Below, piece after piece: positions 1 to 64,000 of a stretch of DNA of 64,000 nucleotides (positions are counted from its first letter, which is position 1; each line of letters starts with the position of its first letter). The notes under the pieces are model-generated. The model searched no databases and had not been told where the DNA came from. It worked only from the letters and a program-made list of their open reading frames with translations. The DNA lies in the sequence record NC_004928.1. One strand, given 5' to 3'. This DNA is from Escherichia phage RB69. The translations under genes and the position numbers were made by a program.

Positions 1-2214
1 TTATTTGGCCGCTTCCACGGCCTTCATGAATTTAACGATTTGAGCGACCTGTTCTTTGGAAAGAGTACCACGTCGTCCCATGTATTCTGACACAATATGA
101 TAATTGGTTTCAAATTCAATAACCATTTTATCATCATTATCGTAAGCATTATCTTTAAGCTTATCGAAAATTTTAGCACACAATTCTAACTTCCTGTTCA
201 GGTCTCTGTTATCAGCACCTGTGAATCGATTCCATCCCCAGCGATTATTTACTGTTGAGAGTTTTGCAAAGTCTTTACTGATTTCTTTGTTCTTAGAGCT
301 AAAATATTTACTAAGGAAATTAAGCTCTTCATTACGAGTAATATGATTCAAATAAGGCTGTGCTCTACGACTTGGTGATACATACTCATCATAATCCACT
401 TTATCAATTAGCGTAATATAGTCATTAATTGATTTTTCGAACAAACATTCTACTTCACCAAGTTTACGAACTTTCTTAACAATCTGCGGACGGACTACAG
501 TGAACTCTTTAATACCTGACAAATCGGCAATACGAGTCAAGAAATTAGAATCATAGTTCAACCAACCTTTATCTGCGTCAAGACATTCAGCGTTAGAACG
601 ATTACGAATTACAACATAACCTTGAATCTCATCAGCTTTACCGGCCGGAATAAAGAGATCTTCTGATACCCAAACATCGTTTTCATTCTTAAAGAACCGA
701 TGAGCACTTGGGGATTTAGGACGAGGCTGCGATGAACGTTCTTTAACTTCAATCCATGGTTTAACTAATGCAAGAATTTCAGAGGTCTTATAAAATTTAA
801 GGCTATCACCAGCGAAAATAACCTTTAATCGTTCCAGAAGTTTCATTGCAACTTCATCTTCCGGGTTAATGAATAATACGCTACTACCCCGTCCGGAAGG
901 AACCTTATCAACGAGTGTTGATGCATCTGTGGAAGTCAAAGCATCGTTCAGAGCACGCATCATTGGTACGCGGCCTTTCACATCGTCAATAACAATATCA
1001 ATATGCTTACGACTAATACCTAGCAGGCTATTAATTGAAATAGTTGCAGACGAGCTTCCGCTTTCACGAATACGACGAAGACGTGGGTCTGAAACGATAT
1101 CATATACAACGCCAAGGTTGCACCATTCAGGTCCCATTTTAAAACGTTTGTACAACTCAGAATAAGTTAGCTGTTCTTTAGAATATTTCAGTGATTCAAT
1201 ATTAGAACCAGCTTTTTCCATGTATTTACGAGCAGAGTAACCAAGAGAATCTATTTCACGGAATACATGACGTGGATATTCACAATCAATCCATTTCTTA
1301 GAATCTTCAGCAAATAATTTTGCATCAATTTCTGCAACACGTTTATGGATATTTGCTACTGTACGTTTATCAAATGACAATGCTTCACGAGACGGGGCTA
1401 CATCTAGTTCACCCATAGGGAATTTAATATAAGCTGTAGTGCATCGCGTCATCATCCATGTTTGTTCTTTAATAACACTTCCGATTGGATATACAATACC
1501 ACCATAAACAGCCATGATATTACCACGTTCACCCCATGGAGCTTCCTTGGCTAAATAAACATCATCGAATTCAGGGAAGTATTTGATATCTTTAACACCA
1601 CGAACTTCTGCAATATCGCCGAGAGGACGCATAACATAAGCAATTTCGGATGCGAACTTTTCAAAATCTTCTGGGTTAACAGGCACAACTACTTCAACGC
1701 CGGTCCGGTCATCAGGACCCATCTTATCTACAAAGGTCGGCTTAATTTGTGGACCTGTGTCATCTTGGTAGATTACGTAACCACGAACTTCACCATTATG
1801 ATAAGAAGTAATGTTAAACGTATCAGTATATGCTAATGGAGCTTTAGAACCGAGCCCGAATCCACCAATGAAATCGTTACTCGATGTTTTAGTTGAAGCA
1901 AAATATGAGTTATAAATTCCTGGCTCTTCGTCATTACCTCGAATGGTGAAATCGCTCATACCCGGTCCAAAATCACGAACTACAAAACGTGGGTCTAAAC
2001 GACCTGGAGCCTGAACAATAAACTTATCAGTGCAACCGTTAAGAATTTGTCCATCGATACAGTTTGTAATTAATTCACGTACACAAGCCAATTCTTTGTT
2101 TGTATAAAGGTCATTAGACAAAATCTTATAAACTTTGCTATTGCCTTGAATAGTGAATGCTGTGCTCTTACCGCCTGAACCAATAATCGTTTCTTTAGCC
2201 GTTTCGATAATCAT
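1..2214 (-). CDS. rIIA: rIIA membrane-associated rapid-lysis/exclusion-protection protein
   Basis: 737-aa ORF, stop TAA at 1-3; size and position as T4 rIIA; ATPase-like glycine-rich motifs near the N-terminus. Confidence 0.85.
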   Translation of the reverse strand: MIIETAKETIIGSGGKSTAFTIQGNSKVYKILSNDLYTNKELACVRELITNCIDGQILNGCTDKFIVQAPGRLDPRFVVRDFGPGMSDFTIRGNDEEPGIYNSYFASTKTSSNDFIGGFGLGSKAPLAYTDTFNITSYHNGEVRGYVIYQDDTGPQIKPTFVDKMGPDDRTGVEVVVPVNPEDFEKFASEIAYVMRPLGDIAEVRGVKDIKYFPEFDDVYLAKEAPWGERGNIMAVYGGIVYPIGSVIKEQTWMMTRCTTAYIKFPMGELDVAPSREALSFDKRTVANIHKRVAEIDAKLFAEDSKKWIDCEYPRHVFREIDSLGYSARKYMEKAGSNIESLKYSKEQLTYSELYKRFKMGPEWCNLGVVYDIVSDPRLRRIRESGSSSATISINSLLGISRKHIDIVIDDVKGRVPMMRALNDALTSTDASTLVDKVPSGRGSSVLFINPEDEVAMKLLERLKVIFAGDSLKFYKTSEILALVKPWIEVKERSSQPRPKSPSAHRFFKNENDVWVSEDLFIPAGKADEIQGYVVIRNRSNAECLDADKGWLNYDSNFLTRIADLSGIKEFTVVRPQIVKKVRKLGEVECLFEKSINDYITLIDKVDYDEYVSPSRRAQPYLNHITRNEELNFLSKYFSSKNKEISKDFAKLSTVNNRWGWNRFTGADNRDLNRKLELCAKIFDKLKDNAYDNDDKMVIEFETNYHIVSEYMGRRGTLSKEQVAQIVKFMKAVEAAK

Positions 2215-2226
2215 GTTTTTCTCTCA

Positions 2227-2427
2227 TCACAAGTTACGTTTAAAAATTTCTGCCACTTCGAGAAGTTCTTCTTTAGTAGCTGTGTCGGTTTGTATTTTAT
2301 ATCGAATTTCTTTAAAGCGTTCTTTAAAGGACTCTGCTGATTCGATATCAAAAAATCTTTGGATAAGCCGGAATTCCCGGAGCACTGCTTTATCAAAAAG
2401 TTCCAAGTCCACGTTATATGTTCTCAT
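2227..2427 (-). CDS. rIIA.1: rIIA.1-like small protein
   Basis: 66-aa ORF immediately upstream of rIIA, as in T4. Confidence 0.55.
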   Translation of the reverse strand: MRTYNVDLELFDKAVLREFRLIQRFFDIESAESFKERFKEIRYKIQTDTATKEELLEVAEIFKRNL

Positions 2428-2519
2428 AATATTCTCTTCAGTAGATTCCTAGGGCGCTATTACTAAAGACCATATAATCTATCATCTTATGTGTAATAGT
2501 GCCTCAGGCTATTCAGGAT

Positions 2520-3620
2520 TTACGCTGTGAAGATTTTATCCCACATCGCAACAACCGCATCTCGGTTATACTTCTTCCATACTGCTTCAGCACGTTTAAC
2601 TCGAGCTTCGTATGTGTCAGTGAATTCTAATACAGCTTTTATGTAAAGCGCAACTACTTCTTTTTTAGGAGTAGAGGAATCAATTTCTACACGCACAGTA
2701 TCTGGGTCGTATTCAAATGTCGCATGAGGATAATCCTTAAAAACTAACTGGATTACAGGGACACCTTTAGAGATGGCTTCAATAGAACTATTCTCTACCG
2801 TACCTGTGTCAGGACACGTATTAATAAGTGCTTTAGCTGTTTTAAGACGTTCCATAATTTCACTATGTGGAGCATCAATAATAACAGGATATTTAGCTGG
2901 TGGTGCCCATTTACTAGGACAGTATCCTGCACCATTTTCGCCTAGTGCTTTAATCGCTTCAAGAGCAACATCAGTACGACGCATTTTAGTGTCATAGCGT
3001 TGTGCACTAATAATCAGATCAGTCGCCGGAAGAACTTCAGGTTTCTCATTCAAACAAATAACCGGATAATCTTCGGCTTCAAACAACGGATTTGCTCGCC
3101 AATAATCATAATCGATTTTGTCAGTCAGACCTGAAGTCATATAACAATATTTGCGTTCAAATTCACGGAAGGCTTTAGTAGGAGCATAACTCTTACCACC
3201 ATTCTTATGAATTTGAATAGTCTGGTCCCAAATTTGAACAATGCCACGAGATACCGGTTCAAATGGTGTTGCCATAAAATTCTTATGAACTTTAGAGAGA
3301 CCTGCGTCTTTAATTGCCTGAACGGTTAGTTTAGTCGGTTCCATAGTAACAACAAAATCGTATTCATGGATGCCGGCTAGTTCAACAATCTTACGAGCCA
3401 TAGTATAACTCATACCTAGACTGAATTTAGTCAGATGACCAACAGGATGATGATTAACCTTCCAATCACCAAATGTGTCATTATCAAAGCCAATATAATC
3501 AATATCAGCACCGATGGACACAAGATATTTCAACACATTTAAATGTACTGCTTCAAGACCACCTTGTACACGGTCAGGGTTAAATGGGACTGCGCGAGAT
3601 GGGATAAACATAACTTTCAT
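2520..3620 (-). CDS. candidate sugar transferase for DNA modification (position of T4 mobA)
   Basis: 366-aa ORF between rIIA.1 and gene 39; no endonuclease motifs; transferase-sized; function inferred from context. Confidence 0.4.
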   Translation of the reverse strand: MKVMFIPSRAVPFNPDRVQGGLEAVHLNVLKYLVSIGADIDYIGFDNDTFGDWKVNHHPVGHLTKFSLGMSYTMARKIVELAGIHEYDFVVTMEPTKLTVQAIKDAGLSKVHKNFMATPFEPVSRGIVQIWDQTIQIHKNGGKSYAPTKAFREFERKYCYMTSGLTDKIDYDYWRANPLFEAEDYPVICLNEKPEVLPATDLIISAQRYDTKMRRTDVALEAIKALGENGAGYCPSKWAPPAKYPVIIDAPHSEIMERLKTAKALINTCPDTGTVENSSIEAISKGVPVIQLVFKDYPHATFEYDPDTVRVEIDSSTPKKEVVALYIKAVLEFTDTYEARVKRAEAVWKKYNRDAVVAMWDKIFTA

Positions 3621-3632
3621 AATTAAGCCTTA

Positions 3633-3664
3633 TTAAAATTAAAATGAAGCTCCCGAAGGAGCTT
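3633..3664 (-). terminator. Intrinsic terminator, UUCG-tetraloop hairpin followed by U-rich tract
   Basis: plus-strand aagctcc-cgaa-ggagctt; on the minus-strand RNA the loop is UUCG and is followed by a U-rich run; overlaps the gene 39 stop. Confidence 0.5.
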
Positions 3665-5483
3665 AGGACATCCATTCTTTACGAAGTTCTGAATCATCAC
3701 CCATCAACATTTCAAAGAGTTCTTTCCAATTTTCAGGAAGTTTAACTACGTCGTACACAGGGTTCTGAATCATTTTACGATATTCTGACTTTTCAAGGGA
3801 GCCTAATCCCTTGATGTATCGAATACTATGCTTAGGCAGTGTATCTTTAGCTTCTTCATACTCAGCTACAGTATAAAACCATTTTTGAGTTTTGCCAATT
3901 TGTGCAATAATTACAGGCGTTTTAACAAAGCGAATACGTCCTTGTTCAAACAATTCAGGCCAATTACTAAAGAAAGCAAGCAAAGCCGGATAAATACTTC
4001 CAAGGCCGTCATGATCGGCATCGGTCATAATTGCAATATTACGATAGTTCGTATTCTCTGCCTTTTCACCAAGAATAAGACCTGTGATAGCACAGATATC
4101 AAAGAGCTCTTTGTTCTTCATCATATCAGCATATGACATACCCCAGCTATTCATCACCTTACCACGTAATGGGAATCCGCCGTGTAGTTCACGGTCACGA
4201 ACATCAATGAGATATCCAATTGCCGAATCACCTTCTGTTAAGAACAATGTCGTATCTGCATCTTTACCGCATTGGTTAGCTTTAATATGCTTATGAACCT
4301 TAGCTTTAGTTGCCTTTTTAGCTGCTTTAGTTTCTGCAGCCTTTTCTGCTGCCAATTTACGAGCTAATGCTGCTTCAACAATAGGCATAATCAAGGCTTC
4401 GTTTTTAAGAAGTGCCTGAGCAATTTTCTTAGCATCTAATTGGATATGATTACGAATATCACCATACGTTGACGTTAAACGTTCTTTAGTCTGAGAATCA
4501 AAACGCATGTTGCTCATATCTCTAATAAACATCAACATTGTGAGACATTCTTTAACACGAGCTTTAGTGACTTCAATACCCTTATATTTCTTTTTAATAC
4601 CAGGCAAAAGATGTTCGCAGATATCATCCATTACACATTCAACATGATGACCACCATTTTTAGTATGGATGTTATTCACATAAGTTAAATGACGGAAGCC
4701 ATCTGGTGATGTTGTGAATGCTATAGAGACTTTATCATTTTCTTGAATGATGTTATCTTCGCCAAATTGTTTAGCAAATCGTTTAAAATTACCATCAACC
4801 TTTTTACCATTAAATGTGAACTTGATATCAGGATAAACGACTGCCAATGTTTGAAGTCGGTCTAAAGTAATATCTAAATAAATTTGAGATAAATTATGCT
4901 CTTCAAATGAAGTGAAATCAGGAGTGAAGATTACTTTAGTTCCTTTACCTTTAGATTTCTTAGAAGACCATGATTTGTTTTCCATTCCGTTTGAACAGTT
5001 AACAGTGATTTCATTTTCGCCATCTGACGTGATGCCTGTAAACAACGTAGAGAAGATATTAGTTAAACTACTCCCGACGCCGTTCATACCACCGGTCTTG
5101 CGTTCAGAGTCATCGCCAAAGTTACCACCAGCCTTTGGAATAGTCCAGGCTGCTACAGGCCCAGGAATTTGTTCACCCGTTTGGTCGGTAACTAAACCTT
5201 GAGGAATACCACGTCCGTTATCTTCCACCGAAACTTGATTATTTTTAATTTGCACATCAATTTTATTTGCAAACTTAAATGATGTACGAATAGCTTCATC
5301 AACCGAGTTGTCAATAATCTCATCGATTAATTTAACCAGACCAAGGAACATTTCAACTGGTGAATAATTACCAACCAAAAACGGCTCGTGGGCTTCTTTA
5401 GCAGAAAGAACCAATATACATACCATACGGTTTCTTAATAATGGTTCTACATCTGACAATACCCTAATTTCATTTTTAATCAT
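3663..5483 (-). CDS. 39: DNA topoisomerase II large (ATPase) subunit, genes 39 and 60 fused
   Basis: 606-aa ORF, GyrB-like ATPase; length equals T4 gp39 plus gp60, so no split gene 60. Confidence 0.85.
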   Translation of the reverse strand: MIKNEIRVLSDVEPLLRNRMVCILVLSAKEAHEPFLVGNYSPVEMFLGLVKLIDEIIDNSVDEAIRTSFKFANKIDVQIKNNQVSVEDNGRGIPQGLVTDQTGEQIPGPVAAWTIPKAGGNFGDDSERKTGGMNGVGSSLTNIFSTLFTGITSDGENEITVNCSNGMENKSWSSKKSKGKGTKVIFTPDFTSFEEHNLSQIYLDITLDRLQTLAVVYPDIKFTFNGKKVDGNFKRFAKQFGEDNIIQENDKVSIAFTTSPDGFRHLTYVNNIHTKNGGHHVECVMDDICEHLLPGIKKKYKGIEVTKARVKECLTMLMFIRDMSNMRFDSQTKERLTSTYGDIRNHIQLDAKKIAQALLKNEALIMPIVEAALARKLAAEKAAETKAAKKATKAKVHKHIKANQCGKDADTTLFLTEGDSAIGYLIDVRDRELHGGFPLRGKVMNSWGMSYADMMKNKELFDICAITGLILGEKAENTNYRNIAIMTDADHDGLGSIYPALLAFFSNWPELFEQGRIRFVKTPVIIAQIGKTQKWFYTVAEYEEAKDTLPKHSIRYIKGLGSLEKSEYRKMIQNPVYDVVKLPENWKELFEMLMGDDSELRKEWMS

Positions 5484-5505
5484 GTTGTCTCCTCGTTATG
5501 AAGGT

Positions 5506-5531
5506 ATTCTATCATCCGAAATCTAAAGCAA
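5506..5531 (-). promoter_or_regulatory. T4 middle-type promoter (MotA box TGCTTTA plus -10 TAGAAT)
   Basis: minus strand reads tttTGCTTTA, 12 nt, TAGAAT, then GAGGAG ribosome-binding site and the gene 39 ATG. Confidence 0.5.
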
Positions 5532-5548
5532 AAAGGGCCGAAGCCCTT
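5527..5548 (-). terminator. Intrinsic terminator with UUCG tetraloop
   Basis: agggc-cgaa-gccct hairpin followed by UUUUUGCUUU on the minus-strand RNA. Confidence 0.55.
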
Positions 5549-5969
5549 ATTTAAATTTAATTTTCTGAAGTGCATCAATTGCAGCCAAACGCCCTTGTTC
5601 ACTTTTAACTGTAATGACCACATCGCCTGATACGATCACCGAACCATCAACAAATTCTATAGAGCCTTTTTTGAAATCGACAGCTGTATCTGGTTCCGGA
5701 ACTTCTTCAAAGAATTTAAATTCTGCACCATAAAGCAGAATATCACCTTGCATACTAATGATTGTACGTCCAGGTCCATCGGTTTCAGCGGCAATCATTG
5801 AAACACCGTAACCAATCATCTCTTCTACAATAAAATCTCTTGATAATAAAACTGTATGCAGAGTAGTGTTAAGACGTTTACCAGTTGTATTAAGAATTCT
5901 CAAGAAATTATCTTCTTGACCTTTGATAATACGATATTTCTTACCAACTTCAAAACCTTTAAAAGCCAT
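5547..5969 (-). CDS. hypothetical protein (size and position compatible with T4 goF)
   Basis: 140-aa ORF upstream of gene 39. Confidence 0.45.
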   Translation of the reverse strand: MAFKGFEVGKKYRIIKGQEDNFLRILNTTGKRLNTTLHTVLLSRDFIVEEMIGYGVSMIAAETDGPGRTIISMQGDILLYGAEFKFFEEVPEPDTAVDFKKGSIEFVDGSVIVSGDVVITVKSEQGRLAAIDALQKIKFK

Positions 5970-5971
5970 AA

Positions 5972-6151
5972 TTAACCCTTCTTAAGTAAGTCGTAAAAAC
6001 CACCGTTCACATGTTTAGGAGCAGAAACCCGACGAGTAGACAGACGATGACATTCAGGGCAAACATCGTTTTCTCGTTCAGAAATTCTTTTAATTTTTTC
6101 ATATTCATGACCACAATCTTCAGATTGGCATTTATAGTCGTATAACGGCAT
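5972..6151 (-). CDS. FmdB-like zinc-ribbon protein
   Basis: 59-aa ORF translated by hand: MPLYDYKCQSEDCGHEYEKIKRISERENDVCPECH...; two CxxC pairs; fills the gap between neighbouring genes exactly. Confidence 0.5.
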   Translation of the reverse strand: MPLYDYKCQSEDCGHEYEKIKRISERENDVCPECHRLSTRRVSAPKHVNGGFYDLLKKG

Positions 6152-6153
6152 TA

Positions 6154-6582
6154 TTATTCCTTAAAATATGCTTTCAACATTCGATACAAAGACCACGCCT
6201 GGTCGTTATTTTCGATAGTAATCGTCATCACAGGAAATTCAGACAATTCGTCAAGTTCACCAGAATCTTGCTCTTCGGACGCTTGATATGGATTTCCAAC
6301 TTCGTCAAAGAACTCTGCTTCATTCGTGGAGAGCCAGATAAAGTTTTCATCAAGGATATCACCGCCTGTTGCGTATCCAACCATGCCAGTAGATGTCACA
6401 ATTTTAGTAGGACGTCCAAGATGGTCAACATCTAATACTTTAAATGGTTCCATGCCAAGACGTCGTGCGTAAATCCCATTATCAGTGTGGTCTTTAATAA
6501 ACTCTTCTTGGGCACGTTTATCTTTAAATTGGTACCATGAGTTAACGCTGAATTTATTAGCCATTAGTAAGTTTCCTTCCAA
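6154..6582 (-). CDS. hypothetical protein
   Basis: 142-aa ORF. Confidence 0.5.
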
Positions 6583-6791
6583 TAAGTTGTACCATTTTCA
6601 GTGATTTCACGGAAGATACCATAGATAGGCATTTCATCACCGAGTTTTTCGTAAACATAAACCACTTCAGTGTAGCATAAAAATTCAGTCCAGTTTTTCT
6701 GTACAACAACTAAATCAGGATTAAACAGAACATCTTCAAACTCGTCACGATTCGATTCAGTGGTTACATTTTTAATAATTTGACGTTTCAT
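6564..6791 (-). CDS. hypothetical protein
   Basis: ORF track 6564..6836; the first 15 codons are a read-through of the promoter/ribosome-binding cassette, so the likely start is Met16 after GAGGAG. Confidence 0.45.
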
Positions 6792-6819
6792 AATATTCTC
6801 CTCTTGTTTTGATAGGTCT

Positions 6820-6848
6820 ATAGTATCATAGACCATAGTTGTTGTACA
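6820..6848 (-). promoter_or_regulatory. early-type promoter cassette (TGTACA, 17 nt, TACTAT) with ggtctat/atagacc inverted repeat
   Basis: sigma70-like -35 and -10 on the minus strand upstream of the GAGGAG site. Confidence 0.4.
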
Positions 6849-7373
6849 TCATTTTAGCAAAATAAAATCAACTTGTTCTGCTAACGAACGTCTGAACATT
6901 AATTGACAACTTCCGAGTATGAAATCAAGTGCTTCATAGACCGCGATGTAGTATCCTTTAGCTTTGAAGAGTTCAACATCCACCTGGTCATCAAACCATG
7001 CATAAACCGCGTCAACACTTTCAAATCCAAAATAGAACTCTTGAGCCCAATCTTCGTTCAATTCAAATGTGTGCTCAATTCTATAGTATCTTAAGATATT
7101 TTGTTCAAGGAGTTTGTCTTCATTTACTGTAGGACGATTAGGGACATTATAGTTGTCGCCGTGATGGTAGAAGTTACCTGAGATTATTCCATGTTTATCA
7201 AGGAATTCCCATGTTTCTTCAGAGTTGTCAGTGCCAGACCAACCGTAAGGTGAGCGAGGTTCTTTATTCCAAGAGGTTTCCCAAATTCTGACGGCTTTAC
7301 CGTCTTCGATAGCAATTCCTGGTAATGATTCACGTTGAGTACAAAAACTACGTTCTACGCGGTAAACTAACAT
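6849..7373 (-). CDS. hypothetical protein
   Basis: 174-aa ORF. Confidence 0.5.
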   Translation of the reverse strand: MLVYRVERSFCTQRESLPGIAIEDGKAVRIWETSWNKEPRSPYGWSGTDNSEETWEFLDKHGIISGNFYHHGDNYNVPNRPTVNEDKLLEQNILRYYRIEHTFELNEDWAQEFYFGFESVDAVYAWFDDQVDVELFKAKGYYIAVYEALDFILGSCQLMFRRSLAEQVDFILLK

Positions 7374-7399
7374 ATTATTCTCCTCTGGTTGATATGGGT

Positions 7400-7428
7400 T
7401 ATAATATCAAAACCAGAGGAGAAGTAAA
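7400..7428 (-). promoter_or_regulatory. early promoter (GTTTAC, 17 nt, TATTAT); spacer complementary to the downstream ribosome-binding site
   Basis: cctctggtt (7381-7389) and aaccagagg (7411-7419) form an inverted repeat around the -10. Confidence 0.5.
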
Positions 7429-7433
7429 CAACT

Positions 7434-7853
7434 TTATGCGAAAGCAGCTGGGCTATATTTTTTAATTTGGAATTCAGGAACTACCATGAACTGTCCAGCG
7501 AAAACGATGTTATAAAGCTTAACACCATCTTCTACCCAACGGTCGCTAATAAAACCAGCAATTTGCTTAGTTTTCCATGGCGTTCCATCAGTTGCCGCAG
7601 CAATAGTGAATTCATGGTCTTTTTCAACAGAAACTGATCTGCATAGTCCCCATTTGAACGCTTTTTCTTCTGGTTCAATGAATTGGCTTTTAACGTAACC
7701 AATGTTACCATCGGCGTCACGAACTTTAACTTCATTACGTCCAAAAACCGGATCGCTCACAGAAAGAACTTCAACCAACTTCCCGGCAACTTTAGAGCGA
7801 GAAGCATCTGATACGTGTACATAATCACCAATAGAGAGATTTGCAATATTCAT
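7434..7853 (-). CDS. hypothetical protein, tandem paralogue A
   Basis: 139 aa; shares RSK.AG.LVEV and FISD.WVEDG.KLYNIVF motifs with the next ORF. Confidence 0.55.
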   Translation of the reverse strand: MNIANLSIGDYVHVSDASRSKVAGKLVEVLSVSDPVFGRNEVKVRDADGNIGYVKSQFIEPEEKAFKWGLCRSVSVEKDHEFTIAAATDGTPWKTKQIAGFISDRWVEDGVKLYNIVFAGQFMVVPEFQIKKYSPAAFA

Positions 7854-7862
7854 AATAATTCC

Positions 7863-8318
7863 TTAAGCTTTACGAGGAGACACATAGCGAGTGATTTCAG
7901 ATTCTTTAACAACTCGGAAGTCACCTAAGAATACGATATTGTATAACTTTTCACCATCTTCAACCCATTGGTCGCTAATGAAGCCACACATGGTATCAGT
8001 TGTGCTTGGATAACCGTATTCGTCGATGTAATCAAATTCTTTATCGGTAATAAATTCAACACCTTTGCAAAGGGCCCATTTAAACTGTACATTAGGTTCA
8101 GTAGAAGCAAAATGAGCGCTCACAGGAGTTTCCAAAAATTTAGGACTTACGTAAGCGTACCGAGTTTCAGTTTTCCCAGAACTAGGAATGATTCGAACTT
8201 TAACTTCTTTAACACGACCAGTACCATTAGTACGAAGTCCTACCACTTCAACTAGACGACCTGCAGCTTTAGAACGAGATGCAGTTGATACACGCTTAAT
8301 TTCACCAATAGTAATCAT
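7863..8318 (-). CDS. hypothetical protein, tandem paralogue B
   Basis: 151 aa; paralogous to 7434..7853. Confidence 0.55.
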   Translation of the reverse strand: MITIGEIKRVSTASRSKAAGRLVEVVGLRTNGTGRVKEVKVRIIPSSGKTETRYAYVSPKFLETPVSAHFASTEPNVQFKWALCKGVEFITDKEFDYIDEYGYPSTTDTMCGFISDQWVEDGEKLYNIVFLGDFRVVKESEITRYVSPRKA

Positions 8319-8344
8319 AATTTTTCTCTCTTTGTTGTTAAGAT

Positions 8345-8376
8345 TTATACTCCATCCGTCCTTGGATGTACAACAT
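8345..8376 (-). promoter_or_regulatory. early promoter cassette, degenerate copy of the tccaaccatccttgg family
   Basis: minus strand TTGTACA, 17 nt, TATAAAT. Confidence 0.4.
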
Positions 8377-8473
8377 TAATTAAGGATATTAACCACAGCA
8401 CTACGTGGAACTACACTAAAATCACCTGCATGAACAACGTTCAGAAGTTCAACAACCGTCTTCAATCCACTGA

Positions 8474-8872
8474 TCAGTTACCCATCCACTCACTGGACCT
8501 GCGAAACGGACGTCGAATTGAAACAGCTTTACACAACAAATCAGTAGGCTCAATAGGCTTAATCAGAGTACCGTATATACAAGCGATATCCATATCAATA
8601 CAGATGTCTTTAACGGGTTCTACTTCTTCAATCAACAGTTCAAAGTCTGTGCTTGGAAGGGCGGTAGTAGAAATTGTACCATATGAATTTTTAATTTCTA
8701 AGAATAACCAAGGGCCTTCAGCTTGTTTGATGAAGTTAACAATAGTGAAACTATTACCTTGAGTGGCGCCTAAAATTTCACAAAACTTTTCATAAGCTCG
8801 CACTGAAGCACCGTACCAGTTAATTTGTTTTTCGTCTTTCAGGATGTAAGTAGCCGTAGTATTGATATTCAT
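8474..8872 (-). CDS. hypothetical protein
   Basis: 132-aa ORF. Confidence 0.5.
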   Translation of the reverse strand: MNINTTATYILKDEKQINWYGASVRAYEKFCEILGATQGNSFTIVNFIKQAEGPWLFLEIKNSYGTISTTALPSTDFELLIEEVEPVKDICIDMDIACIYGTLIKPIEPTDLLCKAVSIRRPFRRSSEWMGN

Positions 8873-8890
8873 AATGTTTTCCTGTTTGGT

Positions 8891-8938
8891 ATAAGATAGA
8901 AAGATTATACTCCAACCATCCTTGGTTGTAAACTGTTT
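8891..8938. repeat. about 48-bp direct repeat, copy 1 (second copy at 50964..51010)
   Basis: taagatagaaagattatactccaaccatccttggttgtaaactgtttt read by eye at both sites. Confidence 0.6.
8904..8933 (-). promoter_or_regulatory. early promoter (GTTTACA, 17 nt, TATAAT) with spacer hairpin
   Basis: minus strand GTTTACAACCAAGGATGGTTGGAGTATAAT; spacer holds caacca-agga-tggttg. Confidence 0.55.
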
Positions 8939-9615
8939 TATCGCTGTTTTACACTTAACGGGTCAGGATTCTCAGGGACATCTTCAAGGCCAAGCGCATA
9001 ACGCTGAGCATATTTTAACATCAAAATATCTTTAGCACAATCATGAATACTATCATGGGCAACGAATCCTTTTAGCGTACCCATCGGTAATGGACACATA
9101 CTTAATCCTCGTGTCAACGAGTAAGCTTCGATTGCTGTACGAATATCGCGTTGAGCCCAGAATTTAACCGGTTCTAATTTATCGGTATCAATCTCTGGTT
9201 CAAGAACACCTTCATCACGATAGAGGTCACGAATCAAATCGACCAAGATCGGGAAGTCAAAGCTCATACCACGGCACCACATCTGTGATTTCCATTGGTC
9301 AACTTTATTAGCTCGACAATAATCTAAAAAGATTTTAATGCCTTCAAGCGTAGTGACATCGTCTTCAGACGGGGCCAAGTTTTTACGTGCTTCAGCCGAT
9401 TGTTCTTTCCACCATTTCATAGTGGATTTAGCGAAAACTCGCTTCCCTTTCTGAGAAGCTAAATTAAATTTAATTCGCTTACCTCGTTGAACAAGTTCTT
9501 CAAATGATTCAACAACTTCAGGGTCGGAATTATATGCAATAACCGCAAGGTCAATAACAGCCGCTTTTGATGTATTGCCGAATGTTTCAAAATCTATAAT
9601 AACATCAGTGCTCAT
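8938..9615 (-). CDS. dexA: exonuclease A (DnaQ-like 3-prime to 5-prime exonuclease)
   Basis: 225 aa; N-terminal IIDFETFG exonuclease motif; T4 dexA size and position. Confidence 0.8.
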   Translation of the reverse strand: MSTDVIIDFETFGNTSKAAVIDLAVIAYNSDPEVVESFEELVQRGKRIKFNLASQKGKRVFAKSTMKWWKEQSAEARKNLAPSEDDVTTLEGIKIFLDYCRANKVDQWKSQMWCRGMSFDFPILVDLIRDLYRDEGVLEPEIDTDKLEPVKFWAQRDIRTAIEAYSLTRGLSMCPLPMGTLKGFVAHDSIHDCAKDILMLKYAQRYALGLEDVPENPDPLSVKQR

Positions 9616-9624
9616 AATTTTCTC

Positions 9625-10938
9625 TCAAATAAAATGGACGTCAAAACGACCACGAGTTGTGCCGACATACAATAACTGTTTAGCTAATTCTGAATCAGCA
9701 TAATGGATACACGGTGTATAAACAAAGGCCGTGTCAACAGACATACCCTGGGCCTTATGGAAGGTTGATACTGGTAGTGCCTTCACCTTAGTGAACATAC
9801 GTTTAGCATCCCAGAATTCGCTCCATGGAGCTTTACCACCTTTATTCCAGAATTTGTATGTTTCTGCGGTCTTAGCCAAAAACAAATTGAATTTATAAAG
9901 CTCTTCTTCGGAAGAAATAACCTTTATATCCTCGCGGATGTATTCTTCATCATCCCCATATGTTTCTACTGTAAGATTCCAATATCGTATCATATACTCG
10001 CCCGAAACACCACGTGCTTTAACGAATGTAGACGTTTCTACAGCATCTCGAATACGAACGAATTGCCCGTTATTGAAAAGCATTTCGGTCATATTTTTAC
10101 CATCTAGCTTGTACGTCTTAGTAAATGGCTCTTGTAGAACAATGACTTCGTCTTTAATAAATGGTTTTTCTGTTTCAAGAAGTTTTCGGCGAATAATTGA
10201 ATTTAACTTGTCCACTGACTTATTTGTGAATGCCATCATCCGATTTTCGAAAAGGTCTTCAGGAGTTTTAACGACATTAAAATAATTCATCATATATGAT
10301 TTAAGGTCGGTATATCCATGAACACCATGCCCGTCAACTACTTTATCATAAATCCATTTGCCATTACGAATATCGGTCGCAACATCAATAATTGGTGCAT
10401 TGCTACGTTTAACTTCTGTAAGGTCGCATTGCACGAAGTCTTTGTGAGTGAAGAAAGGACTTAGATATGCAGTGGATTCGCCTGGGTCTACCGGTCGAAT
10501 CTGACATCGGTCGCCAATTCCAATTACTGTGCACCATTTAGGGATACTAGCTAACATTATTTTAAACAGAGAACGGTCGCACATTGACGCTTCATCAAAT
10601 AACAGTACACGACACAAGGCTAAGTCGGGAACCTTTTTCTGTTCAAACAATACGTTTTCTTCGTATGTAGTTGGGTTGATTTTAAGAATGCTATGAATAG
10701 TCGATGCTTCTTGACCAGCAAGTTTGCTTAGAACCTTTTTAGCGGCATGTGTTGGTGCTGCTAAAATAATACCTGATTCTCCAGAAGAAATAAGAGCTTC
10801 AACGATAAATCTAGTAAGGGTTGTTTTACCTGTACCGGCAGGCCCATTAATAGTTACGTGATGTTTCTTTTCTTTAATAGCTTTCATAACAACGTTGAAG
10901 GCGTTTTTCTGGCCTTCAGTCAAATCATCAAATGTCAT
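9625..10938 (-). CDS. dda: Dda DNA helicase (superfamily 1)
   Basis: 437 aa; Walker A GPAGTGKTT; near-colinear with the T4 Dda sequence as I recall it. Confidence 0.9.
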   Translation of the reverse strand: MTFDDLTEGQKNAFNVVMKAIKEKKHHVTINGPAGTGKTTLTRFIVEALISSGESGIILAAPTHAAKKVLSKLAGQEASTIHSILKINPTTYEENVLFEQKKVPDLALCRVLLFDEASMCDRSLFKIMLASIPKWCTVIGIGDRCQIRPVDPGESTAYLSPFFTHKDFVQCDLTEVKRSNAPIIDVATDIRNGKWIYDKVVDGHGVHGYTDLKSYMMNYFNVVKTPEDLFENRMMAFTNKSVDKLNSIIRRKLLETEKPFIKDEVIVLQEPFTKTYKLDGKNMTEMLFNNGQFVRIRDAVETSTFVKARGVSGEYMIRYWNLTVETYGDDEEYIREDIKVISSEEELYKFNLFLAKTAETYKFWNKGGKAPWSEFWDAKRMFTKVKALPVSTFHKAQGMSVDTAFVYTPCIHYADSELAKQLLYVGTTRGRFDVHFI

Positions 10939-11246
10939 CGTAAAGTCCCTGCAATTGGAATACTAACAATACGGCCTGTGTCCAGGATTCGTTGATACAA
11001 TCTTTGCGTCTCCGCATCTAGTTTAACGTGTTTCATTTCAAGCTTATTAAACCAGAACTTACGCGGAGTTTCGACCATTCTTAGAACTCCCATTTTTAAA
11101 TCTGTTTTATACTGTGTTTTCAAAGTATCGAAAACTTTATCTGCAATATCCTTTCTAAAAAATACTGCAGGACGATGCTCATCAAGAGGAACCGGGACAG
11201 TAAATCCTTCCATATCTCGATAAACTATTGCATATACATAAACCAT
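10935..11246 (-). CDS. hypothetical protein (dda.1 position)
   Basis: 103-aa ORF overlapping the dda start by 4 nt. Confidence 0.5.
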   Translation of the reverse strand: MVYVYAIVYRDMEGFTVPVPLDEHRPAVFFRKDIADKVFDTLKTQYKTDLKMGVLRMVETPRKFWFNKLEMKHVKLDAETQRLYQRILDTGRIVSIPIAGTLR

Positions 11247-11248
11247 AA

Positions 11249-11995
11249 TTAACCTTTAATCAGTTGGAATAATGATGCGCTAAGTGGTAAGCCACGTTTC
11301 AATTTTAATTTACCAATGAAACCAATCTTTTCAAAACGTTGCAGACCTTGGATAACTTTATCATATGTATCGAAAAGCGATTCAGCGTCAGTTAATTTAG
11401 TTTTAGTTTTCCAGTCAGAGCCTTTAAGAAGAACGTTGAGTTTAGTAAGTTCATGGCCTTCTGCTTGATGTGAGCCATTAATGCGTGCTTTCAAAGCAAC
11501 AATTCTAAGTTTAGATTCGTTAGATAAAGGTTGATTTTTCATCATGTTTGCCATATGCTTAACACGGTTTTCACGTTTTGCTCGGATTTTTAAAATAGTA
11601 CCATAAACCTTTTTAATTTGGGCCCATTTCTTCTCGTCGAGATTAAGTTTCTCTACTTTACGAGCAGAAGGATTAGCGATACGTCTTGCAATAGCATCAC
11701 GTTTCTCAATAAGTTCTTCTAATGTTAAATCAGAACGAGCCGTGTTATATTTTTTCTTAACTGGGATAACATTACCTTTAATGTAGCCTATATCATTATT
11801 AAAACGTTCTAAGGATAATTTCTCACCTTCAACAGAGTTATTGAAAGATTCACCTGAGTAAGCGCAGACCTTTTGATCAAGAATGTTTTTAAGGTAATTA
11901 AAGTCTAAGTTAAAATCCTTAGAGCGTCTCTTCGCAGAAGCTCTGGTGTGGTCAAGACGACGATTGATTTTGTTAATTTTATTATTTGATAACAT
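11249..11995 (-). CDS. srd: Srd-like protein (putative anti-sigma / sigma-mimic)
   Basis: 248-aa basic protein at the T4 srd position upstream of modA. Confidence 0.5.
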   Translation of the reverse strand: MLSNNKINKINRRLDHTRASAKRRSKDFNLDFNYLKNILDQKVCAYSGESFNNSVEGEKLSLERFNNDIGYIKGNVIPVKKKYNTARSDLTLEELIEKRDAIARRIANPSARKVEKLNLDEKKWAQIKKVYGTILKIRAKRENRVKHMANMMKNQPLSNESKLRIVALKARINGSHQAEGHELTKLNVLLKGSDWKTKTKLTDAESLFDTYDKVIQGLQRFEKIGFIGKLKLKRGLPLSASLFQLIKG

Positions 11996-12044
11996 AATAT
12001 TTTCCTCTGTCTTACGGACGTTAAGGTCATTTAGCTGATAAGTC

Positions 12045-12073
12045 TATAATATCATGCCCTCAGGTAGTGTACA
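12045..12073 (-). promoter_or_regulatory. early promoter (TGTACA, about 16 nt, TATTAT) upstream of srd
   Basis: minus strand GTGTACActacctgagggcatgaTATTATagac. Confidence 0.4.
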
Positions 12074-12086
12074 CTCTTTTTTCATA

Positions 12087-12115
12087 AAATGCTTTAATTT
12101 TTTATGTGTTATAAT
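12087..12115 (+). promoter_or_regulatory. plus-strand MotA-box promoter-like site (aaaTGCTTTA, 13 nt, TATAAT)
   Basis: perfect MotA box and -10 on the plus strand, pointing antisense into modA and modB. Confidence 0.35.
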
Positions 12116-12148
12116 GGTTCTGAGTTCCATCCGGTTATTCCAATTCAG

Positions 12149-12757
12149 TCAGTAACTGACAATAGACAGATTCCAGATTGTATAATGTCCATCTTGAATA
12201 ATAGAATCTACACGCAGTGTAGTCCCTATAGGGAGCATAAATTCACATTCGTCAGATATAAGTCTAGCGTTAGACCGTCTTGTCGCTTCAGGGAAAGCTC
12301 CATTGAACTCACAAGATGGCGCAGCCAGAATCATGTTAAGCATATGTTCACGGAAGTTGAAAGCAAATGGTGCATCTTTGATGCAGAACATATTAAATGT
12401 TCCGTAAAAATTATACGAAGCAAAGTTACGTGCTACACCGAACACTGGACTGAAGCTCATTACTCTGTCAAATTTAATAATACTACCAATGCCTTTATCA
12501 TCAAGTGTGGCCATAGTTTTCTTAGAGATTCCACGATACATTGTCTCAGGAACAGAAGACGACCAATTTCTACGAACAATTGCACTTAAATCTTGTTGGA
12601 TGCTATCAGGCTTGTTTTCCATACACTGCCATAGTACACTTTGTTCAATGTCACTGAATTGCTCATCGATTTTGTACTGAAGCATATCTTGATAATCCGG
12701 GCATTGAGCACGACGAACCATTTCTTCAATTTCACACTCGTTATACGGCATAAACAT
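12149..12757 (-). CDS. modA: ADP-ribosyltransferase ModA-like
   Basis: 202 aa; YRGI and SFS motifs; paralogous to the next ORF; T4 modA position. Confidence 0.6.
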   Translation of the reverse strand: MFMPYNECEIEEMVRRAQCPDYQDMLQYKIDEQFSDIEQSVLWQCMENKPDSIQQDLSAIVRRNWSSSVPETMYRGISKKTMATLDDKGIGSIIKFDRVMSFSPVFGVARNFASYNFYGTFNMFCIKDAPFAFNFREHMLNMILAAPSCEFNGAFPEATRRSNARLISDECEFMLPIGTTLRVDSIIQDGHYTIWNLSIVSY

Positions 12758-12814
12758 TTAGGTTTCTCCTATGGTTGATAAAGGTATAGTATCATCATCG
12801 GAAGAGTTTGTACA

Positions 12815-13396
12815 CTAAAAATTCAACATTTTCAAATGAATGATTTTGTATAATCTAGATAAAGGGTCATATTCTAAGTCTTCAATTTCCACAATCTCAA
12901 ATCTAGAGATACCTGAGACCATGTACTCTTGTTCAGATTCAATCATATCTAGGACATCAACACGTGTTTCTTCCATAACATGCTTAGGGTTCTTTCCGGC
13001 AAGTACAATGTTAATCATGTTTTGGTAGTAATCAAAAATGAATGGAGCATTCCTGAGACTAAGAATAGTGTACGTCTGATATTCCCATCTCCCGGAGAAT
13101 TGACGAGCTGTACTGAAATCAGTTGTGAACGATGTTACTCGTCCAGGAGACCAATGGCATCCAACAGAAAGAAGTGAAAGACGTTCTACTTCTTCTGGAG
13201 TTACACCACGGTAGAGTTCTACTGGTACTGTAGAAGTCATATGCTTACGAACAAGATGGTCTAATTCATAGTGGAAATCCGGGTCTTCCTTAGAATCGGT
13301 GCAAGCCCAGAGAATGTTTTGTTCTTGGCGGGTGAATTTGCTATCAATCAGATTTGTTAGGTATTCGCGTTCTTGAAGTTCAGATTGACATGTCAT
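12815..13396 (-). CDS. modB: ADP-ribosyltransferase ModB-like
   Basis: 193 aa; YRGV motif; paralogue of modA. Confidence 0.6.
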   Translation of the reverse strand: MTCQSELQEREYLTNLIDSKFTRQEQNILWACTDSKEDPDFHYELDHLVRKHMTSTVPVELYRGVTPEEVERLSLLSVGCHWSPGRVTSFTTDFSTARQFSGRWEYQTYTILSLRNAPFIFDYYQNMINIVLAGKNPKHVMEETRVDVLDMIESEQEYMVSGISRFEIVEIEDLEYDPLSRLYKIIHLKMLNF

Positions 13397-13423
13397 GATA
13401 GACCTCCATTTAAAGATAAGCCT

Positions 13424-13452
13424 ATCATAACATGAGAGGAGGGAATGTAAAC
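13424..13452 (-). promoter_or_regulatory. early promoter (GTTTAC, 17 nt, TATGAT) upstream of modB
   Basis: spacer cctcc is complementary to the downstream GGAGG site. Confidence 0.5.
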
Positions 13453-13612
13453 TACTTTTTAAGCTTTCCTACTAAAGGTCCATCAGGACCGGGTTGTTCT
13501 AACATGAATAAGGACGCTTTAAAAAGCAATGTCAACCCTTTCACCATTCGATACCATGTCTCAAAGTCTTTTTCCTTGATTTCCAGTAAGAATTTCTCTT
13601 TCAATTTCTCTT

Positions 13613-13801
13613 TCATTTCCAAGGACTCCATGGTGGAGGGTCGTCATAATAAGAGGCAAGGTCTTTCAGGGCTTCGACAGGCAAACTAAAGCCGTGTCGT
13701 TGTATAATACTATCTAGTTCATCAACAAGTTCACTACGATGCACTTTAGGAGCCTCAACTTCAGGCTCGTCAAACATACTCATAAGGTCCATATTATTCA
13801 C
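13613..13801 (-). CDS. hypothetical small protein
   Basis: 62-aa ORF. Confidence 0.35.
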   Translation of the reverse strand: MNNMDLMSMFDEPEVEAPKVHRSELVDELDSIIQRHGFSLPVEALKDLASYYDDPPPWSPWK

Positions 13802-13979
13802 CTAAATAAAAACTAGGCTGCTCGGAGAATGTTTCTAGCGCTACACCTTTTGTCTTAAAAAATTTCCAAATAGCTCGTTGCAAATGGATTAAATCTGCTA
13901 ATGATGTAATAAAGTATTTTTTGGCAAAATACTTATGGTCTCGCTTTTCAAACAAATCTAAACGCTTTTCTGGATTCAC
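13794..13979 (-). CDS. hypothetical small protein
   Basis: 61-aa ORF. Confidence 0.35.
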   Translation of the reverse strand: MNPEKRLDLFEKRDHKYFAKKYFITSLADLIHLQRAIWKFFKTKGVALETFSEQPSFYLGE

Positions 13980-14049
13980 ATAAACGGCATTTTCCGTAGA
14001 TTCATAACCTAAGTCCTTTATGCCTTCTTCAAGACTAAACGGAGAATTT

Positions 14050-14259
14050 TTAGAATGAGTAATAGCTCCAACTCGCTCTACACGAATTTTTGTAACCTTT
14101 AGGAATCTGCAATTTGCAGAATTCTTCTACGATATATTGCGGATTATTTAGACTTTTGTTAATGAGAATAGCTATTTCTAGTGGAGTCTTATCTTCCACT
14201 GGTATATGTTTAAATGACTTGGCTTCAAGCAAATACATTTTAAATAACATAGCATCCAT
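14050..14259 (-). CDS. hypothetical small protein
   Basis: 69-aa ORF. Confidence 0.35.
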   Translation of the reverse strand: MDAMLFKMYLLEAKSFKHIPVEDKTPLEIAILINKSLNNPQYIVEEFCKLQIPKGYKNSCRASWSYYSF

Positions 14260-14434
14260 TATAATTTCCTCGATGGTTCACCCATATAAAGTTTTACAAT
14301 ACGTTCGCCTTCATCTTCGACGAGCTTTTCTTCATGTTTCTGGAGTTCTTTGACCATTTTCTCTTCAAAAACATCTAACCAATCTTCTGGTCCGACTCCA
14401 TCATTCAAGCTTTTAAACCATTTTACTACTCTGT

Positions 14435-14683
14435 TCATTCACAGCTCCCTGAGCTTGAACCACAATCAGAATAACTTGACCCAGAATCACCGGACCAAGA
14501 CGATACGTAAGAATGATTATAACTTGAAGAGCTTGAAGCATTCGCCTGGTTTGTTTTTAGACGAACAACTTCTTCCATCATTCCATCACCAATATATTCC
14601 CAACTTTTTTGATGTGTATCAGGAATACGAATCATCCCTTCGCCGGGTTTAACAACAAACAACTTGTTGAGCATCGGAAGCAT
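14435..14683 (-). CDS. hypothetical small protein, Ser/Gly-rich C-terminus
   Basis: 82-aa ORF. Confidence 0.4.
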   Translation of the reverse strand: MLPMLNKLFVVKPGEGMIRIPDTHQKSWEYIGDGMMEEVVRLKTNQANASSSSSYNHSYVSSWSGDSGSSYSDCGSSSGSCE

Positions 14684-14716
14684 TAATTGTTGCGTCGAAC
14701 AAAACGAACACCACCA

Positions 14717-14878
14717 TCATCCCCAACGGATTTGGGCATTAAATTTGACGTCTTCACCATCCATCATGAATGAGTGTACGAGTACGTCATCATAATATCC
14801 AAGACCGTATTTCAACGAAACTTCTTGAGCAATCAAAGCACCTAATGTGTTATTAGGTTTAATCCAACGATTTAACAT
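14717..14878 (-). CDS. hypothetical small protein
   Basis: 53-aa ORF translated by hand (MLNRWIKPNNTLGALIAQEV...), preceded by AGAGGAG. Confidence 0.35.
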   Translation of the reverse strand: MLNRWIKPNNTLGALIAQEVSLKYGLGYYDDVLVHSFMMDGEDVKFNAQIRWG

Positions 14879-14943
14879 ATTGTTCTCCTCTTGAGTAAGT
14901 AAGAATATCTTAACATAGTTTTTAGTGGTTGTAAACTCTAGAA

Positions 14944-14972
14944 ACGAAAAAAGGAATCCCGAAGGATTCCTT
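14944..14972 (-). terminator. Intrinsic terminator with UUCG tetraloop downstream of soc
   Basis: aaggaatcc-cgaa-ggattcctt followed by UUUUUUCG on the minus-strand RNA. Confidence 0.6.
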
Positions 14973-14979
14973 AAATTAT

Positions 14980-15216
14980 TTAACCACTTACTGGTGTAGG
15001 GGTAAACATTGCAGCGTTCTTAGTACGCCAATCTGCTGCGTCAGTCACCACAGTAGTGTAAGCAGCTTTTTCAGATGGGAAAGTCTGATAATGAGCATCA
15101 GCAATCCGATGTTCGTTTGAATAAATCTCAAACGGTACAGAAACTTCCATACCTTTAACTTCTTTACCTTCACCAGCAGGATGCGTAAAGGTTTTGATGT
15201 TTACATAACCACCCAT
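14980..15216 (-). CDS. soc: small outer capsid protein Soc
   Basis: 78 aa; GYVNIKTF and AHYQTFPSEKAAY match T4 Soc. Confidence 0.85.
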   Translation of the reverse strand: MGGYVNIKTFTHPAGEGKEVKGMEVSVPFEIYSNEHRIADAHYQTFPSEKAAYTTVVTDAADWRTKNAAMFTPTPVSG

Positions 15217-15247
15217 AATTAACTCCTTTGTTGTTTAATTACAGGTG

Positions 15248-15255
15248 TATTTATA
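15248..15255 (-). promoter_or_regulatory. T4 late promoter TATAAATA upstream of soc
   Basis: exact TATAAATA on the minus strand about 30 nt upstream of the soc ATG. Confidence 0.6.
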
Positions 15256-15450
15256 TCAATAATCGTCGTAGAAATCACTCAAAACATCGTATAGCTCTTT
15301 CTCATTATTGCAGATTAGCGACTTAATTGCGTCAGGGTGAGACTCCAGTGCACAAAGCTATATTGGCCGCGTGATGAGAATGTTTCTCAGATTCATATCA
15401 TCATTAGGGATGGCAATAACCAATCGGGTCTTTCTCGTAAAGGTCGTTCA

Positions 15451-15972
15451 TTAGTAACCTCGGTCTTGGCGAGCGAAGTTTTCAGCATTCTTCAGGTAAT
15501 ACAGTTTGAAGATTTCTTCAGCAGTGAGTCCAAGACCCTGGAACATATTCAGAACAAAGTGCAGAATATCAATCATTTCGAATTTAATTTCGAGCTGGTC
15601 TTCAGGAGACAGTTCATCGATACGACGATTTCGATATTCAGCATGTTGTGCCTTCCACGGCTTCCACACAGAAGAGGCAGCTTTCTCGCCGTTGCTCATA
15701 CCGCCAAGTGAAGTCAGCAGTTCACGAAATTCATCATCAATATAATCTTTCTGATTACGCAACCAATCAACAACATCGCCAGCAGTAGCCAATTCATCAG
15801 GATGTTTGTTATGTTCAGGCTTGTCATTTGCTAAGCGAACCTGTAAAGATTTCTGCATATCAAGCATTACCTGCAGTGGGTCTTTATCTTCGTGAATCAG
15901 AGCATTAAAATAAGCTTCTTCTGCTTTATCAACACCAGAAATAAGTTGTGAACATTCGTTAAAGTGTGCCAT
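15451..15972 (-). CDS. 56: dCTP pyrophosphatase gp56 (MazG-like)
   Basis: ORF track extends to 15987 from a TTG; the ATG start at MAHFNEC matches the T4 gp56 N-terminus. Confidence 0.85.
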   Translation of the reverse strand: MAHFNECSQLISGVDKAEEAYFNALIHEDKDPLQVMLDMQKSLQVRLANDKPEHNKHPDELATAGDVVDWLRNQKDYIDDEFRELLTSLGGMSNGEKAASSVWKPWKAQHAEYRNRRIDELSPEDQLEIKFEMIDILHFVLNMFQGLGLTAEEIFKLYYLKNAENFARQDRGY

Positions 15973-16060
15973 TATTTTTCCTTTCAATTCAGTATAAGAG
16001 AGTTAATTCTAACATTAATTTTATAAAGCGTAATAAATAATAGGTAACTAAGGAGATATT

Positions 16061-16258
16061 ATGTTTAAACTTCCATCGTTAATCAACGCTATTAAAGGCA
16101 ATAAAAAGAAAACTGCTATCGCTGCAATAGTTGTAGGTGGTATTATTTCATGGAACTTCGGGATTGCACCATTGTTAGTTGCCCATGGTATTATAGTTCC
16201 TTCTGTTCCATTGGATACTGTTGTTGACCTAGCTTTTGCTGTTATAGGGCTTGTTTAA
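16061..16258 (+). CDS. small hydrophobic membrane protein, the only convincing plus-strand gene
   Basis: 65 aa; strong AAGGAG site 7 nt upstream; convergent with gene 61. Confidence 0.45.
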   Translation: MFKLPSLINAIKGNKKKTAIAAIVVGGIISWNFGIAPLLVAHGIIVPSVPLDTVVDLAFAVIGLV

Positions 16259-17277
16259 ATCTTCGAATAACGAGATAATCTCATTTTAGCATGCAACCCA
16301 CTTGAAATATTCTGTTTCATATATTCTAAAATTTCTTGTGGTGTTGCATTTTCTTTCATTACCATATCATTCACATCCTTTGAACTCCATGGAGCTCGGT
16401 CCCAGAACATGACACGTTCGCCTGCATCAACTAATCGCTTCATGCGAGCTATAGTATCCGGATGCCTAGGTTCATTATCCATTACCCATACCCGACGTTC
16501 TTTAAATGGTACCACATCTAAATCTATCGAGCCGCCTGTAATAGCGATTGCATTAGGTATGAATAAACTATCAATAGGGCCTTCCATTACCCAGACGTCT
16601 CCTTCCTTAACACGTTCAACACCATAAATTTTTGTTGCAGACTCAAACGCTTTAATAGTGATATATTTCTGAGGAGCATCTTTACGAAGTGCACGTCCTT
16701 GGAATGACTCGGCCTTCCCGTCTTTATTAAAAATAGGAATCACTAAACGTGGTTCGGGAATCTCTTTCTTATACGTACCAGGTTGAATCTTGTTGACCAA
16801 TTTGGGCCATTCTAATGTGAACCATAATCTGTTCCATGATTCTTTAGGAATACACCGAGACTTAACATATTTCACAATAGGATGCTCTTCAGGCAACTTG
16901 TCCAGACGAGAACAAGACGGCAAAGAATTTATAGTCTTTTTCTCTGGCTCTGGCTTAGCTTCAGGAACCTTTTCAATCTTTGGTTCCATTCTAGCTTTTT
17001 CTTTACGAACTTCCATTAGATATTCGCGATAAAGCTCTTCATCATACTCCTTTAAGTATCCGGAAATTGTATTGTGGTATTGACAGTTATAGCAATGTAC
17101 ATTACCAGGAGTACCGCCATAATACCAACCGCGAGCTTTCATTGCATCTGTCTGGGAGTCGCCACAAACTGGACAACGAAACGTTAATTTAAATGTGCTT
17201 GAATTATTGATTTGTCTAAAACGAGGGAGGTGAGAAAACGCACGATAAGCAAATTCATTATCTATCCATTCAGCCAT
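16255..17277 (-). CDS. 61: DNA primase gp61
   Basis: 340 aa; zinc ribbon CPVCGD...CYNC; matches T4 gp61. Confidence 0.9.
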   Translation of the reverse strand: MAEWIDNEFAYRAFSHLPRFRQINNSSTFKLTFRCPVCGDSQTDAMKARGWYYGGTPGNVHCYNCQYHNTISGYLKEYDEELYREYLMEVRKEKARMEPKIEKVPEAKPEPEKKTINSLPSCSRLDKLPEEHPIVKYVKSRCIPKESWNRLWFTLEWPKLVNKIQPGTYKKEIPEPRLVIPIFNKDGKAESFQGRALRKDAPQKYITIKAFESATKIYGVERVKEGDVWVMEGPIDSLFIPNAIAITGGSIDLDVVPFKERRVWVMDNEPRHPDTIARMKRLVDAGERVMFWDRAPWSSKDVNDMVMKENATPQEILEYMKQNISSGLHAKMRLSRYSKI

Positions 17278-17316
17278 AGTATTCTCCAGAGGCCTTATTA
17301 ATTTAAGGCCATCATA

Positions 17317-17595
17317 TCACAACTTATTAATATTTACTTTAATTCGCTTTCTTTTCTTGGAAGGAATTTGTTCTGGACCTTTATTTACGACTGCACCTGT
17401 AGTTGTTCCTGATGCAATAGCTTGAGGACTGCCGCCTGAATCACCAGCAACCATATCCTCAAATAAAGGGAGTTCTTTAAATATTTCTTTCTGTTGTTCT
17501 TCTGTAATGTTATAGCGTGAAGCTACAGCACTCCAGGCGGACATCATTGAGGCCATTCCATTAAGACCTGGAACAGTGCTCATCATTCGCTTCAT
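17317..17595 (-). CDS. hypothetical protein
   Basis: 92-aa ORF. Confidence 0.4.
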   Translation of the reverse strand: MKRMMSTVPGLNGMASMMSAWSAVASRYNITEEQQKEIFKELPLFEDMVAGDSGGSPQAIASGTTTGAVVNKGPEQIPSKKRKRIKVNINKL

Positions 17596-17810
17596 TGAAC
17601 GAACTGAAGCATGAAAAGGTGTATAAGCCGCTTCTCTTCAGGAGTGGAAGGACGTTTAAGAACACTTCCACGTTCATCGATGATTTTGGCTTCGTATGCT
17701 TTCCATTCGGTAAAAGGTTTTTGCATTAGTCGAATAAACTTATATGCATAAACAGAATCTATTGCAGTGTTAATAATACCCATAGGTACCTCCTGAGTAT
17801 ATTTAATCAA
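17592..17810 (-). CDS. hypothetical protein
   Basis: 72-aa ORF. Confidence 0.4.
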   Translation of the reverse strand: MIKYTQEVPMGIINTAIDSVYAYKFIRLMQKPFTEWKAYEAKIIDERGSVLKRPSTPEEKRLIHLFMLQFVQ

Positions 17811-18000
17811 TTACAAAGATTGCTTTGTCACCATTTATATCTGTGACTTCATATGTGGTGCCTTCATACTGTGGAATATTCCAAATTACACCGTCATTAG
17901 CTTTTACGCTAATATGGCATTGGTGTTTTGAAACAACTTCATAATCTTCAAAACTTGTAAAAACACTAATTTTAGAACCAGTGCAAATTGCAGTAGTCAT
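17803..18000 (-). CDS. hypothetical protein
   Basis: 65-aa ORF. Confidence 0.4.
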   Translation of the reverse strand: MTTAICTGSKISVFTSFEDYEVVSKHQCHISVKANDGVIWNIPQYEGTTYEVTDINGDKAIFVID

Positions 18001-18001
18001 T

Positions 18002-18661
18002 TTAACCTCGATTCATAAATGCATTAAATATTTGGTCATCAACAGAAATTTCTAATTCGACTTCAATTGCTTCAGCCTTTTCTTCAGGTGGTAATTCGTA
18101 TCCACACACTACAATTTTTTCATCGATATCAAAATATACAGAAGCAATACGATTAATGTTATTTTCAGTTAAGTCCAAATCAACATCAACATCTTTTTGG
18201 CTTACACTTAGAGGATAACTAATACGGGTTATTTTATTATCTTTAACAAAGAGTCCACCAACATACTCTGTACTACGTTTGAAGTTTACACGTTTCCGAA
18301 TTGAAAGATATGATGCATCTTTACCGTGAGCTCGGCTCATAGGACATAATGAATAGCTAGAATAAGAGATGTCAAATCCTACACCTTCAATATGAGCCAA
18401 CGTGTCATGATTAAACCAATTATAATCATATGCCAAATCCATTATATTGTAATATGTGAAAGGCACAGGATTAACATCATATGTTGTACCTTTAAAATCT
18501 GCCCAGGCAACGATTTCGTTATCTTTAACAATTACAAAAATTACACCGATATGGTATCCGTTATTATTTTCATTCGGCGTTATATTATAACATTGTGCAT
18601 TAGGAAATTTACCATATTTAAATGGCGCGTTTTTGTGCATGTAATAAATCATATTATTCAC
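18002..18661 (-). CDS. hypothetical protein
   Basis: 219-aa ORF. Confidence 0.5.
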   Translation of the reverse strand: MNNMIYYMHKNAPFKYGKFPNAQCYNITPNENNNGYHIGVIFVIVKDNEIVAWADFKGTTYDVNPVPFTYYNIMDLAYDYNWFNHDTLAHIEGVGFDISYSSYSLCPMSRAHGKDASYLSIRKRVNFKRSTEYVGGLFVKDNKITRISYPLSVSQKDVDVDLDLTENNINRIASVYFDIDEKIVVCGYELPPEEKAEAIEVELEISVDDQIFNAFMNRG

Positions 18662-18947
18662 CTGTGATTTCGGTTATGATATCTTTGTTATCGAAATTAG
18701 GGTCACAATACAAAACATAGTTGTACTGCATGATACCGCCAGACTTAAGTTGTTCAACAACTTTATTAACCATATTAGGACGGTCTCGTTTAGTGATGTT
18801 CATGATATCAGAGAAGATTTGTTGTTCAACATCTTCTTGATTTGCAGTCATTGACCACTCACAGAGGTCTTTATCATAACCTGCCGTAACTGGAGCCGGT
18901 GCACATGATACTGCAAGTAAGATTGCTGCCAATGATAACTTTTTCAT
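18654..18947 (-). CDS. predicted lipoprotein
   Basis: 97 aa; signal peptide ending in lipobox LAVSC. Confidence 0.5.
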   Translation of the reverse strand: MKKLSLAAILLAVSCAPAPVTAGYDKDLCEWSMTANQEDVEQQIFSDIMNITKRDRPNMVNKVVEQLKSGGIMQYNYVLYCDPNFDNKDIITEITGE

Positions 18948-18976
18948 TTTAACTCCTTAGTTGATTTGATAGGACT

Positions 18977-19006
18977 ACTATACTATAGTCCATCTATAAT
19001 GTAAAC
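18977..19006 (-). promoter_or_regulatory. early promoter (GTTTAC, 18 nt, TATAGT), ggactat-type cassette
   Basis: upstream of the AAGGAG site of the lipoprotein gene. Confidence 0.45.
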
Positions 19007-19010
19007 AAGT

Positions 19011-19259
19011 TTATTCTTTTTCGCGAATAATAATTACTTGTTGAGGCTGCTGAGCCGATTTCTTTTCGGCAACGATAGACCAAATTAAAGTTCCAATCCA
19101 ACCAACCATCGTCCAGTTAAAGAGTAAAGATACAAAGAAGATTGCTGTTGTGCTTTTTGTGCCACGAATAAGTGCGATTACCCAAGGCAACATGTAAATG
19201 ATGATTGAACCAATACCTGCGATTAAAACTGCTACTGAACTAGCTACGAATAATTCCAT
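19011..19259 (-). CDS. small integral membrane protein
   Basis: 82 aa; two hydrophobic helices. Confidence 0.5.
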   Translation of the reverse strand: MELFVASSVAVLIAGIGSIIIYMLPWVIALIRGTKSTTAIFFVSLLFNWTMVGWIGTLIWSIVAEKKSAQQPQQVIIIREKE

Positions 19260-19320
19260 GTTAATTTCCTCTTGATTTGTTATGTTTATAGTATCTTGTT
19301 TTAACTTTGGTGTAAACCAA

Positions 19321-19689
19321 TTAATTAAATTTGTTTAAACGTTCAATACACTGGACGTAGTTATTCGCGATTTGTTTCTGGGTAGGCTCTTTACCAGTTG
19401 TTTCAACATAGCGAATGAACGCGATTTCAGTAGCCTGTAAGCAATGTTCTTTAACGCGTTGTTCTTTTGACAATGCTACAGTATCAGAATCACGATAACG
19501 TTGAGCATGGGCATCAGCTTGAATCATTCGATTACCTACAGTAACCGGGTCTTCCACTTCAACTTTAGGTTGGTTGTACTGTTTAACATTCGGATTGTAA
19601 ATCAGTTGGCCAACGTTATTAGGGATAAAGCCATGGGCACCACATCCAGTTAATCCGAATACCATTGCTAAAGCGATTAATTTTTTCAT
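19321..19689 (-). CDS. predicted lipoprotein
   Basis: 122 aa; signal peptide with lipobox LTGC. Confidence 0.5.
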   Translation of the reverse strand: MKKLIALAMVFGLTGCGAHGFIPNNVGQLIYNPNVKQYNQPKVEVEDPVTVGNRMIQADAHAQRYRDSDTVALSKEQRVKEHCLQATEIAFIRYVETTGKEPTQKQIANNYVQCIERLNKFN

Positions 19690-19749
19690 TTCAATTTCCT
19701 CTGTAGTTGATAGAAAGATAGTAACACAGTATGTGGTGCTTGTAAACAG

Positions 19750-19962
19750 CTATTTTAAACTTTTGCGAAATTTGCGTTTTTCTTGACGAATCTGTCGTTT
19801 AGTCGGACGTACAGCAAATTTAACGAAGTCCACTTTGCCGTGTGGAAACTTTTCAGATGCTTCACAGTCCATCATTAGTTCCCATCCTTCCAGAATAAGA
19901 GCTTTCCATTGTGTAGTTGATGCAAATTCGTATGTTGATGGTTTAAACACAGTTGAATACAT
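19750..19962 (-). CDS. small basic-tail protein (C-terminal VRPTKRQIR motif)
   Basis: ORF track 19750..20001; likely start Met14 after GAGGA; C-terminus resembles the two small ORFs near gene 49. Confidence 0.45.
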   Translation of the reverse strand: MYSTVFKPSTYEFASTTQWKALILEGWELMMDCEASEKFPHGKVDFVKFAVRPTKRQIRQEKRKFRKSLK

Positions 19963-19963
19963 A

Positions 19964-20176
19964 TTATCCTCTGAAATCAGCTTCAAAAACTTTCTCGTCA
20001 TTAATAAATGCTTTAACTAATGCATTGTTCACTTCAGCAAGTTGTACCGTAACCCACTCGATTTCTTCGCGATCACCTGATAACATGATATCTTTAGTGA
20101 ACATCTCACCGCTTTTAAACCAACCGATAAAAGTAACTTTAGTTAATTTGCTCATATTTCCTCGCAAAATGCCCAT
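19964..20176 (-). CDS. hypothetical protein
   Basis: 70-aa ORF. Confidence 0.4.
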   Translation of the reverse strand: MGILRGNMSKLTKVTFIGWFKSGEMFTKDIMLSGDREEIEWVTVQLAEVNNALVKAFINDEKVFEADFRG

Positions 20177-20469
20177 TCAGCGTGATAAACTGTAGCACCT
20201 TTAGTATTATTCATTTGAACTACGTCTACCGGAGAAATTACTCGATAGAGACGTGGTTCACCTCCATAAGAGCGTGCTGCTCGTCCTGCATAAATCTTTG
20301 CTAAACCGATATCTTCAGTAAAGAATACACGATCCAAGTTTTTCTTACGTCCAGTTTCAGACAGAACTCCTGTTTCCTCAGGAGGACAAAGCATGTTTTC
20401 GATGTTAGCTGAACTACTTGAACCGTGATAAAAAATCTTAAATTCTGCTTTACAATCGATGGTTTTCAT
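20152..20469 (-). CDS. hypothetical protein
   Basis: 105-aa ORF with its own early promoter. Confidence 0.45.
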   Translation of the reverse strand: MKTIDCKAEFKIFYHGSSSSANIENMLCPPEETGVLSETGRKKNLDRVFFTEDIGLAKIYAGRAARSYGGEPRLYRVISPVDVVQMNNTKGATVYHAEWAFCEEI

Positions 20470-20495
20470 TTTGTTCTCCAGTAGGTGATAGGTCT

Positions 20496-20523
20496 ATAAT
20501 ACACAACTACTGGAGAAGTAAAC
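20496..20523 (-). promoter_or_regulatory. early promoter (GTTTAC, 16 nt, TATTAT); spacer complementary to downstream ribosome-binding site
   Basis: ctccagtag (20476-20484) and ctactggag (20508-20516) form a 9-bp inverted repeat that includes the GGAG site. Confidence 0.5.
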
Positions 20524-20898
20524 TTAAAAACGTAATTTAGATATATCTGCGTTGATTTCGTTTTGGTTTGCGTCGTATGCAATTAAACGAACCGCTTTAG
20601 ATGGGTCATTCAATGCATAGAAATGATGGAACATTGCTCGAACGATATCACCATTTACGAGTTCTACCTGGATAGGAGAACCTTTTTCGAGTTGGAAATG
20701 TTCATAAGCTTTGATGGTTCGCAGATAATCAAGTTTTTGATTTCCGGCTCCAACAATTTGTACGATACGTTTGCCCATGTTTTCCATACGAGATACAATA
20801 GTTTTAGGAGCAAGAATAACGTAGGTTGCCAGCGGAGAAACTACTTCAACAGTTGTGTTTTCGGTGATTGCAGTAAAAATTGCTTGAGACATATTCAT
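20524..20898 (-). CDS. hypothetical protein
   Basis: 124-aa ORF. Confidence 0.5.
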   Translation of the reverse strand: MNMSQAIFTAITENTTVEVVSPLATYVILAPKTIVSRMENMGKRIVQIVGAGNQKLDYLRTIKAYEHFQLEKGSPIQVELVNGDIVRAMFHHFYALNDPSKAVRLIAYDANQNEINADISKLRF

Positions 20899-20927
20899 AA
20901 TGTTTTCCTCTTGGTTGGTGTAAGTAC

Positions 20928-20957
20928 ATCATATCATGTCTAGAGGAAGATGTAAAC
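20928..20957 (-). promoter_or_regulatory. early promoter (GTTTAC, 18 nt, TATGAT)
   Basis: minus strand GTTTACatcttcctctagacatgaTATGAT. Confidence 0.4.
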
Positions 20958-20963
20958 CCCGAA

Positions 20964-20988
20964 AGGAGACCGAAGTCTCCTTTTTATT
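20964..20988 (+). terminator. hairpin aggagac-cgaa-gtctcct with T-tract on the plus strand
   Basis: the U-tract follows the stem only on the plus strand; on the minus strand it is a UUCG hairpin just after the gene 41 stop. Confidence 0.4.
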
Positions 20989-22429
20989 AAAATTTTAACT
21001 CATTGGCTAAGCTATCTAGGTCAGCACGTGTTGCTTTGGCTTTACCTACGCGTTCCGTACGATTCACCTCTGCCTGACGCATCTGAGCACCTGCGTTTTC
21101 ATTTACTGTGTTAGGTGTGTTCATGCCTTCTTGCTCAATCTCAACCCATTTCTGATTGCCTTTACGTACACCCATCAGGAATTTATTCCACTTATTCTTA
21201 TCGCCGTATCGTGATTTGATTTGCTTGATAAGTTGTTGTTCAGCTTGTGCAAGTTCTTCGGTTTCAATTACAGCCAACATGAAATCTGCCGTTGCTGGTA
21301 AACCTGCTGATTCTGCGATATCACTCATGTTCATGTCTGAAGCATCCCATGCTGCACGTCCTACTTGAGCTGCAGTCCATAGAACTGTTTCAGATTCTAC
21401 TGCTAATGCACGAAGTTCTTCTGCGATAGCTTTAACTAATGTGTAGCTATTTTCAGTGTAAACTCTGATACGACAAGACCCACAAATACCTAAGTAATCA
21501 ACCATGATTACAGATGGCACAAAGTTCTTCTTAAGTTTTAACTCATTAAGCAATGCACGGAATGTATTAGCATTAGCTCCACCAGTAGGATACTGTTTAA
21601 CTACTAAACGTCCTAATGTTGTTTTTGAACGCCATTTTTCCATCTTGGCTTTATATTCAGCATAAGATACGTTACCATCATCAATATCATCAAGTGATAC
21701 GTCAAGCATGTTTGCATCTATACGCTTAGCGCAAACTTCTTCAGCCATTTCCATAGAAATATAAAGAACGTTATGACCTGTTTGAAGATAATCTGCAGCA
21801 AGTGAACAAAGGCCTAAAGATTTACCGACGTTAACACCAGCCATTAAAACGTTTAGTGTACCGGTTTCAGCACCACCTTTGGTTATTTTATTCAAAATGT
21901 TTAATTTGAACGGGACCTTACGTGCTTTATTTAGATAAGAAAGCCAGCGTGCTTCGTAGTCTTCCATCCAGTCATGTCCAACATAACTATCGAACGAAAT
22001 TGAAAGTGCTTGACGCATAATATCAGGAATAGCTCCTACGTCAGGCATTTTCTTGTTACGTTGTTCTGGAGGTAGTTCAGCATTAGACTGAATTTCAATG
22101 ATTTTGGACGTAGCATTATACATCGCTTTTTGCTGGACATATTTCTCAGTTTCTTTAACCAACCATTCGTGGTCTTCAGGAGTATCAGCCAATTTTTCAA
22201 TTAGGTCTGAAGTTCCTTTATATTCGGCTTCAGTTAAAGAACTGTTATCTAAAGCCACCTTTAATGCATTGATAGATGGCATTGCATTATATTCGTTAAC
22301 GTGGCTCTTTATAATTTTAAAGACGTTTTTTGCCGGTCCACGCTCAAAGTAATCAGAATCCATATAAGGCCAGACCTTAGAAAAATAAGCCTGGTCATAT
22401 ACTAGATGAGACAAAATAATTTCTACCAC
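20987..22429 (-). CDS. 41: replicative DNA helicase gp41 (DnaB-like)
   Basis: 480 aa; colinear with the T4 gp41 sequence as I recall it. Confidence 0.9.
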   Translation of the reverse strand: MVEIILSHLVYDQAYFSKVWPYMDSDYFERGPAKNVFKIIKSHVNEYNAMPSINALKVALDNSSLTEAEYKGTSDLIEKLADTPEDHEWLVKETEKYVQQKAMYNATSKIIEIQSNAELPPEQRNKKMPDVGAIPDIMRQALSISFDSYVGHDWMEDYEARWLSYLNKARKVPFKLNILNKITKGGAETGTLNVLMAGVNVGKSLGLCSLAADYLQTGHNVLYISMEMAEEVCAKRIDANMLDVSLDDIDDGNVSYAEYKAKMEKWRSKTTLGRLVVKQYPTGGANANTFRALLNELKLKKNFVPSVIMVDYLGICGSCRIRVYTENSYTLVKAIAEELRALAVESETVLWTAAQVGRAAWDASDMNMSDIAESAGLPATADFMLAVIETEELAQAEQQLIKQIKSRYGDKNKWNKFLMGVRKGNQKWVEIEQEGMNTPNTVNENAGAQMRQAEVNRTERVGKAKATRADLDSLANELKF

Positions 22430-22438
22430 GATAACTCC

Positions 22439-22783
22439 TTAAAAGAATTTAAATTTTTTCTTGGCCCGTTCATTAAAAGCTTGTTGTACTTGCATTGTAA
22501 CACATTTTTCAACATGTGGTGCAAGTTCTGCCTTTTCTGTCCTGGTCAAGAACTGCAAAGTCCATTTCGATTTTACCATCAACCCAGTGCTAGTTTTGTA
22601 ATATAGACTTATATGATGGGAACCGTCTTCAAGTGTAATCAGAATCTCTTGAATGACATTTTCCATTGCCGAACGGATAATTTTAAGAGATTCATTAAAC
22701 ACTCGTTCTTTGCGAATGTCTTCCCCTTCCGAAGAAGGGGATTCATCAACGATTTCTAGATTTAAATCATCGAGATTATTCAT
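22439..22783 (-). CDS. 40: gp40-like head vertex assembly chaperone
   Basis: ORF track 22439..22804; start at Met8 gives 114 aa as in T4 gp40 and avoids overlap with uvsX. Confidence 0.5.
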   Translation of the reverse strand: MNNLDDLNLEIVDESPSSEGEDIRKERVFNESLKIIRSAMENVIQEILITLEDGSHHISLYYKTSTGLMVKSKWTLQFLTRTEKAELAPHVEKCVTMQVQQAFNERAKKKFKFF

Positions 22784-23948
22784 CGAAATCTTCCATTTCG
22801 TCAAGGTCGTTTTCTATATCTGCTGCAGACGGAGCATCAGAAGTTTTAACCGGAACTTTAGTTGTTGCTTTGCAATTAATAAGGTCGTTAACAGCGTCAT
22901 CAACTTCTTTAATAGAAGAGATAGCACCTAGTTTATATTTAGTTTCAATTGCATCTCGGAAAGGTTTGTGTTTAAACAACGGTCCCCAGAATTCTACACA
23001 ATCAGTAGCTTTAGCACGCCACGATTTCTCTTCACGAATCATTTCACCTGTTTCTTCGTCAAGGAATTCACGAGCATACCACCCGGCTTTAGGCTTAACC
23101 ACAAAACCGATTTCAGTTGCCATTTCTAACAAGCCACTGAATGGGTCGATACCACCATCAAAATTAACCGTGATTGGGAAAGTAGATTTTTCTTTAACGG
23201 TGCGAGATTTTTCTGCTTTCAACGTGAAGTCATAACCGGTCAATTCTGTACCTTCTTTAACCTGACGTTTAGAGATAAAAAATACCGTGTTGGCAGAATA
23301 AAGAATACCTGTACCACCACCCATAATCTCTTTAGGATACAATCCGCCAATTTCCATTGCTGTATGGTTGATTGCAACACATGGAATATCTTTAATAGTC
23401 AGATAAGGAGTCACAATGCGGAACAGAGATTTAAGTGCCTTAGCACGAGACATATCACCTACAACTTTCTCGTTCAATGCATCTTCAGTTTCTTTCTTAG
23501 ACGCAGTATTACCAATCGAGTCAATAAAGATAATAACTTTATCACCGCGTTCAATAGCGTCAAGCTGATTAGTCATATCAACTTTAAGTTGTTCGACAGA
23601 TTGAATCGGAGTATGAACTACACGGTCTAAATCAACACCCATTGAACGAAAATAAGATTCTGAAGCACCGAATTCTGAGTCATAAAACAAACAGATTGCA
23701 TCTTTATATTTCTTCATATACGCTGCAACCATAGTTAGTCCAAACAACGTTTTAAAGTGTTTAGAAGGAGCAGCAAAAATAGTTAAGCCTGATTGCAACC
23801 CTGCATTCAGTGCACCACCTAATGCAATATTCAACATCGGAATACGAGTAGGGACTTCATCGCGATTATTAAACAGCTTAGACTTAGTCAAGTCTGCAGT
23901 CATTTTAGAAGTAGAAGCTTTAATCAGACGAGATTTTAAATCAGACAT
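22776..23948 (-). CDS. uvsX: UvsX recombinase (RecA-like)
   Basis: 390 aa; matches T4 UvsX throughout. Confidence 0.9.
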   Translation of the reverse strand: MSDLKSRLIKASTSKMTADLTKSKLFNNRDEVPTRIPMLNIALGGALNAGLQSGLTIFAAPSKHFKTLFGLTMVAAYMKKYKDAICLFYDSEFGASESYFRSMGVDLDRVVHTPIQSVEQLKVDMTNQLDAIERGDKVIIFIDSIGNTASKKETEDALNEKVVGDMSRAKALKSLFRIVTPYLTIKDIPCVAINHTAMEIGGLYPKEIMGGGTGILYSANTVFFISKRQVKEGTELTGYDFTLKAEKSRTVKEKSTFPITVNFDGGIDPFSGLLEMATEIGFVVKPKAGWYAREFLDEETGEMIREEKSWRAKATDCVEFWGPLFKHKPFRDAIETKYKLGAISSIKEVDDAVNDLINCKATTKVPVKTSDAPSAADIENDLDEMEDFDE

Positions 23949-24046
23949 TGTATTTTTCCATAGGCATCATTATATTTTACTCATGTTTAAAAGATAAGAT
24001 GATTATATACTAAGGGTTATACAGCATTTAAAACTTTAAATGGCTC

Positions 24047-24595
24047 TTAACGAGCCCATTTGATGATTTCTGTAATCAAATCATTACGTTCGCTTGCATT
24101 AAATCCTATAACTTTGTTAGCACCATCATGATTAAGTAATTGATACGTTTGGATTTCGTTATGAATTGCAAACTCTTCAAAATGTGAAATGACTGTATTA
24201 AAACCGAATGAAGACAAAGTAATAAGGTCGTCTTCAAAACTTTCAGTCATTTCGTTACGTGTTAAAATAATTGTGAACACATCATGGTTTTGGCAAAGAC
24301 GAACATAATCCTGTTCATAAACGTCAAGAACCGAGTCCGCATCTTGTCGAATACGTCCATAAACCCAGTTACTAATATATCCACGATCTAACAGATAAAT
24401 CTTAGTAGGGTCTAAATAATTCAACATCGTTTCGAAACAGCCAACTTCATTTCGAGACTTAACATCAAAACGTCCATCAACTGTTCGTTTAGGGAAATCA
24501 ATCTTTACATATCTTTCACTAATTTCCATTATGTCATTAATGAAAGTTGTTTTACCAGCATTATCCGGGCCATCTACTAAAATAATTTTAGCCAT
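24047..24595 (-). CDS. P-loop NTPase, small kinase-like protein
   Basis: 182 aa; Walker A GPDNAGKTT at the N-terminus; sits where T4 has beta-glucosyltransferase. Confidence 0.5.
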   Translation of the reverse strand: MAKIILVDGPDNAGKTTFINDIMEISERYVKIDFPKRTVDGRFDVKSRNEVGCFETMLNYLDPTKIYLLDRGYISNWVYGRIRQDADSVLDVYEQDYVRLCQNHDVFTIILTRNEMTESFEDDLITLSSFGFNTVISHFEEFAIHNEIQTYQLLNHDGANKVIGFNASERNDLITEIIKWAR

Positions 24596-24596
24596 T

Positions 24597-24947
24597 TTAT
24601 TCCTCGATTACGACATCTTCATATTTAGGTATATTATACGGCGAAGAAATTAAAGCGTTAAAGTAGATGAACTCACCAAGACCTGGATGGAATACTTCTT
24701 CAGGATTTTCGAAATATTGAATCTTCGGACGTCCTTTAAGAATTTGATAGTACTCAGTTTTAGTTGGTTTAAAAATTCGAATCAGCGCTTCTTCAGGATA
24801 CTTATTTCTGTCGAAGCTATTATTTGGATCGGTTATATAAAGCGGTTGGCCTAATTGAATTGCACATTCAACCACTTGTTCAAAACGATAGCACGGGTCA
24901 CTAATTCGAAATGGATGAAAAATACCATCTAGATGAATAGGAGCCAA
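24597..24947 (-). CDS. hypothetical protein
   Basis: 116-aa ORF. Confidence 0.45.
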   Translation of the reverse strand: MAPIHLDGIFHPFRISDPCYRFEQVVECAIQLGQPLYITDPNNSFDRNKYPEEALIRIFKPTKTEYYQILKGRPKIQYFENPEEVFHPGLGEFIYFNALISSPYNIPKYEDVVIEE

Positions 24948-24948
24948 A

Positions 24949-25497
24949 TCACACTACAAGACGCTGCATGATGGAAGGACGTATAACTTTCTGCGTTACG
25001 ATAATCTTATTACCATCTGCACCTGCGTTAACCAGCACTTCTTTTTGACGTTCATTCAACACAGTAGTTTGAAGTGAACGATTAACCGACAACATATCGG
25101 TTTTTAAGAATTCGTCAATATAAAAACGTGGTTTATTAGGGTCTGCAGTGATATTGAAAATGAATTCCACATCAAAAGCGCCGTCATATCCAGTGATATC
25201 TGTGATTAGAAAATCACAATCATAATAAGCAATTAATGAATCAACCACAAATTCATTTTCAGACCAGAAATATTTACGAGTGTTATACGCGTTATCTTTA
25301 TACCATAATGGAACAAACTTAAATTCCGGGAAAAGACGTTCGCATTCTTTAATATCAGATGCATTACGTGGATATGTAATCACATCACCTGGATTAGCAC
25401 GGTGCAAATGAAGTTGGAAGTTGCCATCCTTAAGGATAGAATACTGTCCAGTTTCATAAGACCGCATACTCAAGATAGGTACGCGGAAAATAGCCAT
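24949..25497 (-). CDS. hypothetical protein
   Basis: 182-aa ORF. Confidence 0.45.
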   Translation of the reverse strand: MAIFRVPILSMRSYETGQYSILKDGNFQLHLHRANPGDVITYPRNASDIKECERLFPEFKFVPLWYKDNAYNTRKYFWSENEFVVDSLIAYYDCDFLITDITGYDGAFDVEFIFNITADPNKPRFYIDEFLKTDMLSVNRSLQTTVLNERQKEVLVNAGADGNKIIVTQKVIRPSIMQRLVV

Positions 25498-26213
25498 TAG
25501 TCAAGGAATCCTTTAACATAATCAAAATCACGTTCAAACACATGGGCACTTACCATGGTATGAGTATAATCACCAACTTCTACACCACATTCGTTAGCGA
25601 TATAATGAAGTAATTTTCCTTGGAGATAAAAATCCAACTGCATAACAACAGCACAGTTCTGGGAACGCATATGGCAGTGGGTATAAAGCTTACCATCACG
25701 AATATAATAAGTCACTGAGTCAGTACATGGATATTCAAGCGTTTCGTCCGAATCAAGCAAAGCCTGATCAGAACTTTCTAGAATTTGGAACACAACTCTT
25801 CGGGAGTTAGGCTTCTCTTTAAGTTCTTTTAGAAGAGCTGGTAATTGGGCCGCAATGCGAGGACCGTAGAAAGTGTTGAAGTTTGCAGGCAAAGCGTCTG
25901 ATTTAGGTTTAGAAATAAATTTAGCAACGTTAGGATATGCCTTAAACGCTTCTTCTGCATCAGTACCACCAGAAATCATAAACTTCCAGAAGTCTTCGGC
26001 ATATTCATAAGAGATGCGGTTAATACGTGGGTCGGTCATTTTGAATGATGATGGAGTGTCAACAACTACTGTCATAGACCCAATTTCATTACAACGTCCA
26101 ATACGAGAATCAGTTACGAATTCCGGGTTTTCTAAAATTTCACGATTGACTGCTTTAAATGCGGTTTGAAAATCTGCGGCTTTGATATATTTCATTGTGT
26201 TATGTTTTCCCAT
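25497..26213 (-). CDS. 42: deoxypyrimidine-nucleotide hydroxymethylase (gp42-like, thymidylate-synthase fold), divergent
   Basis: 238 aa; catalytic region EYPCTDSVTYYIRDGKLYTHCHMRSQN aligns with T4 gp42 FMCTNTVQYLIRD...MRSND. Confidence 0.6.
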   Translation of the reverse strand: MGKHNTMKYIKAADFQTAFKAVNREILENPEFVTDSRIGRCNEIGSMTVVVDTPSSFKMTDPRINRISYEYAEDFWKFMISGGTDAEEAFKAYPNVAKFISKPKSDALPANFNTFYGPRIAAQLPALLKELKEKPNSRRVVFQILESSDQALLDSDETLEYPCTDSVTYYIRDGKLYTHCHMRSQNCAVVMQLDFYLQGKLLHYIANECGVEVGDYTHTMVSAHVFERDFDYVKGFLD

Positions 26214-26255
26214 GTTTACCTCAATACAATTTATTATATACTCAATTCATAAAGC

Positions 26256-26495
26256 TTATTTGAATTTCTTAGCGATGTTGATATAACGTAAAGCTTCAGC
26301 ATCGATATTTCCAAGAACACTATGAAGAAATGCATCAGCGTAGTATTCCAATTGAACAGGTTCTTTAATCACTTTAGCCGCTTTAGTTTCAAACAGGCCC
26401 ATCAGGGCCTTTTTAAGAATTTGTTCGTTGCTGTTAATTTTCATAGTCAAAATCTCTTCATTAAGTTGGTGGTTAAAAGTTTTTCTAGAAATCAT
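26256..26495 (-). CDS. hypothetical protein
   Basis: 79-aa ORF. Confidence 0.4.
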   Translation of the reverse strand: MISRKTFNHQLNEEILTMKINSNEQILKKALMGLFETKAAKVIKEPVQLEYYADAFLHSVLGNIDAEALRYINIAKKFK

Positions 26496-27661
26496 TCTGG
26501 GTACCTCAAAGCGTCATCAGAGTTAGTTACATCAATAATAGATATAGAATTTTCTGATAACCCATTTTTAGATAACTGACGTTTATAATATCTTTCACAA
26601 TATGTACACGTCGTCCCGCAGATTTCATTAGCACAATCGAAATCTGGATGTCTGAACCACCTTTTTTCTAAAAAGCCATCTAACAAAGAGGTTTCAATAT
26701 TTACTGTATGTGAAAACTCAGTTTCGTTTTCAAGAGTGAAAATAGTCTCTAAAGGCTTCCACAGTTCTAACAAATTACCTTCAAACTTTTCAGAAGCGTA
26801 TGCTTCAAGAACTTTCAAAATGTAGTCTGTGCTACCTGTACGTCCTGAAACTTTGAATTGAGTGATACCAATATCATTATAAAGTTTCAAATCTTGAGGA
26901 CGAACAAAACGAGTTCTCAACCAGTTAAATGGGTCTGTATCACGAGCTTTAATACAGTGCTGCATAGGATATCCGTTTAAGGATTTAGCATCATCAGCTG
27001 TAACATCAGTACTATGGAAAATATAGCAAGAGTCACGATAGCTACAATGTGTTGTATACCCTTTACCAGCATTAGAACAGAACTCATTTACAAGAACTTC
27101 AAATATTATATTGTTCTTATTGCAAAACTCTGCTGCACGCTTCAGGAAAGAAACTGAACGGTTTTTATGAATTCCACAGCAGACCTTTTTGATATTATAT
27201 TGGTCATGCAAGTATTTGATTTGAGTTACAGCATCGACATGTAGAATTGTTGAAACTTCAATCTCAATGTCTTTATTGACTTCACGAACAATTTCCATAA
27301 CAACAGGGTTAGCGATAGTAATACGCCATACGCCTATTGACCAAAGATACTGAACATAATCCTGAATAGCTTTCTTCTTCCACTCAACTAGTTCTCTTTT
27401 TGAACCAGGATTTATCGTGTTGAGTGTATAGTTAAAGCAAATACCTAATTCGTTACAACGTTTAACGTAATCTTCTAACATCTTTTTGTCAACGTCAGGA
27501 AGCCTAAAATCAGGTCTGGCTGCTACAAAAGCCATTTCTCTTGTAGAGCCGTATACTTCGTTTATCAAGCTATTAGGATAAGTTTTATTGAGCTCTACGA
27601 TTTTATCAAGAAGAGCTAAATCAAAATTCGTTCCGATTTTAAAAGTATTCATTTTTTGCAT
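26492..27661 (-). CDS. U32-family-like protein with C-terminal Cys cluster
   Basis: 389 aa; N-terminal pattern EVYGS...FVAARPDF...LNT and cysteine-rich segments; weak, motif-level only. Confidence 0.4.
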   Translation of the reverse strand: MQKMNTFKIGTNFDLALLDKIVELNKTYPNSLINEVYGSTREMAFVAARPDFRLPDVDKKMLEDYVKRCNELGICFNYTLNTINPGSKRELVEWKKKAIQDYVQYLWSIGVWRITIANPVVMEIVREVNKDIEIEVSTILHVDAVTQIKYLHDQYNIKKVCCGIHKNRSVSFLKRAAEFCNKNNIIFEVLVNEFCSNAGKGYTTHCSYRDSCYIFHSTDVTADDAKSLNGYPMQHCIKARDTDPFNWLRTRFVRPQDLKLYNDIGITQFKVSGRTGSTDYILKVLEAYASEKFEGNLLELWKPLETIFTLENETEFSHTVNIETSLLDGFLEKRWFRHPDFDCANEICGTTCTYCERYYKRQLSKNGLSENSISIIDVTNSDDALRYPE

Positions 27662-27707
27662 CTCGCGTTAATTGATGCGATGGTTTTTGCAGGTCTTACT
27701 TAAATTA

Positions 27708-28109
27708 TTATAGATTCGGTTTATATGATTTAAATGTTTCGAATTCGCCTTTATTCATAAGAGCTTTGAATTCGTCAGGACGCATAGCTTTGTCGTCGAT
27801 AATCCAATCATATACTGGTTTATGTGTTAGCAAATTATGGTACTTCAAGCCAATGTTTGCCAAGTTCTGAATCAGACTTGGGAGAATGTCAATTGCTATA
27901 CGTCCAGGACCTACTGACTTCATACCGCGAGCAGTGTAAAGCGTTATGGTATGCCCTGCATCATACAGAGCATTAATGGCAGACACCATTTCGACGTCTG
28001 GTTTGAAGTTCACGTAATCACGATTGTTATTCCACTCTGTTATACAATCATCGACATCAAAACAAAGATTAAGCATGTTTTCTACATGGTGCATTAGATT
28101 CGTTCCCAT
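27708..28109 (-). CDS. HAD-superfamily phosphatase (small, KdsC-like)
   Basis: 133 aa; HAD motif I FDVDDCIT; true start may be Met12 near 28076. Confidence 0.55.
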   Translation of the reverse strand: MGTNLMHHVENMLNLCFDVDDCITEWNNNRDYVNFKPDVEMVSAINALYDAGHTITLYTARGMKSVGPGRIAIDILPSLIQNLANIGLKYHNLLTHKPVYDWIIDDKAMRPDEFKALMNKGEFETFKSYKPNL

Positions 28110-29134
28110 TGATGAGTGATATCGCCACCGATTGGACGATAAGAAACACCAGTTTCTTTATCGGTTAGTACCCATTTACCAGGATTTTTTGTAATCAGAG
28201 TAGCCGTTACAGGTTCTGCTACGTCATAACTAATAGAGCCGTCTTGAAGTACACGGCCCATGTTACGTAATTGCTTAGTCAGAAGTTCCATACCTTTATA
28301 ATACGCGGCTACCGCTTTAAGTGGATTATTCTTGAAATAACCACCTAATGCAATCCAGATAATTGCTACAGCCAAATGATGATACTCGTTAAACGAACTC
28401 ATCTTTCCATATTTGTAAACTAATGGATTGATGTTAATAGTCACATTACAAGTTGTTTCGTCAATAGTAAACTGTCCCCAGGTCGGATTAGCGTTGAATT
28501 CATCATAACCTGAAACGGCATAAAGCACTTTAGCTTCATCGTACAATTTTGGTCCGTAAATCTTGGTTTCGCCAAAATATCCACGAGGGTCGATAAACTT
28601 GACTTCGCCGTTATCAGTAATCATAGTATTACTGAAGTTCGGGTCACCGTGAATAACAGAGTACTGTCCCTGAGAACGGTTATGATAACGAATAAGGTGT
28701 TCTAAAGCTTGTTTCAGCATTGGCTTCAGACGTCCAATCTTAGTGTAGTTCACATGTGTGATTTTACCAAATGAATCAATCAATGGTTGAATGCTTTCAC
28801 AACGATCAATAACTTTCGTATAGAATTCTTTAGTGAAATCACGACGAACAGTTTCAGGACTTACAAAATAAGTGTCTGTGCTGAATTTCAGTGCATCTAA
28901 AATTGCATCAACAATTTGTGGACGAGCAAGACTTGATTTGGATTTAATATATTCAAATGCCGGCTTACCTTTAATGCGTTCCATTTCAAAGTTATTTTCA
29001 TTAACAGAAACTAACTGAGGAACTGAATCTGATTTCACTTTAAGATACCATGAAATCTCATCTTTCTGAAGAGCTCGACCATGTTCGGTTAATGCGAATT
29101 TAGTTACAGTTTCTTCACCAATTTCGAACTGCAT
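28094..29134 (-). CDS. sugar kinase of the aminoglycoside-phosphotransferase / choline-kinase fold
   Basis: catalytic loop HGDPNFSN; ORF track begins at a GTG (29191); ATG at Met20 used here; start uncertain. Confidence 0.55.
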   Translation of the reverse strand: MQFEIGEETVTKFALTEHGRALQKDEISWYLKVKSDSVPQLVSVNENNFEMERIKGKPAFEYIKSKSSLARPQIVDAILDALKFSTDTYFVSPETVRRDFTKEFYTKVIDRCESIQPLIDSFGKITHVNYTKIGRLKPMLKQALEHLIRYHNRSQGQYSVIHGDPNFSNTMITDNGEVKFIDPRGYFGETKIYGPKLYDEAKVLYAVSGYDEFNANPTWGQFTIDETTCNVTININPLVYKYGKMSSFNEYHHLAVAIIWIALGGYFKNNPLKAVAAYYKGMELLTKQLRNMGRVLQDGSISYDVAEPVTATLITKNPGKWVLTDKETGVSYRPIGGDITHQWERI

Positions 29135-29780
29135 TAAAACTACGATTAAGTTCACGAACTTCATGAGCTTTTTCAAGTTTAGGCATATCACCTAAATCAA
29201 TTAGATTCATAAGCTCTGATTTATTGAATGCACTGCCGTAAAGGAATTCTACGAAATCACGTCCTTTGCAGTATTCGTGAATTTCCTCATCAGTAGAACC
29301 CATGTAGAATTCCCAGTCTTTGAACTGATAAATTCCTACAACGTTACCGCCTGTTGAACCTACGTTAGTGATATTTTCACCATCGAAATTATATCGACAT
29401 TCATCACCCTTAACATAGATTGCGTTAACATTCCAAGACCATGAACCAAAATCAGGAATAATATCACACCAGTTAACAATTACGTTATGGCCATCTAAAT
29501 CTTTGTATAATTTAGCAAGAGCATAAGCAGAACCATACGCTTCATCAACTGTACGAATAGTCACATTGAACCCTTCTTGCTCACAATAAGCTCGAACAGT
29601 TTCAGCAAATTTTGAATGAACTACTACAATAATTTCATCTGCGCCAAGGTCAGAATAAATTGTATACAAATTGCTCAGAATAGTGTCTTGTTTATAGTTA
29701 ACAAGCACCTTAGGAATATGATGCGTTATTGGATACAAACGAGTTGCTAATCCAGCACCAAGAATAACAGCTTTTTTCAT
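29115..29780 (-). CDS. sugar-1-phosphate nucleotidyltransferase
   Basis: N-terminal AVILGAGLATRL motif; start at Met6 after GAGGA. Confidence 0.65.
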   Translation of the reverse strand: MKKAVILGAGLATRLYPITHHIPKVLVNYKQDTILSNLYTIYSDLGADEIIVVVHSKFAETVRAYCEQEGFNVTIRTVDEAYGSAYALAKLYKDLDGHNVIVNWCDIIPDFGSWSWNVNAIYVKGDECRYNFDGENITNVGSTGGNVVGIYQFKDWEFYMGSTDEEIHEYCKGRDFVEFLYGSAFNKSELMNLIDLGDMPKLEKAHEVRELNRSFNAVRNW

Positions 29781-29822
29781 GTTGAAGATCCTCATTGGTA
29801 AGTAGGTGTATTGTACACTATT

Positions 29823-29966
29823 CTAGTTAAAGCATTCATACTTTGCTTGTAGTCCAATCATAATCCATCCAATTACAAGTGTTGGAATCATTACTGGAGC
29901 CGTTAAGCTCCAGTAGATAGTCATGACAAGCATCAATAGTAAAAGTCCTATTGTTATTGCTTTCAT
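29823..29966 (-). CDS. small hydrophobic membrane protein
   Basis: 47 aa translated by hand (MKAITIGLLLLMLVMTIYWSL...); ATG overlaps the upstream TGA as ATGA. Confidence 0.35.
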   Translation of the reverse strand: MKAITIGLLLLMLVMTIYWSLTAPVMIPTLVIGWIMIGLQAKYECFN

Positions 29967-30598
29967 TGTTCGCCTCGTAACATAGCACCTAGTGCACCGC
30001 CTGGATGGAACTTAAGGAAGTCATTAGAGGTAAATCCACGTTCAGACGAAAGGTTGATAGCAAACGTATCGATAAGCGCTAACAACAATGTAGTGGACAT
30101 AGTCGGAGCCAGAGAATTCTCATCAACCTCTACCGCGATGCCTGTACAGAAAGAGTAATCAAAAAGGGCTTCATTTTCTTGTGGAATGTCTGGGTTACAA
30201 TGCAACAGAATCTGTTTGACGTTCGGTCGAATCATTTTAAGATGCTTAGCCACGCCTATCATTTCTTCAGTTTTACCAGAACGACTAATATGAATCAACA
30301 CGTCATTAGGCGCAATAAATCCTGCATCACCGTGAGAATAATGCCCAGTGTTCAAGTACATACTCGGGATACCGAGTGAAGCAAATGTCTCAGAAGCTTT
30401 AGTTGCAATATTAGCATTCTTACCAACACCTGTAATAATTACTCGGCTTTCATAATTACTAAGTCCCGGGCGTCGAAGAGTTTCTAGAATAGCATTATAA
30501 CGAGCAGGGTTTTGACTAATTACTTTGGCCATAGCGGCCAAAGAAGAAGCTTGTTTTATGATTGCGTCAATAGCGATAGTAATAGGAGTAGTTTTCAT
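29963..30598 (-). CDS. SIS-domain sugar-phosphate isomerase (arabinose-5-phosphate isomerase-like)
   Basis: 211 aa; SIS motifs VIITGVGKNANIATKASETF and HISRSGKTEE. Confidence 0.7.
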   Translation of the reverse strand: MKTTPITIAIDAIIKQASSLAAMAKVISQNPARYNAILETLRRPGLSNYESRVIITGVGKNANIATKASETFASLGIPSMYLNTGHYSHGDAGFIAPNDVLIHISRSGKTEEMIGVAKHLKMIRPNVKQILLHCNPDIPQENEALFDYSFCTGIAVEVDENSLAPTMSTTLLLALIDTFAINLSSERGFTSNDFLKFHPGGALGAMLRGEQ

Positions 30599-30638
30599 AT
30601 TTCTCTCATTTAATTAGTTTACCGTCCATGACATTATA

Positions 30639-33350
30639 TCAAAAATCGAACATATCGAACAGAGATGCTTTCTTCTCGTAATCGAGTTTCGCTGCTGATG
30701 TGAATCCTTCAAGTGGTTTAATAAATGTCTTCTCAAGGAGAACAGTGTAGTCCATCCAATGAAGTACGTCGTCTTTAATTAAATCTGTGATTTCAGTACC
30801 AGAAGGCCATGCGATACATTTATCACCGAATGGGTTTCCTTCACGTAAAGGCAGAACATATACTTTTTCACCTTCTACAACTTGTGGTGCATCAATATTA
30901 CCTTTGATAGCTCGGTTATATGTCAGAATTCCACGAATATGGAACGGGCATTTGGGACCAGGGAATCCACCTACGTCATATTTAGCAATGTTATTCGCAG
31001 AAGATACCGACGCGATGCTAATATAATTCAATTGACGGAATTCTTTTTCAAACTCTTTAAAATATTCTTGTAATGATTCTTCACCTTCTTGAAGCATACG
31101 ACGAATACATTCTTTAAGAGCTTTCTGTACTGCTTTAGGAGTCGAAGATTTCTGAGTCTCTAGACCCATGATTTTGAGTTTAGGCTCAGCGTAACGAGTA
31201 CCTTCCATATCCCACACGTTTAATGCATAACGTTTCTTACCAGTCCAAAATCCGCCAATACCTTTAGAACCAAGCGGAGGCCCAGCGATAGCTTCTCGGT
31301 CCATGAACATTAAGTGTTGTTTATTGTTCATGTATTCACACATTTCACGGAAACCTCTATCAATAGCTGGTTCCATACGTTCACGTGCAAACTTATCTAA
31401 GAAGTCTACCCAATGGTTGGTATCACGGAATTTAGATTCACCAACCTTATCGATAATTTTATCAGCAGATACGTAAATAGAGTCTGTATCACCATAAAGA
31501 ACGAAAGCTTCACCTTCTGTACCACAAACTTCATTCAGATATTCATTAACTTTACGTTCAATCCACTGTAAAGCCATTTGCCCGAATGTTGTGATTGCAG
31601 TAGCATTACGCAAATCATAATAACGGAACCAAACGTTGCCAAGTGCACCATAAAGTGAGTTGATAAGCAATTTACGGTTAATTTGTGCAGTCATACCTGC
31701 AACTTCAGTACGTTGAGCTCTAAACAACATTTCATTAAGAGATTTAGCAGACAACTTTTTAATCTTTTCTTTAATCTCATCGCTGAAGTCGAAACGATAA
31801 TCAACATCTAATGGTTCGTCAACAGAAAGATTAGGATTATGCAATGCCTCTTTAATTATTTCACCATTACGTTGAGCTGCAAGCATGTAACCTTTATGTT
31901 CTTTACGTTGATTAAAGACCTTAGTGATTTCAGTTGGAACTACACCATCACGGTCTTTATAATACATCATGCCGTTAGGAGAACAACTGTACACATCAGA
32001 AGGACGTTCAGCAACAGCGTTAATATAATCATGCAATGGAGCTACTTTAAACGTTCCTGCTATTGTTTCTGGGCTAATATTCACTTGGCGAATAATACTT
32101 GGATATAGAGATGTAAGGTCGAAACTCATTACATATTTGTATCGATTTGGAATAGGTTCCTTAACAAAAGCGCCGGGATAAGGTTGAACCGGGTGAGAAC
32201 GACCTTGTGGAATCACCTTGTTCTGCTCTTTAAGGCTATTAAAAATAATAGCATCCCATGTTTTAATTGGGCTAAACACAGATTGAATCTGTATCTTAGC
32301 ATAATAACCCATGTCCAAACTCAAGTTGATGAACTGACGCTTAGCATCAATTTGCAATACACGATACACGTCGATAATGTTATAAGAAATATATCGTTGG
32401 TGATTGCTTTCACGAAGCTTAGAAATAGGGCCGTCATATTTCAGTTTACCAACGTTCAATTCAAATTCTGAAATGTAATCCAGAGAATACGACGGTTGAT
32501 TGGTAAAAGAGAATTTTTTGTAAAGGTCAATGTAATCAAGAACAGAGATACCGAACAATGTAATGATTTCACGAGAACCATACATGTTTTCGATAACTTT
32601 AACACGAGTTTTACGATGTGGTGATAAACGTTTCGCAGTTGATTCGCCAAAAATATTCTTGATTCGGTTATACACGTACGGAATATCAAATGACTCAACG
32701 TTCCATCCAGTCAAAATGACAGGAGTTTTCTGTTGCCAGAAGTTGAGATATTCCATCAACAATTCTTTTTCGTTATCGAACGGCATATAAATGATTTTAT
32801 CAATAATTTCAGATGGAACTTCATCACCACCTTGTTCTTGAAGCTTAGCAGCGATTTCAATAGACCATTCTTCTACATTACCATATGGAGAATTCAATAG
32901 ATCAAATACGTAGAACCTGTCGTCAATTGAGTCATAATGGGTGATAGCATCAATCGGATGTTTTGCTTGTGACGGCTCAGGGAACCCATCCGGAGATGTT
33001 ACTTCGATGTCGAAGTTAGCCACACGAATTTTTGTATGGTCGTATTTGATTTCATAGTTATAAGTGTCAGACAAATACGCCAATTTGAAATCGTCCATGC
33101 CAAGTGCTTCAAGTCCGATATCTTCCATGCGTTTAATCCATTGGGAGGCATCACGCATATTAGCGAACAACTTACGAGTACACGGTTTACCGTAGATATC
33201 GAAATATTTCGTAGCCTGACTTTCTGGACAATGAGCAAACAGTGATGGTTTATATTCTACTTCACGAGTACGTTCACGGCCATTAGAATCGATGTAACGT
33301 TCAAAAATTGAATCACCAATCTGTTCAACCGTTAAGTAAAATTCTTTCAT
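30639..33350 (-). CDS. 43: DNA polymerase gp43 (family B)
   Basis: 903 aa; exonuclease motif FDIEV, polymerase motifs DxxSLYPS and YGDTDS. Confidence 0.95.
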   Translation of the reverse strand: MKEFYLTVEQIGDSIFERYIDSNGRERTREVEYKPSLFAHCPESQATKYFDIYGKPCTRKLFANMRDASQWIKRMEDIGLEALGMDDFKLAYLSDTYNYEIKYDHTKIRVANFDIEVTSPDGFPEPSQAKHPIDAITHYDSIDDRFYVFDLLNSPYGNVEEWSIEIAAKLQEQGGDEVPSEIIDKIIYMPFDNEKELLMEYLNFWQQKTPVILTGWNVESFDIPYVYNRIKNIFGESTAKRLSPHRKTRVKVIENMYGSREIITLFGISVLDYIDLYKKFSFTNQPSYSLDYISEFELNVGKLKYDGPISKLRESNHQRYISYNIIDVYRVLQIDAKRQFINLSLDMGYYAKIQIQSVFSPIKTWDAIIFNSLKEQNKVIPQGRSHPVQPYPGAFVKEPIPNRYKYVMSFDLTSLYPSIIRQVNISPETIAGTFKVAPLHDYINAVAERPSDVYSCSPNGMMYYKDRDGVVPTEITKVFNQRKEHKGYMLAAQRNGEIIKEALHNPNLSVDEPLDVDYRFDFSDEIKEKIKKLSAKSLNEMLFRAQRTEVAGMTAQINRKLLINSLYGALGNVWFRYYDLRNATAITTFGQMALQWIERKVNEYLNEVCGTEGEAFVLYGDTDSIYVSADKIIDKVGESKFRDTNHWVDFLDKFARERMEPAIDRGFREMCEYMNNKQHLMFMDREAIAGPPLGSKGIGGFWTGKKRYALNVWDMEGTRYAEPKLKIMGLETQKSSTPKAVQKALKECIRRMLQEGEESLQEYFKEFEKEFRQLNYISIASVSSANNIAKYDVGGFPGPKCPFHIRGILTYNRAIKGNIDAPQVVEGEKVYVLPLREGNPFGDKCIAWPSGTEITDLIKDDVLHWMDYTVLLEKTFIKPLEGFTSAAKLDYEKKASLFDMFDF

Positions 33351-33410
33351 TTAATTTCCTTTAGACGAGTTATTGTCTTTTGTTTGTTGATGAACTTATT
33401 ATACTCCAAA

Positions 33411-33426
33411 TGGGACCGAAGTCCCA
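33411..33426 (-). promoter_or_regulatory. UUCG-tetraloop hairpin between regA and gene 43
   Basis: tgggac-cgaa-gtccca; only a short U run follows; a TATAAT sits just downstream on the minus strand. Confidence 0.4.
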
Positions 33427-33431
33427 TTGCT

Positions 33432-33800
33432 TTAATTACCAATTGTATATTTTGCTTTCAAAGTCCAGTCATCTTTCTGTTTAAAAGAGATAACACGGAA
33501 GTTATTAGTCAGGCCAAACAGATCTTCACGAGCAGAGTCTTCAATAACAATCAATCCCCAGTCTTCAAGCAACTGAGCAATCGAATCACGTCGCTGATAG
33601 TCTTCACCATCAATATCAACCTGACGTCCGTCCATACGCAGCATTTCTTTAAAGTGGACGATGTAATATTTACCTTGCTTTTGGAGGATATGACAGGACT
33701 GATAAAGAACTTTATCCTTGTTATTAGCGATGCCCATACGGGTCAGAGTCTCTTTGACTTTCAGAAAATCTTCAGGGTTCTTCAATTTAATTTCAATCAT
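33432..33800 (-). CDS. regA: translational repressor RegA
   Basis: matches T4 RegA from MIEI onward; ORF track starts three codons earlier at 33809. Confidence 0.85.
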   Translation of the reverse strand: MIEIKLKNPEDFLKVKETLTRMGIANNKDKVLYQSCHILQKQGKYYIVHFKEMLRMDGRQVDIDGEDYQRRDSIAQLLEDWGLIVIEDSAREDLFGLTNNFRVISFKQKDDWTLKAKYTIGN

Positions 33801-33802
33801 TT

Positions 33803-34366
33803 TTACCATTCCAATGCTAATTTTTTAAATTGTTTTTGTTCTTTCACATTTTTTGTAACTTCTTTGAGAAACTCATCAGTGACCATGGCCTTCAGTTCTT
33901 TAAGGACTATTGGCAACTTGTTATTTTTTTCAAGGAGCCGTTTATACTCGGTGGCATCATTCATGTTGATTGTGTAATGTTTCATCAACAATTTGATAAC
34001 TAGTAACTCTGAAGTGTCTTCGACTAGTTTAGCCCATTTAGAGAATCGACGACCACGCGGAATTGCCGCCATCATATAGTTGAAGTGCGCTTCATCACTT
34101 AATTCAGAACCGACTAAGTTCATCATGTAAACGGCTGGCATACATTCTGGGAACTGGGATAATGAGTTCTCAACCATAAATTTTGAGTAGTCGACCTGAG
34201 CAATTGACATAGATTTCTTTTCATTAATAGCATTAATGATTTTAAAGAATTCATTCTCAGGTTTTTCTTTAAACATATCAGCACATTTTTGAATCGCATC
34301 AGCGTCATTAGACTTCCATGCAATTTGATGCTCGTTAAGTTGGACGTCATCATCAAATAAGTTCAT
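33803..34366 (-). CDS. 62: clamp-loader subunit gp62
   Basis: 187-aa ORF upstream of regA and downstream of 44. Confidence 0.8.
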
Positions 34367-34367
34367 A

Positions 34368-35330
34368 TTATTTCCAAGTCAGTTCGCAGGTCAGTTGAAG
34401 AAGCATATACATAACATGTAATTCAATATTACTTGCTAGTCCATGAAACTTATTATTTTCGCCTGCAATTTCGTAAAGCGAAATAATACTTTTACCAGGT
34501 GCAACTTGGTCATAACATTCTGAAACTAATTTATCGATGAACCATGAATAATCTGCAGCATATTTTGGAGCTAATGCACGAAGTTGTTTGATATCTTTGT
34601 TCTTCATTGCTTCGATAACATCAGAGACTGTGCCACGGTCATTAGTTACGATAGACAGAATACCTGCATCAAGAACACCTTTAGACGAGTACTGGTCTAA
34701 TTGGCCAATTGTACGACGAAAGTCCGGGAAGTTCTTTTTAACCAGAGCTGCAACAACTTTCATATCAGCGATTTCGATATTTTCATTCTTACAGATTTCA
34801 ACCATACGATGAATCATTTTCTTCATCATCGAGATTTTATCTTCTTCGGTTGGACGTCCGAATTCGATAACTCGACAACGACTACGTAACGGTTCAATAA
34901 TTCCATCGATGTTGTTAGCAGTAATAATAATAGAACAGTTACTAGAGAATTCTTCCATAAACGTACGAAGGTGACGTTGTGATTCGGCGAGGCCACTACG
35001 GTCAAATTCATCAATAACAATAACTTTCGGCTTGCCTTCCATTGAGACTGAACGAGCAAATGCAGTTAACGGACCGCGTACAAAATCAATTTTACAATCA
35101 GAACCGTTGACGAACATCATTTCAGCGTTGATATCGTTACATAATGCTTTTGCCACGGTTGTTTTACCGGTACCAGGAGATGGAGAGTGTAAAATAATAT
35201 GAGGAAGTTTTCCTTTAGATACTAAAGACTTGAATGTTTCATGGTCATACGCAGGCAGAATACATTCGTCAATGGAAGAAGGACGATATTTCTGTTCTAG
35301 AATGTGTTCTTTGGAATTGATAGTAATCAT
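34368..35330 (-). CDS. 44: clamp-loader ATPase gp44 (AAA+)
   Basis: 320 aa; Walker [11 protein letters not shown]. Confidence 0.9.
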
Positions 35331-35356
35331 GTAATTTTCCTCATTATCATTAAACT

Positions 35357-35372
35357 GGAGGATTTCTCCTCC
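35357..35372 (-). promoter_or_regulatory. hairpin with GAAA tetraloop in the 45-44 intergenic region
   Basis: ggagga-gaaa-tcctcc on the minus-strand RNA, about 25 nt upstream of the gene 44 ATG; no U-tract. Confidence 0.35.
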
Positions 35373-35405
35373 ATAATCGTACTACATTAAACGTAAAGCT
35401 TTGAC

Positions 35406-36092
35406 TTAGAAGTCGTGGGTAGAATCGGCTTCCATCGCAATAACATAACTTACTTGAGAGCTTTCAAACTTAGCTGCAACTTTATCACCAGCTCCCCACA
35501 ACATTACTTTATAGTTACCTGGCTGAATTTTCATATTAGCCATATTGATTACGAAGTTAAAGTTGTTAGAACCATCATAATCGGTAAGAGTCAAAGAATA
35601 CTTAGGACGAGTTAGTCCGGAATCTTCAACTTTATTATAGCCATTGATAACAATTTTACCATCTTTATTTGTAATAGCAATTGTATCAATCTGAAGACCA
35701 CGTGAAACTCGAAGCAATTGTTGAAGGTCTTCGGCTTTAATTTCAGTAATCACAGAAGCCACTGGGAATTGAATTGGCTTATTAGGAAAAACAATGGTGC
35801 TCTTGTCAGCGGCAGGCCAATAAACTGTGGAACGTGTATCTGCAATTTTAATATTACCATCAGTGTGCATTGAAATTTCAGCATCGTCAGACACTAGACT
35901 CAAAATGCTTAAGAAGCTATTCAAATCATAAAGTGCTACGTCAAAATCAATTTCATCAGAGATATTTGCTTCCGCATAAGTGGTGCCATTAACTGCACGA
36001 GTCATAATAAATTTACCTTGACTCAGCAGAATGCCTGAGTTAATAGAGGCAAAGTTTTTCAGAATAGCGATAGTATCTTTAGACAGTTTCAT
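35406..36092 (-). CDS. 45: sliding clamp gp45
   Basis: matches T4 gp45 from MKLSKDT; ORF track extends five codons upstream from a TTG. Confidence 0.9.
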   Translation of the reverse strand: MKLSKDTIAILKNFASINSGILLSQGKFIMTRAVNGTTYAEANISDEIDFDVALYDLNSFLSILSLVSDDAEISMHTDGNIKIADTRSTVYWPAADKSTIVFPNKPIQFPVASVITEIKAEDLQQLLRVSRGLQIDTIAITNKDGKIVINGYNKVEDSGLTRPKYSLTLTDYDGSNNFNFVINMANMKIQPGNYKVMLWGAGDKVAAKFESSQVSYVIAMEADSTHDF

Positions 36093-36134
36093 TTTATTTC
36101 CTTTCAAGACAATTCAAAGTTTATAACAAATTTA

Positions 36135-36551
36135 TTATGCAGCAACCATCTGCTTTTTAATAGCTTCAGGCAGTGATTCAATATATTCTGGAATTTTAGA
36201 AGCAACAATTTCGCCAGCTGCAATTAGTTGTTCGTCGGCATCAACACAATAGAAATCTTCTAGACGCTCAGAACCGTCTTTATCAAGAACGATTTTTCCG
36301 CCAGCTTCAATAGAATCTTTATAGTGCTTACGCATCAGATGAATCCACATATCAGATACATCGTTATCAATAAAACCATAAATCATAAAACGAGTTTCTT
36401 GTGGCAAAGATTGAAGTTTTTTAGCACTTGCGTCATCACAATGCAGGACCCATGCTTTACGAACACGATTATGGTTATGTGGGTTAGCGTCAGTACGGAT
36501 AGAAGTAACTTTCAGATCAGCAGCAGTGAAACCTTTAGCAGTAGTAAACAT
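36135..36551 (-). CDS. rpbA: RpbA-like RNA polymerase-binding protein
   Basis: 138-aa ORF at the T4 rpbA position. Confidence 0.5.
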   Translation of the reverse strand: MFTTAKGFTAADLKVTSIRTDANPHNHNRVRKAWVLHCDDASAKKLQSLPQETRFMIYGFIDNDVSDMWIHLMRKHYKDSIEAGGKIVLDKDGSERLEDFYCVDADEQLIAAGEIVASKIPEYIESLPEAIKKQMVAA

Positions 36552-36563
36552 ATTATTTCTCTC

Positions 36564-36764
36564 TTATTCGTAGAAGTCGGTAACTGTCCATGCGGAATTG
36601 CGATTAGACATTATTTTATTATACTCATCTTTAAAAGCAGATTTGAGCATTTGTTCAGTAACAATATGTTCTTCACCTGAAAACGTATTGGTCAGAACAT
36701 ATTTTTTAATTTCAGGGACAACAAGAAGATGTTGACCGGTTGAATACTCCATGTTGTTCTCCAT
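36564..36764 (-). CDS. hypothetical small protein (45.2 position)
   Basis: 66-aa ORF. Confidence 0.4.
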   Translation of the reverse strand: MENNMEYSTGQHLLVVPEIKKYVLTNTFSGEEHIVTEQMLKSAFKDEYNKIMSNRNSAWTVTDFYE

Positions 36765-36806
36765 TTAATTTGATGTGGTCATTATAACCACATCGTGTTA
36801 AAGCGT

Positions 36807-38495
36807 TTATGAAACAGTCATTACAGTAAATCGTCCAACTTTGCTCATTTGAAGATGTTGTCCATAAGCTTGTGGGTCATGGTCTCTGTGACTAATTATA
36901 AACACGTTTGCATCGGTTAGAGAGTTAAGAATTGTTGAAATAGCTTTAATACCTTCAGAATCAGTCGCTGAATCCATGACTTCGTCCATAATTAATGTAT
37001 TGATTCTAACACCAGAGACCTTTTCGGCAATATCTCGCCATGTAAACAACAATGCGATATCGATACGTGCCTTTTCACCTTGACTAAATGAAGCATAACT
37101 AAACTCTTCACGGCCACGTGATTTTATAGATTCATTGAATTCTTCATCAATAGAAAACACGTAATCAGCTTCCATGATTTTAAGGTAATGGTTAATCTGC
37201 TTGTTGAACAGAGGCACATATTTTTTAATGATAGCACCTTTAATACCAGAATCTTTTAACATATCTGTGATAATACCACGATGGTATTTTTCAAGAACGA
37301 TATCCGATTTTGTTTTAATGATTTTATCAAGTTCTTTTTGAAGCAAAGCTATCTCATCGGCATGGTCGATAAATTCCGCCGAGGCTTGTTCTATTGCAGC
37401 TTTAACTTTCTTAGCTTTATCAATAGTGGCAATCATTGCTTGTTTCTTGGTACGAATATCAGATGCAAGGTCCTGTTTAGTCTTAACATTAGCTCTATAT
37501 TCGTCCACTAGGACACTCAGATTATCTCTGTGACAGGTAAGTTGCTCGAATGAGTGATTACATTCATGAAGCTTATCGGTAATCTTAGAGACAATAGGAT
37601 CACCCTGGTGCAACTGTGATGCACAAGTAGGACATGTACCACCATCATGATACATCTTAATAACTTTGTTATATGAGTCAATTTTAGATTTAATCAAGAA
37701 TGCTTCTTGTCCGATCTTGTTGAATGCCTCAGTAGGGTCTTCATCAAGAACGATATTAAGTAGTCGCTCATTAGCTTCTTCGATTTCTGCTTTTAATGAA
37801 CGAGCTTCTTTGGCTAGGTCGTCATACATATTCTGTAGACGCGCTACATTATCACCAGATAATTTCTTTTGACGTTCGATATTCTCATTATAAATCTTAA
37901 TTTGTTGGATAACACCATCTTTCTTGGCATCGAGAACTTGTCCCTGGGAATTAAGTTCTCGAACTTGAGACTTATTGATTTTATCCATTTCAGCGAGTGT
38001 GCCAACTTCTAAAAGGTCTTCGACAAGTTTTCTACGAGCAGGGGTGCTAAGAGCCATGAAAGGGGTATACCCTGCCGTCCCAAGCACAACGATTTGTTTA
38101 AAAGACGCGTATGACATTCCGATGCTACGTTCAAATTCTTCTTGGAAGTCACGACTGCTGGCAGATTCATCAAGACGAACACCGTCAACGGAGATTTCGA
38201 AAATATTGGGCTTTTGGCCACGTTTAATGAAGTATTTTTTATCATCGAATTCCATCCAAAGCTCAACTAAGAGCTCTTTCTTGTTCGTGCTATTAATGAT
38301 TTGTCCTTTCTTAACATCACGAAATGGTTTACCGAAAAGTCCGAAAGTAATGGCTTCTAACATCGTAGATTTACCACCGCCATTTTTACCAGTGATTAAT
38401 GTCTTTTGGACTTTATCTAATTGGATATCAATAGGATTCCCACCTACCGACATGATGTTTTGATAACGAACACGATTTAATTTAAATGATTTCAT
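36807..38495 (-). CDS. 46: recombination endonuclease subunit gp46 (Rad50/SbcC-like ATPase)
   Basis: 562 aa; Walker A GKNGGGKST, coiled-coil middle with CPTC hook, C-terminal signature. Confidence 0.9.
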   Translation of the reverse strand: MKSFKLNRVRYQNIMSVGGNPIDIQLDKVQKTLITGKNGGGKSTMLEAITFGLFGKPFRDVKKGQIINSTNKKELLVELWMEFDDKKYFIKRGQKPNIFEISVDGVRLDESASSRDFQEEFERSIGMSYASFKQIVVLGTAGYTPFMALSTPARRKLVEDLLEVGTLAEMDKINKSQVRELNSQGQVLDAKKDGVIQQIKIYNENIERQKKLSGDNVARLQNMYDDLAKEARSLKAEIEEANERLLNIVLDEDPTEAFNKIGQEAFLIKSKIDSYNKVIKMYHDGGTCPTCASQLHQGDPIVSKITDKLHECNHSFEQLTCHRDNLSVLVDEYRANVKTKQDLASDIRTKKQAMIATIDKAKKVKAAIEQASAEFIDHADEIALLQKELDKIIKTKSDIVLEKYHRGIITDMLKDSGIKGAIIKKYVPLFNKQINHYLKIMEADYVFSIDEEFNESIKSRGREEFSYASFSQGEKARIDIALLFTWRDIAEKVSGVRINTLIMDEVMDSATDSEGIKAISTILNSLTDANVFIISHRDHDPQAYGQHLQMSKVGRFTVMTVS

Positions 38496-38740
38496 ATGTA
38501 TTCTCTTCGAATGAAGTCCTCTACATATTTTAACATGTCATCTCTATCAGCAAAATACTCGTCTAGTTCTGCATACATAACAACACCCGGTGCGTACTCA
38601 CAGGTAACATACATTGTTCCAAAGAAACGAGGAGTTGTCTCCTCGTAATTCTCAGTCCATTCAACGATACCAATATAACCGTCACCAATACTAAATTCAT
38701 GACGATGGATTTCATAATCAGTCTTCGTCATTATACGCAT
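38492..38740 (-). CDS. hypothetical small protein (46.1 position)
   Basis: 82-aa ORF. Confidence 0.4.
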   Translation of the reverse strand: MRIMTKTDYEIHRHEFSIGDGYIGIVEWTENYEETTPRFFGTMYVTCEYAPGVVMYAELDEYFADRDDMLKYVEDFIRREYI

Positions 38741-38975
38741 CCTTGATACATGCTTCAGCCATTTTAAGAATAGAGCCAGGAGTATCGTTGTCCATTATAT
38801 TAAAGCTAAATTCAATAGCCCAGTCGGTGCAGACATGAACTGCTTTAACTTCATCGCCTTCAACGCGTAATGGCTCAATCCAATACTTGATAGTGTTCTC
38901 GAATCCATCATCATCTTTAACGTCCATTTCAACTTCAAGCCTGAGTCCAGCATTGTTAAATTCATCTAAAGTCAT
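38718..38975 (-). CDS. hypothetical small protein (46.2 position)
   Basis: 85-aa ORF. Confidence 0.4.
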   Translation of the reverse strand: MTLDEFNNAGLRLEVEMDVKDDDGFENTIKYWIEPLRVEGDEVKAVHVCTDWAIEFSFNIMDNDTPGSILKMAEACIKDAYNDED

Positions 38976-39991
38976 TGTGTTGCCTCAATATAAAGTTCGT
39001 TGGAATATTTGACCAGCGCTTCTCTGTCTTCGTCTGAGATATCTGGAATCGCGTCAATATATTCTTTAATGATATCTTGAAGTGATTTAATCTCGATTTC
39101 CTGGTCGTCATCAGATTCAACACTGTTATCAACTTTAGAAACCATACGAAGAGAGTGAACTACTTTTTCAAGTTCAGATTCAAACTTAGTCAACTCTGAA
39201 TCAATTTCTGATACTATAACACGTACGGCTAGATTGGTATAATCAGAATAATTGATTTTGCCTTTAAACGGATAAGTGATTCGTCGATGCCATGTTGTTT
39301 CATTAGGAATAAATTCCATACGTTCAACATCAGTGTCAAATACCCAGAATCCGCGCGGGTCGTTCTCATCACCTGCAGTAAGAGTCCATGGTGTCCCAAT
39401 ATATTTGACGTTAGCAGCTTCAGAGATTGTGTGGAAGTGGCCGGACCAGACTTGTTTATAAGTCTTTAAGAAATCAGGTTCAAGCCCATGAGACTTCATC
39501 CCTTTATAGAAATAAAAGCCATTCAGTTCCCAATGACCAACACAATACGCGGCAGAAGAAGTCTTGATGTGCTCTAAGATTTCACCTGTATTTTCTTCAC
39601 ACATCCATGGAACGATATCAATCAGACATCCGTCAAAATCTACAGTAGTTGGATGCTCGTAAATAGTAAAGTTTTCAAATTGAGTTAACAATTCAGAAAC
39701 AGTGTTAGGTGTTATTGTATTCTTAAACGCCATGTCATGGTTTCCTATCGTGACATGAACGTGAATACCTGCTTTAGAAATCATATCAACGATTTCACGA
39801 TTGAATTCCATTGTACGATGTGTTATTGCTTTACGGACATCAAACCAATCGCCGTACTGAATCCAAGTTTTAATCCCGTGTTTCTTAGAGTATTCAATTG
39901 CTTGACGAATACCATCACGTTGAATATCTTGAACCCATGGGTCGTCTTGTTTGACTCCGATATGGAAGTCGCCTAAGTGCAAAATTTTCAT
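38972..39991 (-). CDS. 47: recombination nuclease gp47 (Mre11/SbcD-like)
   Basis: 339 aa; phosphoesterase motifs LHLGDFH and GNHD. Confidence 0.9.
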   Translation of the reverse strand: MKILHLGDFHIGVKQDDPWVQDIQRDGIRQAIEYSKKHGIKTWIQYGDWFDVRKAITHRTMEFNREIVDMISKAGIHVHVTIGNHDMAFKNTITPNTVSELLTQFENFTIYEHPTTVDFDGCLIDIVPWMCEENTGEILEHIKTSSAAYCVGHWELNGFYFYKGMKSHGLEPDFLKTYKQVWSGHFHTISEAANVKYIGTPWTLTAGDENDPRGFWVFDTDVERMEFIPNETTWHRRITYPFKGKINYSDYTNLAVRVIVSEIDSELTKFESELEKVVHSLRMVSKVDNSVESDDDQEIEIKSLQDIIKEYIDAIPDISDEDREALVKYSNELYIEATQ

Positions 39992-40014
39992 ATTATTTCC
40001 TCATTAGTTAATTC

Positions 40015-40039
40015 ATTTTATCATCCGTTTATAAAGCAA
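40015..40039 (-). promoter_or_regulatory. T4 middle-type promoter (MotA box TGCTTTA, 11 nt, TAAAAT) upstream of gene 47
   Basis: minus strand tttttGCTTTAtaaacggatgaTAAAAT then GAGGA and ATG. Confidence 0.5.
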
Positions 40040-40062
40040 AAAAGGAACTCCGAAGAGTTCCT
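40035..40062 (-). terminator. Intrinsic terminator with UUCG tetraloop
   Basis: aggaactc-cgaa-gagttcct followed by UUUUUGCUUU on the minus-strand RNA. Confidence 0.6.
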
Positions 40063-40234
40063 ATCCACATAGTACACCGTACAGAGGCTCATTTGAACTT
40101 TTAAATCGAATGGGCTTGTATGTAATAGTTCCTTCGGCTTTAGCTTTATCATAAGACTCTTTAAAACGTCTCGTTCTTTCTGCTTTGCCTTTACGGATTT
40201 TATCGAAATTTTCAGAGGTCAGGTCGTTCGTCAT
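40061..40234 (-). CDS. hypothetical small protein
   Basis: 57 aa translated by hand (MTNDLTSENFDKIRKGKAERTRRFKESYDKAKAEG...); its stop lies inside the terminator stem. Confidence 0.35.
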   Translation of the reverse strand: MTNDLTSENFDKIRKGKAERTRRFKESYDKAKAEGTITYKPIRFKSSNEPLYGVLCG

Positions 40235-40273
40235 GCATAATTATCTCTCAGAAAATACCTAAACCGATTTCTC

Positions 40274-40495
40274 TCATCGTTTCCACCATTTCTTAACTTG
40301 AAATGAATCAACCCACACGAGTTGTTTTGGGTCTGCCTTTACAATAGGCGGACAAATTTCTGTAATAGAACCGTCGTGATATTCCTTTTCAGAAATTTTA
40401 ACACAAAGAGGACCTCCCAATTTAAGGGTGAACCCTGCGTTCAGCTTCAGACGTTTAAACTTTGTTTGAACTAGCGCCATTAATGATGTCCTCAA
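40274..40495 (-). CDS. hypothetical small protein
   Basis: 73-aa ORF. Confidence 0.4.
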   Translation of the reverse strand: MRTSLMALVQTKFKRLKLNAGFTLKLGGPLCVKISEKEYHDGSITEICPPIVKADPKQLVWVDSFQVKKWWKR

Positions 40496-40778
40496 TAGCT
40501 TGACGAGTAGTAACCCACTGGATTTTAATTAACTTGTCATTGTATGGTTGTCGTAGAATATCCCGAGATTTCTTAATAGCATATTCGTAAGCTTCGAAGT
40601 TGTTTTGAATTGCTGCTTCTTGAGCATGAGCATAAAGACGGTTTAGTTCAAAACGATTCTTTTTAAGAATCTTTTCGGATTTTTTACGTGCTTCAGCTTC
40701 ATTTTTCTTTTGGATTTCTTGTAGCATTTTAGCTACTGCATCTTCTGCTTCTTTATTTTCAATAATCTCGGTAGTCAT
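40455..40778 (-). CDS. hypothetical protein
   Basis: 107-aa ORF. Confidence 0.4.
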   Translation of the reverse strand: MTTEIIENKEAEDAVAKMLQEIQKKNEAEARKKSEKILKKNRFELNRLYAHAQEAAIQNNFEAYEYAIKKSRDILRQPYNDKLIKIQWVTTRQAIEDIINGASSNKV

Positions 40779-40779
40779 A

Positions 40780-40995
40780 TTATCTCATTAAATTAAAATA
40801 AAAACGTCCATCCTCTTCAATACAGAACTCGTACTCAACTGGAGTCCCATTTATTGAAAATGACACGTCATGCGGGTTCAAAGGGTCGATGTCAAAATTA
40901 ATTTTAAATTCACGACCCAACAGTTTTACCAAATAAGGGATTGCTTCGTCAAAAGGTTCTTCTAAGTAGTTAGAGATGTCAATTGTCATCCTCAT
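40780..40995 (-). CDS. hypothetical small protein
   Basis: ORF track extends to 41073 and overlaps gene 55; internal Met27 start assumed. Confidence 0.35.
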
Positions 40996-41554
40996 ATAAA
41001 AAATCCAAACTAGGCGAATCGCTAACAACTTCCTTCTTTTCAGCCCCAGGAGCTTTATAAGCGGATTCTTCATAATGCGTCATTTTATCGTAGATGTCTT
41101 GAATAAACGTTTCATCTACCAACGCTACCATATCATCGTCATGACTGTCGTAGACATTATGAACGAAGTAACTATATTTCTTTGCAACTTCCTTACGTTC
41201 TTTTTTGATACGTTGGACAAAAGCATTAAAACAAGCTCGAGTTATGTATGCATGTGGGTTATTGTACTTAGTTTCGTCGAAATTATGAAGTCCCTTAATA
41301 GAGGCTTCAATCCCATCTGCAATCATCTCCTGCTTCCAAGACTGGGTATATCCTGAAAAGTTGAAACGTTTGGACAGGCCTTCGGCGATAAGCATAATTG
41401 CTAAACCGATGGTATCATTCTGACGAATAATTTTGTTTGGGTCTTTATTATTTAAGAGCTCCTTTTTCCACTCGATTATCCCGGCGAGAAGCTCTTTATT
41501 ATTCACATAGTTATTTTTAGGTTTTTGTTCAGTCATAAGTACCTCTTGGCTCAA
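40979..41554 (-). CDS. 55: late-transcription sigma factor gp55
   Basis: 191 aa; near-colinear with T4 gp55 (NYVNNKELL...[30 protein letters not shown]). Confidence 0.9.
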
Positions 41555-41608
41555 TTCATAGGTCTATTATATCATAATATTTAGAGACCTATCTTAAAGC
41601 ACGAGATA

Positions 41609-41878
41609 CTATCGGAGCAAACAATAAGCCCGAAACACTTTTTCCATTGAACGTTTGAACTCATTGATATCGATATAAAGCTCAGTAAGACCGGCATTAT
41701 AAAGAAAATCTAAAAAGTTCTCATGTGTTTCGTTATAGTCGCCTTCGTTTAATTGAGATACATGAGTTTCCCAAAAACCAACACCTTTAACGAATGGAAA
41801 ATACGTGACTTTCATGTATTCGTCAACATAAAATTCGCCCAGCTTTTCTTCAGTTATACTGATTCGAGTTAATTTCAT
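41609..41878 (-). CDS. hypothetical protein
   Basis: 89-aa ORF. Confidence 0.4.
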   Translation of the reverse strand: MKLTRISITEEKLGEFYVDEYMKVTYFPFVKGVGFWETHVSQLNEGDYNETHENFLDFLYNAGLTELYIDINEFKRSMEKVFRAYCLLR

Positions 41879-42102
41879 TCTATTTCCTTTGCTGCTTCAA
41901 GAGCAGCATCCAGCGAATCAAATTGGTCGACGAAATCAATATTCAACGCATCGTCAACCGTAGCATATAACCACCATTGTTTGAATTCATATTCTAGGAT
42001 AAATCCAGGCCCTTCAATCTGAGGAAGACCTAGGCTATTTGTACCAACTTCGTAACCAGCTAGACGCAGGTCATTAATCAAAGTTTCTGTTAATACGCTC
42101 AT
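41875..42102 (-). CDS. hypothetical protein
   Basis: 75-aa ORF. Confidence 0.4.
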   Translation of the reverse strand: MSVLTETLINDLRLAGYEVGTNSLGLPQIEGPGFILEYEFKQWWLYATVDDALNIDFVDQFDSLDAALEAAKEIE

Positions 42103-42482
42103 TTTACCGCCTTAACAATTTTCAAGTCAGCGAATTTTTTCTTACGTTGATTTTTCATACTACGGATAGTCTTTTCAGAGATTTCATGTTTCTGATAAGC
42201 TTTAGATTCAACACCAAATGCAGCACCGTCAAATTCAGAAAGAATATATTGTACTCGAATTTCACGAATAGAATTACGTCCAATTTTCTGGTCCGTGTTT
42301 TTGCATGATTTCCATAAAGACGGAAATTCCCACGCGTCAAGAACTTGAGGAGTAACAATATTGCCAGATTCCAGAAGAGCAACAACTTTATCGAAAGCGA
42401 AAGAATTAACTACGCTTTTGATTTTAGTAGACATATTATTTTCCTCGGTTATTTTATTATCCAACGAGAGAATTATACTCAT
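42099..42482 (-). CDS. hypothetical protein
   Basis: 127-aa ORF. Confidence 0.45.
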   Translation of the reverse strand: MSIILSLDNKITEENNMSTKIKSVVNSFAFDKVVALLESGNIVTPQVLDAWEFPSLWKSCKNTDQKIGRNSIREIRVQYILSEFDGAAFGVESKAYQKHEISEKTIRSMKNQRKKKFADLKIVKAVK

Positions 42483-42500
42483 CTCTCGAGAGTTTGTATA

Positions 42501-42740
42501 CTATTTTTGAAGCATGGAAAGTAAGTAATTTGTATCACGTGGAGTAATATCAACACCCATATCAAAGATGCCTTTATAGATTGGGTATTTGTTTTCGGTT
42601 GTATGGAAGCTGAAACTATTTCCATCACAACTAACAGTAATAGCATCTGTTAAAATGTCATACTCAATCCTAACAATTGAATCCCCAATTTTAACGTCGA
42701 GGTGTTTTTTGAATTTGATAAAATCTAATTCTTGGGCCAT
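42501..42740 (-). CDS. hypothetical protein
   Basis: 79-aa ORF. Confidence 0.4.
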   Translation of the reverse strand: MAQELDFIKFKKHLDVKIGDSIVRIEYDILTDAITVSCDGNSFSFHTTENKYPIYKGIFDMGVDITPRDTNYLLSMLQK

Positions 42741-43018
42741 GATATTTTCCTCATTTTAAGACGATAGGAAGATAATAACATGTCTTCCCTATCGTTGTAC
42801 ATTATTAACCGAACTTTTTTGGCGCCTTTCCAGCCTTCGTACATAACTGCACAAGTCAGTAGTACAGCGTGCTGGCATTCTTTGTATTTGTAAATCCAGA
42901 ACCAGCGTAAGAAGTCTTCATCCTCAACGCCGGTGGATTTCATATTGGCAAAGAATTCGGCACGTTCTTCACGAAGCTTTTGCGATAACATAGATTCAGG
43001 ATTCATTTTGTGTTCCAC
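42725..43018 (-). CDS. hypothetical protein
   Basis: 97-aa ORF. Confidence 0.4.
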   Translation of the reverse strand: MEHKMNPESMLSQKLREERAEFFANMKSTGVEDEDFLRWFWIYKYKECQHAVLLTCAVMYEGWKGAKKVRLIMYNDREDMLLSSYRLKMRKISWPKN

Positions 43019-43137
43019 ACCCCATTTTCATCGATGAACTTAATCCAGTCATTTACAGACCATTTAGTTGTATCACCCTTTGGATTAACATTTAAAGTAT
43101 ATAATCCCTGCTTAAAAAGCATTCGTTTGATATTCAT
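43003..43137 (-). CDS. hypothetical small protein
   Basis: ORF track 43003..43230; internal Met32 start preceded by GAGGA avoids overlap with the upstream gene. Confidence 0.3.
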   Translation of the reverse strand: MNIKRMLFKQGLYTLNVNPKGDTTKWSVNDWIKFIDENGVWNTK

Positions 43138-43144
43138 AATTTCC

Positions 43145-43438
43145 TCAACTGTAACGATAACATTCGTTAGCTTTACGTTTGGCTTCAGTATGAGAAGTAT
43201 TATAATCATAATCTTCTTTACTGTAAACATCTTTTTTCAACTTACGAACTTCTTTGCGGAGTTGTCGATTCATTTCATTCTTGACTTCAGAATCAACGCC
43301 TTTCATACGTTTCCATTTATCTGAGCGGAAAATGTTTTCAACCATGTCTTTGTGGCTAACACCGTCAGGAGCTTTACGTTTACCAATGTAATAAAAATCT
43401 TTAGAAGACAAATCTTTACGACGATACGTTTTACCCAT
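43145..43438 (-). CDS. hypothetical basic protein
   Basis: ORF track 43145..43489; internal start Met18 assumed. Confidence 0.4.
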   Translation of the reverse strand: MGKTYRRKDLSSKDFYYIGKRKAPDGVSHKDMVENIFRSDKWKRMKGVDSEVKNEMNRQLRKEVRKLKKDVYSKEDYDYNTSHTEAKRKANECYRYS

Positions 43439-43445
43439 AAGTACC

Positions 43446-43694
43446 TCAGAGATTGATTTCAATGATACGTTTGATATACTGCACATCACTTACTGAAAGG
43501 TCTTTAAGACCAATTGATTCTAAACGTTGTGCAAATGTTAACATATGGGTGAAGTCCAATTGCGTTTTAGTCATTTGATAAGTGTGAATGCCATTAGCAA
43601 ATTCAACCTTCAAATCGTTAATGGTGACGAAAATCATTCGTTCATCATTCATGTTAAGAACTAGAACAACTTTCTTTGAGTCTAAACTAATCAT
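43446..43694 (-). CDS. hypothetical protein
   Basis: 82-aa ORF. Confidence 0.4.
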   Translation of the reverse strand: MISLDSKKVVLVLNMNDERMIFVTINDLKVEFANGIHTYQMTKTQLDFTHMLTFAQRLESIGLKDLSVSDVQYIKRIIEINL

Positions 43695-43873
43695 AGTTTA
43701 ATTTCCTTCGCAATTGAACAGAAGATGCCACGGTCACAAATCATTTCACCGATTCCAGGATACTTGATTGAGCGATACCAAACATCTAGAGTTGAAACTT
43801 TGGTTATTATAATAACATTGCCGTTAACGGAATAATACTGATCAACCTTAATTTCTTTATCTTCAATTGTCAT
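43691..43873 (-). CDS. hypothetical small protein
   Basis: ORF track 43691..44035; likely start Met55 after AGGAGAA. Confidence 0.35.
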   Translation of the reverse strand: MTIEDKEIKVDQYYSVNGNVIIITKVSTLDVWYRSIKYPGIGEMICDRGIFCSIAKEIKL

Positions 43874-44088
43874 TTTGTTTTCCTCTGTGGTAGATGATGC
43901 TAATCTTAACATATCTATCGAGGATGTAAACTGTTTTATGAAAATATTTTTGATTTGAGAGGGGCACAAGGAGATAGTGAAGTGAAGATTCCAATGGATT
44001 ATATTAGAAATGAGATAAAGAAGACCAGGCGGCACCTGGTCAATCTTCTATGATATCAGAGTCGTATCCTAATGAAATCAAGGACTTT

Positions 44089-44361
44089 TTAAACTCTGCA
44101 ATATCTTTGTTTCTTATCATTTAAAAATATGACAGGATAACGAATATTAAGTGAAGTGAATCCTGCACGTTTAGCAAGAGATACGATTAAAGGACGGTCA
44201 TATTCAATCTTACCATTATTAGTGAGGACTTTATAAAATGTATAAGGAGCATTGAGCTCCTTTAAAAGTTTTGTAACAGTATAACATCCTGGACAACGTC
44301 CAACTTCTTCAGGGATGCCATATATTTCAATCTTGTTCTTTAAGTTCGAGTTTTGTTCCAC
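44089..44361 (-). CDS. nrdH: thioredoxin-fold glutaredoxin-like protein (NrdH-like)
   Basis: CPGC active site after a short beta-strand (KIEIYGIP); no in-frame ATG, so GTG start at 44361 assumed. Confidence 0.45.
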   Translation of the reverse strand: MEQNSNLKNKIEIYGIPEEVGRCPGCYTVTKLLKELNAPYTFYKVLTNNGKIEYDRPLIVSLAKRAGFTSLNIRYPVIFLNDKKQRYCRV

Positions 44362-44644
44362 GAGAAATAATTCCTTGGTAAGCCCAATAAGGAGGATTAA
44401 CAGAATCCTCACCAGAGTTTTCTTCAGGAAAATAAACCTGGATAACAAATCCAGATGCATCAAAGGTAAAATAAACCGTAGGCAGTTCACCTAACAATTC
44501 GGCACGAGCATTAATTTCTTCGAGATCCCGTTCACGTCCAGCCCAAAAACTAGGATTTAGATTACATTCGTAAAAATAATAGTCATTACCGAACATATCA
44601 AACCCCTTCCAACTCTCTACCACATACCGCTCAAAACTAATCAT
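44327..44644 (-). CDS. hypothetical protein
   Basis: 105-aa ORF. Confidence 0.4.
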   Translation of the reverse strand: MISFERYVVESWKGFDMFGNDYYFYECNLNPSFWAGRERDLEEINARAELLGELPTVYFTFDASGFVIQVYFPEENSGEDSVNPPYWAYQGIISRGTKLELKEQD

Positions 44645-44646
44645 AA

Positions 44647-44862
44647 TTAAGCCTTTTTATCAAGAACAGAATTCAGTTTATTAGTAATTTTGTCCAAACG
44701 TTCATTGAATTCGCTGGAGGATAAACCCTTTTCCGGAGAAATTAAACTAATCACGAAAAATACACCAGTAAAAGGAATAAGAAAAATAGCTCCAACTGCC
44801 ATAAACAGAAAGAATGTTACAGTTGTAAGAAAATCAGCTAAACCTTTACGAAATTTATACAT
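44647..44862 (-). CDS. small membrane protein
   Basis: 71 aa, hydrophobic. Confidence 0.4.
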   Translation of the reverse strand: MYKFRKGLADFLTTVTFFLFMAVGAIFLIPFTGVFFVISLISPEKGLSSSEFNERLDKITNKLNSVLDKKA

Positions 44863-44976
44863 ATTTACCCTTAATTAATTAACCAAACATTGATAAGCAC
44901 TAAACTATATTGCGAATAAAATTCTGGGCCAAAATGAAAAATCATATCATTTATAGTGTCCATAATGTAATTCAAT

Positions 44977-45447
44977 TTAATCATGTTTCCACACCCCATC
45001 GGTATTTGACCAAAGTCGCTGATTATCTGATCCTCGCCATAGCTTTTTGGTCGGAAGATTTTTCTCATACTTCCCATCAATAATAACATCAACATATTTA
45101 AGCATTTCTAGTTGTTTAATATCTTCAAACTTGTATCCTGTCCACAACCAAATGCTTTTATTGGGATAAAGATTTTTTACTGTTTGAGCAATGCAATGAA
45201 TAACATCTCGATTGTCAGGATAGAGAGGGTCACCTCCGGTTATAGTCAATCCTTCTATATAATCGTTATTCAAACATTCAATTAATTGTTCTAGTGTTTC
45301 ACCAGTGAATGGAACACCATTTCTAGCATTCCATGTTGATTTATTATAACACCCTTCACATTTATGCAAACAACCTGTAACGAAAAGAACGACCCTACAA
45401 CCAGGGCCATTCACAAAATCGCAAGGATAAAATCTATCATAATTCAT
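44977..45447 (-). CDS. nrdG: anaerobic ribonucleotide reductase activating protein NrdG (radical SAM)
   Basis: 156 aa; CLHKCEGC cluster. Confidence 0.85.
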   Translation of the reverse strand: MNYDRFYPCDFVNGPGCRVVLFVTGCLHKCEGCYNKSTWNARNGVPFTGETLEQLIECLNNDYIEGLTITGGDPLYPDNRDVIHCIAQTVKNLYPNKSIWLWTGYKFEDIKQLEMLKYVDVIIDGKYEKNLPTKKLWRGSDNQRLWSNTDGVWKHD

Positions 45448-47261
45448 TGGTGTTTAACCCTATGCATGATTTCTTTATTTTTACCGAGATTAAATCCGCG
45501 TTCGTTCGGATTTCCCAAATAACCGCATGTTCTTCTTATGGTGTTCATCTTTTTAGGATCAGTTTCTCCACAAATAGAACAAACAAATCCGGTTTCAGTA
45601 GGAGTCATTTCATGGGTACTTCCGCATGTAAAACATTTATCTACTGGCATATTAACACCAAAATAATCTAAATGTTGTGCAGCATAATCCCACACGGCCT
45701 CAAGACCTTTTAAGTTATTTTTCATATCAGGAAGTTCAACATAAGAAATGTGACCACCTGTCGCAATGAAATGATATGGCGCTTCACGAGAAATCTTTTC
45801 AAACGGAGTAATATTTTCTTCTACTGAAACATGGAAACTATTAGTGTACCAGCCTTTATCAGTAACATCCTTTACACTTCCATATTTTTCTGTATCAAGT
45901 TTACAGAAGCGATAACAAAGGTTTTCAGCAGGTGTAGAATACAAGCTAAAAGCAAACCCAGTTCTTTCAGTCCATTGTTTAAGAAGAGCATTCATTTTAG
46001 TTAAAATTTCTTGTCCAATATCACGACCGACAAGAATATTCAATTCGTGAATACCAATGTATCCTAGGGACACTGAACTTCTACCATTTTTAAATAACTC
46101 AATTATGTCATCATCAGGTTTAAGACGAACCCCGAATGCACCTTCTTGGTAAAGAATAGGAGCAACAGTAGCTTTAACTCCTTTTAAGGAACTAATTCTA
46201 CACATCAAAGCTTCAAAACACAGGTCCATTCGCTCATCGAACAATTCAGTAAATTTCTGTTCATTGAACTGTGTTCCAATATAAGAATCTAACGCAATAC
46301 GAGGAAGATTCAGTGTTACAACGCCAAGATTATTGCGTCCATCAAGAATTTCATTGCCAGTTGAATCTTTCCATATGCTCAAGAAACTACGGCAACCCAT
46401 TGGAGAAACAGGAACTGAAGAACCGGTAATAGCTTTATTATTCTTAACCGAAATAATGTCAGGATACATTCTTTTGCTTGCGCACTCTAACGCAAGTTGT
46501 TTAATATCATAGTTCGGATCATCTTTATAAAGATTAACACCTTCTTCAACAAACATAACAAGTTTAGGAAAAATAGGAGTTATTCCATCACGACCAAGAC
46601 CTTTAATGCGGTTTTTAAGAATTGCTTTCTGAATCATTCGTTCAGTCCAGTCAGTTCCCGTACCAAATGTAATTGTTACAAAAGGCGTTTGTCCGTTTGA
46701 ACTAAAGAGAGTATTTACTTCATATTCATAAGCTTGGAATGCATCGTATACGTCTTTTTCTGTTTTAGACTGGGCATAATTCAACGCATCAGCGATTTGC
46801 CATTTTTCTGCATCCTCAATATGTTTTGCATAGGTGCGTTTAACATAAGGAGAAAGTACTTTATCTACATTAGCAAAAGTCGTTCCGCCGTATTGATGGG
46901 AAGCAACCTGTGCAGTAATTTGTGCCATAATTGCAGTAGCAACGCCAATAGATTTAGGCGTTTCAATTTGAGCATTGCCTAATTTAAATCCATTCTCAAG
47001 CATCCCCTTTAAATCGACTAAACAGCAATTGGTAAACGGAAGAGCAGGAGAATAATCAATATCATGCATGTGAATGATTCCGCTTTCATGCGCATGCATA
47101 ATAAAAGACGGGACCATATTTTTGGCAATGTGCTTAGACACAATACCAGCCATAAGGTCCCGTTGAGTTGGAAAAACACGAGAATCTTTATTAGCATTCT
47201 CGTTCAAAAGATCTTTATTAGTTTTATAAATTAATCCTTCAATTTCTTTTTCAATTTTCAT
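45444..47261 (-). CDS. nrdD: anaerobic ribonucleoside-triphosphate reductase NrdD, uninterrupted
   Basis: 605 aa; glycyl-radical motif RRTCGYLG near the C-terminus; continuous ORF, no intron. Confidence 0.9.
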   Translation of the reverse strand: MKIEKEIEGLIYKTNKDLLNENANKDSRVFPTQRDLMAGIVSKHIAKNMVPSFIMHAHESGIIHMHDIDYSPALPFTNCCLVDLKGMLENGFKLGNAQIETPKSIGVATAIMAQITAQVASHQYGGTTFANVDKVLSPYVKRTYAKHIEDAEKWQIADALNYAQSKTEKDVYDAFQAYEYEVNTLFSSNGQTPFVTITFGTGTDWTERMIQKAILKNRIKGLGRDGITPIFPKLVMFVEEGVNLYKDDPNYDIKQLALECASKRMYPDIISVKNNKAITGSSVPVSPMGCRSFLSIWKDSTGNEILDGRNNLGVVTLNLPRIALDSYIGTQFNEQKFTELFDERMDLCFEALMCRISSLKGVKATVAPILYQEGAFGVRLKPDDDIIELFKNGRSSVSLGYIGIHELNILVGRDIGQEILTKMNALLKQWTERTGFAFSLYSTPAENLCYRFCKLDTEKYGSVKDVTDKGWYTNSFHVSVEENITPFEKISREAPYHFIATGGHISYVELPDMKNNLKGLEAVWDYAAQHLDYFGVNMPVDKCFTCGSTHEMTPTETGFVCSICGETDPKKMNTIRRTCGYLGNPNERGFNLGKNKEIMHRVKHQ

Positions 47262-47731
47262 TTTAAACTCTTTCTAAGCTGCTTTTTGAATGAAGCTATT
47301 AATTGTGTTTTAGTATCAGATTCATTATATTCAAATCCTCTTTGAAGCATCTCAGCCATCATTTCCTCTTTACCTAGTCTTGAGAACTCTTTAGTTTTGT
47401 CTGGAACAAAATTAGGATGGATATTATTATCAGAATAATCTTGTTTCAAATAAGCAAGAAGAGCTTCAAGCCATTCTAAGTAGTCAACGTTTTGTCCTTT
47501 CAAACCGGAACGGTTGAACTTATGCTTCATTTGACCTTCTGCTGCGTTGCACAGATTACAGAGTAATCCACGAACTCTACCGGCTTTTGGCCCGTTTAAT
47601 TCATGGTCGTGGTCAAGATGGTTACCTTGAACATCAGGGTCTAATTCACGGTGGCAAATAGGACACTTACCGTTCTGTGCATCATAAAATTTTTGTTTTT
47701 CTTCTTTATATTTTGCGCCTGATAATAACAT
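47258..47731 (-). CDS. 49: endonuclease VII (Holliday-junction resolvase) gp49
   Basis: 157 aa; near-identical to T4 endo VII as I recall it. Confidence 0.9.
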   Translation of the reverse strand: MLLSGAKYKEEKQKFYDAQNGKCPICHRELDPDVQGNHLDHDHELNGPKAGRVRGLLCNLCNAAEGQMKHKFNRSGLKGQNVDYLEWLEALLAYLKQDYSDNNIHPNFVPDKTKEFSRLGKEEMMAEMLQRGFEYNESDTKTQLIASFKKQLRKSLK

Positions 47732-47737
47732 GATAAA

Positions 47738-47768
47738 CCCTTACCTTAAATAGATAAGGGTATTTATA
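47738..47768 (-). promoter_or_regulatory. late promoter TATAAATA (47761-47768) with hairpin (47738-47760) covering the gene 49 ribosome-binding site
   Basis: minus strand TATAAATAcccttatctatttaaggtaagggtttatcATG; ccctta/taaggg stem includes the AAGG site. Confidence 0.55.
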
Positions 47769-47770
47769 AT

Positions 47771-47950
47771 TTAGTAAACGTTATAAAAGTCTCGATGAAA
47801 ACGTTTATATTGACGAATCATTTTCTTAGTAGGACGTGTTACTGAAATAATTGAAGTAGTCATAGTCGGATTGTTTGGAGCGCCAGTCATAACAAATTTC
47901 CAGGATTTTTGGCCATTTTTTCTTTCACCATAAAATAATTCAGTTTTCAT
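47771..47950 (-). CDS. small basic-tail protein, family member 1
   Basis: 59 aa translated by hand (MKTELFYGERKNGQKSWKFVMTGAPNNPTMTTSIISVTRPTKKMIRQYKRFHRDFYNVY). Confidence 0.4.
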   Translation of the reverse strand: MKTELFYGERKNGQKSWKFVMTGAPNNPTMTTSIISVTRPTKKMIRQYKRFHRDFYNVY

Positions 47951-47959
47951 AATAAACCT

Positions 47960-48373
47960 TTAACTTAAACGTCTTTCTAAATATTCAATGTATTCCGCTG
48001 CGGCTTGCATCAGATTACCTTCATAACCGTCATTATTTTCTTGGGCGGCTAATTTAGCTAAAGCATAAGAAATACGTTCACCTTCGAATTCGCCAAGTCC
48101 ACCATCACAAACTACTTGGTCAATTTCTTCGAGTTCATCTATTGAATGGGATTCCCAGAAGCACCAAAGAGAAGTATCACGGTCATAGATGCAAAGTTTC
48201 TCACCTGTGTTCAACATCACTTCGATAATGCCATGGTCGCCATAACCATCTTCGGTAGTAGTACCAATTACCTTGATGATTGTTCCTTTCTTTAATTCAG
48301 GAAACTTGACTTGTAGTTCTTCATCTTCTTTAACAATCTTGAACCATTTACCGCGAGTTTCAGAAATATTCAT
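47960..48373 (-). CDS. hypothetical acidic protein
   Basis: ORF track extends to 48511; likely start Met47 (MNISETRGKW). Confidence 0.45.
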   Translation of the reverse strand: MNISETRGKWFKIVKEDEELQVKFPELKKGTIIKVIGTTTEDGYGDHGIIEVMLNTGEKLCIYDRDTSLWCFWESHSIDELEEIDQVVCDGGLGEFEGERISYALAKLAAQENNDGYEGNLMQAAAEYIEYLERRLS

Positions 48374-48374
48374 A

Positions 48375-48546
48375 TCAATATTCTCTATAAAAGTTACGAT
48401 GAGAACGTTTAGCTTTGCGAAGCTGACGTTTAGTAGGACGAACTGTAAATGGTTGTCCAGAGAAAAAATTCGGATCGGTTTTAATAAGCAAATACCAATC
48501 ATGTTTGCCATTTTTTTAATAAACGGTACAATAATTTAACTTGCAT
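48375..48546 (-). pseudogene. frameshifted paralogue of 47771..47950, broken at an A7 tract (48511-48517)
   Basis: frame 1 gives MQVKLLYRLLKKWQT then stop; the -1 frame continues KNGKHDWYLLIKTDPNFFSGQPFTVRPTKRQLRKAKRSHRNFYREY; removing one A restores a single ORF. Confidence 0.4.
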
Positions 48547-49028
48547 AATAATCTCTTCCCATTTCCATATCAATTAATTCATTTATTGAAGGTTCATCAT
48601 AACATGGTTCTTCGTCGTTGTAAACCGTTTCGACGTCTGGCTCGACAGTCTCCCATCGAGCAGAATACCACGGTTTAACCCCGGAGTTTATTGAGCTCTT
48701 CATAATCAATCCAGGATTCTAGCCCTGACGGCAGGTCACATTCAATGTTCCACAGAAGCTCTTCAATGGCTTGCAGGCGATTATATTCTTCAACGGTAAT
48801 GGTAACCATTGGTGCAACCGGTTCTGCCTTTTTAACCATCATATCGTTCATCAGGACGTAAAGGTCATCACGAACGACAGTGTCCGTTCCAACCCCATGA
48901 TTTGGCTTCGTAAGCTAATGATGAAGGGAGCACATTTAAAACTTCAAAAATAGTTGGAGCATCAGGACCAAGTTCATTGGCACAAACTTCGTATACATCT
49001 TGGAAATCTTTAAGATTTAATGAATATG

Positions 49029-49292
49029 TCATTTAAAATATTCTCGCAGTTGGTCAAATCCACCAATGTGACTTCCGTCAGGAGCAAACACTTGAGGCAT
49101 AGTCAATCCGACTTGTGATTCACGTCCAAGCTTAACCAGAAGCTCAGCAATTTTCTCATCATCAAAAACACCTTTTTCTGGCATAACATTAATGAATTCG
49201 AACGGCTGTTTCTTAACAGTCAGCAATCGTTTCGCATTATCACAATAAATGCATTTATGAATAGTAGAGTCATACCCGTACACTTTAAACAT
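49029..49292 (-). CDS. nrdC: phage thioredoxin/glutaredoxin NrdC
   Basis: matches T4 NrdC from MFKVYGYDS..CIYCDNAKRLL; ORF track adds five codons upstream. Confidence 0.85.
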   Translation of the reverse strand: MFKVYGYDSTIHKCIYCDNAKRLLTVKKQPFEFINVMPEKGVFDDEKIAELLVKLGRESQVGLTMPQVFAPDGSHIGGFDQLREYFK

Positions 49293-49698
49293 TATTTTTC
49301 CTTTCATCGATTAAATATGCAATGCCAAATACAATACATGTAATAAAACCTGTGATACAGATAGAAACCAACAACACTGTACCAAAGAACCAAATCAAGT
49401 TATCTTTAGTAGTTTGTTTGATATCCATCTCACGAATTTCTATAGCTATCGTATCACCTTTATTCAGAAGCGTATAAAACGATGGTGATACACGCCTGTC
49501 AAAAACTCGTCCTTGCTCATCTTTATAGACTGCAATAAATTCTAATTTAGAATATTTTCCTGTAGATTGGCCTGAGATTAATTCCACTACCTCCACAGGA
49601 ATTACTTTAGTTTCCATGTAAGTATTCTGGCTGTTCCAAATGAATGGAATAATAGCAAAAACTAAAGCTGCGATAAAACAACGAAGGCTATATCTCAT
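49285..49698 (-). CDS. membrane protein
   Basis: 137 aa; N- and C-terminal hydrophobic helices. Confidence 0.45.
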   Translation of the reverse strand: MRYSLRCFIAALVFAIIPFIWNSQNTYMETKVIPVEVVELISGQSTGKYSKLEFIAVYKDEQGRVFDRRVSPSFYTLLNKGDTIAIEIREMDIKQTTKDNLIWFFGTVLLVSICITGFITCIVFGIAYLIDERKNNV

Positions 49699-50003
49699 TA
49701 TAATGTTCTCTCAAATTTGTGGAAGCATTTACGGCATTTCAATTTCAAGTTATCAGTGGTCCAGTTAACCAGTTGGACTTGGATAGTTCCACATTCCGGA
49801 TATGGATGGTTTGATGCCGATTTGGCAGCATTTTCACGTCGTTCAACCATTTTCATTATTTCGTTCCATGCTGGAGGAACGAACTCTTCTTCACCATGAA
49901 TTTTATCTCGCTGAACAAATTCAATCTTTGAACTATCGTCAATAAACTTAACCAAGCCATGATTAGTGCTCATATCAATATCCTCTAAAAGACGTAGTTT
50001 CAT
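49698..50003 (-). CDS. hypothetical protein, possible zinc-binding C-terminus
   Basis: 101 aa; C-terminal Cys/His pairs. Confidence 0.4.
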   Translation of the reverse strand: MKLRLLEDIDMSTNHGLVKFIDDSSKIEFVQRDKIHGEEEFVPPAWNEIMKMVERRENAAKSASNHPYPECGTIQVQLVNWTTDNLKLKCRKCFHKFERTL

Positions 50004-50947
50004 TATAACACCTCAATGGCATTTCGTAAACCATCCGCTTTCGCATTCAGAGCTTTTAACGATTTAGTTTGTTCTGCAATCTGGGCTTCGACTTCTTTCA
50101 GACGAGATTTGAGATATTCGCGTTCTTCTCTTAAGTTATCAACCTTTTCTGCTTTAGGTTCTTTAATAGGCTTAAACACATTAGGGTTCTTCAGTTTAAT
50201 TTTAATTCGAGAACTGAATAACATTGAACCGTTATCTTCGGTTTCACTGTGCATTTCTACCACGTCCATGATTCTTAACATCATGCGAAGTTTATAAGAC
50301 AGCGAACGAACGGTTTTATTGTGCTTCTTAATTTCTTCAGCTTTCATGGTGCCGAGATTACGTGAGTAATAATAAGGAACCTGAATATCAATTGATAATG
50401 ATGCGGTACCATTACCGGTTGGTTTGAACACTGCAGTAACCCAATCTTTAACATGAACTTTATTTGTACGATCATCGCCGCCAGTGAATAATTTACAAGA
50501 ATGTTTAAAAAGCATATTCACTTGGTTATTGAATTCACAAGCAAATTTATCAGCAAATTTAGTTTCAGGAATGGTAGAGAACCAATCAGCTAAATGAGTC
50601 TTTTTAACATCATTAACAATAGTGAATTCAACCAAATCGGTTTTAGATGTCACAGATTTAATAAAGCTCGGCTTCATAAAGTTTTTGATGTTATCACGAG
50701 CTACAGTAGAAGATAATAAACGAGAACGTTTGAACCATTGAAGCAGTGTCCCTAATGAATGAGAATACGCATTCTGAGTATCTTTACAGATATGATTTTC
50801 TTGGCCCGTGTATGTACCAAAATCGCGAAGAATACCACTTACTACATCTCGGTGTGGAACATCAAATCCTAGTGCACCAACAGCGCGCTGGGCATGAACG
50901 TTAGCGATAAGACCGGCAAAGTATTCAATGTAATGTGAACGTGTCAT
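50003..50947 (-). CDS. hypothetical protein
   Basis: 314-aa ORF, coiled-coil C-terminus. Confidence 0.5.
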   Translation of the reverse strand: MTRSHYIEYFAGLIANVHAQRAVGALGFDVPHRDVVSGILRDFGTYTGQENHICKDTQNAYSHSLGTLLQWFKRSRLLSSTVARDNIKNFMKPSFIKSVTSKTDLVEFTIVNDVKKTHLADWFSTIPETKFADKFACEFNNQVNMLFKHSCKLFTGGDDRTNKVHVKDWVTAVFKPTGNGTASLSIDIQVPYYYSRNLGTMKAEEIKKHNKTVRSLSYKLRMMLRIMDVVEMHSETEDNGSMLFSSRIKIKLKNPNVFKPIKEPKAEKVDNLREEREYLKSRLKEVEAQIAEQTKSLKALNAKADGLRNAIEVL

Positions 50948-50963
50948 AATGTTTTCCTCTCGT

Positions 50964-51010
50964 TAAGATAGAAAGATTATACTCCAACCATCCTTGGTTG
51001 TAAACTGTTT
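50964..51010. repeat. about 48-bp direct repeat, copy 2 (first copy at 8891..8938)
   Basis: same sequence as copy 1 read by eye. Confidence 0.6.
50976..51005 (-). promoter_or_regulatory. early promoter (GTTTACA, 17 nt, TATAAT) within the repeat
   Basis: identical to the 8904..8933 cassette. Confidence 0.55.
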
Positions 51011-51069
51011 TTATGATTTTAATGCATTCATTGCGTTAAAAAGTTTAGAATACTGCAACTGGAGATTCG

Positions 51070-51972
51070 TTACAACACTTTGAGCATCACGGAGCTTAGC
51101 TTGTGCCTTGTCCAGTTCAACAGACAGTTGGTCCACGGGGGCTTTGATTTGGTTGTAATGGTAATCTTCGGCCGGAAGAAGGCATTAGAACATTTAGTTT
51201 TACTGCCGACAGTTTGCACACATTTGGCAACCTTTAACATACCAGGTTGTGCCGGAGCTGGAGAATATGCACCTAAGACTTCGGCATTACCAACTGGTGT
51301 TGCAGTAATTGACGCTTCGAACGTTGCATTTTCCTTTTTAAGATTTTGATAGTATTCAGAGTCTTTGTGCCACCATGGCGCAGGAACCTTTTTACCAATA
51401 GATACACGAGCCTGGATAGCAATATGACCCTTATTCTTGATGGGGTCGATAATATTAAGCTCACGAGAATAAATTGCTTTAATCTGGTGGATATTATCAC
51501 CTAACACTTCCAACGCTTGGTGGAATACACGAGCAACGTTATCATTCTTAGGTTTATACGTAAGAGTGAACTCATTCTCACTGATAACCATGATTTCCAA
51601 CTTATCGTAAGTATATTTCAAATGTTTCATGTTAATTGCTTGAGGACGAATACGAGAAGCAATGGCCAACAGATTGTTAAGGTTATTTCTGAACTGTTTA
51701 GCAAAATATTGTCCGTAGCCGCCGATACAAAAATTACGAAGTTTCTGTTTGGCTAATAAACGGCTGAACTCACCATTTTTAATGAACTCTTTAACGGGTG
51801 TGTTAGTAACGCATTCAAATTGAGTAAACTTACGAGAATTAATCCCATAATATGAACAGATTTCCTCAATCTCTTCAGGAGTCTTTACAGGCATACGGAT
51901 AGGATTAGGTCCTGGAGTATATGCGTTCGAGGTAAATTCTTTGATAAGTTCTCTACGTGTAATAGAAGCCAT
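51070..51972 (-). CDS. hypothetical protein
   Basis: 300-aa ORF. Confidence 0.5.
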   Translation of the reverse strand: MASITRRELIKEFTSNAYTPGPNPIRMPVKTPEEIEEICSYYGINSRKFTQFECVTNTPVKEFIKNGEFSRLLAKQKLRNFCIGGYGQYFAKQFRNNLNNLLAIASRIRPQAINMKHLKYTYDKLEIMVISENEFTLTYKPKNDNVARVFHQALEVLGDNIHQIKAIYSRELNIIDPIKNKGHIAIQARVSIGKKVPAPWWHKDSEYYQNLKKENATFEASITATPVGNAEVLGAYSPAPAQPGMLKVAKCVQTVGSKTKCSNAFFRPKITITTKSKPPWTNCLLNWTRHKLSSVMLKVL

Positions 51973-51997
51973 TTTATATTCCTCATGTTGAAAAATT

Positions 51998-52028
51998 TAT
52001 TATACTCCAACCATCCTTGGTTGTACAT
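51998..52028 (-). promoter_or_regulatory. early promoter cassette, third copy of the tccaaccatccttgg family
   Basis: minus strand TGTACAACCAAGGATGGTTGGAGTATAAT. Confidence 0.5.
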
Positions 52029-53023
52029 CATTCCTTAAGAAGTTTTACTACTTGAATAAGATTAGCTCGTTCTGTTTTATTTTTACCGTTTAAGCCTGCT
52101 AATCGTGAGATTTCATCGTCAGTCTGTTGAATAGTTACATTAAGTTCGTTAATCAAAGCTTCAAAGTATTTGATTTGCTCAGCATGTTTTGATTCAAATT
52201 TCTGAACCGGAATAACGTCTTGGTTTAGTTCGTCAATAAGGTCTTTAAGAGCATCTTCTTGGTTGATATCATATTCAACTTCTTTTATTTCTTCAACGAG
52301 CTCGTCTTTATATCTAACGTCTTTTAGTCCTGGTGCTGGTCCTGAAATCTCTTCTTTAAGAGTACAAACATACCCAATACGGTATCCAATGCCGTCTCGC
52401 TTGATATCAACTTCGTCGATAAATCCACAATGTTTAAGACCAGAGCCGATTAGGTTAAAATATCCTTGACGTCGTCCTTCAAACGTTACACGAACTACTA
52501 AGACGGTTTTGCCACCGACCTTTTGAAGCTCACATTTATAAAAGTCAGTTGAACCTGAATAACGTGGATGAGTTTTAAAGTTCATCTGACGATCTAGGCC
52601 CATTTGTAAACGTGCTGATACGGCCAGAAAACGTGTTTGGTTCTCGTTAAGATGAGCAACAATCTGTTTCAAAGGCATTTTACCCTGTTCACGTCCGAAC
52701 AAATCAGTACGTCCTAGATTACGCAGGATGTTGTTAGAGTTAATCATCGACAGAACGTTAAGTTTATTCAGCGCGCTGAAGATTCCATCAGCCATTGATT
52801 TTCCATAACCTTTACACGCTTTAATAAGTGCTCGCGGCAGATTAGTATAGATTTCAGACGGCATATGAAAATCAAATTTACTAGTCAGTAATTGATGAAC
52901 TTGGATAGCAATTTGCTCATAATTAAGTGCTCTGCGATCGTTATGGTCTTTAAACCACACTTTAATCTGTGAAGCACATAAACCGTTAATTTCATGTTTT
53001 ACCGCATCAGATGTAATGCTCAT
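52028..53023 (-). CDS. hypothetical protein
   Basis: 331-aa ORF. Confidence 0.5.
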   Translation of the reverse strand: MSITSDAVKHEINGLCASQIKVWFKDHNDRRALNYEQIAIQVHQLLTSKFDFHMPSEIYTNLPRALIKACKGYGKSMADGIFSALNKLNVLSMINSNNILRNLGRTDLFGREQGKMPLKQIVAHLNENQTRFLAVSARLQMGLDRQMNFKTHPRYSGSTDFYKCELQKVGGKTVLVVRVTFEGRRQGYFNLIGSGLKHCGFIDEVDIKRDGIGYRIGYVCTLKEEISGPAPGLKDVRYKDELVEEIKEVEYDINQEDALKDLIDELNQDVIPVQKFESKHAEQIKYFEALINELNVTIQQTDDEISRLAGLNGKNKTERANLIQVVKLLKE

Positions 53024-53085
53024 AACTATTTCCTCAGATTGAATTGGAACTCAAAACCATTATAACCCGTCCTTGGGTAAAGCGT

Positions 53086-53613
53086 TTATGCGTGAACCGT
53101 CTTTAAACGTTCTTCAAATTTCCGAAGAGTACTAATACGTTCTGCTTTCTGTTTTGTATAGTTTGCAATACGTTCTGAAGTGAGAGCGTATCGTTCGTTT
53201 ACTGTTTCTTTCATGAAGTCAGGGATTTCACGAGAATCTCCAATTTCATCAAACTTATCGAGTACTGCCTGGTCTTCAGCAATTAAATTTTCGTACATCT
53301 CGATATCTTTCTTAATAAACTCGATATCTTCCTGGGTTACTTTGGATAAACGAGATGCTTTATCCTTTTTGTGCTGTTCGTTAGTTTCACGAGACCAGAA
53401 TAATGTACGTTTTTTGTTAGTGTTTTTGTAGACTTCCACAATTCCAACTGAATCGATGATAACAATCCAATTCCAGCGAGATTTGAAAATCTGACCTCCG
53501 TCCACGGTAATCTCGTTACCATAAGCAACGTCATTAAAGAACTTGCTTTGTGCTTCAGATTTAAATTTACCGTCGTTATAATTTACCAGGTTGAAAATAT
53601 CTTTAGCGTTCAT
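53086..53613 (-). CDS. hypothetical protein
   Basis: 175-aa ORF. Confidence 0.5.
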   Translation of the reverse strand: MNAKDIFNLVNYNDGKFKSEAQSKFFNDVAYGNEITVDGGQIFKSRWNWIVIIDSVGIVEVYKNTNKKRTLFWSRETNEQHKKDKASRLSKVTQEDIEFIKKDIEMYENLIAEDQAVLDKFDEIGDSREIPDFMKETVNERYALTSERIANYTKQKAERISTLRKFEERLKTVHA

Positions 53614-53640
53614 GTTTTACCTCCAGTAGTTGATAGGTCT

Positions 53641-53669
53641 ATAATAACATAACCATAGACCTTGTAAAC
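53641..53669 (-). promoter_or_regulatory. early promoter (GTTTAC, 17 nt, TATTAT), ggtctat cassette
   Basis: minus strand GTTTACaaggtctatggttatgtTATTATagacc. Confidence 0.5.
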
Positions 53670-53671
53670 AA

Positions 53672-53947
53672 CTAAAAGAAACTTTTTTCGGTATTTTTTC
53701 CACTGAACCAAACTGACTTCGGGATTTTTTGTAATTTTTCAGATTTAAGTTTCTCTTCCTGTTCTTTCTTATATACACCCTTGTCGTACTGGAGCATCTC
53801 TAGGGCATTCTTTTGCAAACGATCTAAGGTAATTAAGGCTTTAGTTTTTCCTTTCAAGGAAGAGTCTTGGCGAACCTCCTCGCTATATTGTTCTGTTGCA
53901 CTAATCATACGATGGGCATATAATTCACGACGGGCTTGGATATTCAT
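53672..53947 (-). CDS. hypothetical protein
   Basis: 91-aa ORF. Confidence 0.4.
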   Translation of the reverse strand: MNIQARRELYAHRMISATEQYSEEVRQDSSLKGKTKALITLDRLQKNALEMLQYDKGVYKKEQEEKLKSEKLQKIPKSVWFSGKNTEKSFF

Positions 53948-53997
53948 AATTTCCTCATTTCAGTAAAGTAACTTCCGAGATTTCCTCCCAACCATCT

Positions 53998-54948
53998 TTA
54001 TCCAGTTGAAATAAAATCTGCTACATAAAGAGCCGTACGTAATGATACATTGCGAAGACGAGATACGTTAGCCTTCATCCAGGACAATGCTTTGTACGTT
54101 TCTGCATCCGTCAGGCCACGTTTCTGCATCATGTCAGTAGATAATATTACATCTTCAACTCTGACCATAATCTCTTCATTAGAGTGTACTCCAAGGTCCA
54201 AATACACTGAACGAGATACTAAAGCTTGAAGGTGTGGAGCAAGTTTCGAACCGCGTTCTAACTCTTTATCGATATCAACGTTTGTAATGAAAACGATAGT
54301 ACCTTCAAACTCAAATTCTTTATCGATACCCTTATCATCAAGATAAGATGATGCAGTGCTCCAGCAAACTTTGCGTTTATCACCAGTATCTAATGCGGCT
54401 TTAAGAAGGTTCAAGATATCCATATCTGAGAATACGTCAACGTCGTCGATTAAGAGAACACTGTCTGCATCACGGTTGAGCCAAAGTTGTTCGTAAAGGC
54501 CAATACCAGAGATTTTGCCATTAATGCTTTTGTATTTGATGAAACCATTATCATTAGCATTATTAAGCGCTTTATCCAGAGAATACGTCTTACCAATACC
54601 TGCTGCACCTGAAATAATGAGTGAACGAATTTTGCCATCAATAATGCCATTCGTCATCATGTTCATTACTTTAAAGCGTTTGTTGATACGAGTTTTCATA
54701 TCTTCAGCGCTTTCAACAACTGCAACTGGTGATGTCTCAACTCCTTCCATTACGATGTCTGATTTGAAGACCCATACTCCACGTTCAGAACCATCAATCA
54801 TACCGAAAATTTTACCGTCACCTAAGTGGGAACATTCAGGATTAAGCTTTGCCGGGAACCATGTCTTTGTGGCAACATAAGAACCAGAGATTTCGTTATT
54901 ACGATAGATACCTTTTTTGATTTGAACGTTGAACATTTTATTCTCCAA
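53998..54948 (-). CDS. P-loop ATPase (AAA-like)
   Basis: 316 aa; Walker A SGAAGIGKT and Walker B VLLIDDVD. Confidence 0.55.
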   Translation of the reverse strand: MENKMFNVQIKKGIYRNNEISGSYVATKTWFPAKLNPECSHLGDGKIFGMIDGSERGVWVFKSDIVMEGVETSPVAVVESAEDMKTRINKRFKVMNMMTNGIIDGKIRSLIISGAAGIGKTYSLDKALNNANDNGFIKYKSINGKISGIGLYEQLWLNRDADSVLLIDDVDVFSDMDILNLLKAALDTGDKRKVCWSTASSYLDDKGIDKEFEFEGTIVFITNVDIDKELERGSKLAPHLQALVSRSVYLDLGVHSNEEIMVRVEDVILSTDMMQKRGLTDAETYKALSWMKANVSRLRNVSLRTALYVADFISTG

Positions 54949-54975
54949 ATTTACTCATTTCGTTTCGATAGGTCT

Positions 54976-55004
54976 ATAATAACATGTTTAAAGCAAAAGT
55001 AAAC
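54976..55004 (-). promoter_or_regulatory. early promoter (GTTTAC, 17 nt, TATTAT)
   Basis: minus strand GTTTACttttgctttaaacatgtTATTATagacc. Confidence 0.5.
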
Positions 55005-55006
55005 AA

Positions 55007-55225
55007 TTATTTGCGACGAGATTTTTTGGTAAGAGGTTGAAAGAACACTGCTTTACCAGCAGGAGTCAAAGTGACTCGTAATGCATTACCGATTCCCAAG
55101 GATGCTTTAACCAGACCTTTAGATTTCAGTTCACCGAATGCTTGACGTTGGTCTGCATCACGAGTGTTAACCATAAGACCTTTATCACCAGCTTCACGAA
55201 TCATTTCTAACATTTTGGTTTTCAT
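55007..55225 (-). CDS. small helix-turn-helix-like protein
   Basis: ORF track extends to 55282 through the promoter cassette; likely start Met20 (MKTKMLEMIREAGDKGL) after GAGGAG. Confidence 0.4.
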   Translation of the reverse strand: MKTKMLEMIREAGDKGLMVNTRDADQRQAFGELKSKGLVKASLGIGNALRVTLTPAGKAVFFQPLTKKSRRK

Positions 55226-55253
55226 TTTGTTCTCCTCTTGTTTTGATAGGTCT

Positions 55254-55281
55254 ATAATAACATATCCTAAAAGCATGTACA
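55254..55281 (-). promoter_or_regulatory. early promoter (TGTACA, 16 nt, TATTAT)
   Basis: ctcctcttgttttgataggtctataataa cassette, same as at 6795-6830. Confidence 0.45.
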
Positions 55282-55310
55282 CTACTTTTTAAAAATATTT
55301 TGACCCCCTA

Positions 55311-55328
55311 AAGGGCCCGAAGGCCCTT
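55311..55328 (-). promoter_or_regulatory. stable UUCG-tetraloop hairpin just after the 55330..56319 stop
   Basis: aagggcc-cgaa-ggccctt; no clear U-tract. Confidence 0.4.
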
Positions 55329-55329
55329 A

Positions 55330-56319
55330 TCATTTATAGTACGAATTGTGGTTTTCTAAGTAGACTTGTTCAAGGAAGTCGTCCCAGAAACTCATATCTA
55401 CTTTTTGCTGCATACCGTTCTTAGCAGCTTGTTCTGCCGCATGTTCAACTTGGTCAACGATATCTTCTAAGAATTCCTGTACGGTTTTAAACGTATGTTT
55501 ACCAAGCTTAACATCGAGAATAAATGGAGCATCCTGAAGCGGGTAAACCAGGTCGCCGGTTTTGTAAATTTCTAAGAGCTGAAGTCCACCACGGCATGCA
55601 TGACTCAATGCTTTCCAGTCAATACCTTCGTTAGCTTCTGCCTTACGAGCACGTTCACCATAGTTCTCTTCCAGTTTAACCAGGATGGCATTGAACTCTT
55701 TATTGGTTAACGTATCTTGGAATTTACGGTCTAACAGATTATAGAATGTTTGCTTACCTGTTTTCTCGTTTTCAGTTTCAACCCACGAAGCAAATTCACC
55801 TACAGGCAGAACATTCTTCATATGTGATAAACGAATTACTGCACCATTATCAAAGTATTGTCCCCATTCATTAGAACGTTTAAGGGCTTGACGAAGAACA
55901 GCCAGTCGAGAACCCTTGACACCGTATTTAGAAGCTTGCTTACGGACATACCCTAAATAAGATTTCATGTTAGTGGTATAGAAACGAGACCTGTTATCTT
56001 GAATATACTTCCATACATCAGGCAAATCAGATTTAACTACTAGACTTTGTGGAGTGTGAAGCATATCTAATGCGACGGTTTCACCATCTGCAGCTAGTTT
56101 AAAGAAATATTTGAGACTATACAGCTCATGGTCCACGTCGTCTTTTGTGTTCTTAGAAGCAGTGTTATTCGTGTTCTTGCTCATGTGTTCTTTAACGTTA
56201 CCGGTCAAGATATCACGAGCATGAGGGACATAAATTTCTTTAAAATCAACGTCAGATTCAGGAGTAGACGTTCCATAAAGGTGGCTACCAAAGTAGCCTT
56301 TCATAATTGTTTTCATCAT
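55330..56319 (-). CDS. polymerase-beta-superfamily nucleotidyltransferase-fold protein
   Basis: 329 aa; N-terminal GSHLYGTSTPESDVDF fits the minimal nucleotidyltransferase motif. Confidence 0.5.
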   Translation of the reverse strand: MMKTIMKGYFGSHLYGTSTPESDVDFKEIYVPHARDILTGNVKEHMSKNTNNTASKNTKDDVDHELYSLKYFFKLAADGETVALDMLHTPQSLVVKSDLPDVWKYIQDNRSRFYTTNMKSYLGYVRKQASKYGVKGSRLAVLRQALKRSNEWGQYFDNGAVIRLSHMKNVLPVGEFASWVETENEKTGKQTFYNLLDRKFQDTLTNKEFNAILVKLEENYGERARKAEANEGIDWKALSHACRGGLQLLEIYKTGDLVYPLQDAPFILDVKLGKHTFKTVQEFLEDIVDQVEHAAEQAAKNGMQQKVDMSFWDDFLEQVYLENHNSYYK

Positions 56320-56789
56320 TTAGCCTTATATTCAAGAGTAGGACAGACTTTTTCTTTACGAGCTTTAAGGTATTCACCTATTAATGATTTCTTACGTTCA
56401 ATAGGCTCAAGTCCATTTTTAATTCGTTCTTGGTTTTGTGCAATGAGCTCAATTTCTTTATAATATTTTCTGTCGTTATATTTGTCTAACAACCAAGACG
56501 GACCAATTACCAACCCGGTAGAAATAAAAGCCATGACTGCTACAATTAAAACGCCTACACCAATTGAGGCTGGAACTAATGTCCATAGACTGCTAAAAAC
56601 AAAGAATTTAGTTAAAATTTCATGGCCAATGATTGTGACTGCTGCTAAAATCGCAAATCCAATAATCGAAACAGCCAATACCGGGAGAAATGTTTTCCAA
56701 AAATAAGAACACAACGTTTTCGGGCGATTCCATGTACTATTGAATGCGGCATAAATTTTATAGTGCCAAGAGTTTTCATTGATAATCAT
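56316..56789 (-). CDS. integral membrane protein
   Basis: 157 aa; three hydrophobic helices. Confidence 0.5.
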   Translation of the reverse strand: MIINENSWHYKIYAAFNSTWNRPKTLCSYFWKTFLPVLAVSIIGFAILAAVTIIGHEILTKFFVFSSLWTLVPASIGVGVLIVAVMAFISTGLVIGPSWLLDKYNDRKYYKEIELIAQNQERIKNGLEPIERKKSLIGEYLKARKEKVCPTLEYKAK

Positions 56790-56798
56790 AATAATTCC

Positions 56799-57329
56799 TT
56801 ATTTCAAAGTCGGGATAATAGAATCAAGATAAGCTTTAAGAGCAACTGCTTCATCTTTGTCTAATGTAATGATATGTTGACGAAGGTCATCAATTTGGCG
56901 AATAACTACGACATCACCGTCTTCATAAGAAGGATTAACGCCTAAGACTGTTGTATAGTCAGGGCGGTCCTGATTTGTAATAAAAGCATTACGGCATTTA
57001 GCCCATTGAAGTTTGGCTTTTTTGACTGTTTCAGATTCCATGAATTCTTTCACCTTAGTGACGAATGTTTTCCAATTATTAATAGAAAAACATTCGTCTT
57101 CAGTTTCGATATTAACCCCACTATAAAGTCCGTGATAAAAACGAACTTGAAGGTCTTCGTCAATGTTAATTACAGATGCATGGCCTGGTGGATTGAGTTT
57201 CAAAATCTTGTCCAGTTCCATAGGAAGAATAGTAACAGCATCATCTTCTTGTGTCAGAACGTAAGCATAACCACGTTTTTCGATACATAAATCGCCAAAC
57301 AACTCGGTTGTTTCAATTACAGTTTTCAT
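56799..57329 (-). CDS. hypothetical protein
   Basis: ORF track starts at a TTG (57341); ATG start at MKTVIETTELF. Confidence 0.5.
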   Translation of the reverse strand: MKTVIETTELFGDLCIEKRGYAYVLTQEDDAVTILPMELDKILKLNPPGHASVINIDEDLQVRFYHGLYSGVNIETEDECFSINNWKTFVTKVKEFMESETVKKAKLQWAKCRNAFITNQDRPDYTTVLGVNPSYEDGDVVVIRQIDDLRQHIITLDKDEAVALKAYLDSIIPTLK

Positions 57330-57330
57330 A

Positions 57331-57510
57331 TTATTCACCAATTAAAGTTTCAACAAAATTCACCAAATCATTCAGACAAGCATCAACCTGATTTTCATAA
57401 AAGTCTTCGTTATCATTTACTGCATGATAAGCTACATCATTCAAATCTGATTCGGCCTCACGTAAGTGAGGGATAAGTTCCATCAATTTATTAGCTTGTT
57501 CACGGGTCAT
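57331..57510 (-). CDS. hypothetical small acidic protein
   Basis: 59 aa translated by hand (MTREQANKLMELIPHLREAESDLNDVAYHAV...); start overlaps an upstream 38-aa ORF as ATGA. Confidence 0.3.
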   Translation of the reverse strand: MTREQANKLMELIPHLREAESDLNDVAYHAVNDNEDFYENQVDACLNDLVNFVETLIGE

Positions 57511-57646
57511 TTTACCATACTCGCTTCAATAAGATTAATTACACCATTTACCATGTTATACGTAAACATCGGATAATTGTATTGTACTATAACATAAGCG
57601 ATAAGCAAAAGTTTCATTTTGTTCTCCATTTGTTTTGATAGGACTA

Positions 57647-57675
57647 CTATAACATAGTCCTACCAAGATGTAAAC
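57647..57675 (-). promoter_or_regulatory. early promoter (GTTTAC, 17 nt, TTATAG), ggactat cassette
   Basis: minus strand GTTTACatcttggtaggactatgTTATAGtagtcc. Confidence 0.45.
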
Positions 57676-57908
57676 TACCGATTGTGTTTTAAATGTTGAT
57701 AAAGTTCTTCAACTTGTTTAGGGTCCAAAACAATTAAGTCATTTTCTTGGCGAAGATAATTCCATCCCTTATCCCCAGGGCCATTTTTACAAAACATCAC
57801 CGTCGTCATATCATCATCAGCGCTTTCAGGTAAAAGTTTAAGTACACCGTCTTCAGATTTTCCAGTATAATCGTAAAGCATAATGTCCTCACATAATCTC
57901 GTTAACAT
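57675..57908 (-). CDS. hypothetical protein
   Basis: 77-aa ORF. Confidence 0.4.
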   Translation of the reverse strand: MLTRLCEDIMLYDYTGKSEDGVLKLLPESADDDMTTVMFCKNGPGDKGWNYLRQENDLIVLDPKQVEELYQHLKHNR

Positions 57909-58068
57909 ACATTTGCAATTCGGTGTGGGCGTCGGCCATCTTTTTCATAGCTCTGTTAATGTCGATGTCTCCATCTTCGCAACCATGAGCATTTTCCCAA
58001 TCGGATACAGAATTAGCATACTCTTCAATCAAAAACATCAACTTAGAAATCTTTTCTTTACGTGTCAT
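57889..58068 (-). CDS. hypothetical small protein
   Basis: ORF track extends to 58137 through the cassette; likely start Met24 (MTRKEKISKLMF). Confidence 0.4.
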   Translation of the reverse strand: MTRKEKISKLMFLIEEYANSVSDWENAHGCEDGDIDINRAMKKMADAHTELQMYVNEIM

Positions 58069-58096
58069 AACGTTCTCCTCTAGTAAGTAAGGACTA

Positions 58097-58124
58097 CTAT
58101 AACACAACCTGAGGAGAAGTAAAC
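58097..58124 (-). promoter_or_regulatory. early promoter (GTTTAC, 16 nt, TTATAG)
   Basis: spacer ctcctc is complementary to the downstream GAGGAG. Confidence 0.45.
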
Positions 58125-58169
58125 TGATAGATGCCAAAAAGCCCCAACCTTTCGGAAGGGGCTAGTAAA

Positions 58170-58472
58170 TTAGATAGATGTAGGCTCTAATTTTATTTTC
58201 ATGAACTCAGCAAATTTTCTGGCAGTTTTTATGCCTTGTTCATGACATTCAAATGCATCATCACAGGGGCTATTTTTGTAATGCTTTGCCATATACTTAT
58301 AAAATTTTTCAGAATTCTCAACATTTTGAATTTCGAACAAAGTATATACGTTTTTAATCCCTGATTCCATAAAGTTATCAAAGTACGGGTCAACATATGC
58401 AGTGCCAACAATAGGAGTCGTTGCTGCAAAAAACCCCAGCATCGCCACAATGGCTATCGCTCTTAAGGCCAT
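58170..58472 (-). CDS. secreted or periplasmic small protein
   Basis: 100 aa; N-terminal signal-like hydrophobic segment. Confidence 0.45.
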   Translation of the reverse strand: MALRAIAIVAMLGFFAATTPIVGTAYVDPYFDNFMESGIKNVYTLFEIQNVENSEKFYKYMAKHYKNSPCDDAFECHEQGIKTARKFAEFMKIKLEPTSI

Positions 58473-58484
58473 ATAGGCCTCCTG

Positions 58485-58697
58485 TTAATTTTGGCCAGTA
58501 TTTATTTTTCGCCTTTGGACGGCCTTAACATCTGCGAGGTATTTTTCCAGCTTACGCTTACGAGTATAATCTGCTTTAGAACCAGTTTGACGGATATCCT
58601 CATTTAAATGAGAAATAGAATGTCCTAATTCTCTTCGGATTTCATCCAATTGGGTTACAGTAAGATTACGAAGTTGTCTTTCGTTTAATTGCTGCAT
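58485..58697 (-). CDS. hypothetical protein
   Basis: 70-aa ORF. Confidence 0.4.
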
Positions 58698-58724
58698 ATA
58701 TACCTCTTGGTTAGATATTAGTAT

Positions 58725-59306
58725 TTATAACAACCCTGTCAAATCGTTCCAATGCTTCCGGCATAATGACACGTATCTATCGGTATCACCAATTTCAATT
58801 TGACTGCCATCTGTAATTGGAAGTCCGTCTTCCGTGACTCTAGCTACCATTGTGGCCTTTTTACCGCAATGACAGACACCTTTAAGTTCAACAAGCTTAT
58901 CGGCAATAGCCATTAATGCTTGAGAACCTTCAAATAGATTACCTTTAAAATCTGTTCGTAGTCCGTATGCCATTACCGGCACATTGTATACGTCAACAAT
59001 ACGACTAAGTTGATACACCTTTTCAGTAGTTAAGAACTGAGCTTCGTCAACAAATACACAGTGAATATCCTTTTGTGCTGCAGCCCATTTATAGAATTCA
59101 AAGATATCCATGTCTTTTGTAATTATATTGGCGTCCTGACGAATACCAATACGAGAGACTATTTCACCTTTTGAATCGCGAGTATCAATAGCCGGTTTAA
59201 GAACTAATACACCCATGCCACGTTCTTTATAGTTATGTGCGGCAGTAAGTAATGAAGCAGACTTACCAGCGTTCATAGCGGCATATGTAAAAATTAAACT
59301 AGCCAT
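58725..59306 (-). CDS. tk: thymidine kinase
   Basis: 193 aa; P-loop AMNAGKS and C-terminal zinc-ribbon cysteines. Confidence 0.9.
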   Translation of the reverse strand: MASLIFTYAAMNAGKSASLLTAAHNYKERGMGVLVLKPAIDTRDSKGEIVSRIGIRQDANIITKDMDIFEFYKWAAAQKDIHCVFVDEAQFLTTEKVYQLSRIVDVYNVPVMAYGLRTDFKGNLFEGSQALMAIADKLVELKGVCHCGKKATMVARVTEDGLPITDGSQIEIGDTDRYVSLCRKHWNDLTGLL

Positions 59307-59315
59307 AAGAGTCCC

Positions 59316-59498
59316 TTATAGTGAATTCACGTAGTCAATGAGTTCTTGTTCTTTCCTGTCAAATGATTCCATCAATGCGTGATATTCTTCATCTGTTAAA
59401 GGAGCATATTCATCGTACGCATTGGTGGCTGCTTGTTCATCCAATAGGTCATGGATAAGTTCGAACAGTTTAGCTTTCTCTTCTTTAGTTAATTTCAT
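59316..59498 (-). CDS. hypothetical small acidic protein
   Basis: 60-aa ORF. Confidence 0.4.
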   Translation of the reverse strand: MKLTKEEKAKLFELIHDLLDEQAATNAYDEYAPLTDEEYHALMESFDRKEQELIDYVNSL

Positions 59499-59989
59499 TT
59501 AGGTTCCCAATCAACAATCACAATTTCTAGTTTAGTGGAATACGTATCTAAAATCTCTTCGATGACATCCCAGTTTCCGCCACCGATACCTGCACCAATT
59601 CTTGGCATATAAATTACAGGCTTTGTTATCTTATTCTTTCCGAATTCATTTAATTCTATTATACAATTCATTAAAGCAGAGTACTCAAAATTAGGTCCCG
59701 GCTCAAACTGCGTATAAAGATTAAAGCAATAAGCTTTATGGGTCTTAAAATATTTTTCATAAACCGAATAAGTCCCGAGTTTAGACTCGTCTCCAAATTC
59801 GGTTTGAAGTTTATCGGCTTCCAGAATTTTTGGATAAGCCTTTGCTAATTGTCCTGCCACACCACCGCCCATTGTATGAAAACAATTACATCCATGAGCA
59901 ATATTATTACCTTTAGAAAACAGGGCGACAATATCGCCCTTGATATAGTTTTTAATCACTTGCTGCAAGTCCTCTAGTATAAGAGTCAA
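59495..59989 (-). CDS. macro-domain protein (ADP-ribose binding or processing)
   Basis: 164 aa; glycine-rich loops HGCNCFHTMGGGVAGQL and IGAGIGGG. Confidence 0.55.
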   Translation of the reverse strand: MTLILEDLQQVIKNYIKGDIVALFSKGNNIAHGCNCFHTMGGGVAGQLAKAYPKILEADKLQTEFGDESKLGTYSVYEKYFKTHKAYCFNLYTQFEPGPNFEYSALMNCIIELNEFGKNKITKPVIYMPRIGAGIGGGNWDVIEEILDTYSTKLEIVIVDWEPK

Positions 59990-60299
59990 CTAGACGGTCC
60001 ACCATAGAATTGCATGCTGCCTTATCTTTAGGTTCCGCCACCGAGCATTCTAATATTTGCCATTTTTTATAGTATCTTTTAATTAAGGTAGACGCCTTGA
60101 ACCTACTAGACGCCCCATCTTTTTCTCCGTCTTTATACGCATATAACAATTTTTGTGAAAAATCTACTTTACACTCTTGACTTTTACCGCAATAATCAGA
60201 CGCCGTTCTGTTTGTATACTCCGTTACATCAGTATATGTAGTATTAGCAAGAGCGTTAAATGAAACCAAGCCAACTATTAAAGCCAACATTTTGGTCAT
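59952..60299 (-). CDS. secreted or periplasmic protein
   Basis: 115 aa; signal peptide MTKMLALIVGLVSFNALA; four cysteines. Confidence 0.45.
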   Translation of the reverse strand: MTKMLALIVGLVSFNALANTTYTDVTEYTNRTASDYCGKSQECKVDFSQKLLYAYKDGEKDGASSRFKASTLIKRYYKKWQILECSVAEPKDKAACNSMVDRLVDSYTRGLAASD

Positions 60300-60838
60300 T
60301 CTTTTATTTCCAGTAGTTTATTTGATTTAAGGTAATTAGCCTTTTCTAGGACTTCAGAAGCATATTTACTTCCAGCACTTGTCTTCCATCCCGCATTATA
60401 TGAGGATATAGCTTTTCTTATATCCCCGTTATGTATATTTAACCAATAAGAAAATTCGATATAAGCCCATCTGGCTGAATTAGACCGCTTAGATAGCATT
60501 TTCTTAATTTGGGCGTCAGTCATATTATAACCAAGCTGGTTAATTCTTGCCCTCATTGTCGGTAGATAATTTTGGAACATTCCATACGCATGGTGACCTT
60601 TCTTATCTTTAAGATTAATACCGGCAGATGATTCCTGCCATAGTATTGCGGCCATTATGTATCCAAGTCCTTTCTTATGCATATTTTCATGCGTTTTAAA
60701 TTTTCCGTCCTTAGAAAACTGTTCCCCAAACTGATAAGCATAATTCAAGTTATCGAGTTGGACATTACTAAAAGTATGCTCGGAGCTATGTGCTGATAAC
60801 GAAAGAGCAAATAGACCAGCGAGTAGTGCTTTTCTCAT
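60296..60838 (-). CDS. periplasmic lytic-transglycosylase-like protein
   Basis: 180 aa; signal peptide; ILWQESS...AYGMFQ resembles the soluble lytic transglycosylase catalytic motif. Confidence 0.5.
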   Translation of the reverse strand: MRKALLAGLFALSLSAHSSEHTFSNVQLDNLNYAYQFGEQFSKDGKFKTHENMHKKGLGYIMAAILWQESSAGINLKDKKGHHAYGMFQNYLPTMRARINQLGYNMTDAQIKKMLSKRSNSARWAYIEFSYWLNIHNGDIRKAISSYNAGWKTSAGSKYASEVLEKANYLKSNKLLEIKE

Positions 60839-60846
60839 GTTTACCT

Positions 60847-61305
60847 CTAGATTTTAATCACTGCTTTAGAAGCTTTTCCTGGTAGTCGTTTACTGTTAAT
60901 AATAGCCATTCTGCATTGAAGAGTCTTCATTTTGAATGCTGGATTTTCGCGACAAACTGTAAGTCCTAACCAAAGATTTCCATCAGTTATTTCTAAACGG
61001 CCCGGGCGATATTCGACACCTTCGACAAAATCTTCATCAACATCTGGACGTGCCGGCATTGATAAAAATTCTGCAACTTCTTTAACATGATTTTTTACTT
61101 TATGAAATAATTCAAAAACGTAATTCTCATCTATTTCTCTCTGGATGGCACGATCTAAGAGATGTTGAGAATACTTGATATGAAAGCCTGGTAGTCCAAG
61201 AGACTTTGCAGCATCTTTTATACTGGCATTTATTTTGCGGAACTCCGTTTCAAAGATTCGACGGAGTTTATTACGGCGGATAAAAACGTCTGAATTGATA
61301 GTCAT
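60847..61305 (-). CDS. regB: RegB site-specific endoribonuclease
   Basis: matches T4 RegB from MTINSDVFIRRNKLRR; ORF track extends upstream into the promoter cassette. Confidence 0.85.
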   Translation of the reverse strand: MTINSDVFIRRNKLRRIFETEFRKINASIKDAAKSLGLPGFHIKYSQHLLDRAIQREIDENYVFELFHKVKNHVKEVAEFLSMPARPDVDEDFVEGVEYRPGRLEITDGNLWLGLTVCRENPAFKMKTLQCRMAIINSKRLPGKASKAVIKI

Positions 61306-61333
61306 TTTGATTTCTCCTCTAGTTGACAGGTCT

Positions 61334-61362
61334 ATAGTAACACAACTAGAGGAGAAGTAAAC
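61334..61362 (-). promoter_or_regulatory. early promoter (GTTTAC, 17 nt, TACTAT); spacer forms a 13-bp inverted repeat with the regB ribosome-binding site
   Basis: tctcctctagttg (61313-61325) and caactagaggaga (61343-61355). Confidence 0.55.
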
Positions 61363-61583
61363 TACTTTATTGATAAAATGAGAGTTAAGGCCCAAGATTC
61401 TTTAGATACTATATTGGCGAAGTGCCTCATCTCTTCGATTTGGCGACGACGCTGGTCAGCATAGTCTTCTTCGCCTTCTTCCTTACAATCTTCAAGGTCT
61501 TCTTCAAGATACTTTAAGTATTCACTACAAATTTTGTTGACCTTTTCCTGGAAGTCCAACAACCCAGTAATAGTAGAAGCCAT
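61362..61583 (-). CDS. hypothetical acidic protein
   Basis: 73-aa ORF. Confidence 0.4.
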   Translation of the reverse strand: MASTITGLLDFQEKVNKICSEYLKYLEEDLEDCKEEGEEDYADQRRRQIEEMRHFANIVSKESWALTLILSIK

Positions 61584-61849
61584 TAGTATTTTTCCTCAGG
61601 TCGAAATACTGCACGACATGCCCACATGCTGGCTTCTTTTAGATGTTGCTTAGCATACTTAAGAGCCTGCACTGCATCCATATCTTCTTTGGTTTGTTGC
61701 TCTGTTTCATTTTCTTTCAAGATATATGCTTCTTCAATCAGAGCATCAAACATCAATCCAAGACGGACTTCTGCATCTTTAATAGCGTTCACTTTACCGA
61801 TTTTATCATCGGTATGCGGCTTGTAGCCTTTGATGTCTTCAATCGACAT
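61583..61849 (-). CDS. hypothetical protein
   Basis: ORF track extends to 62017; likely start Met57 after GAGGA. Confidence 0.4.
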   Translation of the reverse strand: MSIEDIKGYKPHTDDKIGKVNAIKDAEVRLGLMFDALIEEAYILKENETEQQTKEDMDAVQALKYAKQHLKEASMWACRAVFRPEEKY

Positions 61850-62063
61850 AAGGAATTTCCTCATCGGTGGCAAGGTCATATTCGACCAATTGGATAGGCT
61901 CGTTAATACCATATCCACGTACAGTGATATCGGTTGTCGGATATTTTCCAGTAATATCACCCATTCTAAATGCTTCAGTGAATGATTGCTCGCCTGAGCA
62001 ACTAAACCAGGCGGCAAAACATTTTAAAACATCTTCAGACCCTTCTATAATCAATTTAGCCAT
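61839..62063 (-). CDS. hypothetical protein
   Basis: 74-aa ORF. Confidence 0.4.
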   Translation of the reverse strand: MAKLIIEGSEDVLKCFAAWFSCSGEQSFTEAFRMGDITGKYPTTDITVRGYGINEPIQLVEYDLATDEEIPYVD

Positions 62064-62425
62064 TATAGACTCTCAGTAAAGGTACGAGCGATAACGTCGC
62101 GCTGCTGTTCCGGAGTCAGAGAGTTAAAGCGAACTGCATAACCGGATACACGGATGGTCAGCTGCGGATATTTTTCCGGATGCTTAACTGCATCTTCCAG
62201 AGTTTCGCGACGCAGAATGTTAACGTTCAGGTGTTGACCACCTTCAATTTTAACTTTAGGTTGATGTTCAATTTCAATTTCACGGGCATTCAAACCGTAG
62301 AAAATTTCCGGGTCTACAATAGAGTCTTCTTTAAAAGTCTTAGAGACAATAATCCGGGCTTGAGTACCGTCTTCAAAATAAATAGTGCCTTTATGTGCAC
62401 CTTCAAGAATTTGATATGCTTTCAT
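62063..62425 (-). CDS. hypothetical protein
   Basis: 120-aa ORF. Confidence 0.45.
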
Positions 62426-62431
62426 ATAACC

Positions 62432-62740
62432 TCAATTAGAAAATAAATTTATCCAAGTTTTTTCTTTAATCAAAAATGGGTCGGAATTAAACGCCATTAA
62501 ACTTTGAGTGATTAATCCCTTAAATGGCCCATCAATAAATTCCATTTTGAAATGCGGAATACTAGTCATCAACCGTGCATTAGGAGCAGTACAAAGAACC
62601 TGCTGCCCTGCGAACGGACCTTTAGTCAAACGGTATCGTTTAGGTTTAAAATGGTAAATCTCGTAATTTTCTACAAGAGCCCTTTTATTGCATACTGGGC
62701 TGTTATAACAATATTCAAAAACTTCAATAGTGGTCATCAT
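62432..62740 (-). CDS. hypothetical Cys-rich protein
   Basis: ORF track extends to 62803; Met22 start overlaps the upstream stop as ATGA. Confidence 0.4.
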   Translation of the reverse strand: MMTTIEVFEYCYNSPVCNKRALVENYEIYHFKPKRYRLTKGPFAGQQVLCTAPNARLMTSIPHFKMEFIDGPFKGLITQSLMAFNSDPFLIKEKTWINLFSN

Positions 62741-63312
62741 TGCATTCCAATCACAAAAAATTGAGGACGAGCAATACCGCCGATGCAATATTTGCTTTTG
62801 CAACAGTGTTGGACTGTTTTAATATGTATGTCGTAAATCTTATCCATATCAGGAGCTTTAATAGGCTCGTCAATTATATACAGAATACGAGAAAGCGTTA
62901 ATCCACGGAATTTAGAACCTTCATTGCCAATAAAACTACGAACAGAATCAGTAAATAAACGGAATCGAATATCGTCGCTAGAATAACGAGAAAATTCTTT
63001 TTCAATGTTGCCAGCAGAAATTTTAGCATAAGCTGAAGTATTAGAAAGAACAATAACTGTTCCACCATCATACAGCCAATTAGCAGCAAAGTTAGTCACA
63101 GCAATTGATTTACCTGATTGTCGGCCGCCGTCTAAACGAAGTGTACAGTACTGCTTGAGTACGTCTTCAAATGGTGGGACATAACCGTTCTTACAAATTT
63201 CTTCTACTCTAGCATCAGAATGGTGTGTAAAAGCATTCATCAGGGATAGATAAGGTCCAGTTAAAAATGTTCTCATATTATTTCTCTTAAGGTTTTGGCC
63301 ATTCCGTGGCAC
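62737..63312 (-). CDS. P-loop NTPase-like protein
   Basis: 191 aa; Walker-A-like GGRQSGKS. Confidence 0.45.
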   Translation of the reverse strand: MPRNGQNLKRNNMRTFLTGPYLSLMNAFTHHSDARVEEICKNGYVPPFEDVLKQYCTLRLDGGRQSGKSIAVTNFAANWLYDGGTVIVLSNTSAYAKISAGNIEKEFSRYSSDDIRFRLFTDSVRSFIGNEGSKFRGLTLSRILYIIDEPIKAPDMDKIYDIHIKTVQHCCKSKYCIGGIARPQFFVIGMQ

Positions 63313-63448
63313 ATGTTAGGTCCTTAGACTCGCTATGTAAACCCATTACCGCATTGCGCTCGACCTTATTACAGGTTGGAAAAGGTACATCACTCAGAGG
63401 ACTCGACGTTCATAAGGAGAGGTTGCGTTTCCCTTTATTAGGCAAGAA

Positions 63449-63778
63449 TTATACTCTAGGCTTTTGAGCTTGTTTGGTATTGGATTCCCATGCGGCTTTG
63501 GTAATTTTGTTAGCGGCATAACCAAAGGCATTAGATAGAACACCTTTAGAGTTGAATACATCCAATCCAATAAGTACACCGGCTGTGTTAAATTTAGGAG
63601 CAAAGTACGCATTAGTTTTAGAAAGAGCTTTTTTCAATTCAGGGTCTTGAACCAAGCCATCAAAAACGCCTTTACTATTTACTTTGTATGTTACTTTGGG
63701 ATTTTTACCTTCTTCGATAGCAGCTTTCTGTTCCGCAGATAATGTAACTGCAGCGATAAACTCCTGATATGTTTTCAT
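63449..63778 (-). CDS. capsid internal protein with N-terminal capsid-targeting sequence
   Basis: 109 aa; N-terminus MKTYQEFIAA matches the conserved T4 internal-protein targeting sequence. Confidence 0.7.
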   Translation of the reverse strand: MKTYQEFIAAVTLSAEQKAAIEEGKNPKVTYKVNSKGVFDGLVQDPELKKALSKTNAYFAPKFNTAGVLIGLDVFNSKGVLSNAFGYAANKITKAAWESNTKQAQKPRV

Positions 63779-63847
63779 TTTGTTCCTATTGTTTTAATTT
63801 ATGTTATTCTTTAGGGAAGTTTTTAGAGTATGCATCATAAAGTTTAT

Positions 63848-64000
63848 TACCAATACGACGGAAGACTTTCAGCTGCAAAACGGTTTTCAGGGTTTTTAAT
63901 CATGATTTGCATCATGTAAGTTCCTGCATCCGAAAGAGCTTCTTCATAGTACCCATTAATTTCTTTAAGAGTCCTACGTTTACCGCCAGGACCGTCAACA
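63848..64000 (-). CDS. C-terminal fragment of a gene that starts beyond the window
   Basis: open minus-strand frame from the window edge to a TAA near 63848 (VDGPGGKRRTLKEINGYYEE...); absent from the ORF track because it is partial. Confidence 0.35.

What the first reader, a model, noticed from the sequence alone, without database searches (positions are those of the whole stretch)
47738..47768. Gene 49 late promoter inside a hairpin that hides the ribosome-binding site
Directly upstream of the endonuclease VII gene, a TATAAATA late promoter is followed by a stem (ccctta and taaggg) that contains the ribosome-binding site. This is the arrangement known from T4 gene 49, where long early transcripts are translationally silent and late transcripts start inside the hairpin. 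Its conservation here supports the gene and promoter assignments. A second late promoter sits upstream of soc at 15248-15255.
Basis: established knowledge. Interest (0 to 1): 0.35.

Follow-up and report, generated by a model that had tools for sequence, protein, structure and literature searches.

The report
Gene 49 late-promoter/hairpin translational switch
Just upstream of this T4-like phage's endonuclease VII gene, a late promoter abuts an RNA hairpin that hides the ribosome-binding site on long early transcripts but cannot form on short late ones; this is the switch already described for phage T4 gene 49, so the finding is correct but ordinary.

Summary
On the minus strand, TATAAATA (47768-47761) is followed by a hairpin that contains the Shine-Dalgarno sequence of gene 49 (endonuclease VII, 47731-47258). 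This puts it in the top 0.3% of local folds in the window.

The 25-nt hairpin is identical to the one in phage T4, where this switch was described (Barth et al. 1988; reviewed in PMC3014915).

The -13..-6 rule puts the late start at A47755, inside the 5' arm. Predicted unpaired probability of the Shine-Dalgarno goes from 0.00 on long RNAs to about 0.6 on late RNAs.

Across 70 gp49 loci (45 distinct leaders, protein identity down to 41%):
- TAAATA is always present.
- A hairpin starts within 2 nt of its last A in 43 of 45 leaders.
- The hairpin pairs the Shine-Dalgarno or the AUG in 44 of 45.
- Five of ten stem pairs show compensatory changes.

T4 omics data fit: gene 49 mRNA is classed early, but the protein appears only from 12 min.

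The title is slightly loose, because only the last promoter base lies in the stem. The soc promoter claim is also confirmed.

Verdict: correct, already known, low interest.

The parts
47771..47950 (-). Upstream 59-aa ORF (DUF7279). Its stop codon TAA (47773-47771) lies 2 nt before the promoter. Transcripts that cross this ORF carry the whole hairpin.
   Evidence: ORF list. Pfam PF23945, 8.5e-16. phrog_3272, 2.3e-30.
47761..47768 (-). T4-type late promoter element TATAAATA, recognised by gp55, at positions -13 to -6.
   Evidence: Exact match. TAAATA is invariant in all 45 distinct homologous leaders. The same site is annotated as a late promoter in the SA79RD record. Position rule from PMC1524935.
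47755..47755 (-). Predicted late transcription start (+1, an A), 6 nt after the last A of TATAAATA and inside the 5' arm.
   Evidence: Inferred from the -13..-6 rule (PMC1524935; PMC2988020). Not mapped experimentally.
47752..47761 (-). 5' arm of the hairpin, ACCCUUAUCU. Its first 6 bases are absent from the predicted late RNA.
   Evidence: RNAfold. Covariation.
47747..47751 (-). Hairpin loop AUUUA.
   Evidence: RNAfold. The loop varies in sequence and length among relatives.
47737..47746 (-). 3' arm of the hairpin, AGGUAAGGGU. It contains the Shine-Dalgarno UAAGGGU (47743-47737).
   Evidence: RNAfold. Shine-Dalgarno assigned by duplex energy with the 16S tail, and fully paired.
47258..47731 (-). 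Gene 49, recombination endonuclease VII (157 aa). AUG at 47731-47729, 5 nt after the stem.
   Evidence: Pfam PF02945 and PF09124. 90% identical to T4 gp49. Annotated as endonuclease VII in relatives.

Best explanation
This is the orthologue, in an RB69-like phage (Mosigvirus), of the T4 gene 49 translational timing switch.

Proposed mechanism:
1. Long early or middle transcripts that start upstream read through pin and the DUF7279 ORF.
2. These transcripts contain both arms of a 10-bp hairpin. The hairpin locks up the Shine-Dalgarno, so ribosomes cannot start full-length endonuclease VII.
3. After replication begins, gp55-RNA polymerase uses the TATAAATA that abuts the hairpin and starts at about A47755.
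4. This late RNA lacks the G+C-rich base of the 5' arm. The hairpin cannot form, the Shine-Dalgarno is free, and the enzyme is made late, when DNA branches must be resolved for packaging.

Shown here: the motifs, the fold, identity with T4, covariation, and conservation of the geometry.

Inferred: the late start site, read-through from upstream promoters, and the effect on translation in this phage.
For: - The 25-nt hairpin is identical to T4's.
- Hairpin energy is -12.4 kcal/mol, in the top 0.29% of local folds.
- The early leader folds at -12.9 kcal/mol (z = -2.49). The predicted late leader folds at -1.5 (z = +1.41) with an open centroid.
- Shine-Dalgarno unpaired probability is 0.00 on early RNA and 0.62-0.65 on late RNA, robust to a shift of 1-2 nt in the start.
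- On the structure-blind MAFFT alignment A1, 88.9% of cells are paired against 35-49% when partners are slid. Five of 10 pairs change on both sides (54 cells). The covariation score is 0.443 against at most 0.132, and 0 of 500 shuffles reach it.
- RNAalifold finds the same helix independently.
- In 45 distinct leaders from 70 loci, TAAATA is present in all. A hairpin starts within 2 nt of the last A in 43. Mean dG is -10.6 and mean z is -4.1. Initiation-region accessibility rises from 0.24 to 0.51, in 45 of 45.
- In L102 the promoter sits in the loop of a -15.9 kcal/mol hairpin: a different geometry with the same logic.
- A G-U pair is kept in 24 of 28 sequences, and the antisense strand folds less well (-8.7). 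This points to an RNA structure on the sense strand.
- Literature: T4 genes e, soc, 49 and I-TevI have inhibitory helices at their initiation regions (PMC3014915).
- T4 omics: the gene 49 transcript is classed early. END7 protein reads 0 at 0-8 min, is first seen at 12 min, and rises to 30 min (PMC9697503 supplement).
Against: - No RNA 5' ends or translation data exist for this phage.
- The primary T4 paper (Barth et al. 1988) could not be read here, so its details rest on memory and on reviews.
- The late RNA keeps AUCU, which can still pair with AGGU (4 bp). The predicted late Shine-Dalgarno accessibility is therefore about 0.6, not 1.
- Upstream early promoters are consensus matches only.
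- CCC at -5 to -3 departs from the A+T-rich region usual downstream of late TATA boxes (PMC2988020), so the promoter may be weak.
- The relatives are not phylogenetically independent, so the counts overstate the number of independent events.
- The T4 proteomics could reflect a detection threshold rather than true absence of protein early in infection.
Confidence: 0.85

Rival explanations
1. The hairpin is mainly an intrinsic (rho-independent) terminator that ends the upstream early transcription unit (pin and neighbours). Its overlap with the gene 49 ribosome-binding site would then be incidental.
For: The PhAPEC2 GenBank record annotates this same hairpin as a 'putative terminator determined with ARNold'. 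Several other records show a terminator feature under the match. The stem is followed by a U-rich stretch: UUAUCAUG here and UUAUUAUG in T4.
Against: - The window's hairpin fails the terminator scan, with only 4 T in the 8-nt tail and no run longer than 2.
- In most clades the AUG follows the stem within 0-4 nt, and the longest T run is 2 or less. Yet the hairpin, its contact with the promoter and its pairing with the Shine-Dalgarno are all kept.
- What is conserved is the pairing of the Shine-Dalgarno, not a U tract.
- The T4 gene 49 transcript is classed early, which implies read-through.
Confidence: 0.06
2. The hairpin is mainly an RNA processing or stability element: a cleavage site for a host or phage RNase on early transcripts. 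On this view it is not a steric block to ribosomes.
For: From my memory of the Barth et al. 1988 abstract, the Shine-Dalgarno in early transcripts was said to be 'sequestered in a hairpin and/or cleaved'. RegB cuts GGAG in Shine-Dalgarno sequences of early mRNAs (PMC3014915). Some distant relatives have GGAG in this leader.
Against: - The window and T4 leaders contain no GGAG.
- RNA secondary structure protects against RegB (PMC3014915).
- Selection acts on the helix as such. The stem sequences differ completely between clades, which is not what a sequence-specific cleavage site predicts.
- This idea is compatible with the main explanation as an added layer.
Confidence: 0.05
3. The match is coincidental. 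An A+T-rich intergenic region happens to contain TATAAATA and a short inverted repeat, neither with any function.
For: TATAAATA is not over-represented in the window: 3 copies against 7.3 expected. A 101-nt fold of the region is only z = -1.42.
Against: - Identity with T4.
- Compensatory changes at 5 of 10 pairs.
- The same arrangement in 44 of 45 distinct leaders, down to 41% protein identity.
- The hairpin is in the top 0.29% of local folds.
- All three TATAAATA copies sit 25-32 nt before a start codon on the coding strand, with a positional chance of about 3e-6.
Confidence: 0.01
4. The inverted repeat acts at the DNA level. It might form a small cruciform that endonuclease VII itself recognises, or a protein-binding palindrome. 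On this view it does not act as an RNA structure.
For: It is an inverted repeat next to the gene for a cruciform-cutting enzyme. This is a speculative lead only.
Against: - One stem position is a G-U pair in 24 of 28 sequences. In DNA this would be a T-G mismatch on one strand and a C-A mismatch on the other.
- The antisense strand folds less well, -8.7 against -12.4 kcal/mol.
- Arms of 8-12 bp are short for cruciform extrusion (general knowledge).
- The stem sequences differ between clades, so no protein-binding sequence is conserved.
Confidence: 0.01

Closest known systems
Phage T4 gene 49 late promoter and Shine-Dalgarno-sequestering hairpin (Barth, Powell, Trupin and Mosig 1988, Genetics 120:329; listed in PMC3014915 and PMC2988022)
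   Same: The locus is orthologous: the late promoter and hairpin lie directly upstream of gene 49, with nrdD downstream. The 25-nt hairpin ACCCTTATCTATTTAAGGTAAGGGT is identical, and so are the Shine-Dalgarno and the 30-nt distance from promoter to AUG.
   Different: - The window has a perfect TATAAATA, while T4 has AATAAATA.
- The upstream neighbour is a separate 59-aa DUF7279 ORF. In T4, pin runs up to the promoter and carries a DUF7279-like tail.
- T4's internal GUG start for the nested gp49' protein is GUU here, so that part of the T4 scheme is absent.
Phage T4 lysozyme gene e leader (McPheeters et al. 1986; PMC3014915, section 29)
   Same: A late promoter lies in the DNA that encodes the 5' strand of a helix hiding the ribosome-binding site. 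Early read-through RNA is translationally silent, and late RNA lacks the 5' strand.
   Different: It is a different gene with an unrelated sequence. Gene e has two late promoters and direct structure-probing and expression data (a 100-fold effect). No such data exist for this phage's gene 49.
Phage T4 soc leader (Macdonald, Kutter and Mosig 1984), and the soc leader in this window
   Same: This is a late gene in an early region. In the window, TATAAATA (15255-15248) is followed after 2 nt by a 13-bp stem. Predicted AUG accessibility is 0.01 on early RNA and 0.30-0.50 on late RNA.
   Different: The soc stem hides the AUG and leaves the Shine-Dalgarno in the loop. The sequence is unrelated.
Homing-endonuclease leaders: T4 I-TevI, I-TevII, I-TevIII and segB, and Aeh1 mobE (PMC2988022, section 12)
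   Same: A late promoter is placed so that late transcripts lack enough sequence to form the inhibitory structure. As here, the protein held back is a nuclease.
   Different: These are mobile-element genes, some inside introns. I-TevI also has operator and transcriptional control and is linked to intron splicing.

Membership tests
T4-type late-promoter / RBS-sequestering hairpin switch (T4 genes 49, e, soc, I-TevI) | A gp55-type late promoter element (TATAAATA, -13 to -6) lies directly upstream of the regulated gene, on its strand. | tested here: met
   Exact TATAAATA at 47768-47761 (-), 30 nt from its last A to the AUG. TAAATA is invariant in the 45 distinct homologous leaders. Position rule from PMC1524935.
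T4-type late-promoter / RBS-sequestering hairpin switch (T4 genes 49, e, soc, I-TevI) | [quoted passage not shown] | tested here: met
   10-bp stem at -12.4 kcal/mol, with the Shine-Dalgarno UAAGGGU fully paired. Top 0.29% of local folds. Compensatory changes at 5 of 10 pairs. Confirmed by RNAalifold.
T4-type late-promoter / RBS-sequestering hairpin switch (T4 genes 49, e, soc, I-TevI) | The late transcription start lies within or downstream of the 5' arm, so late RNA cannot form the helix. | tested here: inconclusive
   By the position rule, +1 is A47755, which removes 6 of 10 bases of the 5' arm. The predicted late leader is open. The geometry holds in 43 of 45 leaders. No 5' end has been mapped. 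The T4 dRNA-seq start-site table was not available.
T4-type late-promoter / RBS-sequestering hairpin switch (T4 genes 49, e, soc, I-TevI) | Earlier transcripts from upstream promoters read through the hairpin into the gene. | tested here: inconclusive
   Sigma-70-like promoters lie on the same strand at 48624-48596, 48573-48545, 50030-50002 and 51004-50976. No terminator-like site was scored at the hairpin. The T4 gene 49 transcript is classed early. There are no RNA data for this phage.
T4-type late-promoter / RBS-sequestering hairpin switch (T4 genes 49, e, soc, I-TevI) | Translation is repressed on long transcripts and active on late transcripts. | not testable with these tools
   Indirect evidence only. 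T4 END7 protein reads 0 at 0-8 min and appears from 12 min, although the transcript is classed early.
Orthologue of the T4 gene 49 leader specifically | Sequence homology of the leader and synteny with gene 49 and nrdD. | tested here: met
   25 of 25 nt identical to T4. The downstream gene is gp49, 90% identical to T4's. nrdD follows.
Orthologue of the T4 gene 49 leader specifically | An internal GUG start gives a nested gp49' protein that is translatable from early transcripts. | tested here: not met
   Codon 53 is GTT in the window (47575-47573). It is GTG in only 4 of 44 relatives. This feature is part of the T4 gene 49 scheme but not of the hairpin switch.
Intrinsic (rho-independent) terminator | A G+C-rich stem-loop followed immediately by a U tract. 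| tested here: not met
   The scan did not call it. The tail TTATCATG has 4 T and a longest run of 2. No U tract is conserved across clades.

The most novel reading that the evidence does not exclude
The late-promoter/hairpin module upstream of gene 49 may be an ancient, near-universal feature of T4-like phages, kept by compensatory evolution. It is present from T-even phages to Aeromonas-type and Acinetobacter-type relatives, with gp49 identity down to 41%. The stem sequences are completely different between clades, and there is at least one alternative geometry with the promoter in the loop.

By contrast, T4's nested gp49' start is a lineage-specific addition. This would mean the selected function is to prevent early synthesis of full-length endonuclease VII.

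The same promoter-in-hairpin logic also seems to be used with early promoters elsewhere in this window (ATG 7373 and ATG 20469). I found no published comparative analysis of the gene 49 leader in the searched library.
Probability: 0.55. Interest if true: 0.3.

Novelty: already known. Interest (0 to 1): 0.15.

Why it matters
The finding confirms the gene 49 start codon, the late-promoter assignment and the strand. It also shows that a classic T4 regulatory device is intact in an RB69-like phage.

Practical value:
- Genome annotators should label this hairpin as a translational control element. At least one public record labels it a terminator.
- The comparative data are a clean example of covariation in a very short regulatory helix.

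It opens no new question. The mechanism has been in the T4 literature since 1988.

Tried and rejected
- Barth et al. 1988 (PMC1203513) and Miller et al. 2003 (PMC150520) are not held. Details of the T4 mapping therefore rest on reviews and on memory.
- The T4 dRNA-seq start-site table (bioRxiv 10.1101/2024.04.04.588121, Table S9) is not among the held supplements. A search for positions 46877-46881 found nothing.
- RB69 records NC_004928 and AY303349 are not in the phage collection. I could not check whether the 2006 list of predicted RB69 late promoters includes this site.
- An Rfam scan of the whole window found no family at gathering threshold.
- The terminator reading was rejected: the scan does not call the hairpin, and no U tract is conserved.
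- The DNA cruciform reading was rejected because of the conserved G-U pair and the strand asymmetry.
- Enrichment of TATAAATA in the window was tested and is absent. Only the placement of the copies is non-random.
- A 101-nt fold gives only z = -1.42. The signal is local and shows up with tighter windows.
- The Wilcoxon p-value is descriptive only, because the sequences are related.

Full report
**What is in the sequence.** The finding lies on the minus strand.
- The ORF 47731-47258 encodes a 157-aa protein with both endonuclease VII Pfam domains: PF02945 (4.9e-20) and PF09124 (2.5e-32).
- It is followed by nrdD and preceded by a 59-aa DUF7279 ORF (47950-47771) and by pin.
- The region is 96-98% identical to RB69-like coliphages of the genus Mosigvirus.

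The 39-nt intergenic space reads TAA-AT-TATAAATA-CCCTTATCTATTTAAGGTAAGGGT-TTATC-ATG. The coordinates are therefore right.

RNAfold extends the stem to 10 bp: ACCCUUAUCU (47761-47752) pairs with AGGUAAGGGU (47746-47737), with loop AUUUA, at -12.4 kcal/mol. The Shine-Dalgarno UAAGGGU is completely paired, and the AUG lies 5 nt after the stem. Only the last A of the promoter element belongs to the stem. The title ('promoter inside a hairpin') is therefore loose, while the text of the finding is accurate.

**Is it more than chance?**
- TATAAATA is not enriched in the window: 3 copies against 7.3 +/- 2.8 expected.
- All three copies lie on the coding strand 25-32 nt before a start codon. Only 1.5% of positions qualify, so three out of three has a chance of about 3e-6.
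- Only 0.29% of all 33-nt segments of the window fold at -12.5 kcal/mol or better.
- The leader scores z = -4.1 against dinucleotide shuffles.
- In a long-transcript context, gene 49 has the third least accessible Shine-Dalgarno of 112 ORFs: 0.12 against a median of 0.44.

**Early versus late RNA.** The published rule places TATAAATA at -13 to -6 (PMC1524935; PMC2988020). The late start is therefore predicted at A47755, inside the 5' arm.
- Any RNA with a 5' end at or upstream of 47761 has a Shine-Dalgarno unpaired probability of 0.00.
- With 5' ends at 47757-47750 the probability is 0.54-0.65.
- A 72-nt early leader folds at -12.9 kcal/mol (z = -2.49).
- The predicted late leader folds at -1.5 kcal/mol (z = +1.41) with an open centroid.
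- The late RNA keeps AUCU, which can still pair weakly with AGGU. This is why accessibility does not reach 1.

**Comparison with T4 and other relatives.** T4 has exactly the same 25-nt hairpin. Its promoter reads AATAAATA, and pin runs directly up to it.

I collected 70 gp49 loci, with protein identity from 99% down to 41% on contigs of 160-233 kb. They give 45 distinct leaders:
- TAAATA is present in all 45.
- A hairpin of -7 kcal/mol or better starts within 2 nt of its last A in 43 of 45. Mean dG is -10.6 and mean z is -4.1.
- Predicted accessibility of the initiation region rises from 0.24 (early) to 0.51 (late), in 45 of 45.
- The hairpin pairs the Shine-Dalgarno in 39 leaders, the AUG in 3, both in 2, and neither in 1, L091.

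The stem sequences differ completely between clades. Examples are CCCUUAUCU/AGGUAAGGG, GGUUCAUCU/AGGUGAACC, GAGUCAU/AUGACUC and CCUCUAUA/UAUAGGGG.

On a structure-blind MAFFT alignment of 28 distinct sequences:
- 88.9% of cells are paired, against 35-49% when partners are slid by 1-3 columns.
- Five of 10 pairs carry double changes (54 cells).
- The covariation score is 0.443 against at most 0.132.
- None of 500 shuffles reaches these values.

RNAalifold predicts the same helix independently. In one locus (L102) the promoter lies in the loop of a -15.9 kcal/mol hairpin. This is a different geometry with the same logic.

A G-U pair kept in 24 of 28 sequences, and a weaker antisense fold (-8.7), show that this is an RNA structure on the sense strand.

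**Experimental support from T4.**
- A review lists genes e, soc, 49 and I-TevI as having inhibitory helices at their initiation regions. For gene e it describes late promoters within the DNA for the 5' strand (PMC3014915). PMC2988022 cites Barth et al. 1988 for the same point.
- In the time-resolved T4 data of PMC9697503, the gene 49 transcript is classed 'early'.
- In the same data, END7_BPT4 protein intensity is 0 at 0, 1, 3, 5 and 8 min. It appears at 12 min in two of three replicates and rises at 20 and 30 min, like baseplate proteins gp48 and gp54.
- This fits a translational block on early RNA, although a detection limit cannot be excluded.

**Rivals.**
- *Terminator.* One public record annotates the hairpin as an ARNold terminator. 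The window's hairpin fails the terminator scan. In most clades the stem is followed at once by the AUG, with no U tract, while pairing of the Shine-Dalgarno is always kept.
- *RNase site.* This cannot be excluded as an added layer. However, the leader has no GGAG, and selection acts on the pairing rather than on a sequence.
- *Chance and DNA-level readings.* Covariation and strand asymmetry exclude both.

**Other parts of the finding.** The soc claim is correct. TATAAATA at 15255-15248 (-) lies 32 nt before the soc ATG at 15216. In early-type RNA a 13-bp stem starting 2 nt after the promoter hides the AUG.

**Differences from T4.**
- The window has a perfect consensus promoter.
- A separate DUF7279 ORF lies between pin and the promoter. 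This ORF is absent in PhAPEC2. In T4 it is fused to pin as a 17-aa tail.
- T4's internal GUG start is missing: codon 53 is GTT here, and GTG in only 4 of 44 relatives.

**Verdict.** The element is the already-described T4 gene 49 switch, with an identical hairpin sequence. It is therefore already known and of low interest. The only modestly new point is how deeply the module is conserved and how it has changed through compensatory evolution.

Noticed in passing
window 47573-47575 (-), codon 53 of gene 49: T4's internal GUG start for the nested gp49' protein is GTT here. It is GTT, GTC, GTA or ATT in 40 of 44 relatives, including close T4 relatives (GTA). The nested protein therefore looks specific to T4, unlike the hairpin.
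   Followed up: partly
window 7378-7429 (-) and 20474-20523 (-): The two ORFs with the least accessible Shine-Dalgarno in the window are ATG 7373 (174 aa, phrog_1106) and ATG 20469 (105 aa, phrog_2110). Each has a 12-13 bp hairpin whose 5' arm (UUCUCC...) lies in the spacer of an early-type sigma-70 promoter (GTTTAC-N16/17-TATTAT). RNA from the gene's own promoter would lack the 5' arm, while read-through RNA would hide the Shine-Dalgarno. This is the same logic, applied with early promoters.
   Followed up: partly
window 15216-15255 (-): The soc leader has a 13-bp stem, CACCUGUAAUUAA/UUAAUUAUGGGUG, that starts 2 nt after TATAAATA. It hides the AUG and leaves the Shine-Dalgarno in the loop. 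Predicted AUG accessibility is 0.01 on early RNA and 0.30-0.50 on late RNA.
   Followed up: partly
window 58722-58729 (-) and 58499-58506 (-): The third TATAAATA overlaps the last codons of tk and lies 25 nt before a 70-aa ORF (phrog_1826). An AATAAATA lies 27 nt before an rI-like lysis-inhibition gene (58472-58170, phrog_1246). Both have only weak stems over the Shine-Dalgarno, at -2.4 and -5.9 kcal/mol.
   Followed up: partly
window 47771-47950 (-) and 48375-48491 (-): A DUF7279 ORF sits between pin and the gene 49 promoter. A second ORF upstream of pin has a similar C-terminal tail (not scanned against Pfam). The first copy is absent in PhAPEC2-type Mosigviruses, where homology resumes exactly at 47767. 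In T4 it survives only as the last 17 aa of Pin (59% identity). It is therefore an insertion/deletion whose edge abuts the promoter.
   Followed up: partly
L128 158-185 (PhAPEC2, NC_024794.1 46835-46862): A public record annotates the gene 49 Shine-Dalgarno-sequestering hairpin as an ARNold 'putative terminator'. Other records also show terminator features under this match. This is probably a misannotation.
   Followed up: yes
L102 about 340-391 (IMG/VR contig IMGVR_UViG_2974770551_000001): This locus has a different geometry. TATAAATA lies in the loop of a -15.9 kcal/mol hairpin (UUCCUCCAAUA/UAUUGGAGGAA, z = -4.7) that hides both the Shine-Dalgarno and the AUG of gp49.
   Followed up: partly
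L091 about 360-405 (IMG/VR contig IMGVR_UViG_3300033696_000004): This is the only gp49 leader with a late-promoter motif but no convincing hairpin over the Shine-Dalgarno (-2.3 kcal/mol). Its start codon is also uncertain: either TTG or an ATG 15 nt upstream.
   Followed up: no
whole window: Gene content is almost all on one strand: 106 of 112 greedy ORFs are on the minus strand. TATAAATA occurs less often than expected, 3 against 7.3. No Rfam family is found at gathering threshold. All this fits an early-gene region of a T4-like genome.
   Followed up: no

What the first reader, a model, noticed from the sequence alone, without database searches (positions are those of the whole stretch)
48375..49028. 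Fragmented coding region between nrdC and gene 49, with a homopolymer frameshift
This roughly 650-nt stretch has no ORF of 60 aa or more on the coding strand, unlike the rest of the window. The 3-prime part is a paralogue of the intact small gene 47771..47950, split across two frames at an A7 run (48511-48517). The 5-prime part (48547..49028) reads in three successive frames: a 53-aa ORF starting MTYSLNLKDF, then about 77 codons in the +1 frame, then about 45 codons in a third frame. This could be gene decay in a variable region, sequencing errors at homopolymers, or programmed frameshifting or transcriptional slippage.
Basis: seen in the sequence. Interest (0 to 1): 0.55.

Follow-up and report, generated by a model that had tools for sequence, protein, structure and literature searches.

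The report
RB69 record error plus real frameshift
The broken-looking stretch between nrdC and gene 49 of phage RB69 is one sequencing error in the 2003 database record, one ordinary gene overlap, and one genuine single-base expansion of an A-run that truncates a small dispensable gene; it is ordinary, not a recoding signal.

Summary
The window is the GenBank genome of phage RB69, coordinates 1-64000. Related Mosigviruses carry three intact small genes on the minus strand at 48375-49032: 118 aa, 55 aa, and a 56-aa DUF7279 protein.

1. The extra base at 48884/48885, and a miscall at 48948, are absent from four independent Illumina-based assemblies of RB69 and from all 82 related phage records. 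This is an error in the deposited Sanger sequence. It splits the real 118-aa gene into RB69ORF092c and RB69ORF091c.

2. The second frame change, near 48703, is the normal 29-nt overlap between the 118-aa gene and the intact 55-aa gene.

3. The A7 run (48511-48517) is present in all four resequenced RB69 assemblies. Every relative examined has A6. It is therefore a real RB69-specific A6-to-A7 frameshift, most likely from replication slippage. It truncates the DUF7279 gene to 15 codons.

I found no conserved frameshift arrangement, no significant downstream structure and no long slippery run, so programmed recoding is unsupported.

The same resequenced contigs differ from the record at 59 columns over about 36 kb. 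One of these is a published, experimentally confirmed error. Interest is low; the practical value is correcting the RB69 reference.

The parts
49029..49292 (-). nrdC (glutaredoxin/thioredoxin, 87 aa), upstream neighbour; its stop overlaps the start of the next gene
   Evidence: ORF list; relatives annotate the 264-nt gene here; PF00462 in the Logan gene calls
48675..49032 (-). Real 118-aa gene (phrog_11244; C-terminal half phrog_3402). In the record it is split into RB69ORF092c (48868..49032, 54 aa) and RB69ORF091c (48675..48851, 58 aa)
   Evidence: Intact 357-nt gene in relatives and in resequenced RB69. The repaired protein is 100% identical to those of CEV1, NHEP10 and JN02. GenBank names; PHROG matches
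48884..48885 (-). Spurious extra G (GG instead of G on the coding strand): a sequencing error of the deposited record that causes the first frameshift
   Evidence: Absent in 82/82 related phage records, in all fetched relatives and in four independent RB69 assemblies
48948..48948 (-). Base miscall in the record (ATT to TTT, Ile to Phe in the 118-aa protein)
   Evidence: Resequenced RB69 and relatives all carry the other base
48536..48703 (-). Intact 55-aa gene (PF26863 Phage_T4_Y04J in precomputed calls; phrog_2382).
   Evidence: Same overlap annotated in relatives; exact protein found on 76 contigs, including RB69 AAP75992.1; PHROG match
48375..48546 (-). DUF7279 gene (56 aa in relatives), frameshifted in RB69. 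The 0 frame ends after 15 codons at TGA 48499-48501. The remnant 38-aa TTG ORF 48375..48491 is annotated RB69ORF089c
   Evidence: Alignment to relatives; PF23945 match of the intact relative protein and of the 38-aa remnant; GenBank name
48511..48517 (-). A7 run (A6 in all relatives): a genuine RB69-specific +1 expansion. In the 0 frame it reads TT[A AAA AAA] TGG
   Evidence: A7 in window and in four separate RB69 assemblies. A6 in 15 fetched relatives, in 58/58 sampled of 144 phage records, and in 2 IMG/VR and 2 metagenome contigs
47960..48373 (-). pin (Lon protease inhibitor, PF10465, 137 aa), downstream neighbour. Its frame stays open upstream to 48511 (183-aa ORF)
47771..47950 (-). Intact DUF7279 paralogue (RB69ORF087c, 59 aa). 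It carries an A6 run at the homologous K-N-G codons (47916-47921)

Best explanation
The window is the 2003 Sanger-era GenBank sequence of phage RB69. The apparent fragmentation of 48375-49032 has three independent causes.

(1) A single spurious base at 48884/5, together with a miscall at 48948, is an error in the deposited record. Real RB69 has an intact 118-aa gene. The record's RB69ORF092c and RB69ORF091c are its two halves.

(2) The next frame change is the normal 29-nt overlap between that gene and an intact 55-aa gene.

(3) The A7 tract is a genuine RB69-lineage mutation. A conserved A6 tract (codons AAA-AAT, Lys-Asn) gained one A, most plausibly by DNA polymerase slippage during replication. 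The DUF7279 gene now terminates after 15 codons.

This small gene of unknown function has an intact paralogue 430 nt downstream, so the simplest reading is a tolerated strain-specific pseudogene, not a recoding device.

Shown: sequence identity to RB69, the presence or absence of each indel in independent assemblies and in relatives, and the gene overlap. Inferred: that slippage produced A7, and that the truncated gene is non-functional.
For: Identity of the window:
- The DNA polymerase is 100% identical over 903 aa to RB69 gp43 structures.
- The primers of Thomas et al. 2018 hit at exactly their published genome coordinates, 28094 and 29780.
- The fragments are named RB69ORF092c/091c/089c/087c on a 167,560-bp contig.

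Relatives:
- They have intact 118-, 55- and 56-aa genes.
- The window differs from them by exactly two +1 insertions in this interval.

Independent resequencing:
- Logan assemblies from runs SRR16634590, SRR16629524, SRR16629523 and SRR16629527 are 99.7-99.9% identical to the window. All lack the extra base at 48884/5 and all keep A7.

Error pattern of the record:
- The window differs from resequenced RB69 at 59 columns over 14039-34598 and 35441-50991. In 0/59 cases does any of six relatives share the window's version; in 45/59 at least one shares the resequenced version.
- One of these, at 29126/7, was shown by cloning and Sanger resequencing to be an error of the GenBank entry (PMC6024577).
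- PMC13326640 also treats RB69 genes 46:47 and 52:53 as split by sequencing errors.

A7 is unique to RB69:
- A6 is found in 58/58 sampled of 144 records, in 15 fetched loci and in 4 environmental contigs.

Supporting context:
- Homopolymers of 6 or more bases in T-even phages show elevated indel frequencies, mean about 3e-4 (preprint 10.1101/2025.10.21.683753).
- RB69 has at least one other frameshift reported as real (gene 30.3; PMC11825919).
Against: - The four RB69 assemblies have neighbouring SRA accession numbers and may all descend from one laboratory stock. A7 is therefore shown for the GenBank stock plus at least one other stock, not for every RB69 lineage.
- Assemblies give only the consensus, so a minority A6 subpopulation cannot be excluded.
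- Loss of function of the truncated gene is inferred, not measured.
- Thomas et al. number their error C-29116, whereas my alignment places the only indel in their amplicon at 29126/29127. This 10-nt discrepancy in numbering is unresolved.
Confidence: 0.85

Rival explanations
1. Both frameshifts are sequencing errors of the record, and real RB69 has all three genes intact.
For: The record is error-rich: 59 differences from resequenced RB69 in about 36 kb, many of them +1 insertions. Homopolymers are classic error sites.
Against: All four independent de novo Illumina-based assemblies of RB69 retain A7, while correcting every other record-specific indel in the covered 36 kb.
Confidence: 0.03
2. 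Both frameshifts are real gene decay in a variable, dispensable region of RB69.
For: The region is variable among relatives, for example a 315-bp insertion encoding a 98-aa protein in phiC120-like phages. RB69 has another frameshift reported as real.
Against: The extra base at 48884/5 is absent from all four resequenced RB69 assemblies. It sits 64 nt from a second record-only miscall at 48948.
Confidence: 0.03
3. The A7 tract is a recoding site. Either +1 ribosomal frameshifting or transcriptional slippage restores the 56-aa DUF7279 protein, or a -1 shift on the in-frame A_AAA_AAA heptamer fuses the first 12 codons to the upstream-extended pin frame, giving a 195-aa product.
For: A_AAA_AAA lies exactly in the 0 frame. 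This motif is known to be shift-prone in E. coli (my own knowledge of the -1 frameshift literature). The -1 frame is open from 48511 through pin (183-aa ORF).
Against: - No relative has the frameshifted arrangement: all have A6 and a single ORF.
- In relatives a -1 shift runs into a stop within 4 codons (sequence).
- The 90 nt downstream folds no better than shuffles (z = -1.07), and no Shine-Dalgarno-like stimulator lies upstream (sequence).
- Restoring DUF7279 needs +1, for which there is no hungry or stop codon.
- From my own knowledge, efficient transcriptional slippage by E. coli RNA polymerase needs runs of roughly 9 A/T, and this run is 7.
- pin has its own ATG and is intact.
Confidence: 0.04
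4. The A6/A7 tract is a phage contingency locus: a selected, reversible on/off switch of the DUF7279 gene, with RB69 caught in the off state.
For: Tracts of 6 or more bases in T2 and T4 mutate at about 1e-4 to 1e-3 and can act as bet-hedging switches (preprint). The same A6 tract is conserved at the homologous codons of the paralogue (47916-47921).
Against: - Among about 80 independent relatives examined, only A6 is seen; the off state appears only in RB69.
- The tract is explained by conserved Lys-Asn codons.
- There is no phenotype linked to DUF7279.
- Consensus in all four RB69 runs is A7.
Confidence: 0.07

Closest known systems
The published RB69 GenBank sequencing error that splits ORF053c/ORF052c (Thomas et al. 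2018, PMC6024577), and the 46:47 split noted in PMC13326640
   Same: Same record and same type of defect: a single spurious base splits one gene into two annotated short ORFs. Relatives have one continuous gene. In the same resequenced contigs both sites are corrected.
   Different: The ORF092c/091c split at 48884/5 is not mentioned in the papers I read. It has been checked here only against public assemblies, not by targeted PCR and Sanger sequencing.
Homopolymer-slippage frameshift alleles in T-even phages: T4 rII hot spots and the 'contingency loci' of Gomez et al. 2025; also the RB69 30.3 T-insertion (PMC11825919)
   Same: A one-base expansion of a mononucleotide run of 6 or more bases inside an ORF. 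It is reproducible in independent reads and truncates a non-essential accessory gene in a laboratory phage.
   Different: No phenotype, reversion frequency or population heterogeneity has been measured for this tract. The affected gene (DUF7279) has no known function.
dnaX-type -1 programmed frameshifting and IS-element or Thermus dnaX transcriptional slippage
   Same: An A-rich slippery run (A_AAA_AAA) lies in frame inside a coding sequence.
   Different: The arrangement is not conserved, there is no stimulatory structure or upstream Shine-Dalgarno-like element, and the run is shorter than typical slippage tracts. The frame reached by -1 does not restore the ancestral protein.

Membership tests
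Database sequencing error (artefactual frameshift) | The indel is absent when the same strain is independently resequenced | tested here: met
   For 48884/5: absent in four RB69 assemblies. For A7 this feature is NOT met, because A7 is present in all four.
Database sequencing error (artefactual frameshift) | Close relatives carry one continuous ORF across the site | tested here: met
   The 118-aa gene is intact in GADS24, p000y, phiC120 and WFbE185. 82/82 records lack the extra base.
Database sequencing error (artefactual frameshift) | The record shows the same kind of defect elsewhere, including experimentally verified cases | tested here: met
   59 record-only differences in about 36 kb. The 29126/7 insertion was verified as an error by Thomas et al..
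Frameshift pseudogene by homopolymer slippage | The indel lies in a mononucleotide run and is reproducible in independent sequencing | tested here: met
   A7 at 48511-17 in the window and in four assemblies.
Frameshift pseudogene by homopolymer slippage | The ancestral or related state is an uninterrupted ORF of a recognisable family | tested here: met
   A6 and a 56-aa PF23945 protein in all relatives.
Frameshift pseudogene by homopolymer slippage | Loss of the full-length product | not testable with these tools
   Needs proteomics or a reporter assay. The 0 frame stops after 15 codons.
Programmed -1/+1 ribosomal frameshifting | The frameshifted two-ORF arrangement is conserved among relatives | tested here: not met
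   It is unique to RB69; all others have A6 and a single ORF.
Programmed -1/+1 ribosomal frameshifting | A shift-prone motif lies in the correct frame | tested here: inconclusive
   A_AAA_AAA is in frame for a -1 shift, but -1 leads into the pin-frame ORF, not the DUF7279 frame. The +1 shift needed to restore DUF7279 has no recognisable motif.
Programmed -1/+1 ribosomal frameshifting | A stimulatory downstream structure or an upstream Shine-Dalgarno-like element | tested here: not met
   The 90 nt downstream give MFE -15.4 kcal/mol, z = -1.07 against shuffles. No Shine-Dalgarno-like sequence upstream.
Transcriptional slippage | A long A/T run (typically 9 or more for E. coli RNA polymerase; my own knowledge) with a conserved out-of-frame arrangement | tested here: not met
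   The run is 7 nt and the arrangement is not conserved.
Phage contingency locus (Gomez et al. 2025 preprint) | A simple repeat of 6 or more bases inside a gene | tested here: met
   A6/A7.
Phage contingency locus (Gomez et al. 2025 preprint) | Elevated, reversible indel frequency in populations, with a selectable phenotype | not testable with these tools
   Only consensus assemblies are available. Read-level analysis of the SRA runs is needed.

The most novel reading that the evidence does not exclude
The conserved A6 tract at the Lys-Asn-Gly codons of DUF7279 genes is a functional switch. Under this reading RB69 carries the 'off' (A7) allele, which reverts at high frequency. Alternatively, in the A7 state the in-frame A_AAA_AAA heptamer gives low-level -1 frameshifting into the open pin frame, producing an N-terminally extended 195-aa Pin variant.
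Probability: 0.05. Interest if true: 0.5.

Novelty: new member of a known kind. Interest (0 to 1): 0.12.

Why it matters
The value is mainly practical. RB69 is a model phage for DNA polymerase, replication and anti-defence studies, and its reference record (AY303349/NC_004928) is still used for annotation and variant calling.

This work shows that RB69ORF092c and RB69ORF091c are one 118-aa gene. Its C-terminal half belongs to a family that PHROGs labels as an antitoxin.

It also shows that the first 64 kb of the record carry dozens of further single-base errors, some of which scramble conserved genes. Anyone interpreting RB69 'frameshifts', 'small ORFs' or escape mutations against this reference should use a corrected sequence.

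The genuine A7 allele is a minor addition to the list of real RB69-specific gene inactivations.

Tried and rejected
- Exact-pattern scans of IMG/VR for the GG and A7 variants found nothing. A control scan showed only 2 IMG/VR and 2 metagenome contigs carry this locus at all (genome contigs 0). Those zeros are therefore uninformative.
- A 61-nt megablast query across the A-run returned nothing, probably because of the low-complexity filter or the word size. I replaced it with a 201-nt query.
- The RB69 record itself is not in the annotated phage collection.
- Look-ups with the RB69 DNA polymerase and gp46 returned only other Mosigviruses at about 97% identity, because those proteins are identical in many phages. 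RB69-specific proteins were needed to reach the RB69 resequencing contigs: pin, the 182-aa ORF and NrdD.
- I tested the idea of a programmed frameshift by folding the downstream RNA and by checking conservation. I rejected it.
- A promoter and terminator scan showed nothing beyond chance in the interval.
- The weak Pfam match of RB69ORF091c to T7 gp5.9 (E = 0.0027, below the curated cut-off) was not pursued.

Full report
**What the window is.** All long genes lie on the minus strand, and the gene order is that of a T4-type phage: rIIA ... gp43 ... nrdD, 49, pin, nrdC.
- The 903-aa DNA polymerase ORF is identical over its full length to the RB69 gp43 crystal-structure sequence (1CLQ, 1IH7).
- The two cloning primers of Thomas et al. 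2018 (PMC6024577) match at 28094 and at 29747-29774. These are exactly the RB69 genome coordinates 28,094-29,780 stated in the paper.
- The short ORFs of the flagged interval exist in NCBI as RB69ORF092c, 091c, 089c and 087c on a 167,560-bp contig.
- The window is therefore RB69 GenBank coordinates 1-64000. The record is not in the annotated phage collection, where the best hits are other Mosigviruses at 96-98% identity.

**The observation.** On the coding strand, 48375-49032 holds ORFs of 54, 58, 57/55 and 38 aa and an A7 run at 48511-48517. In GADS24, p000y, phiC120 and WFbE185 the orthologous interval holds three intact genes:
- a 357-nt gene encoding 118 aa;
- a 168-nt gene encoding 55 aa, overlapping the previous gene by 29 nt;
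- a 171-nt gene encoding 56 aa.

These are followed by pin, a 59-aa gene and gene 49. A four-way alignment shows the window differs in length at exactly two places: CGGAC instead of CGAC at 48884/5, and A7 instead of A6.

The 55-aa gene (48536..48703) is intact in the window and identical to a protein seen on 76 contigs. The 56-aa gene and the 59-aa gene at 47771..47950 both match PF23945 (DUF7279), which confirms the paralogy.

**Are the two frameshifts real?** None of 82 phage records sharing the 61-nt segment around 48884 has the extra base.

Exact look-ups of RB69-specific proteins (pin, NrdD and a 182-aa ORF) retrieved de novo Logan assemblies of public sequencing runs that are 99.7-100% identical to the window. 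They come from SRR16634590 (a 42-kb contig, seen in five samples), SRR16629523, SRR16629524, SRR16629526, SRR16629527 and SRR29299748.

The four assemblies that cover the interval agree with each other:
- none has the extra base at 48884/5;
- all have T instead of A at 48948;
- all retain A7 at 48511-17.

The 118-aa gene is called intact in them, and its product is 100% identical to that of phages CEV1, NHEP10 and JN02.

In contrast, A6 is found everywhere else:
- in all 15 non-RB69 loci fetched;
- in 58 of 58 rows sampled evenly from 144 phage records, each spanning 200 bases for the 201-base query;
- in the only two IMG/VR contigs and two metagenome contigs that carry the site.

The record as a whole. 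Comparing the window with three relatives revealed many window-specific single-base indels, mostly insertions. Over 14039-34598 and 35441-50991 the resequenced RB69 contigs differ from the window at 59 alignment columns. These include:
- three +1 insertions within 80 nt of gene 31 (22532, 22589, 22610);
- three +1 insertions at 42293, 42312 and 42324;
- clusters of G/C miscalls at 14611-14782;
- the insertions at 24953 and 29126.

In none of the 59 cases does any of six relatives carry the window's version in a 19-nt context. In 45 cases at least one relative carries the resequenced version.

The 29126/7 insertion is the only indel inside the amplicon that Thomas et al. cloned and resequenced. 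[quoted passage not shown] They number the base C-29116, a roughly 10-nt discrepancy that I could not resolve.

A 2026 NAR paper likewise treats RB69 genes 46:47 and 52:53 as split by sequencing errors. The record is thus demonstrably error-prone, and the resequenced contigs are a valid arbiter.

**Interpretation.**
- Frameshift 1 (48884/5) and the neighbouring miscall are record errors. RB69ORF092c and RB69ORF091c are the two halves of one 118-aa gene.
- The second frame change is a normal overlap.
- Frameshift 2 (A7) is a genuine mutation of the RB69 lineage.

The tract encodes the conserved Lys-Asn of a K-N-G motif. The paralogue carries an A6 run at the same codons (47916-47921).

Runs of 6 or more bases in T2 and T4 show indel frequencies around 3e-4 (preprint 10.1101/2025.10.21.683753). 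Replication slippage is therefore the obvious origin. This is an inference.

The 0 frame ends after 15 codons (TGA at 48499-48501). The remnant 38-aa ORF starts with TTG and has no evident ribosome-binding site. With an intact paralogue 430 nt downstream, a tolerated pseudogene is the simplest reading. RB69 has at least one other reported frameshift, in gene 30.3 (PMC11825919).

**Recoding hypotheses.**
- Restoring DUF7279 requires a +1 shift or an mRNA lacking one A. No +1 motif is present, and 7 As is short for efficient transcriptional slippage (my own knowledge).
- The tract does form an in-frame A_AAA_AAA heptamer. A -1 shift there would enter the 183-aa ORF that runs into pin, giving a 195-aa fusion.
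- However, no relative shares this arrangement, and in relatives a -1 shift meets a stop within four codons.
- The downstream 90 nt fold no better than shuffled controls (z = -1.07), and pin has its own start codon.
- I give recoding about 4%, and an adaptive contingency-switch reading about 7%.

**Function of the affected genes.**
- The 118-aa protein matches phrog_11244. Its C-terminal 55 residues match phrog_3402, labelled 'antitoxin from a toxin-antitoxin system'. This domain occurs as a stand-alone gene of about 50 aa in Tequatroviruses.
- DUF7279 and the 55-aa protein have no known function.

**Verdict.** The finding is explained by ordinary causes: one record error, one gene overlap and one strain-specific homopolymer frameshift. 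It is of low biological novelty, but it is useful as a correction to a widely used reference genome.

Noticed in passing
window 14039-50991: The deposited RB69 sequence differs from independent RB69 assemblies at 59 columns in about 36 kb, and relatives never share the record's version. Sites: 14091; 14611-14782 (G/C miscalls plus 2 insertions); 15346-15428 (4 insertions); 17634 and 20502 (missing bases); 20485; 24953 (splits genes 46:47); 25160; 29126 (splits ORF053c/052c, published); 29788; 41480-41649; 42226-42605; 42787-42937; 43601; 44105; 49801-49814.
   Followed up: yes
window 22532, 22589, 22610 (gene 31) and 42293, 42312, 42324 (DUF7570 gene): There are two clusters of exactly three +1 insertions within 80 nt and 32 nt. 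Each keeps the ORF open but scrambles about 26 or about 10 codons. All six insertions are absent in resequenced RB69, so the deposited gp31 (114 aa rather than 113) and the 127-aa ORF at 42099..42482 contain out-of-frame segments. Why errors come in frame-restoring triplets is unexplained; possibly it reflects editing to keep ORFs open.
   Followed up: partly
window 5344-5442, 7398, 8338-8506, 8881-8936, 51012, 51183-51259, 54003, 61381: These are further window-specific small indels relative to two or three relatives, including a net +3 cluster near the N-terminus of gp39 topoisomerase. They lie in parts of the window not covered by the resequenced contigs I fetched. They are likely more record errors but remain unverified.
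   Followed up: no
L003 622-934 (phiC120) versus window about 49029: About a third of related phages carry a 315-bp insertion between nrdC and the 118-aa gene. It encodes a 98-aa PF26871 (Phage_T4_Y04L) protein and is flanked by a duplicated copy of the nrdC 3' end. RB69 lacks it.
   Followed up: partly
window 48675-48851 (RB69ORF091c, residues 61-118 of the real 118-aa protein): The C-terminal half of the 118-aa protein matches phrog_3402 'antitoxin from a toxin-antitoxin system' (E = 1e-32). It is a stand-alone gene of about 50 aa in T2, RB18, RB68 and Klebsiella T4-like phages. There is also a weak, sub-threshold Pfam hit to T7 gp5.9, a RecBCD inhibitor (E = 0.0027). It is a possible anti-defence gene that the record error hides.
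   Followed up: partly
window 47960-48511: The pin reading frame stays open 138 nt upstream of the pin ATG, overlapping the DUF7279 gene in another frame. Several GenBank records annotate this 180-183-aa ORF as 'protease inhibitor' in place of the 56-aa gene plus the 137-aa pin. This is probably misannotation.
   Followed up: partly
window 47916-47921: The intact DUF7279 paralogue carries an A6 run at the codons homologous to the A7 site, the K-N-G motif. The slippage-prone tract is thus a conserved feature of the family.
   Followed up: no

Follow-up and report, generated by a model that had tools for sequence, protein, structure and literature searches.

A macro-domain protein of phage RB69, the ortholog of T4 Tk.4 (AdfM), has a glutamine in place of the DarG lysine and probably acts against DarT2

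The host defence enzyme DarT2 ADP-ribosylates thymidine in DNA, and DarG is the antitoxin of the corresponding DarTG2 system. Phage T4 lacking both adfA and adfN is still resistant to DarTG2 (PMC11825919), so that a further anti-DarT factor was to be expected. In a preprint from November 2025, transposon sequencing of T4 on a DarTG2 host gave tk.4 as the single significant hit, T4 with a clean knockout of tk.4 proved sensitive to DarTG2, and adfM, for anti-DarT factor Macrodomain, was introduced as the gene name (bioRxiv 10.1101/2025.11.20.689424). The authors of this preprint consider that enzymatic ADP-ribose removal from DNA “seems likely”, with support that is genetic and comes from T4, and the phenotype against DarTG2 was the only one seen for tk.4 in their screens (bioRxiv 10.1101/2025.11.20.689424). 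A second phage protein that is also named AdfM, gp104 of PhiKZ, frees DNA in vitro of the ADP-ribose attached by DarT2, and its N23A exchange lowers the de-ADP-ribosylation (2026 Cell Reports, PMC13309987). Beyond phages, SCO6735 from Streptomyces coelicolor removes thymidine-ADP-ribose made by DarT and rescues cells from DarT toxicity; its Gln85 is essential, the Q85A variant being inactive, and in the proposed mechanism the distal ribose is positioned by this Gln, while a water held by the backbone starts catalysis (PMC9411070).

Here we analysed a stretch of 64,000 nucleotides from Escherichia phage RB69 (NC_004928.1), in the following called the window, which encodes a protein of this kind. 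The protein is identical to T4 Tk.4 (NP_049723) in 129 of 153 residues (84%) in a gapless alignment with an E-value of 3e-103. This identity and the shared gene order, with vs, the macro-domain gene and tk all on one strand, identify it as the tk.4 (adfM) ortholog of a Mosigvirus, and as such the gene is already known. Mosigvirus phages, for example moha and O157 typing phage 3, share 99% identity with the window, and in near-identical GenBank records the gene is labelled “macro domain protein”, “Poa1p-like” or “phosphatase”.

A preliminary description made from the sequence had assigned the protein to an ORF of 164 aa at 59495-59989. This ORF does exist, running on the minus strand from a TTG at 59989 to 59495 with its stop codon at 59497-59495, but its start has to be corrected. 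The codon aligned with a GTG at 59959 is ATG in T4, the annotation of the gene in phage moha begins at the same start, and in the sampled tblastn rows with less than 90% identity the alignment mostly begins around residue 11 of the 164-aa ORF. For these reasons translation almost certainly begins with the GTG at 59959, which gives a CDS at 59495..59959 (minus strand) coding for 154 aa, and it is this CDS that the Pfam Macro match, the identity to T4 Tk.4, the moha start and the AlphaFold2 model described below refer to. The in-frame extension of 30 nt between the TTG and the GTG (59960..59989, minus strand) lies within the 3' end of vs, whose stop codon is at 59954-59952, and is probably untranslated.

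In the direction of transcription the order in the window is regB, vs.1, vs, macro gene, a 60-aa ORF and tk, for comparison with regB, vs.1, vs, tk.4, tk.3, tk.2, tk.1 and tk in T4. The gene had been described before as lying downstream of tk, which is correct in plus-strand coordinates, but as the two are minus-strand genes it is located upstream of tk in transcription. Directly upstream is vs, the valyl-tRNA synthetase modifier (59952..60299, minus strand; phrog_1256, E 5e-35), at the same place as in T4, and its final 8 nt overlap the start of the macro gene (GTGATTAA). Directly downstream, at the position of T4 tk.1-tk.3, the 60-aa ORF (59316..59498, minus strand) matches phrog_653 of unknown function with an E-value of 2.3e-20, and its ATG overlaps the TGA stop of the macro gene in the form ATGA. 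Because the gene overlaps the end of vs with its start and the next ATG with its stop, the arrangement suggests translational coupling. Farther downstream follows the thymidine kinase gene tk (58725..59306, minus strand; phrog_592, E 1.4e-87). Within codons 7-13 of the macro gene we found a putative terminator-like element, an 8-bp GC-rich hairpin (AGGGCGATATTGTCGCCCT; 59922..59940, minus strand) followed by a T-rich run, whose sequence is identical in T4; the 71-nt hairpin region has a minimum free energy of -17.7 kcal/mol with a z-score of -2.1. A promoter scan around the gene gave 7 sigma-70-like sites and thus fewer than the 10.9 found in shuffled sequence. The window also contains an ortholog of adfA.

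The macro domain, which had been recognised initially by its glycine-rich loops, was confirmed by profile search and by the structural model. The protein matches Pfam Macro (PF01661) with 30.1 bits, above the gathering cut-off of 22 (E 5e-7; positions 2-117 of the 118 in the profile), and PHROG 335, which carries the label “phosphatase”, with an E-value of 1.6e-65, and the solved macro domains BT1257, yeast Poa1p, SCO6735, DarG and TARG1 were all found by sequence alone. The AlphaFold2 model, built from 119 homologs, has a mean pLDDT of 95.8 and a pTM of 0.91, and together with the Foldseek search it shows the alpha/beta macro fold: TARG1, Poa1p, DarG and BT1257 macro domains were matched with a probability of 1.00, SCO6735 was matched as well, and the TM-scores of the model against many solved macro domains are between 0.7 and 0.8 (Poa1p 0.80-0.81, DarG 0.73-0.77, BT1257 0.77).

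Both glycine-rich loops, MGGGVA and GAGIGGG, are indeed present. Loop 1 consists of M30-G31-G32-G33 of HTMGGGVAG (59861..59872, minus strand) and aligns with MGAG/MGKG of TARG1 and DarG; among the 119 homologs G33 is invariant, and M30 and G31 are conserved in at least 90%. Loop 2 is formed by G122-A-G-I-G-G-G128 of PRIGAGIGGGNW (59576..59596, minus strand) and aligns with PRIGCGL(D125)RLQW of TARG1; here P119, I121, G122 and G124 are invariant in the same homologs and I125, G127, G128 and W130 are conserved in at least 90%. The conserved macro Asn is N25 in H22-G-C-N25-C (codon at 59885..59887, minus strand), which aligns with the Asn of “VNC” in DarG and with N23 of PhiKZ gp104 (PMC13309987) and is kept in at least 90% of the 119 homologs as well as in 80/80 bacterial relatives. 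As both loops and N25 align with their equivalents in TARG1, DarG and gp104, we propose that they form the predicted ADP-ribose binding site.

A further pocket residue is Q84 in N80-L-Y82-T-Q84 (codon at 59708..59710, minus strand), which stands where DarG (K80) and TARG1 (K84) have their catalytic lysine and does not vary, either among the 119 homologs or among the bacterial relatives (80/80). For the comparison, the reference sequences of DarG from Mycobacterium tuberculosis and Thermus aquaticus, TARG1, BT1257 and SCO6735 were rebuilt from PDB alignments, gp104 was taken from its paper, and all of them were aligned to the family profile and independently by MAFFT. Q84 aligns with K80 of both DarG proteins, with K84 of TARG1 and with Q85 of SCO6735, and NLYTQ corresponds to NMIGQ in BT1257 and SCO6735, the numbering of Q85 being confirmed by chain count. 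This equivalence is based on sequence and profile alignments together with a structural alignment of SCO6735, TARG1 and DarG from the literature; the profile alignments with TARG1 and the two DarG proteins are consistent with the MAFFT alignment, and all of them reproduce the equivalence that had been derived from structures (PMC9411070). A single-sequence hhalign of the family against gp104 and the gp104 HMM alignment placed FPTK 2-3 residues out of register and were set aside. The Lys84/Asp125 dyad of TARG1 is absent, with Q84 at the position of K84 and G126 at that of D125, a site occupied by Lys in T4 and by Ala in most homologs. The alignments suggest that the phage clade, though separate from SCO6735 and BT1257, probably shares their chemistry.

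The substrate could also be a soluble one: the protein might be an ADP-ribose-1''-phosphate phosphatase like Poa1p, or its target might be some other soluble derivative of ADP-ribose. The highest query-normalised TM-score is that to Poa1p, both proteins share an H-x-C-N-C motif (AHGCNCFHTMGGG in the window and IHSCNCNGSWGGG in Poa1p), and H22 and T29 align with H23 and S30 of Poa1p, for which structures of the H23A and S30A mutants have been deposited. The annotation of T4 Tk.4 (“contains A1pp phosphatase motif”) and the label of PHROG 335 point in the same direction. However, Poa1p has a Ser at position 84, where the phage family has its invariant Gln, and the sole reported phenotype of tk.4 is that against DarTG2. 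Weak Appr-1''-p phosphatase activity in vitro is moreover common among macro domains. T4 tRNA repair by Pnkp and Rnl1 leaves no 2'-phosphate, so that no ADP-ribose-1''-phosphate is expected as a by-product, and we know of no source of this compound in T4 infection. A phosphatase of this type is therefore unlikely in our view, and removal of ADP-ribose from DNA remains the preferred reading.

A different question is whether DarT2 has to be countered by catalysis at all, as the protein might neutralise it by binding either the toxin or the ADP-ribosylated DNA. This is possible in principle because the dead SCO6735 variant Q85A still inhibits DarT in vitro, as do DarG K80A and TARG1 K84A (PMC9411070), and the window protein lacks the Lys used by DarG for catalysis. 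On the other hand, a DarT-binding domain is missing from the 154-aa protein, and N25, Q84 and the two glycine loops do not vary even between very distant homologs from phages and bacteria in which no DarT2-like gene lies within 4 kb. Since the pocket is kept invariant in homologs without such a gene nearby, a conserved enzyme fits better than a toxin binder, and neutralisation by binding appears very unlikely.

To look into the origin of the family, bacterial genomes were scanned with one genome per species, which yielded 80 closest relatives with 35-44% identity. H22, N25, D49, N80, Y82, Q84 and W130 are kept in 80/80 of them. Using tblastn with a single DarT2 query, a DarT2-like gene was found within 4 kb in 0/80 cases (all E >2), and no conserved neighbourhood was apparent among the 80 loci, where the GC-rich MAGs allowed only crude ORF calling. 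The idea that the family consists of orphan antitoxins whose relatives lie beside darT was considered and is not a good fit, because neither a nearby DarT2-like gene nor a conserved neighbourhood was found at these loci. The family rather gives the picture of a stand-alone enzyme with a protective role that phages have acquired.

The protein might also act on ADP-ribose of the phage's own making. The preliminary description had favoured the idea that it reverses or reads the marks set by ADP-ribosyltransferases of the ModA and ModB type, and it was right that the phage encodes both: two genes in the window (12149-12757 and 12815-13396, minus strand) match phrog_832 “RNA polymerase ADP-ribosylase”, each with an E-value of about 4e-38. 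ADP-ribosyltransferases and macro domains are also often found together in phage genomes (PMC9503650). Erasing or reading the marks of Alt, ModA or ModB nevertheless found no support, as the macro gene is not co-located with modA and modB but about 46 kb away from them, the only reported tk.4 phenotype is against DarTG2, and the T4-type macro domain is widespread, occurring in 2794 of 50,697 phage records from many phage groups and as stand-alone relatives in many bacteria. Alt, ModA and ModB modify arginine, which also counts against such a role, and arginine-linked ADP-ribose is not known as a substrate of macro domains of the TARG1/DarG class. Taken together, this role is highly improbable.

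The other possibility named at that time, removal of host ADP-ribosylation, fits with the T4 ortholog, 84% identical, being required against DarTG2 and its knockout being sensitised; from the earlier proposals for the role it is this part that fits, with DNA as substrate and DarTG as target not yet having been named. The protein might also be an eraser of broader range, with DarT2 as just one of its targets next to other ADP-ribosylating toxins or defences that modify RNA or protein. SCO6735 and TARG1 both accept several substrates, namely protein Glu/Asp and thymidine in DNA, with TARG1 acting in addition on phosphate-linked nucleic acid ends, and the family is very widespread in phages. Yet CmdTAC, a system with an mRNA ADP-ribosyltransferase, strongly blocks T4 in spite of its tk.4, from which it follows that tk.4 is not protective against CmdTAC (PMC11618068). 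We regard the broader role as quite unlikely.

Our preferred reading is that the gene encodes a small stand-alone macro enzyme that removes thymidine-ADP-ribose made by DarT2, using Gln chemistry similar to that of SCO6735, and thereby allows escape from DarTG2, which we consider likely. During infection the protein would bind the ADP-ribose that host DarT2 has put on thymidine of single-stranded phage DNA, hold it by N25 and the two glycine loops, and hydrolyse the bond between ribose and base, so that ADP-ribose would be released, replicable DNA restored and DarTG2 evaded. As the catalytic lysine of the DarG/TARG1 type is missing, chemistry like that of SCO6735 is more likely: Q84 would position the distal ribose, and bond cleavage would be mediated by water as proposed for SCO6735. 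For the RB69 ortholog we infer the same anti-DarTG2 phenotype, the action on ADP-ribosylated DNA and the Gln mechanism from the comparison with T4 and SCO6735. The gene would account for the plating of T4-like phages, including this Mosigvirus, on DarTG2 hosts, with adfM joining adfA and adfN in the anti-DarT set of T4, and it would allow the labels “phosphatase” and “hypothetical protein” to be replaced in hundreds of GenBank records.

Compared with the known systems the protein is closest to T4 Tk.4, having the same length, the same place after vs and ahead of tk, the same 5' hairpin and every family-invariant residue in common with it. The two differ in the start codon (GTG in the window, ATG in T4), in residue 126 (Gly in the window, Lys in T4) and in the small ORFs before tk, of which there is one in the window and three (tk.1-tk.3) in T4.

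Further close known proteins are SCO6735 and BT1257 from Bacteroides thetaiotaomicron, both ALC1/TARG1-like and with Gln for the catalytic Lys as in the window protein. They are likewise stand-alone proteins of about 150 aa with an Asn four residues before the Gln and a GxGxxGGxW loop 2, and BT1257 is the best sequence match among solved structures (E 8e-11 alone and about 2e-18 with the family profile). Identity to the window protein is about 22-27%, whereas BT1257 and SCO6735 match each other with an E-value of 8e-54, and the phage family has invariant residues of its own in D49, Y82 and H-G-C-N-C. K34 and K89, which hold the DNA in SCO6735, are absent, with G32 aligning with K34, and the mobile loop, about six residues shorter than in SCO6735, contains no Lys. 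With a pI of 5.9 the window protein is mildly acidic, compared with 9.7 for the basic SCO6735 and 5.05 for PhiKZ gp104; net charge was dropped as an argument against DNA binding, since gp104 is even more acidic and yet active on DNA. Foldseek ranks human TARG1/OARD1 and yeast Poa1p highest; Poa1p shares the H-x-C-N-C motif but has a Ser at the position of the Gln and is a phosphatase on a soluble substrate.

DarG from T. aquaticus and M. tuberculosis has the macro fold, the conserved Asn and the glycine loops in common with the window protein and, as known for T4 AdfM, the same functional opponent DarT2. The differences are considerable: the window protein scores 30.7 bits with the NCBIfam DarG model NF048014, far under the cut-off of 250, K80 in the FPTK motif of DarG is replaced by Gln84 in NLYTQ, the 154-aa protein covers positions 4-148 of 338 in the DarG model and thus lacks the C-terminal DarT-binding domain, and no darT adjoins the gene, its neighbours being vs and the 60-aa ORF.

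PhiKZ gp104, a DarG2-like protein of a chimallivirus, resembles the window protein in being a stand-alone phage macro domain that protects against DarTG2, but it retains the DarG signature FPTK, matches DarG from M. tuberculosis with an E-value of 9e-25 and scores 133 bits with the PADLOC DarG model, compared with 33 bits for the window protein. In BLASTP the two proteins align over 23 residues only (E 0.002), and the family profile scores gp104 with 34.9 bits, below DarG and TARG1. From FPTK versus Gln, the scores with the DarG model and the 23-residue match it follows that the T4-type and the PhiKZ-type AdfM are, by their sequences, different macro-domain lineages. Data on activity in vitro are available for gp104, and the evidence on T4-type AdfM is genetic; in phage genomes the T4 type is about ten times commoner than the DarG-type of PhiKZ (2794 versus 276 phage records). 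Whether T4-type AdfM is a lysine-independent, Gln-using thymidine-ADP-ribose DNA glycohydrolase lineage derived from stand-alone bacterial macro enzymes not linked to DarT, and not a captured DarG, is in our judgement evenly balanced. If it is, macro domains acting against DarT2 would have evolved in phages at least twice and with different catalytic solutions, and hundreds of stand-alone bacterial relatives would become candidates for DNA-protecting enzymes. The scientific point that remains is the mechanism: two phage proteins that look unrelated are both called AdfM, and the common T4 type lacks the catalytic lysine of DarG.

Within codons 7–13 of the macro-domain gene, the T4 tk.4 ortholog, we found a GC-rich hairpin of 8 bp (AGGGCGATATTGTCGCCCT, 59922–59940, minus strand) that is followed by a T-rich run and has a terminator-like score, and the identical hairpin sequence is carried by T4. 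Folding of the region gave an MFE of −17.7 kcal/mol (z −2.1), and in the predicted structure the upstream Shine–Dalgarno-like AGAGGAC pairs with GUUUUCU immediately 3' of the hairpin. Placed between vs and the macro gene, the element might act as a transcription attenuator or as a translation gate. In one Yersinia phage record a terminator is annotated beneath the macro gene.

Directly upstream of the macro start, and overlapping it, lies vs (59952–60299, minus strand), encoding the valyl-tRNA synthetase modifier. In the HIDEN-SEQ transposon sequencing preprint (bioRxiv 10.1101/2025.11.20.689424), vs is reported to show the strongest depletion of all T4 genes in minimal medium. Vs begins with a hydrophobic, signal-like stretch (MTKMLALIVGLVSFNALA), which is odd given that the modifier's target is a cytoplasmic synthetase. 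The N-terminus of the vs.1 ortholog (60296–60838, minus strand; phrog_600, unknown function) is clearly signal-peptide-like (MRKALLAGLFALSLSAHS); this protein is wrongly annotated as RegB in one phage record.

The preliminary description had remarked in passing that the phage also encodes ModA- and ModB-type ADP-ribosyltransferases, and both genes were indeed found (12149–12757 and 12815–13396, both minus strand), each matching phrog_832 with an E value of about 4e-38, with srd (11249–11995) located just below them. Relative to the near-identical Mosigvirus phage moha (MN850590), the window's coordinates are offset by an amount that shifts by about 1.85 kb from this srd/modA region to that of tk; therefore at least one insertion or deletion separates the two otherwise 99%-identical genomes, somewhere between about 13400 and 58700 of the window.

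An ortholog of T4 gp61.2 (AdfA), 65% identical to the T4 protein, is encoded at about 18005–18652 (minus strand), and thus two anti-DarT genes are present within the window. AdfA is an anti-DarT1 factor first described in RB69, and one His/Arg position has been reported to decide DarT1 neutralisation; here the window protein has the RB69-like Arg (NNINRIAS vs NIINHIAS in T4).

The name AdfM was given independently by two groups to proteins of different macro-domain lineages, a double use that is likely to confuse annotation. The two are T4 Tk.4, of the Gln-type, and PhiKZ gp104, which belongs to the DarG Lys-type; the T4-type window protein and gp104 share a BLASTP match of only 23 residues.
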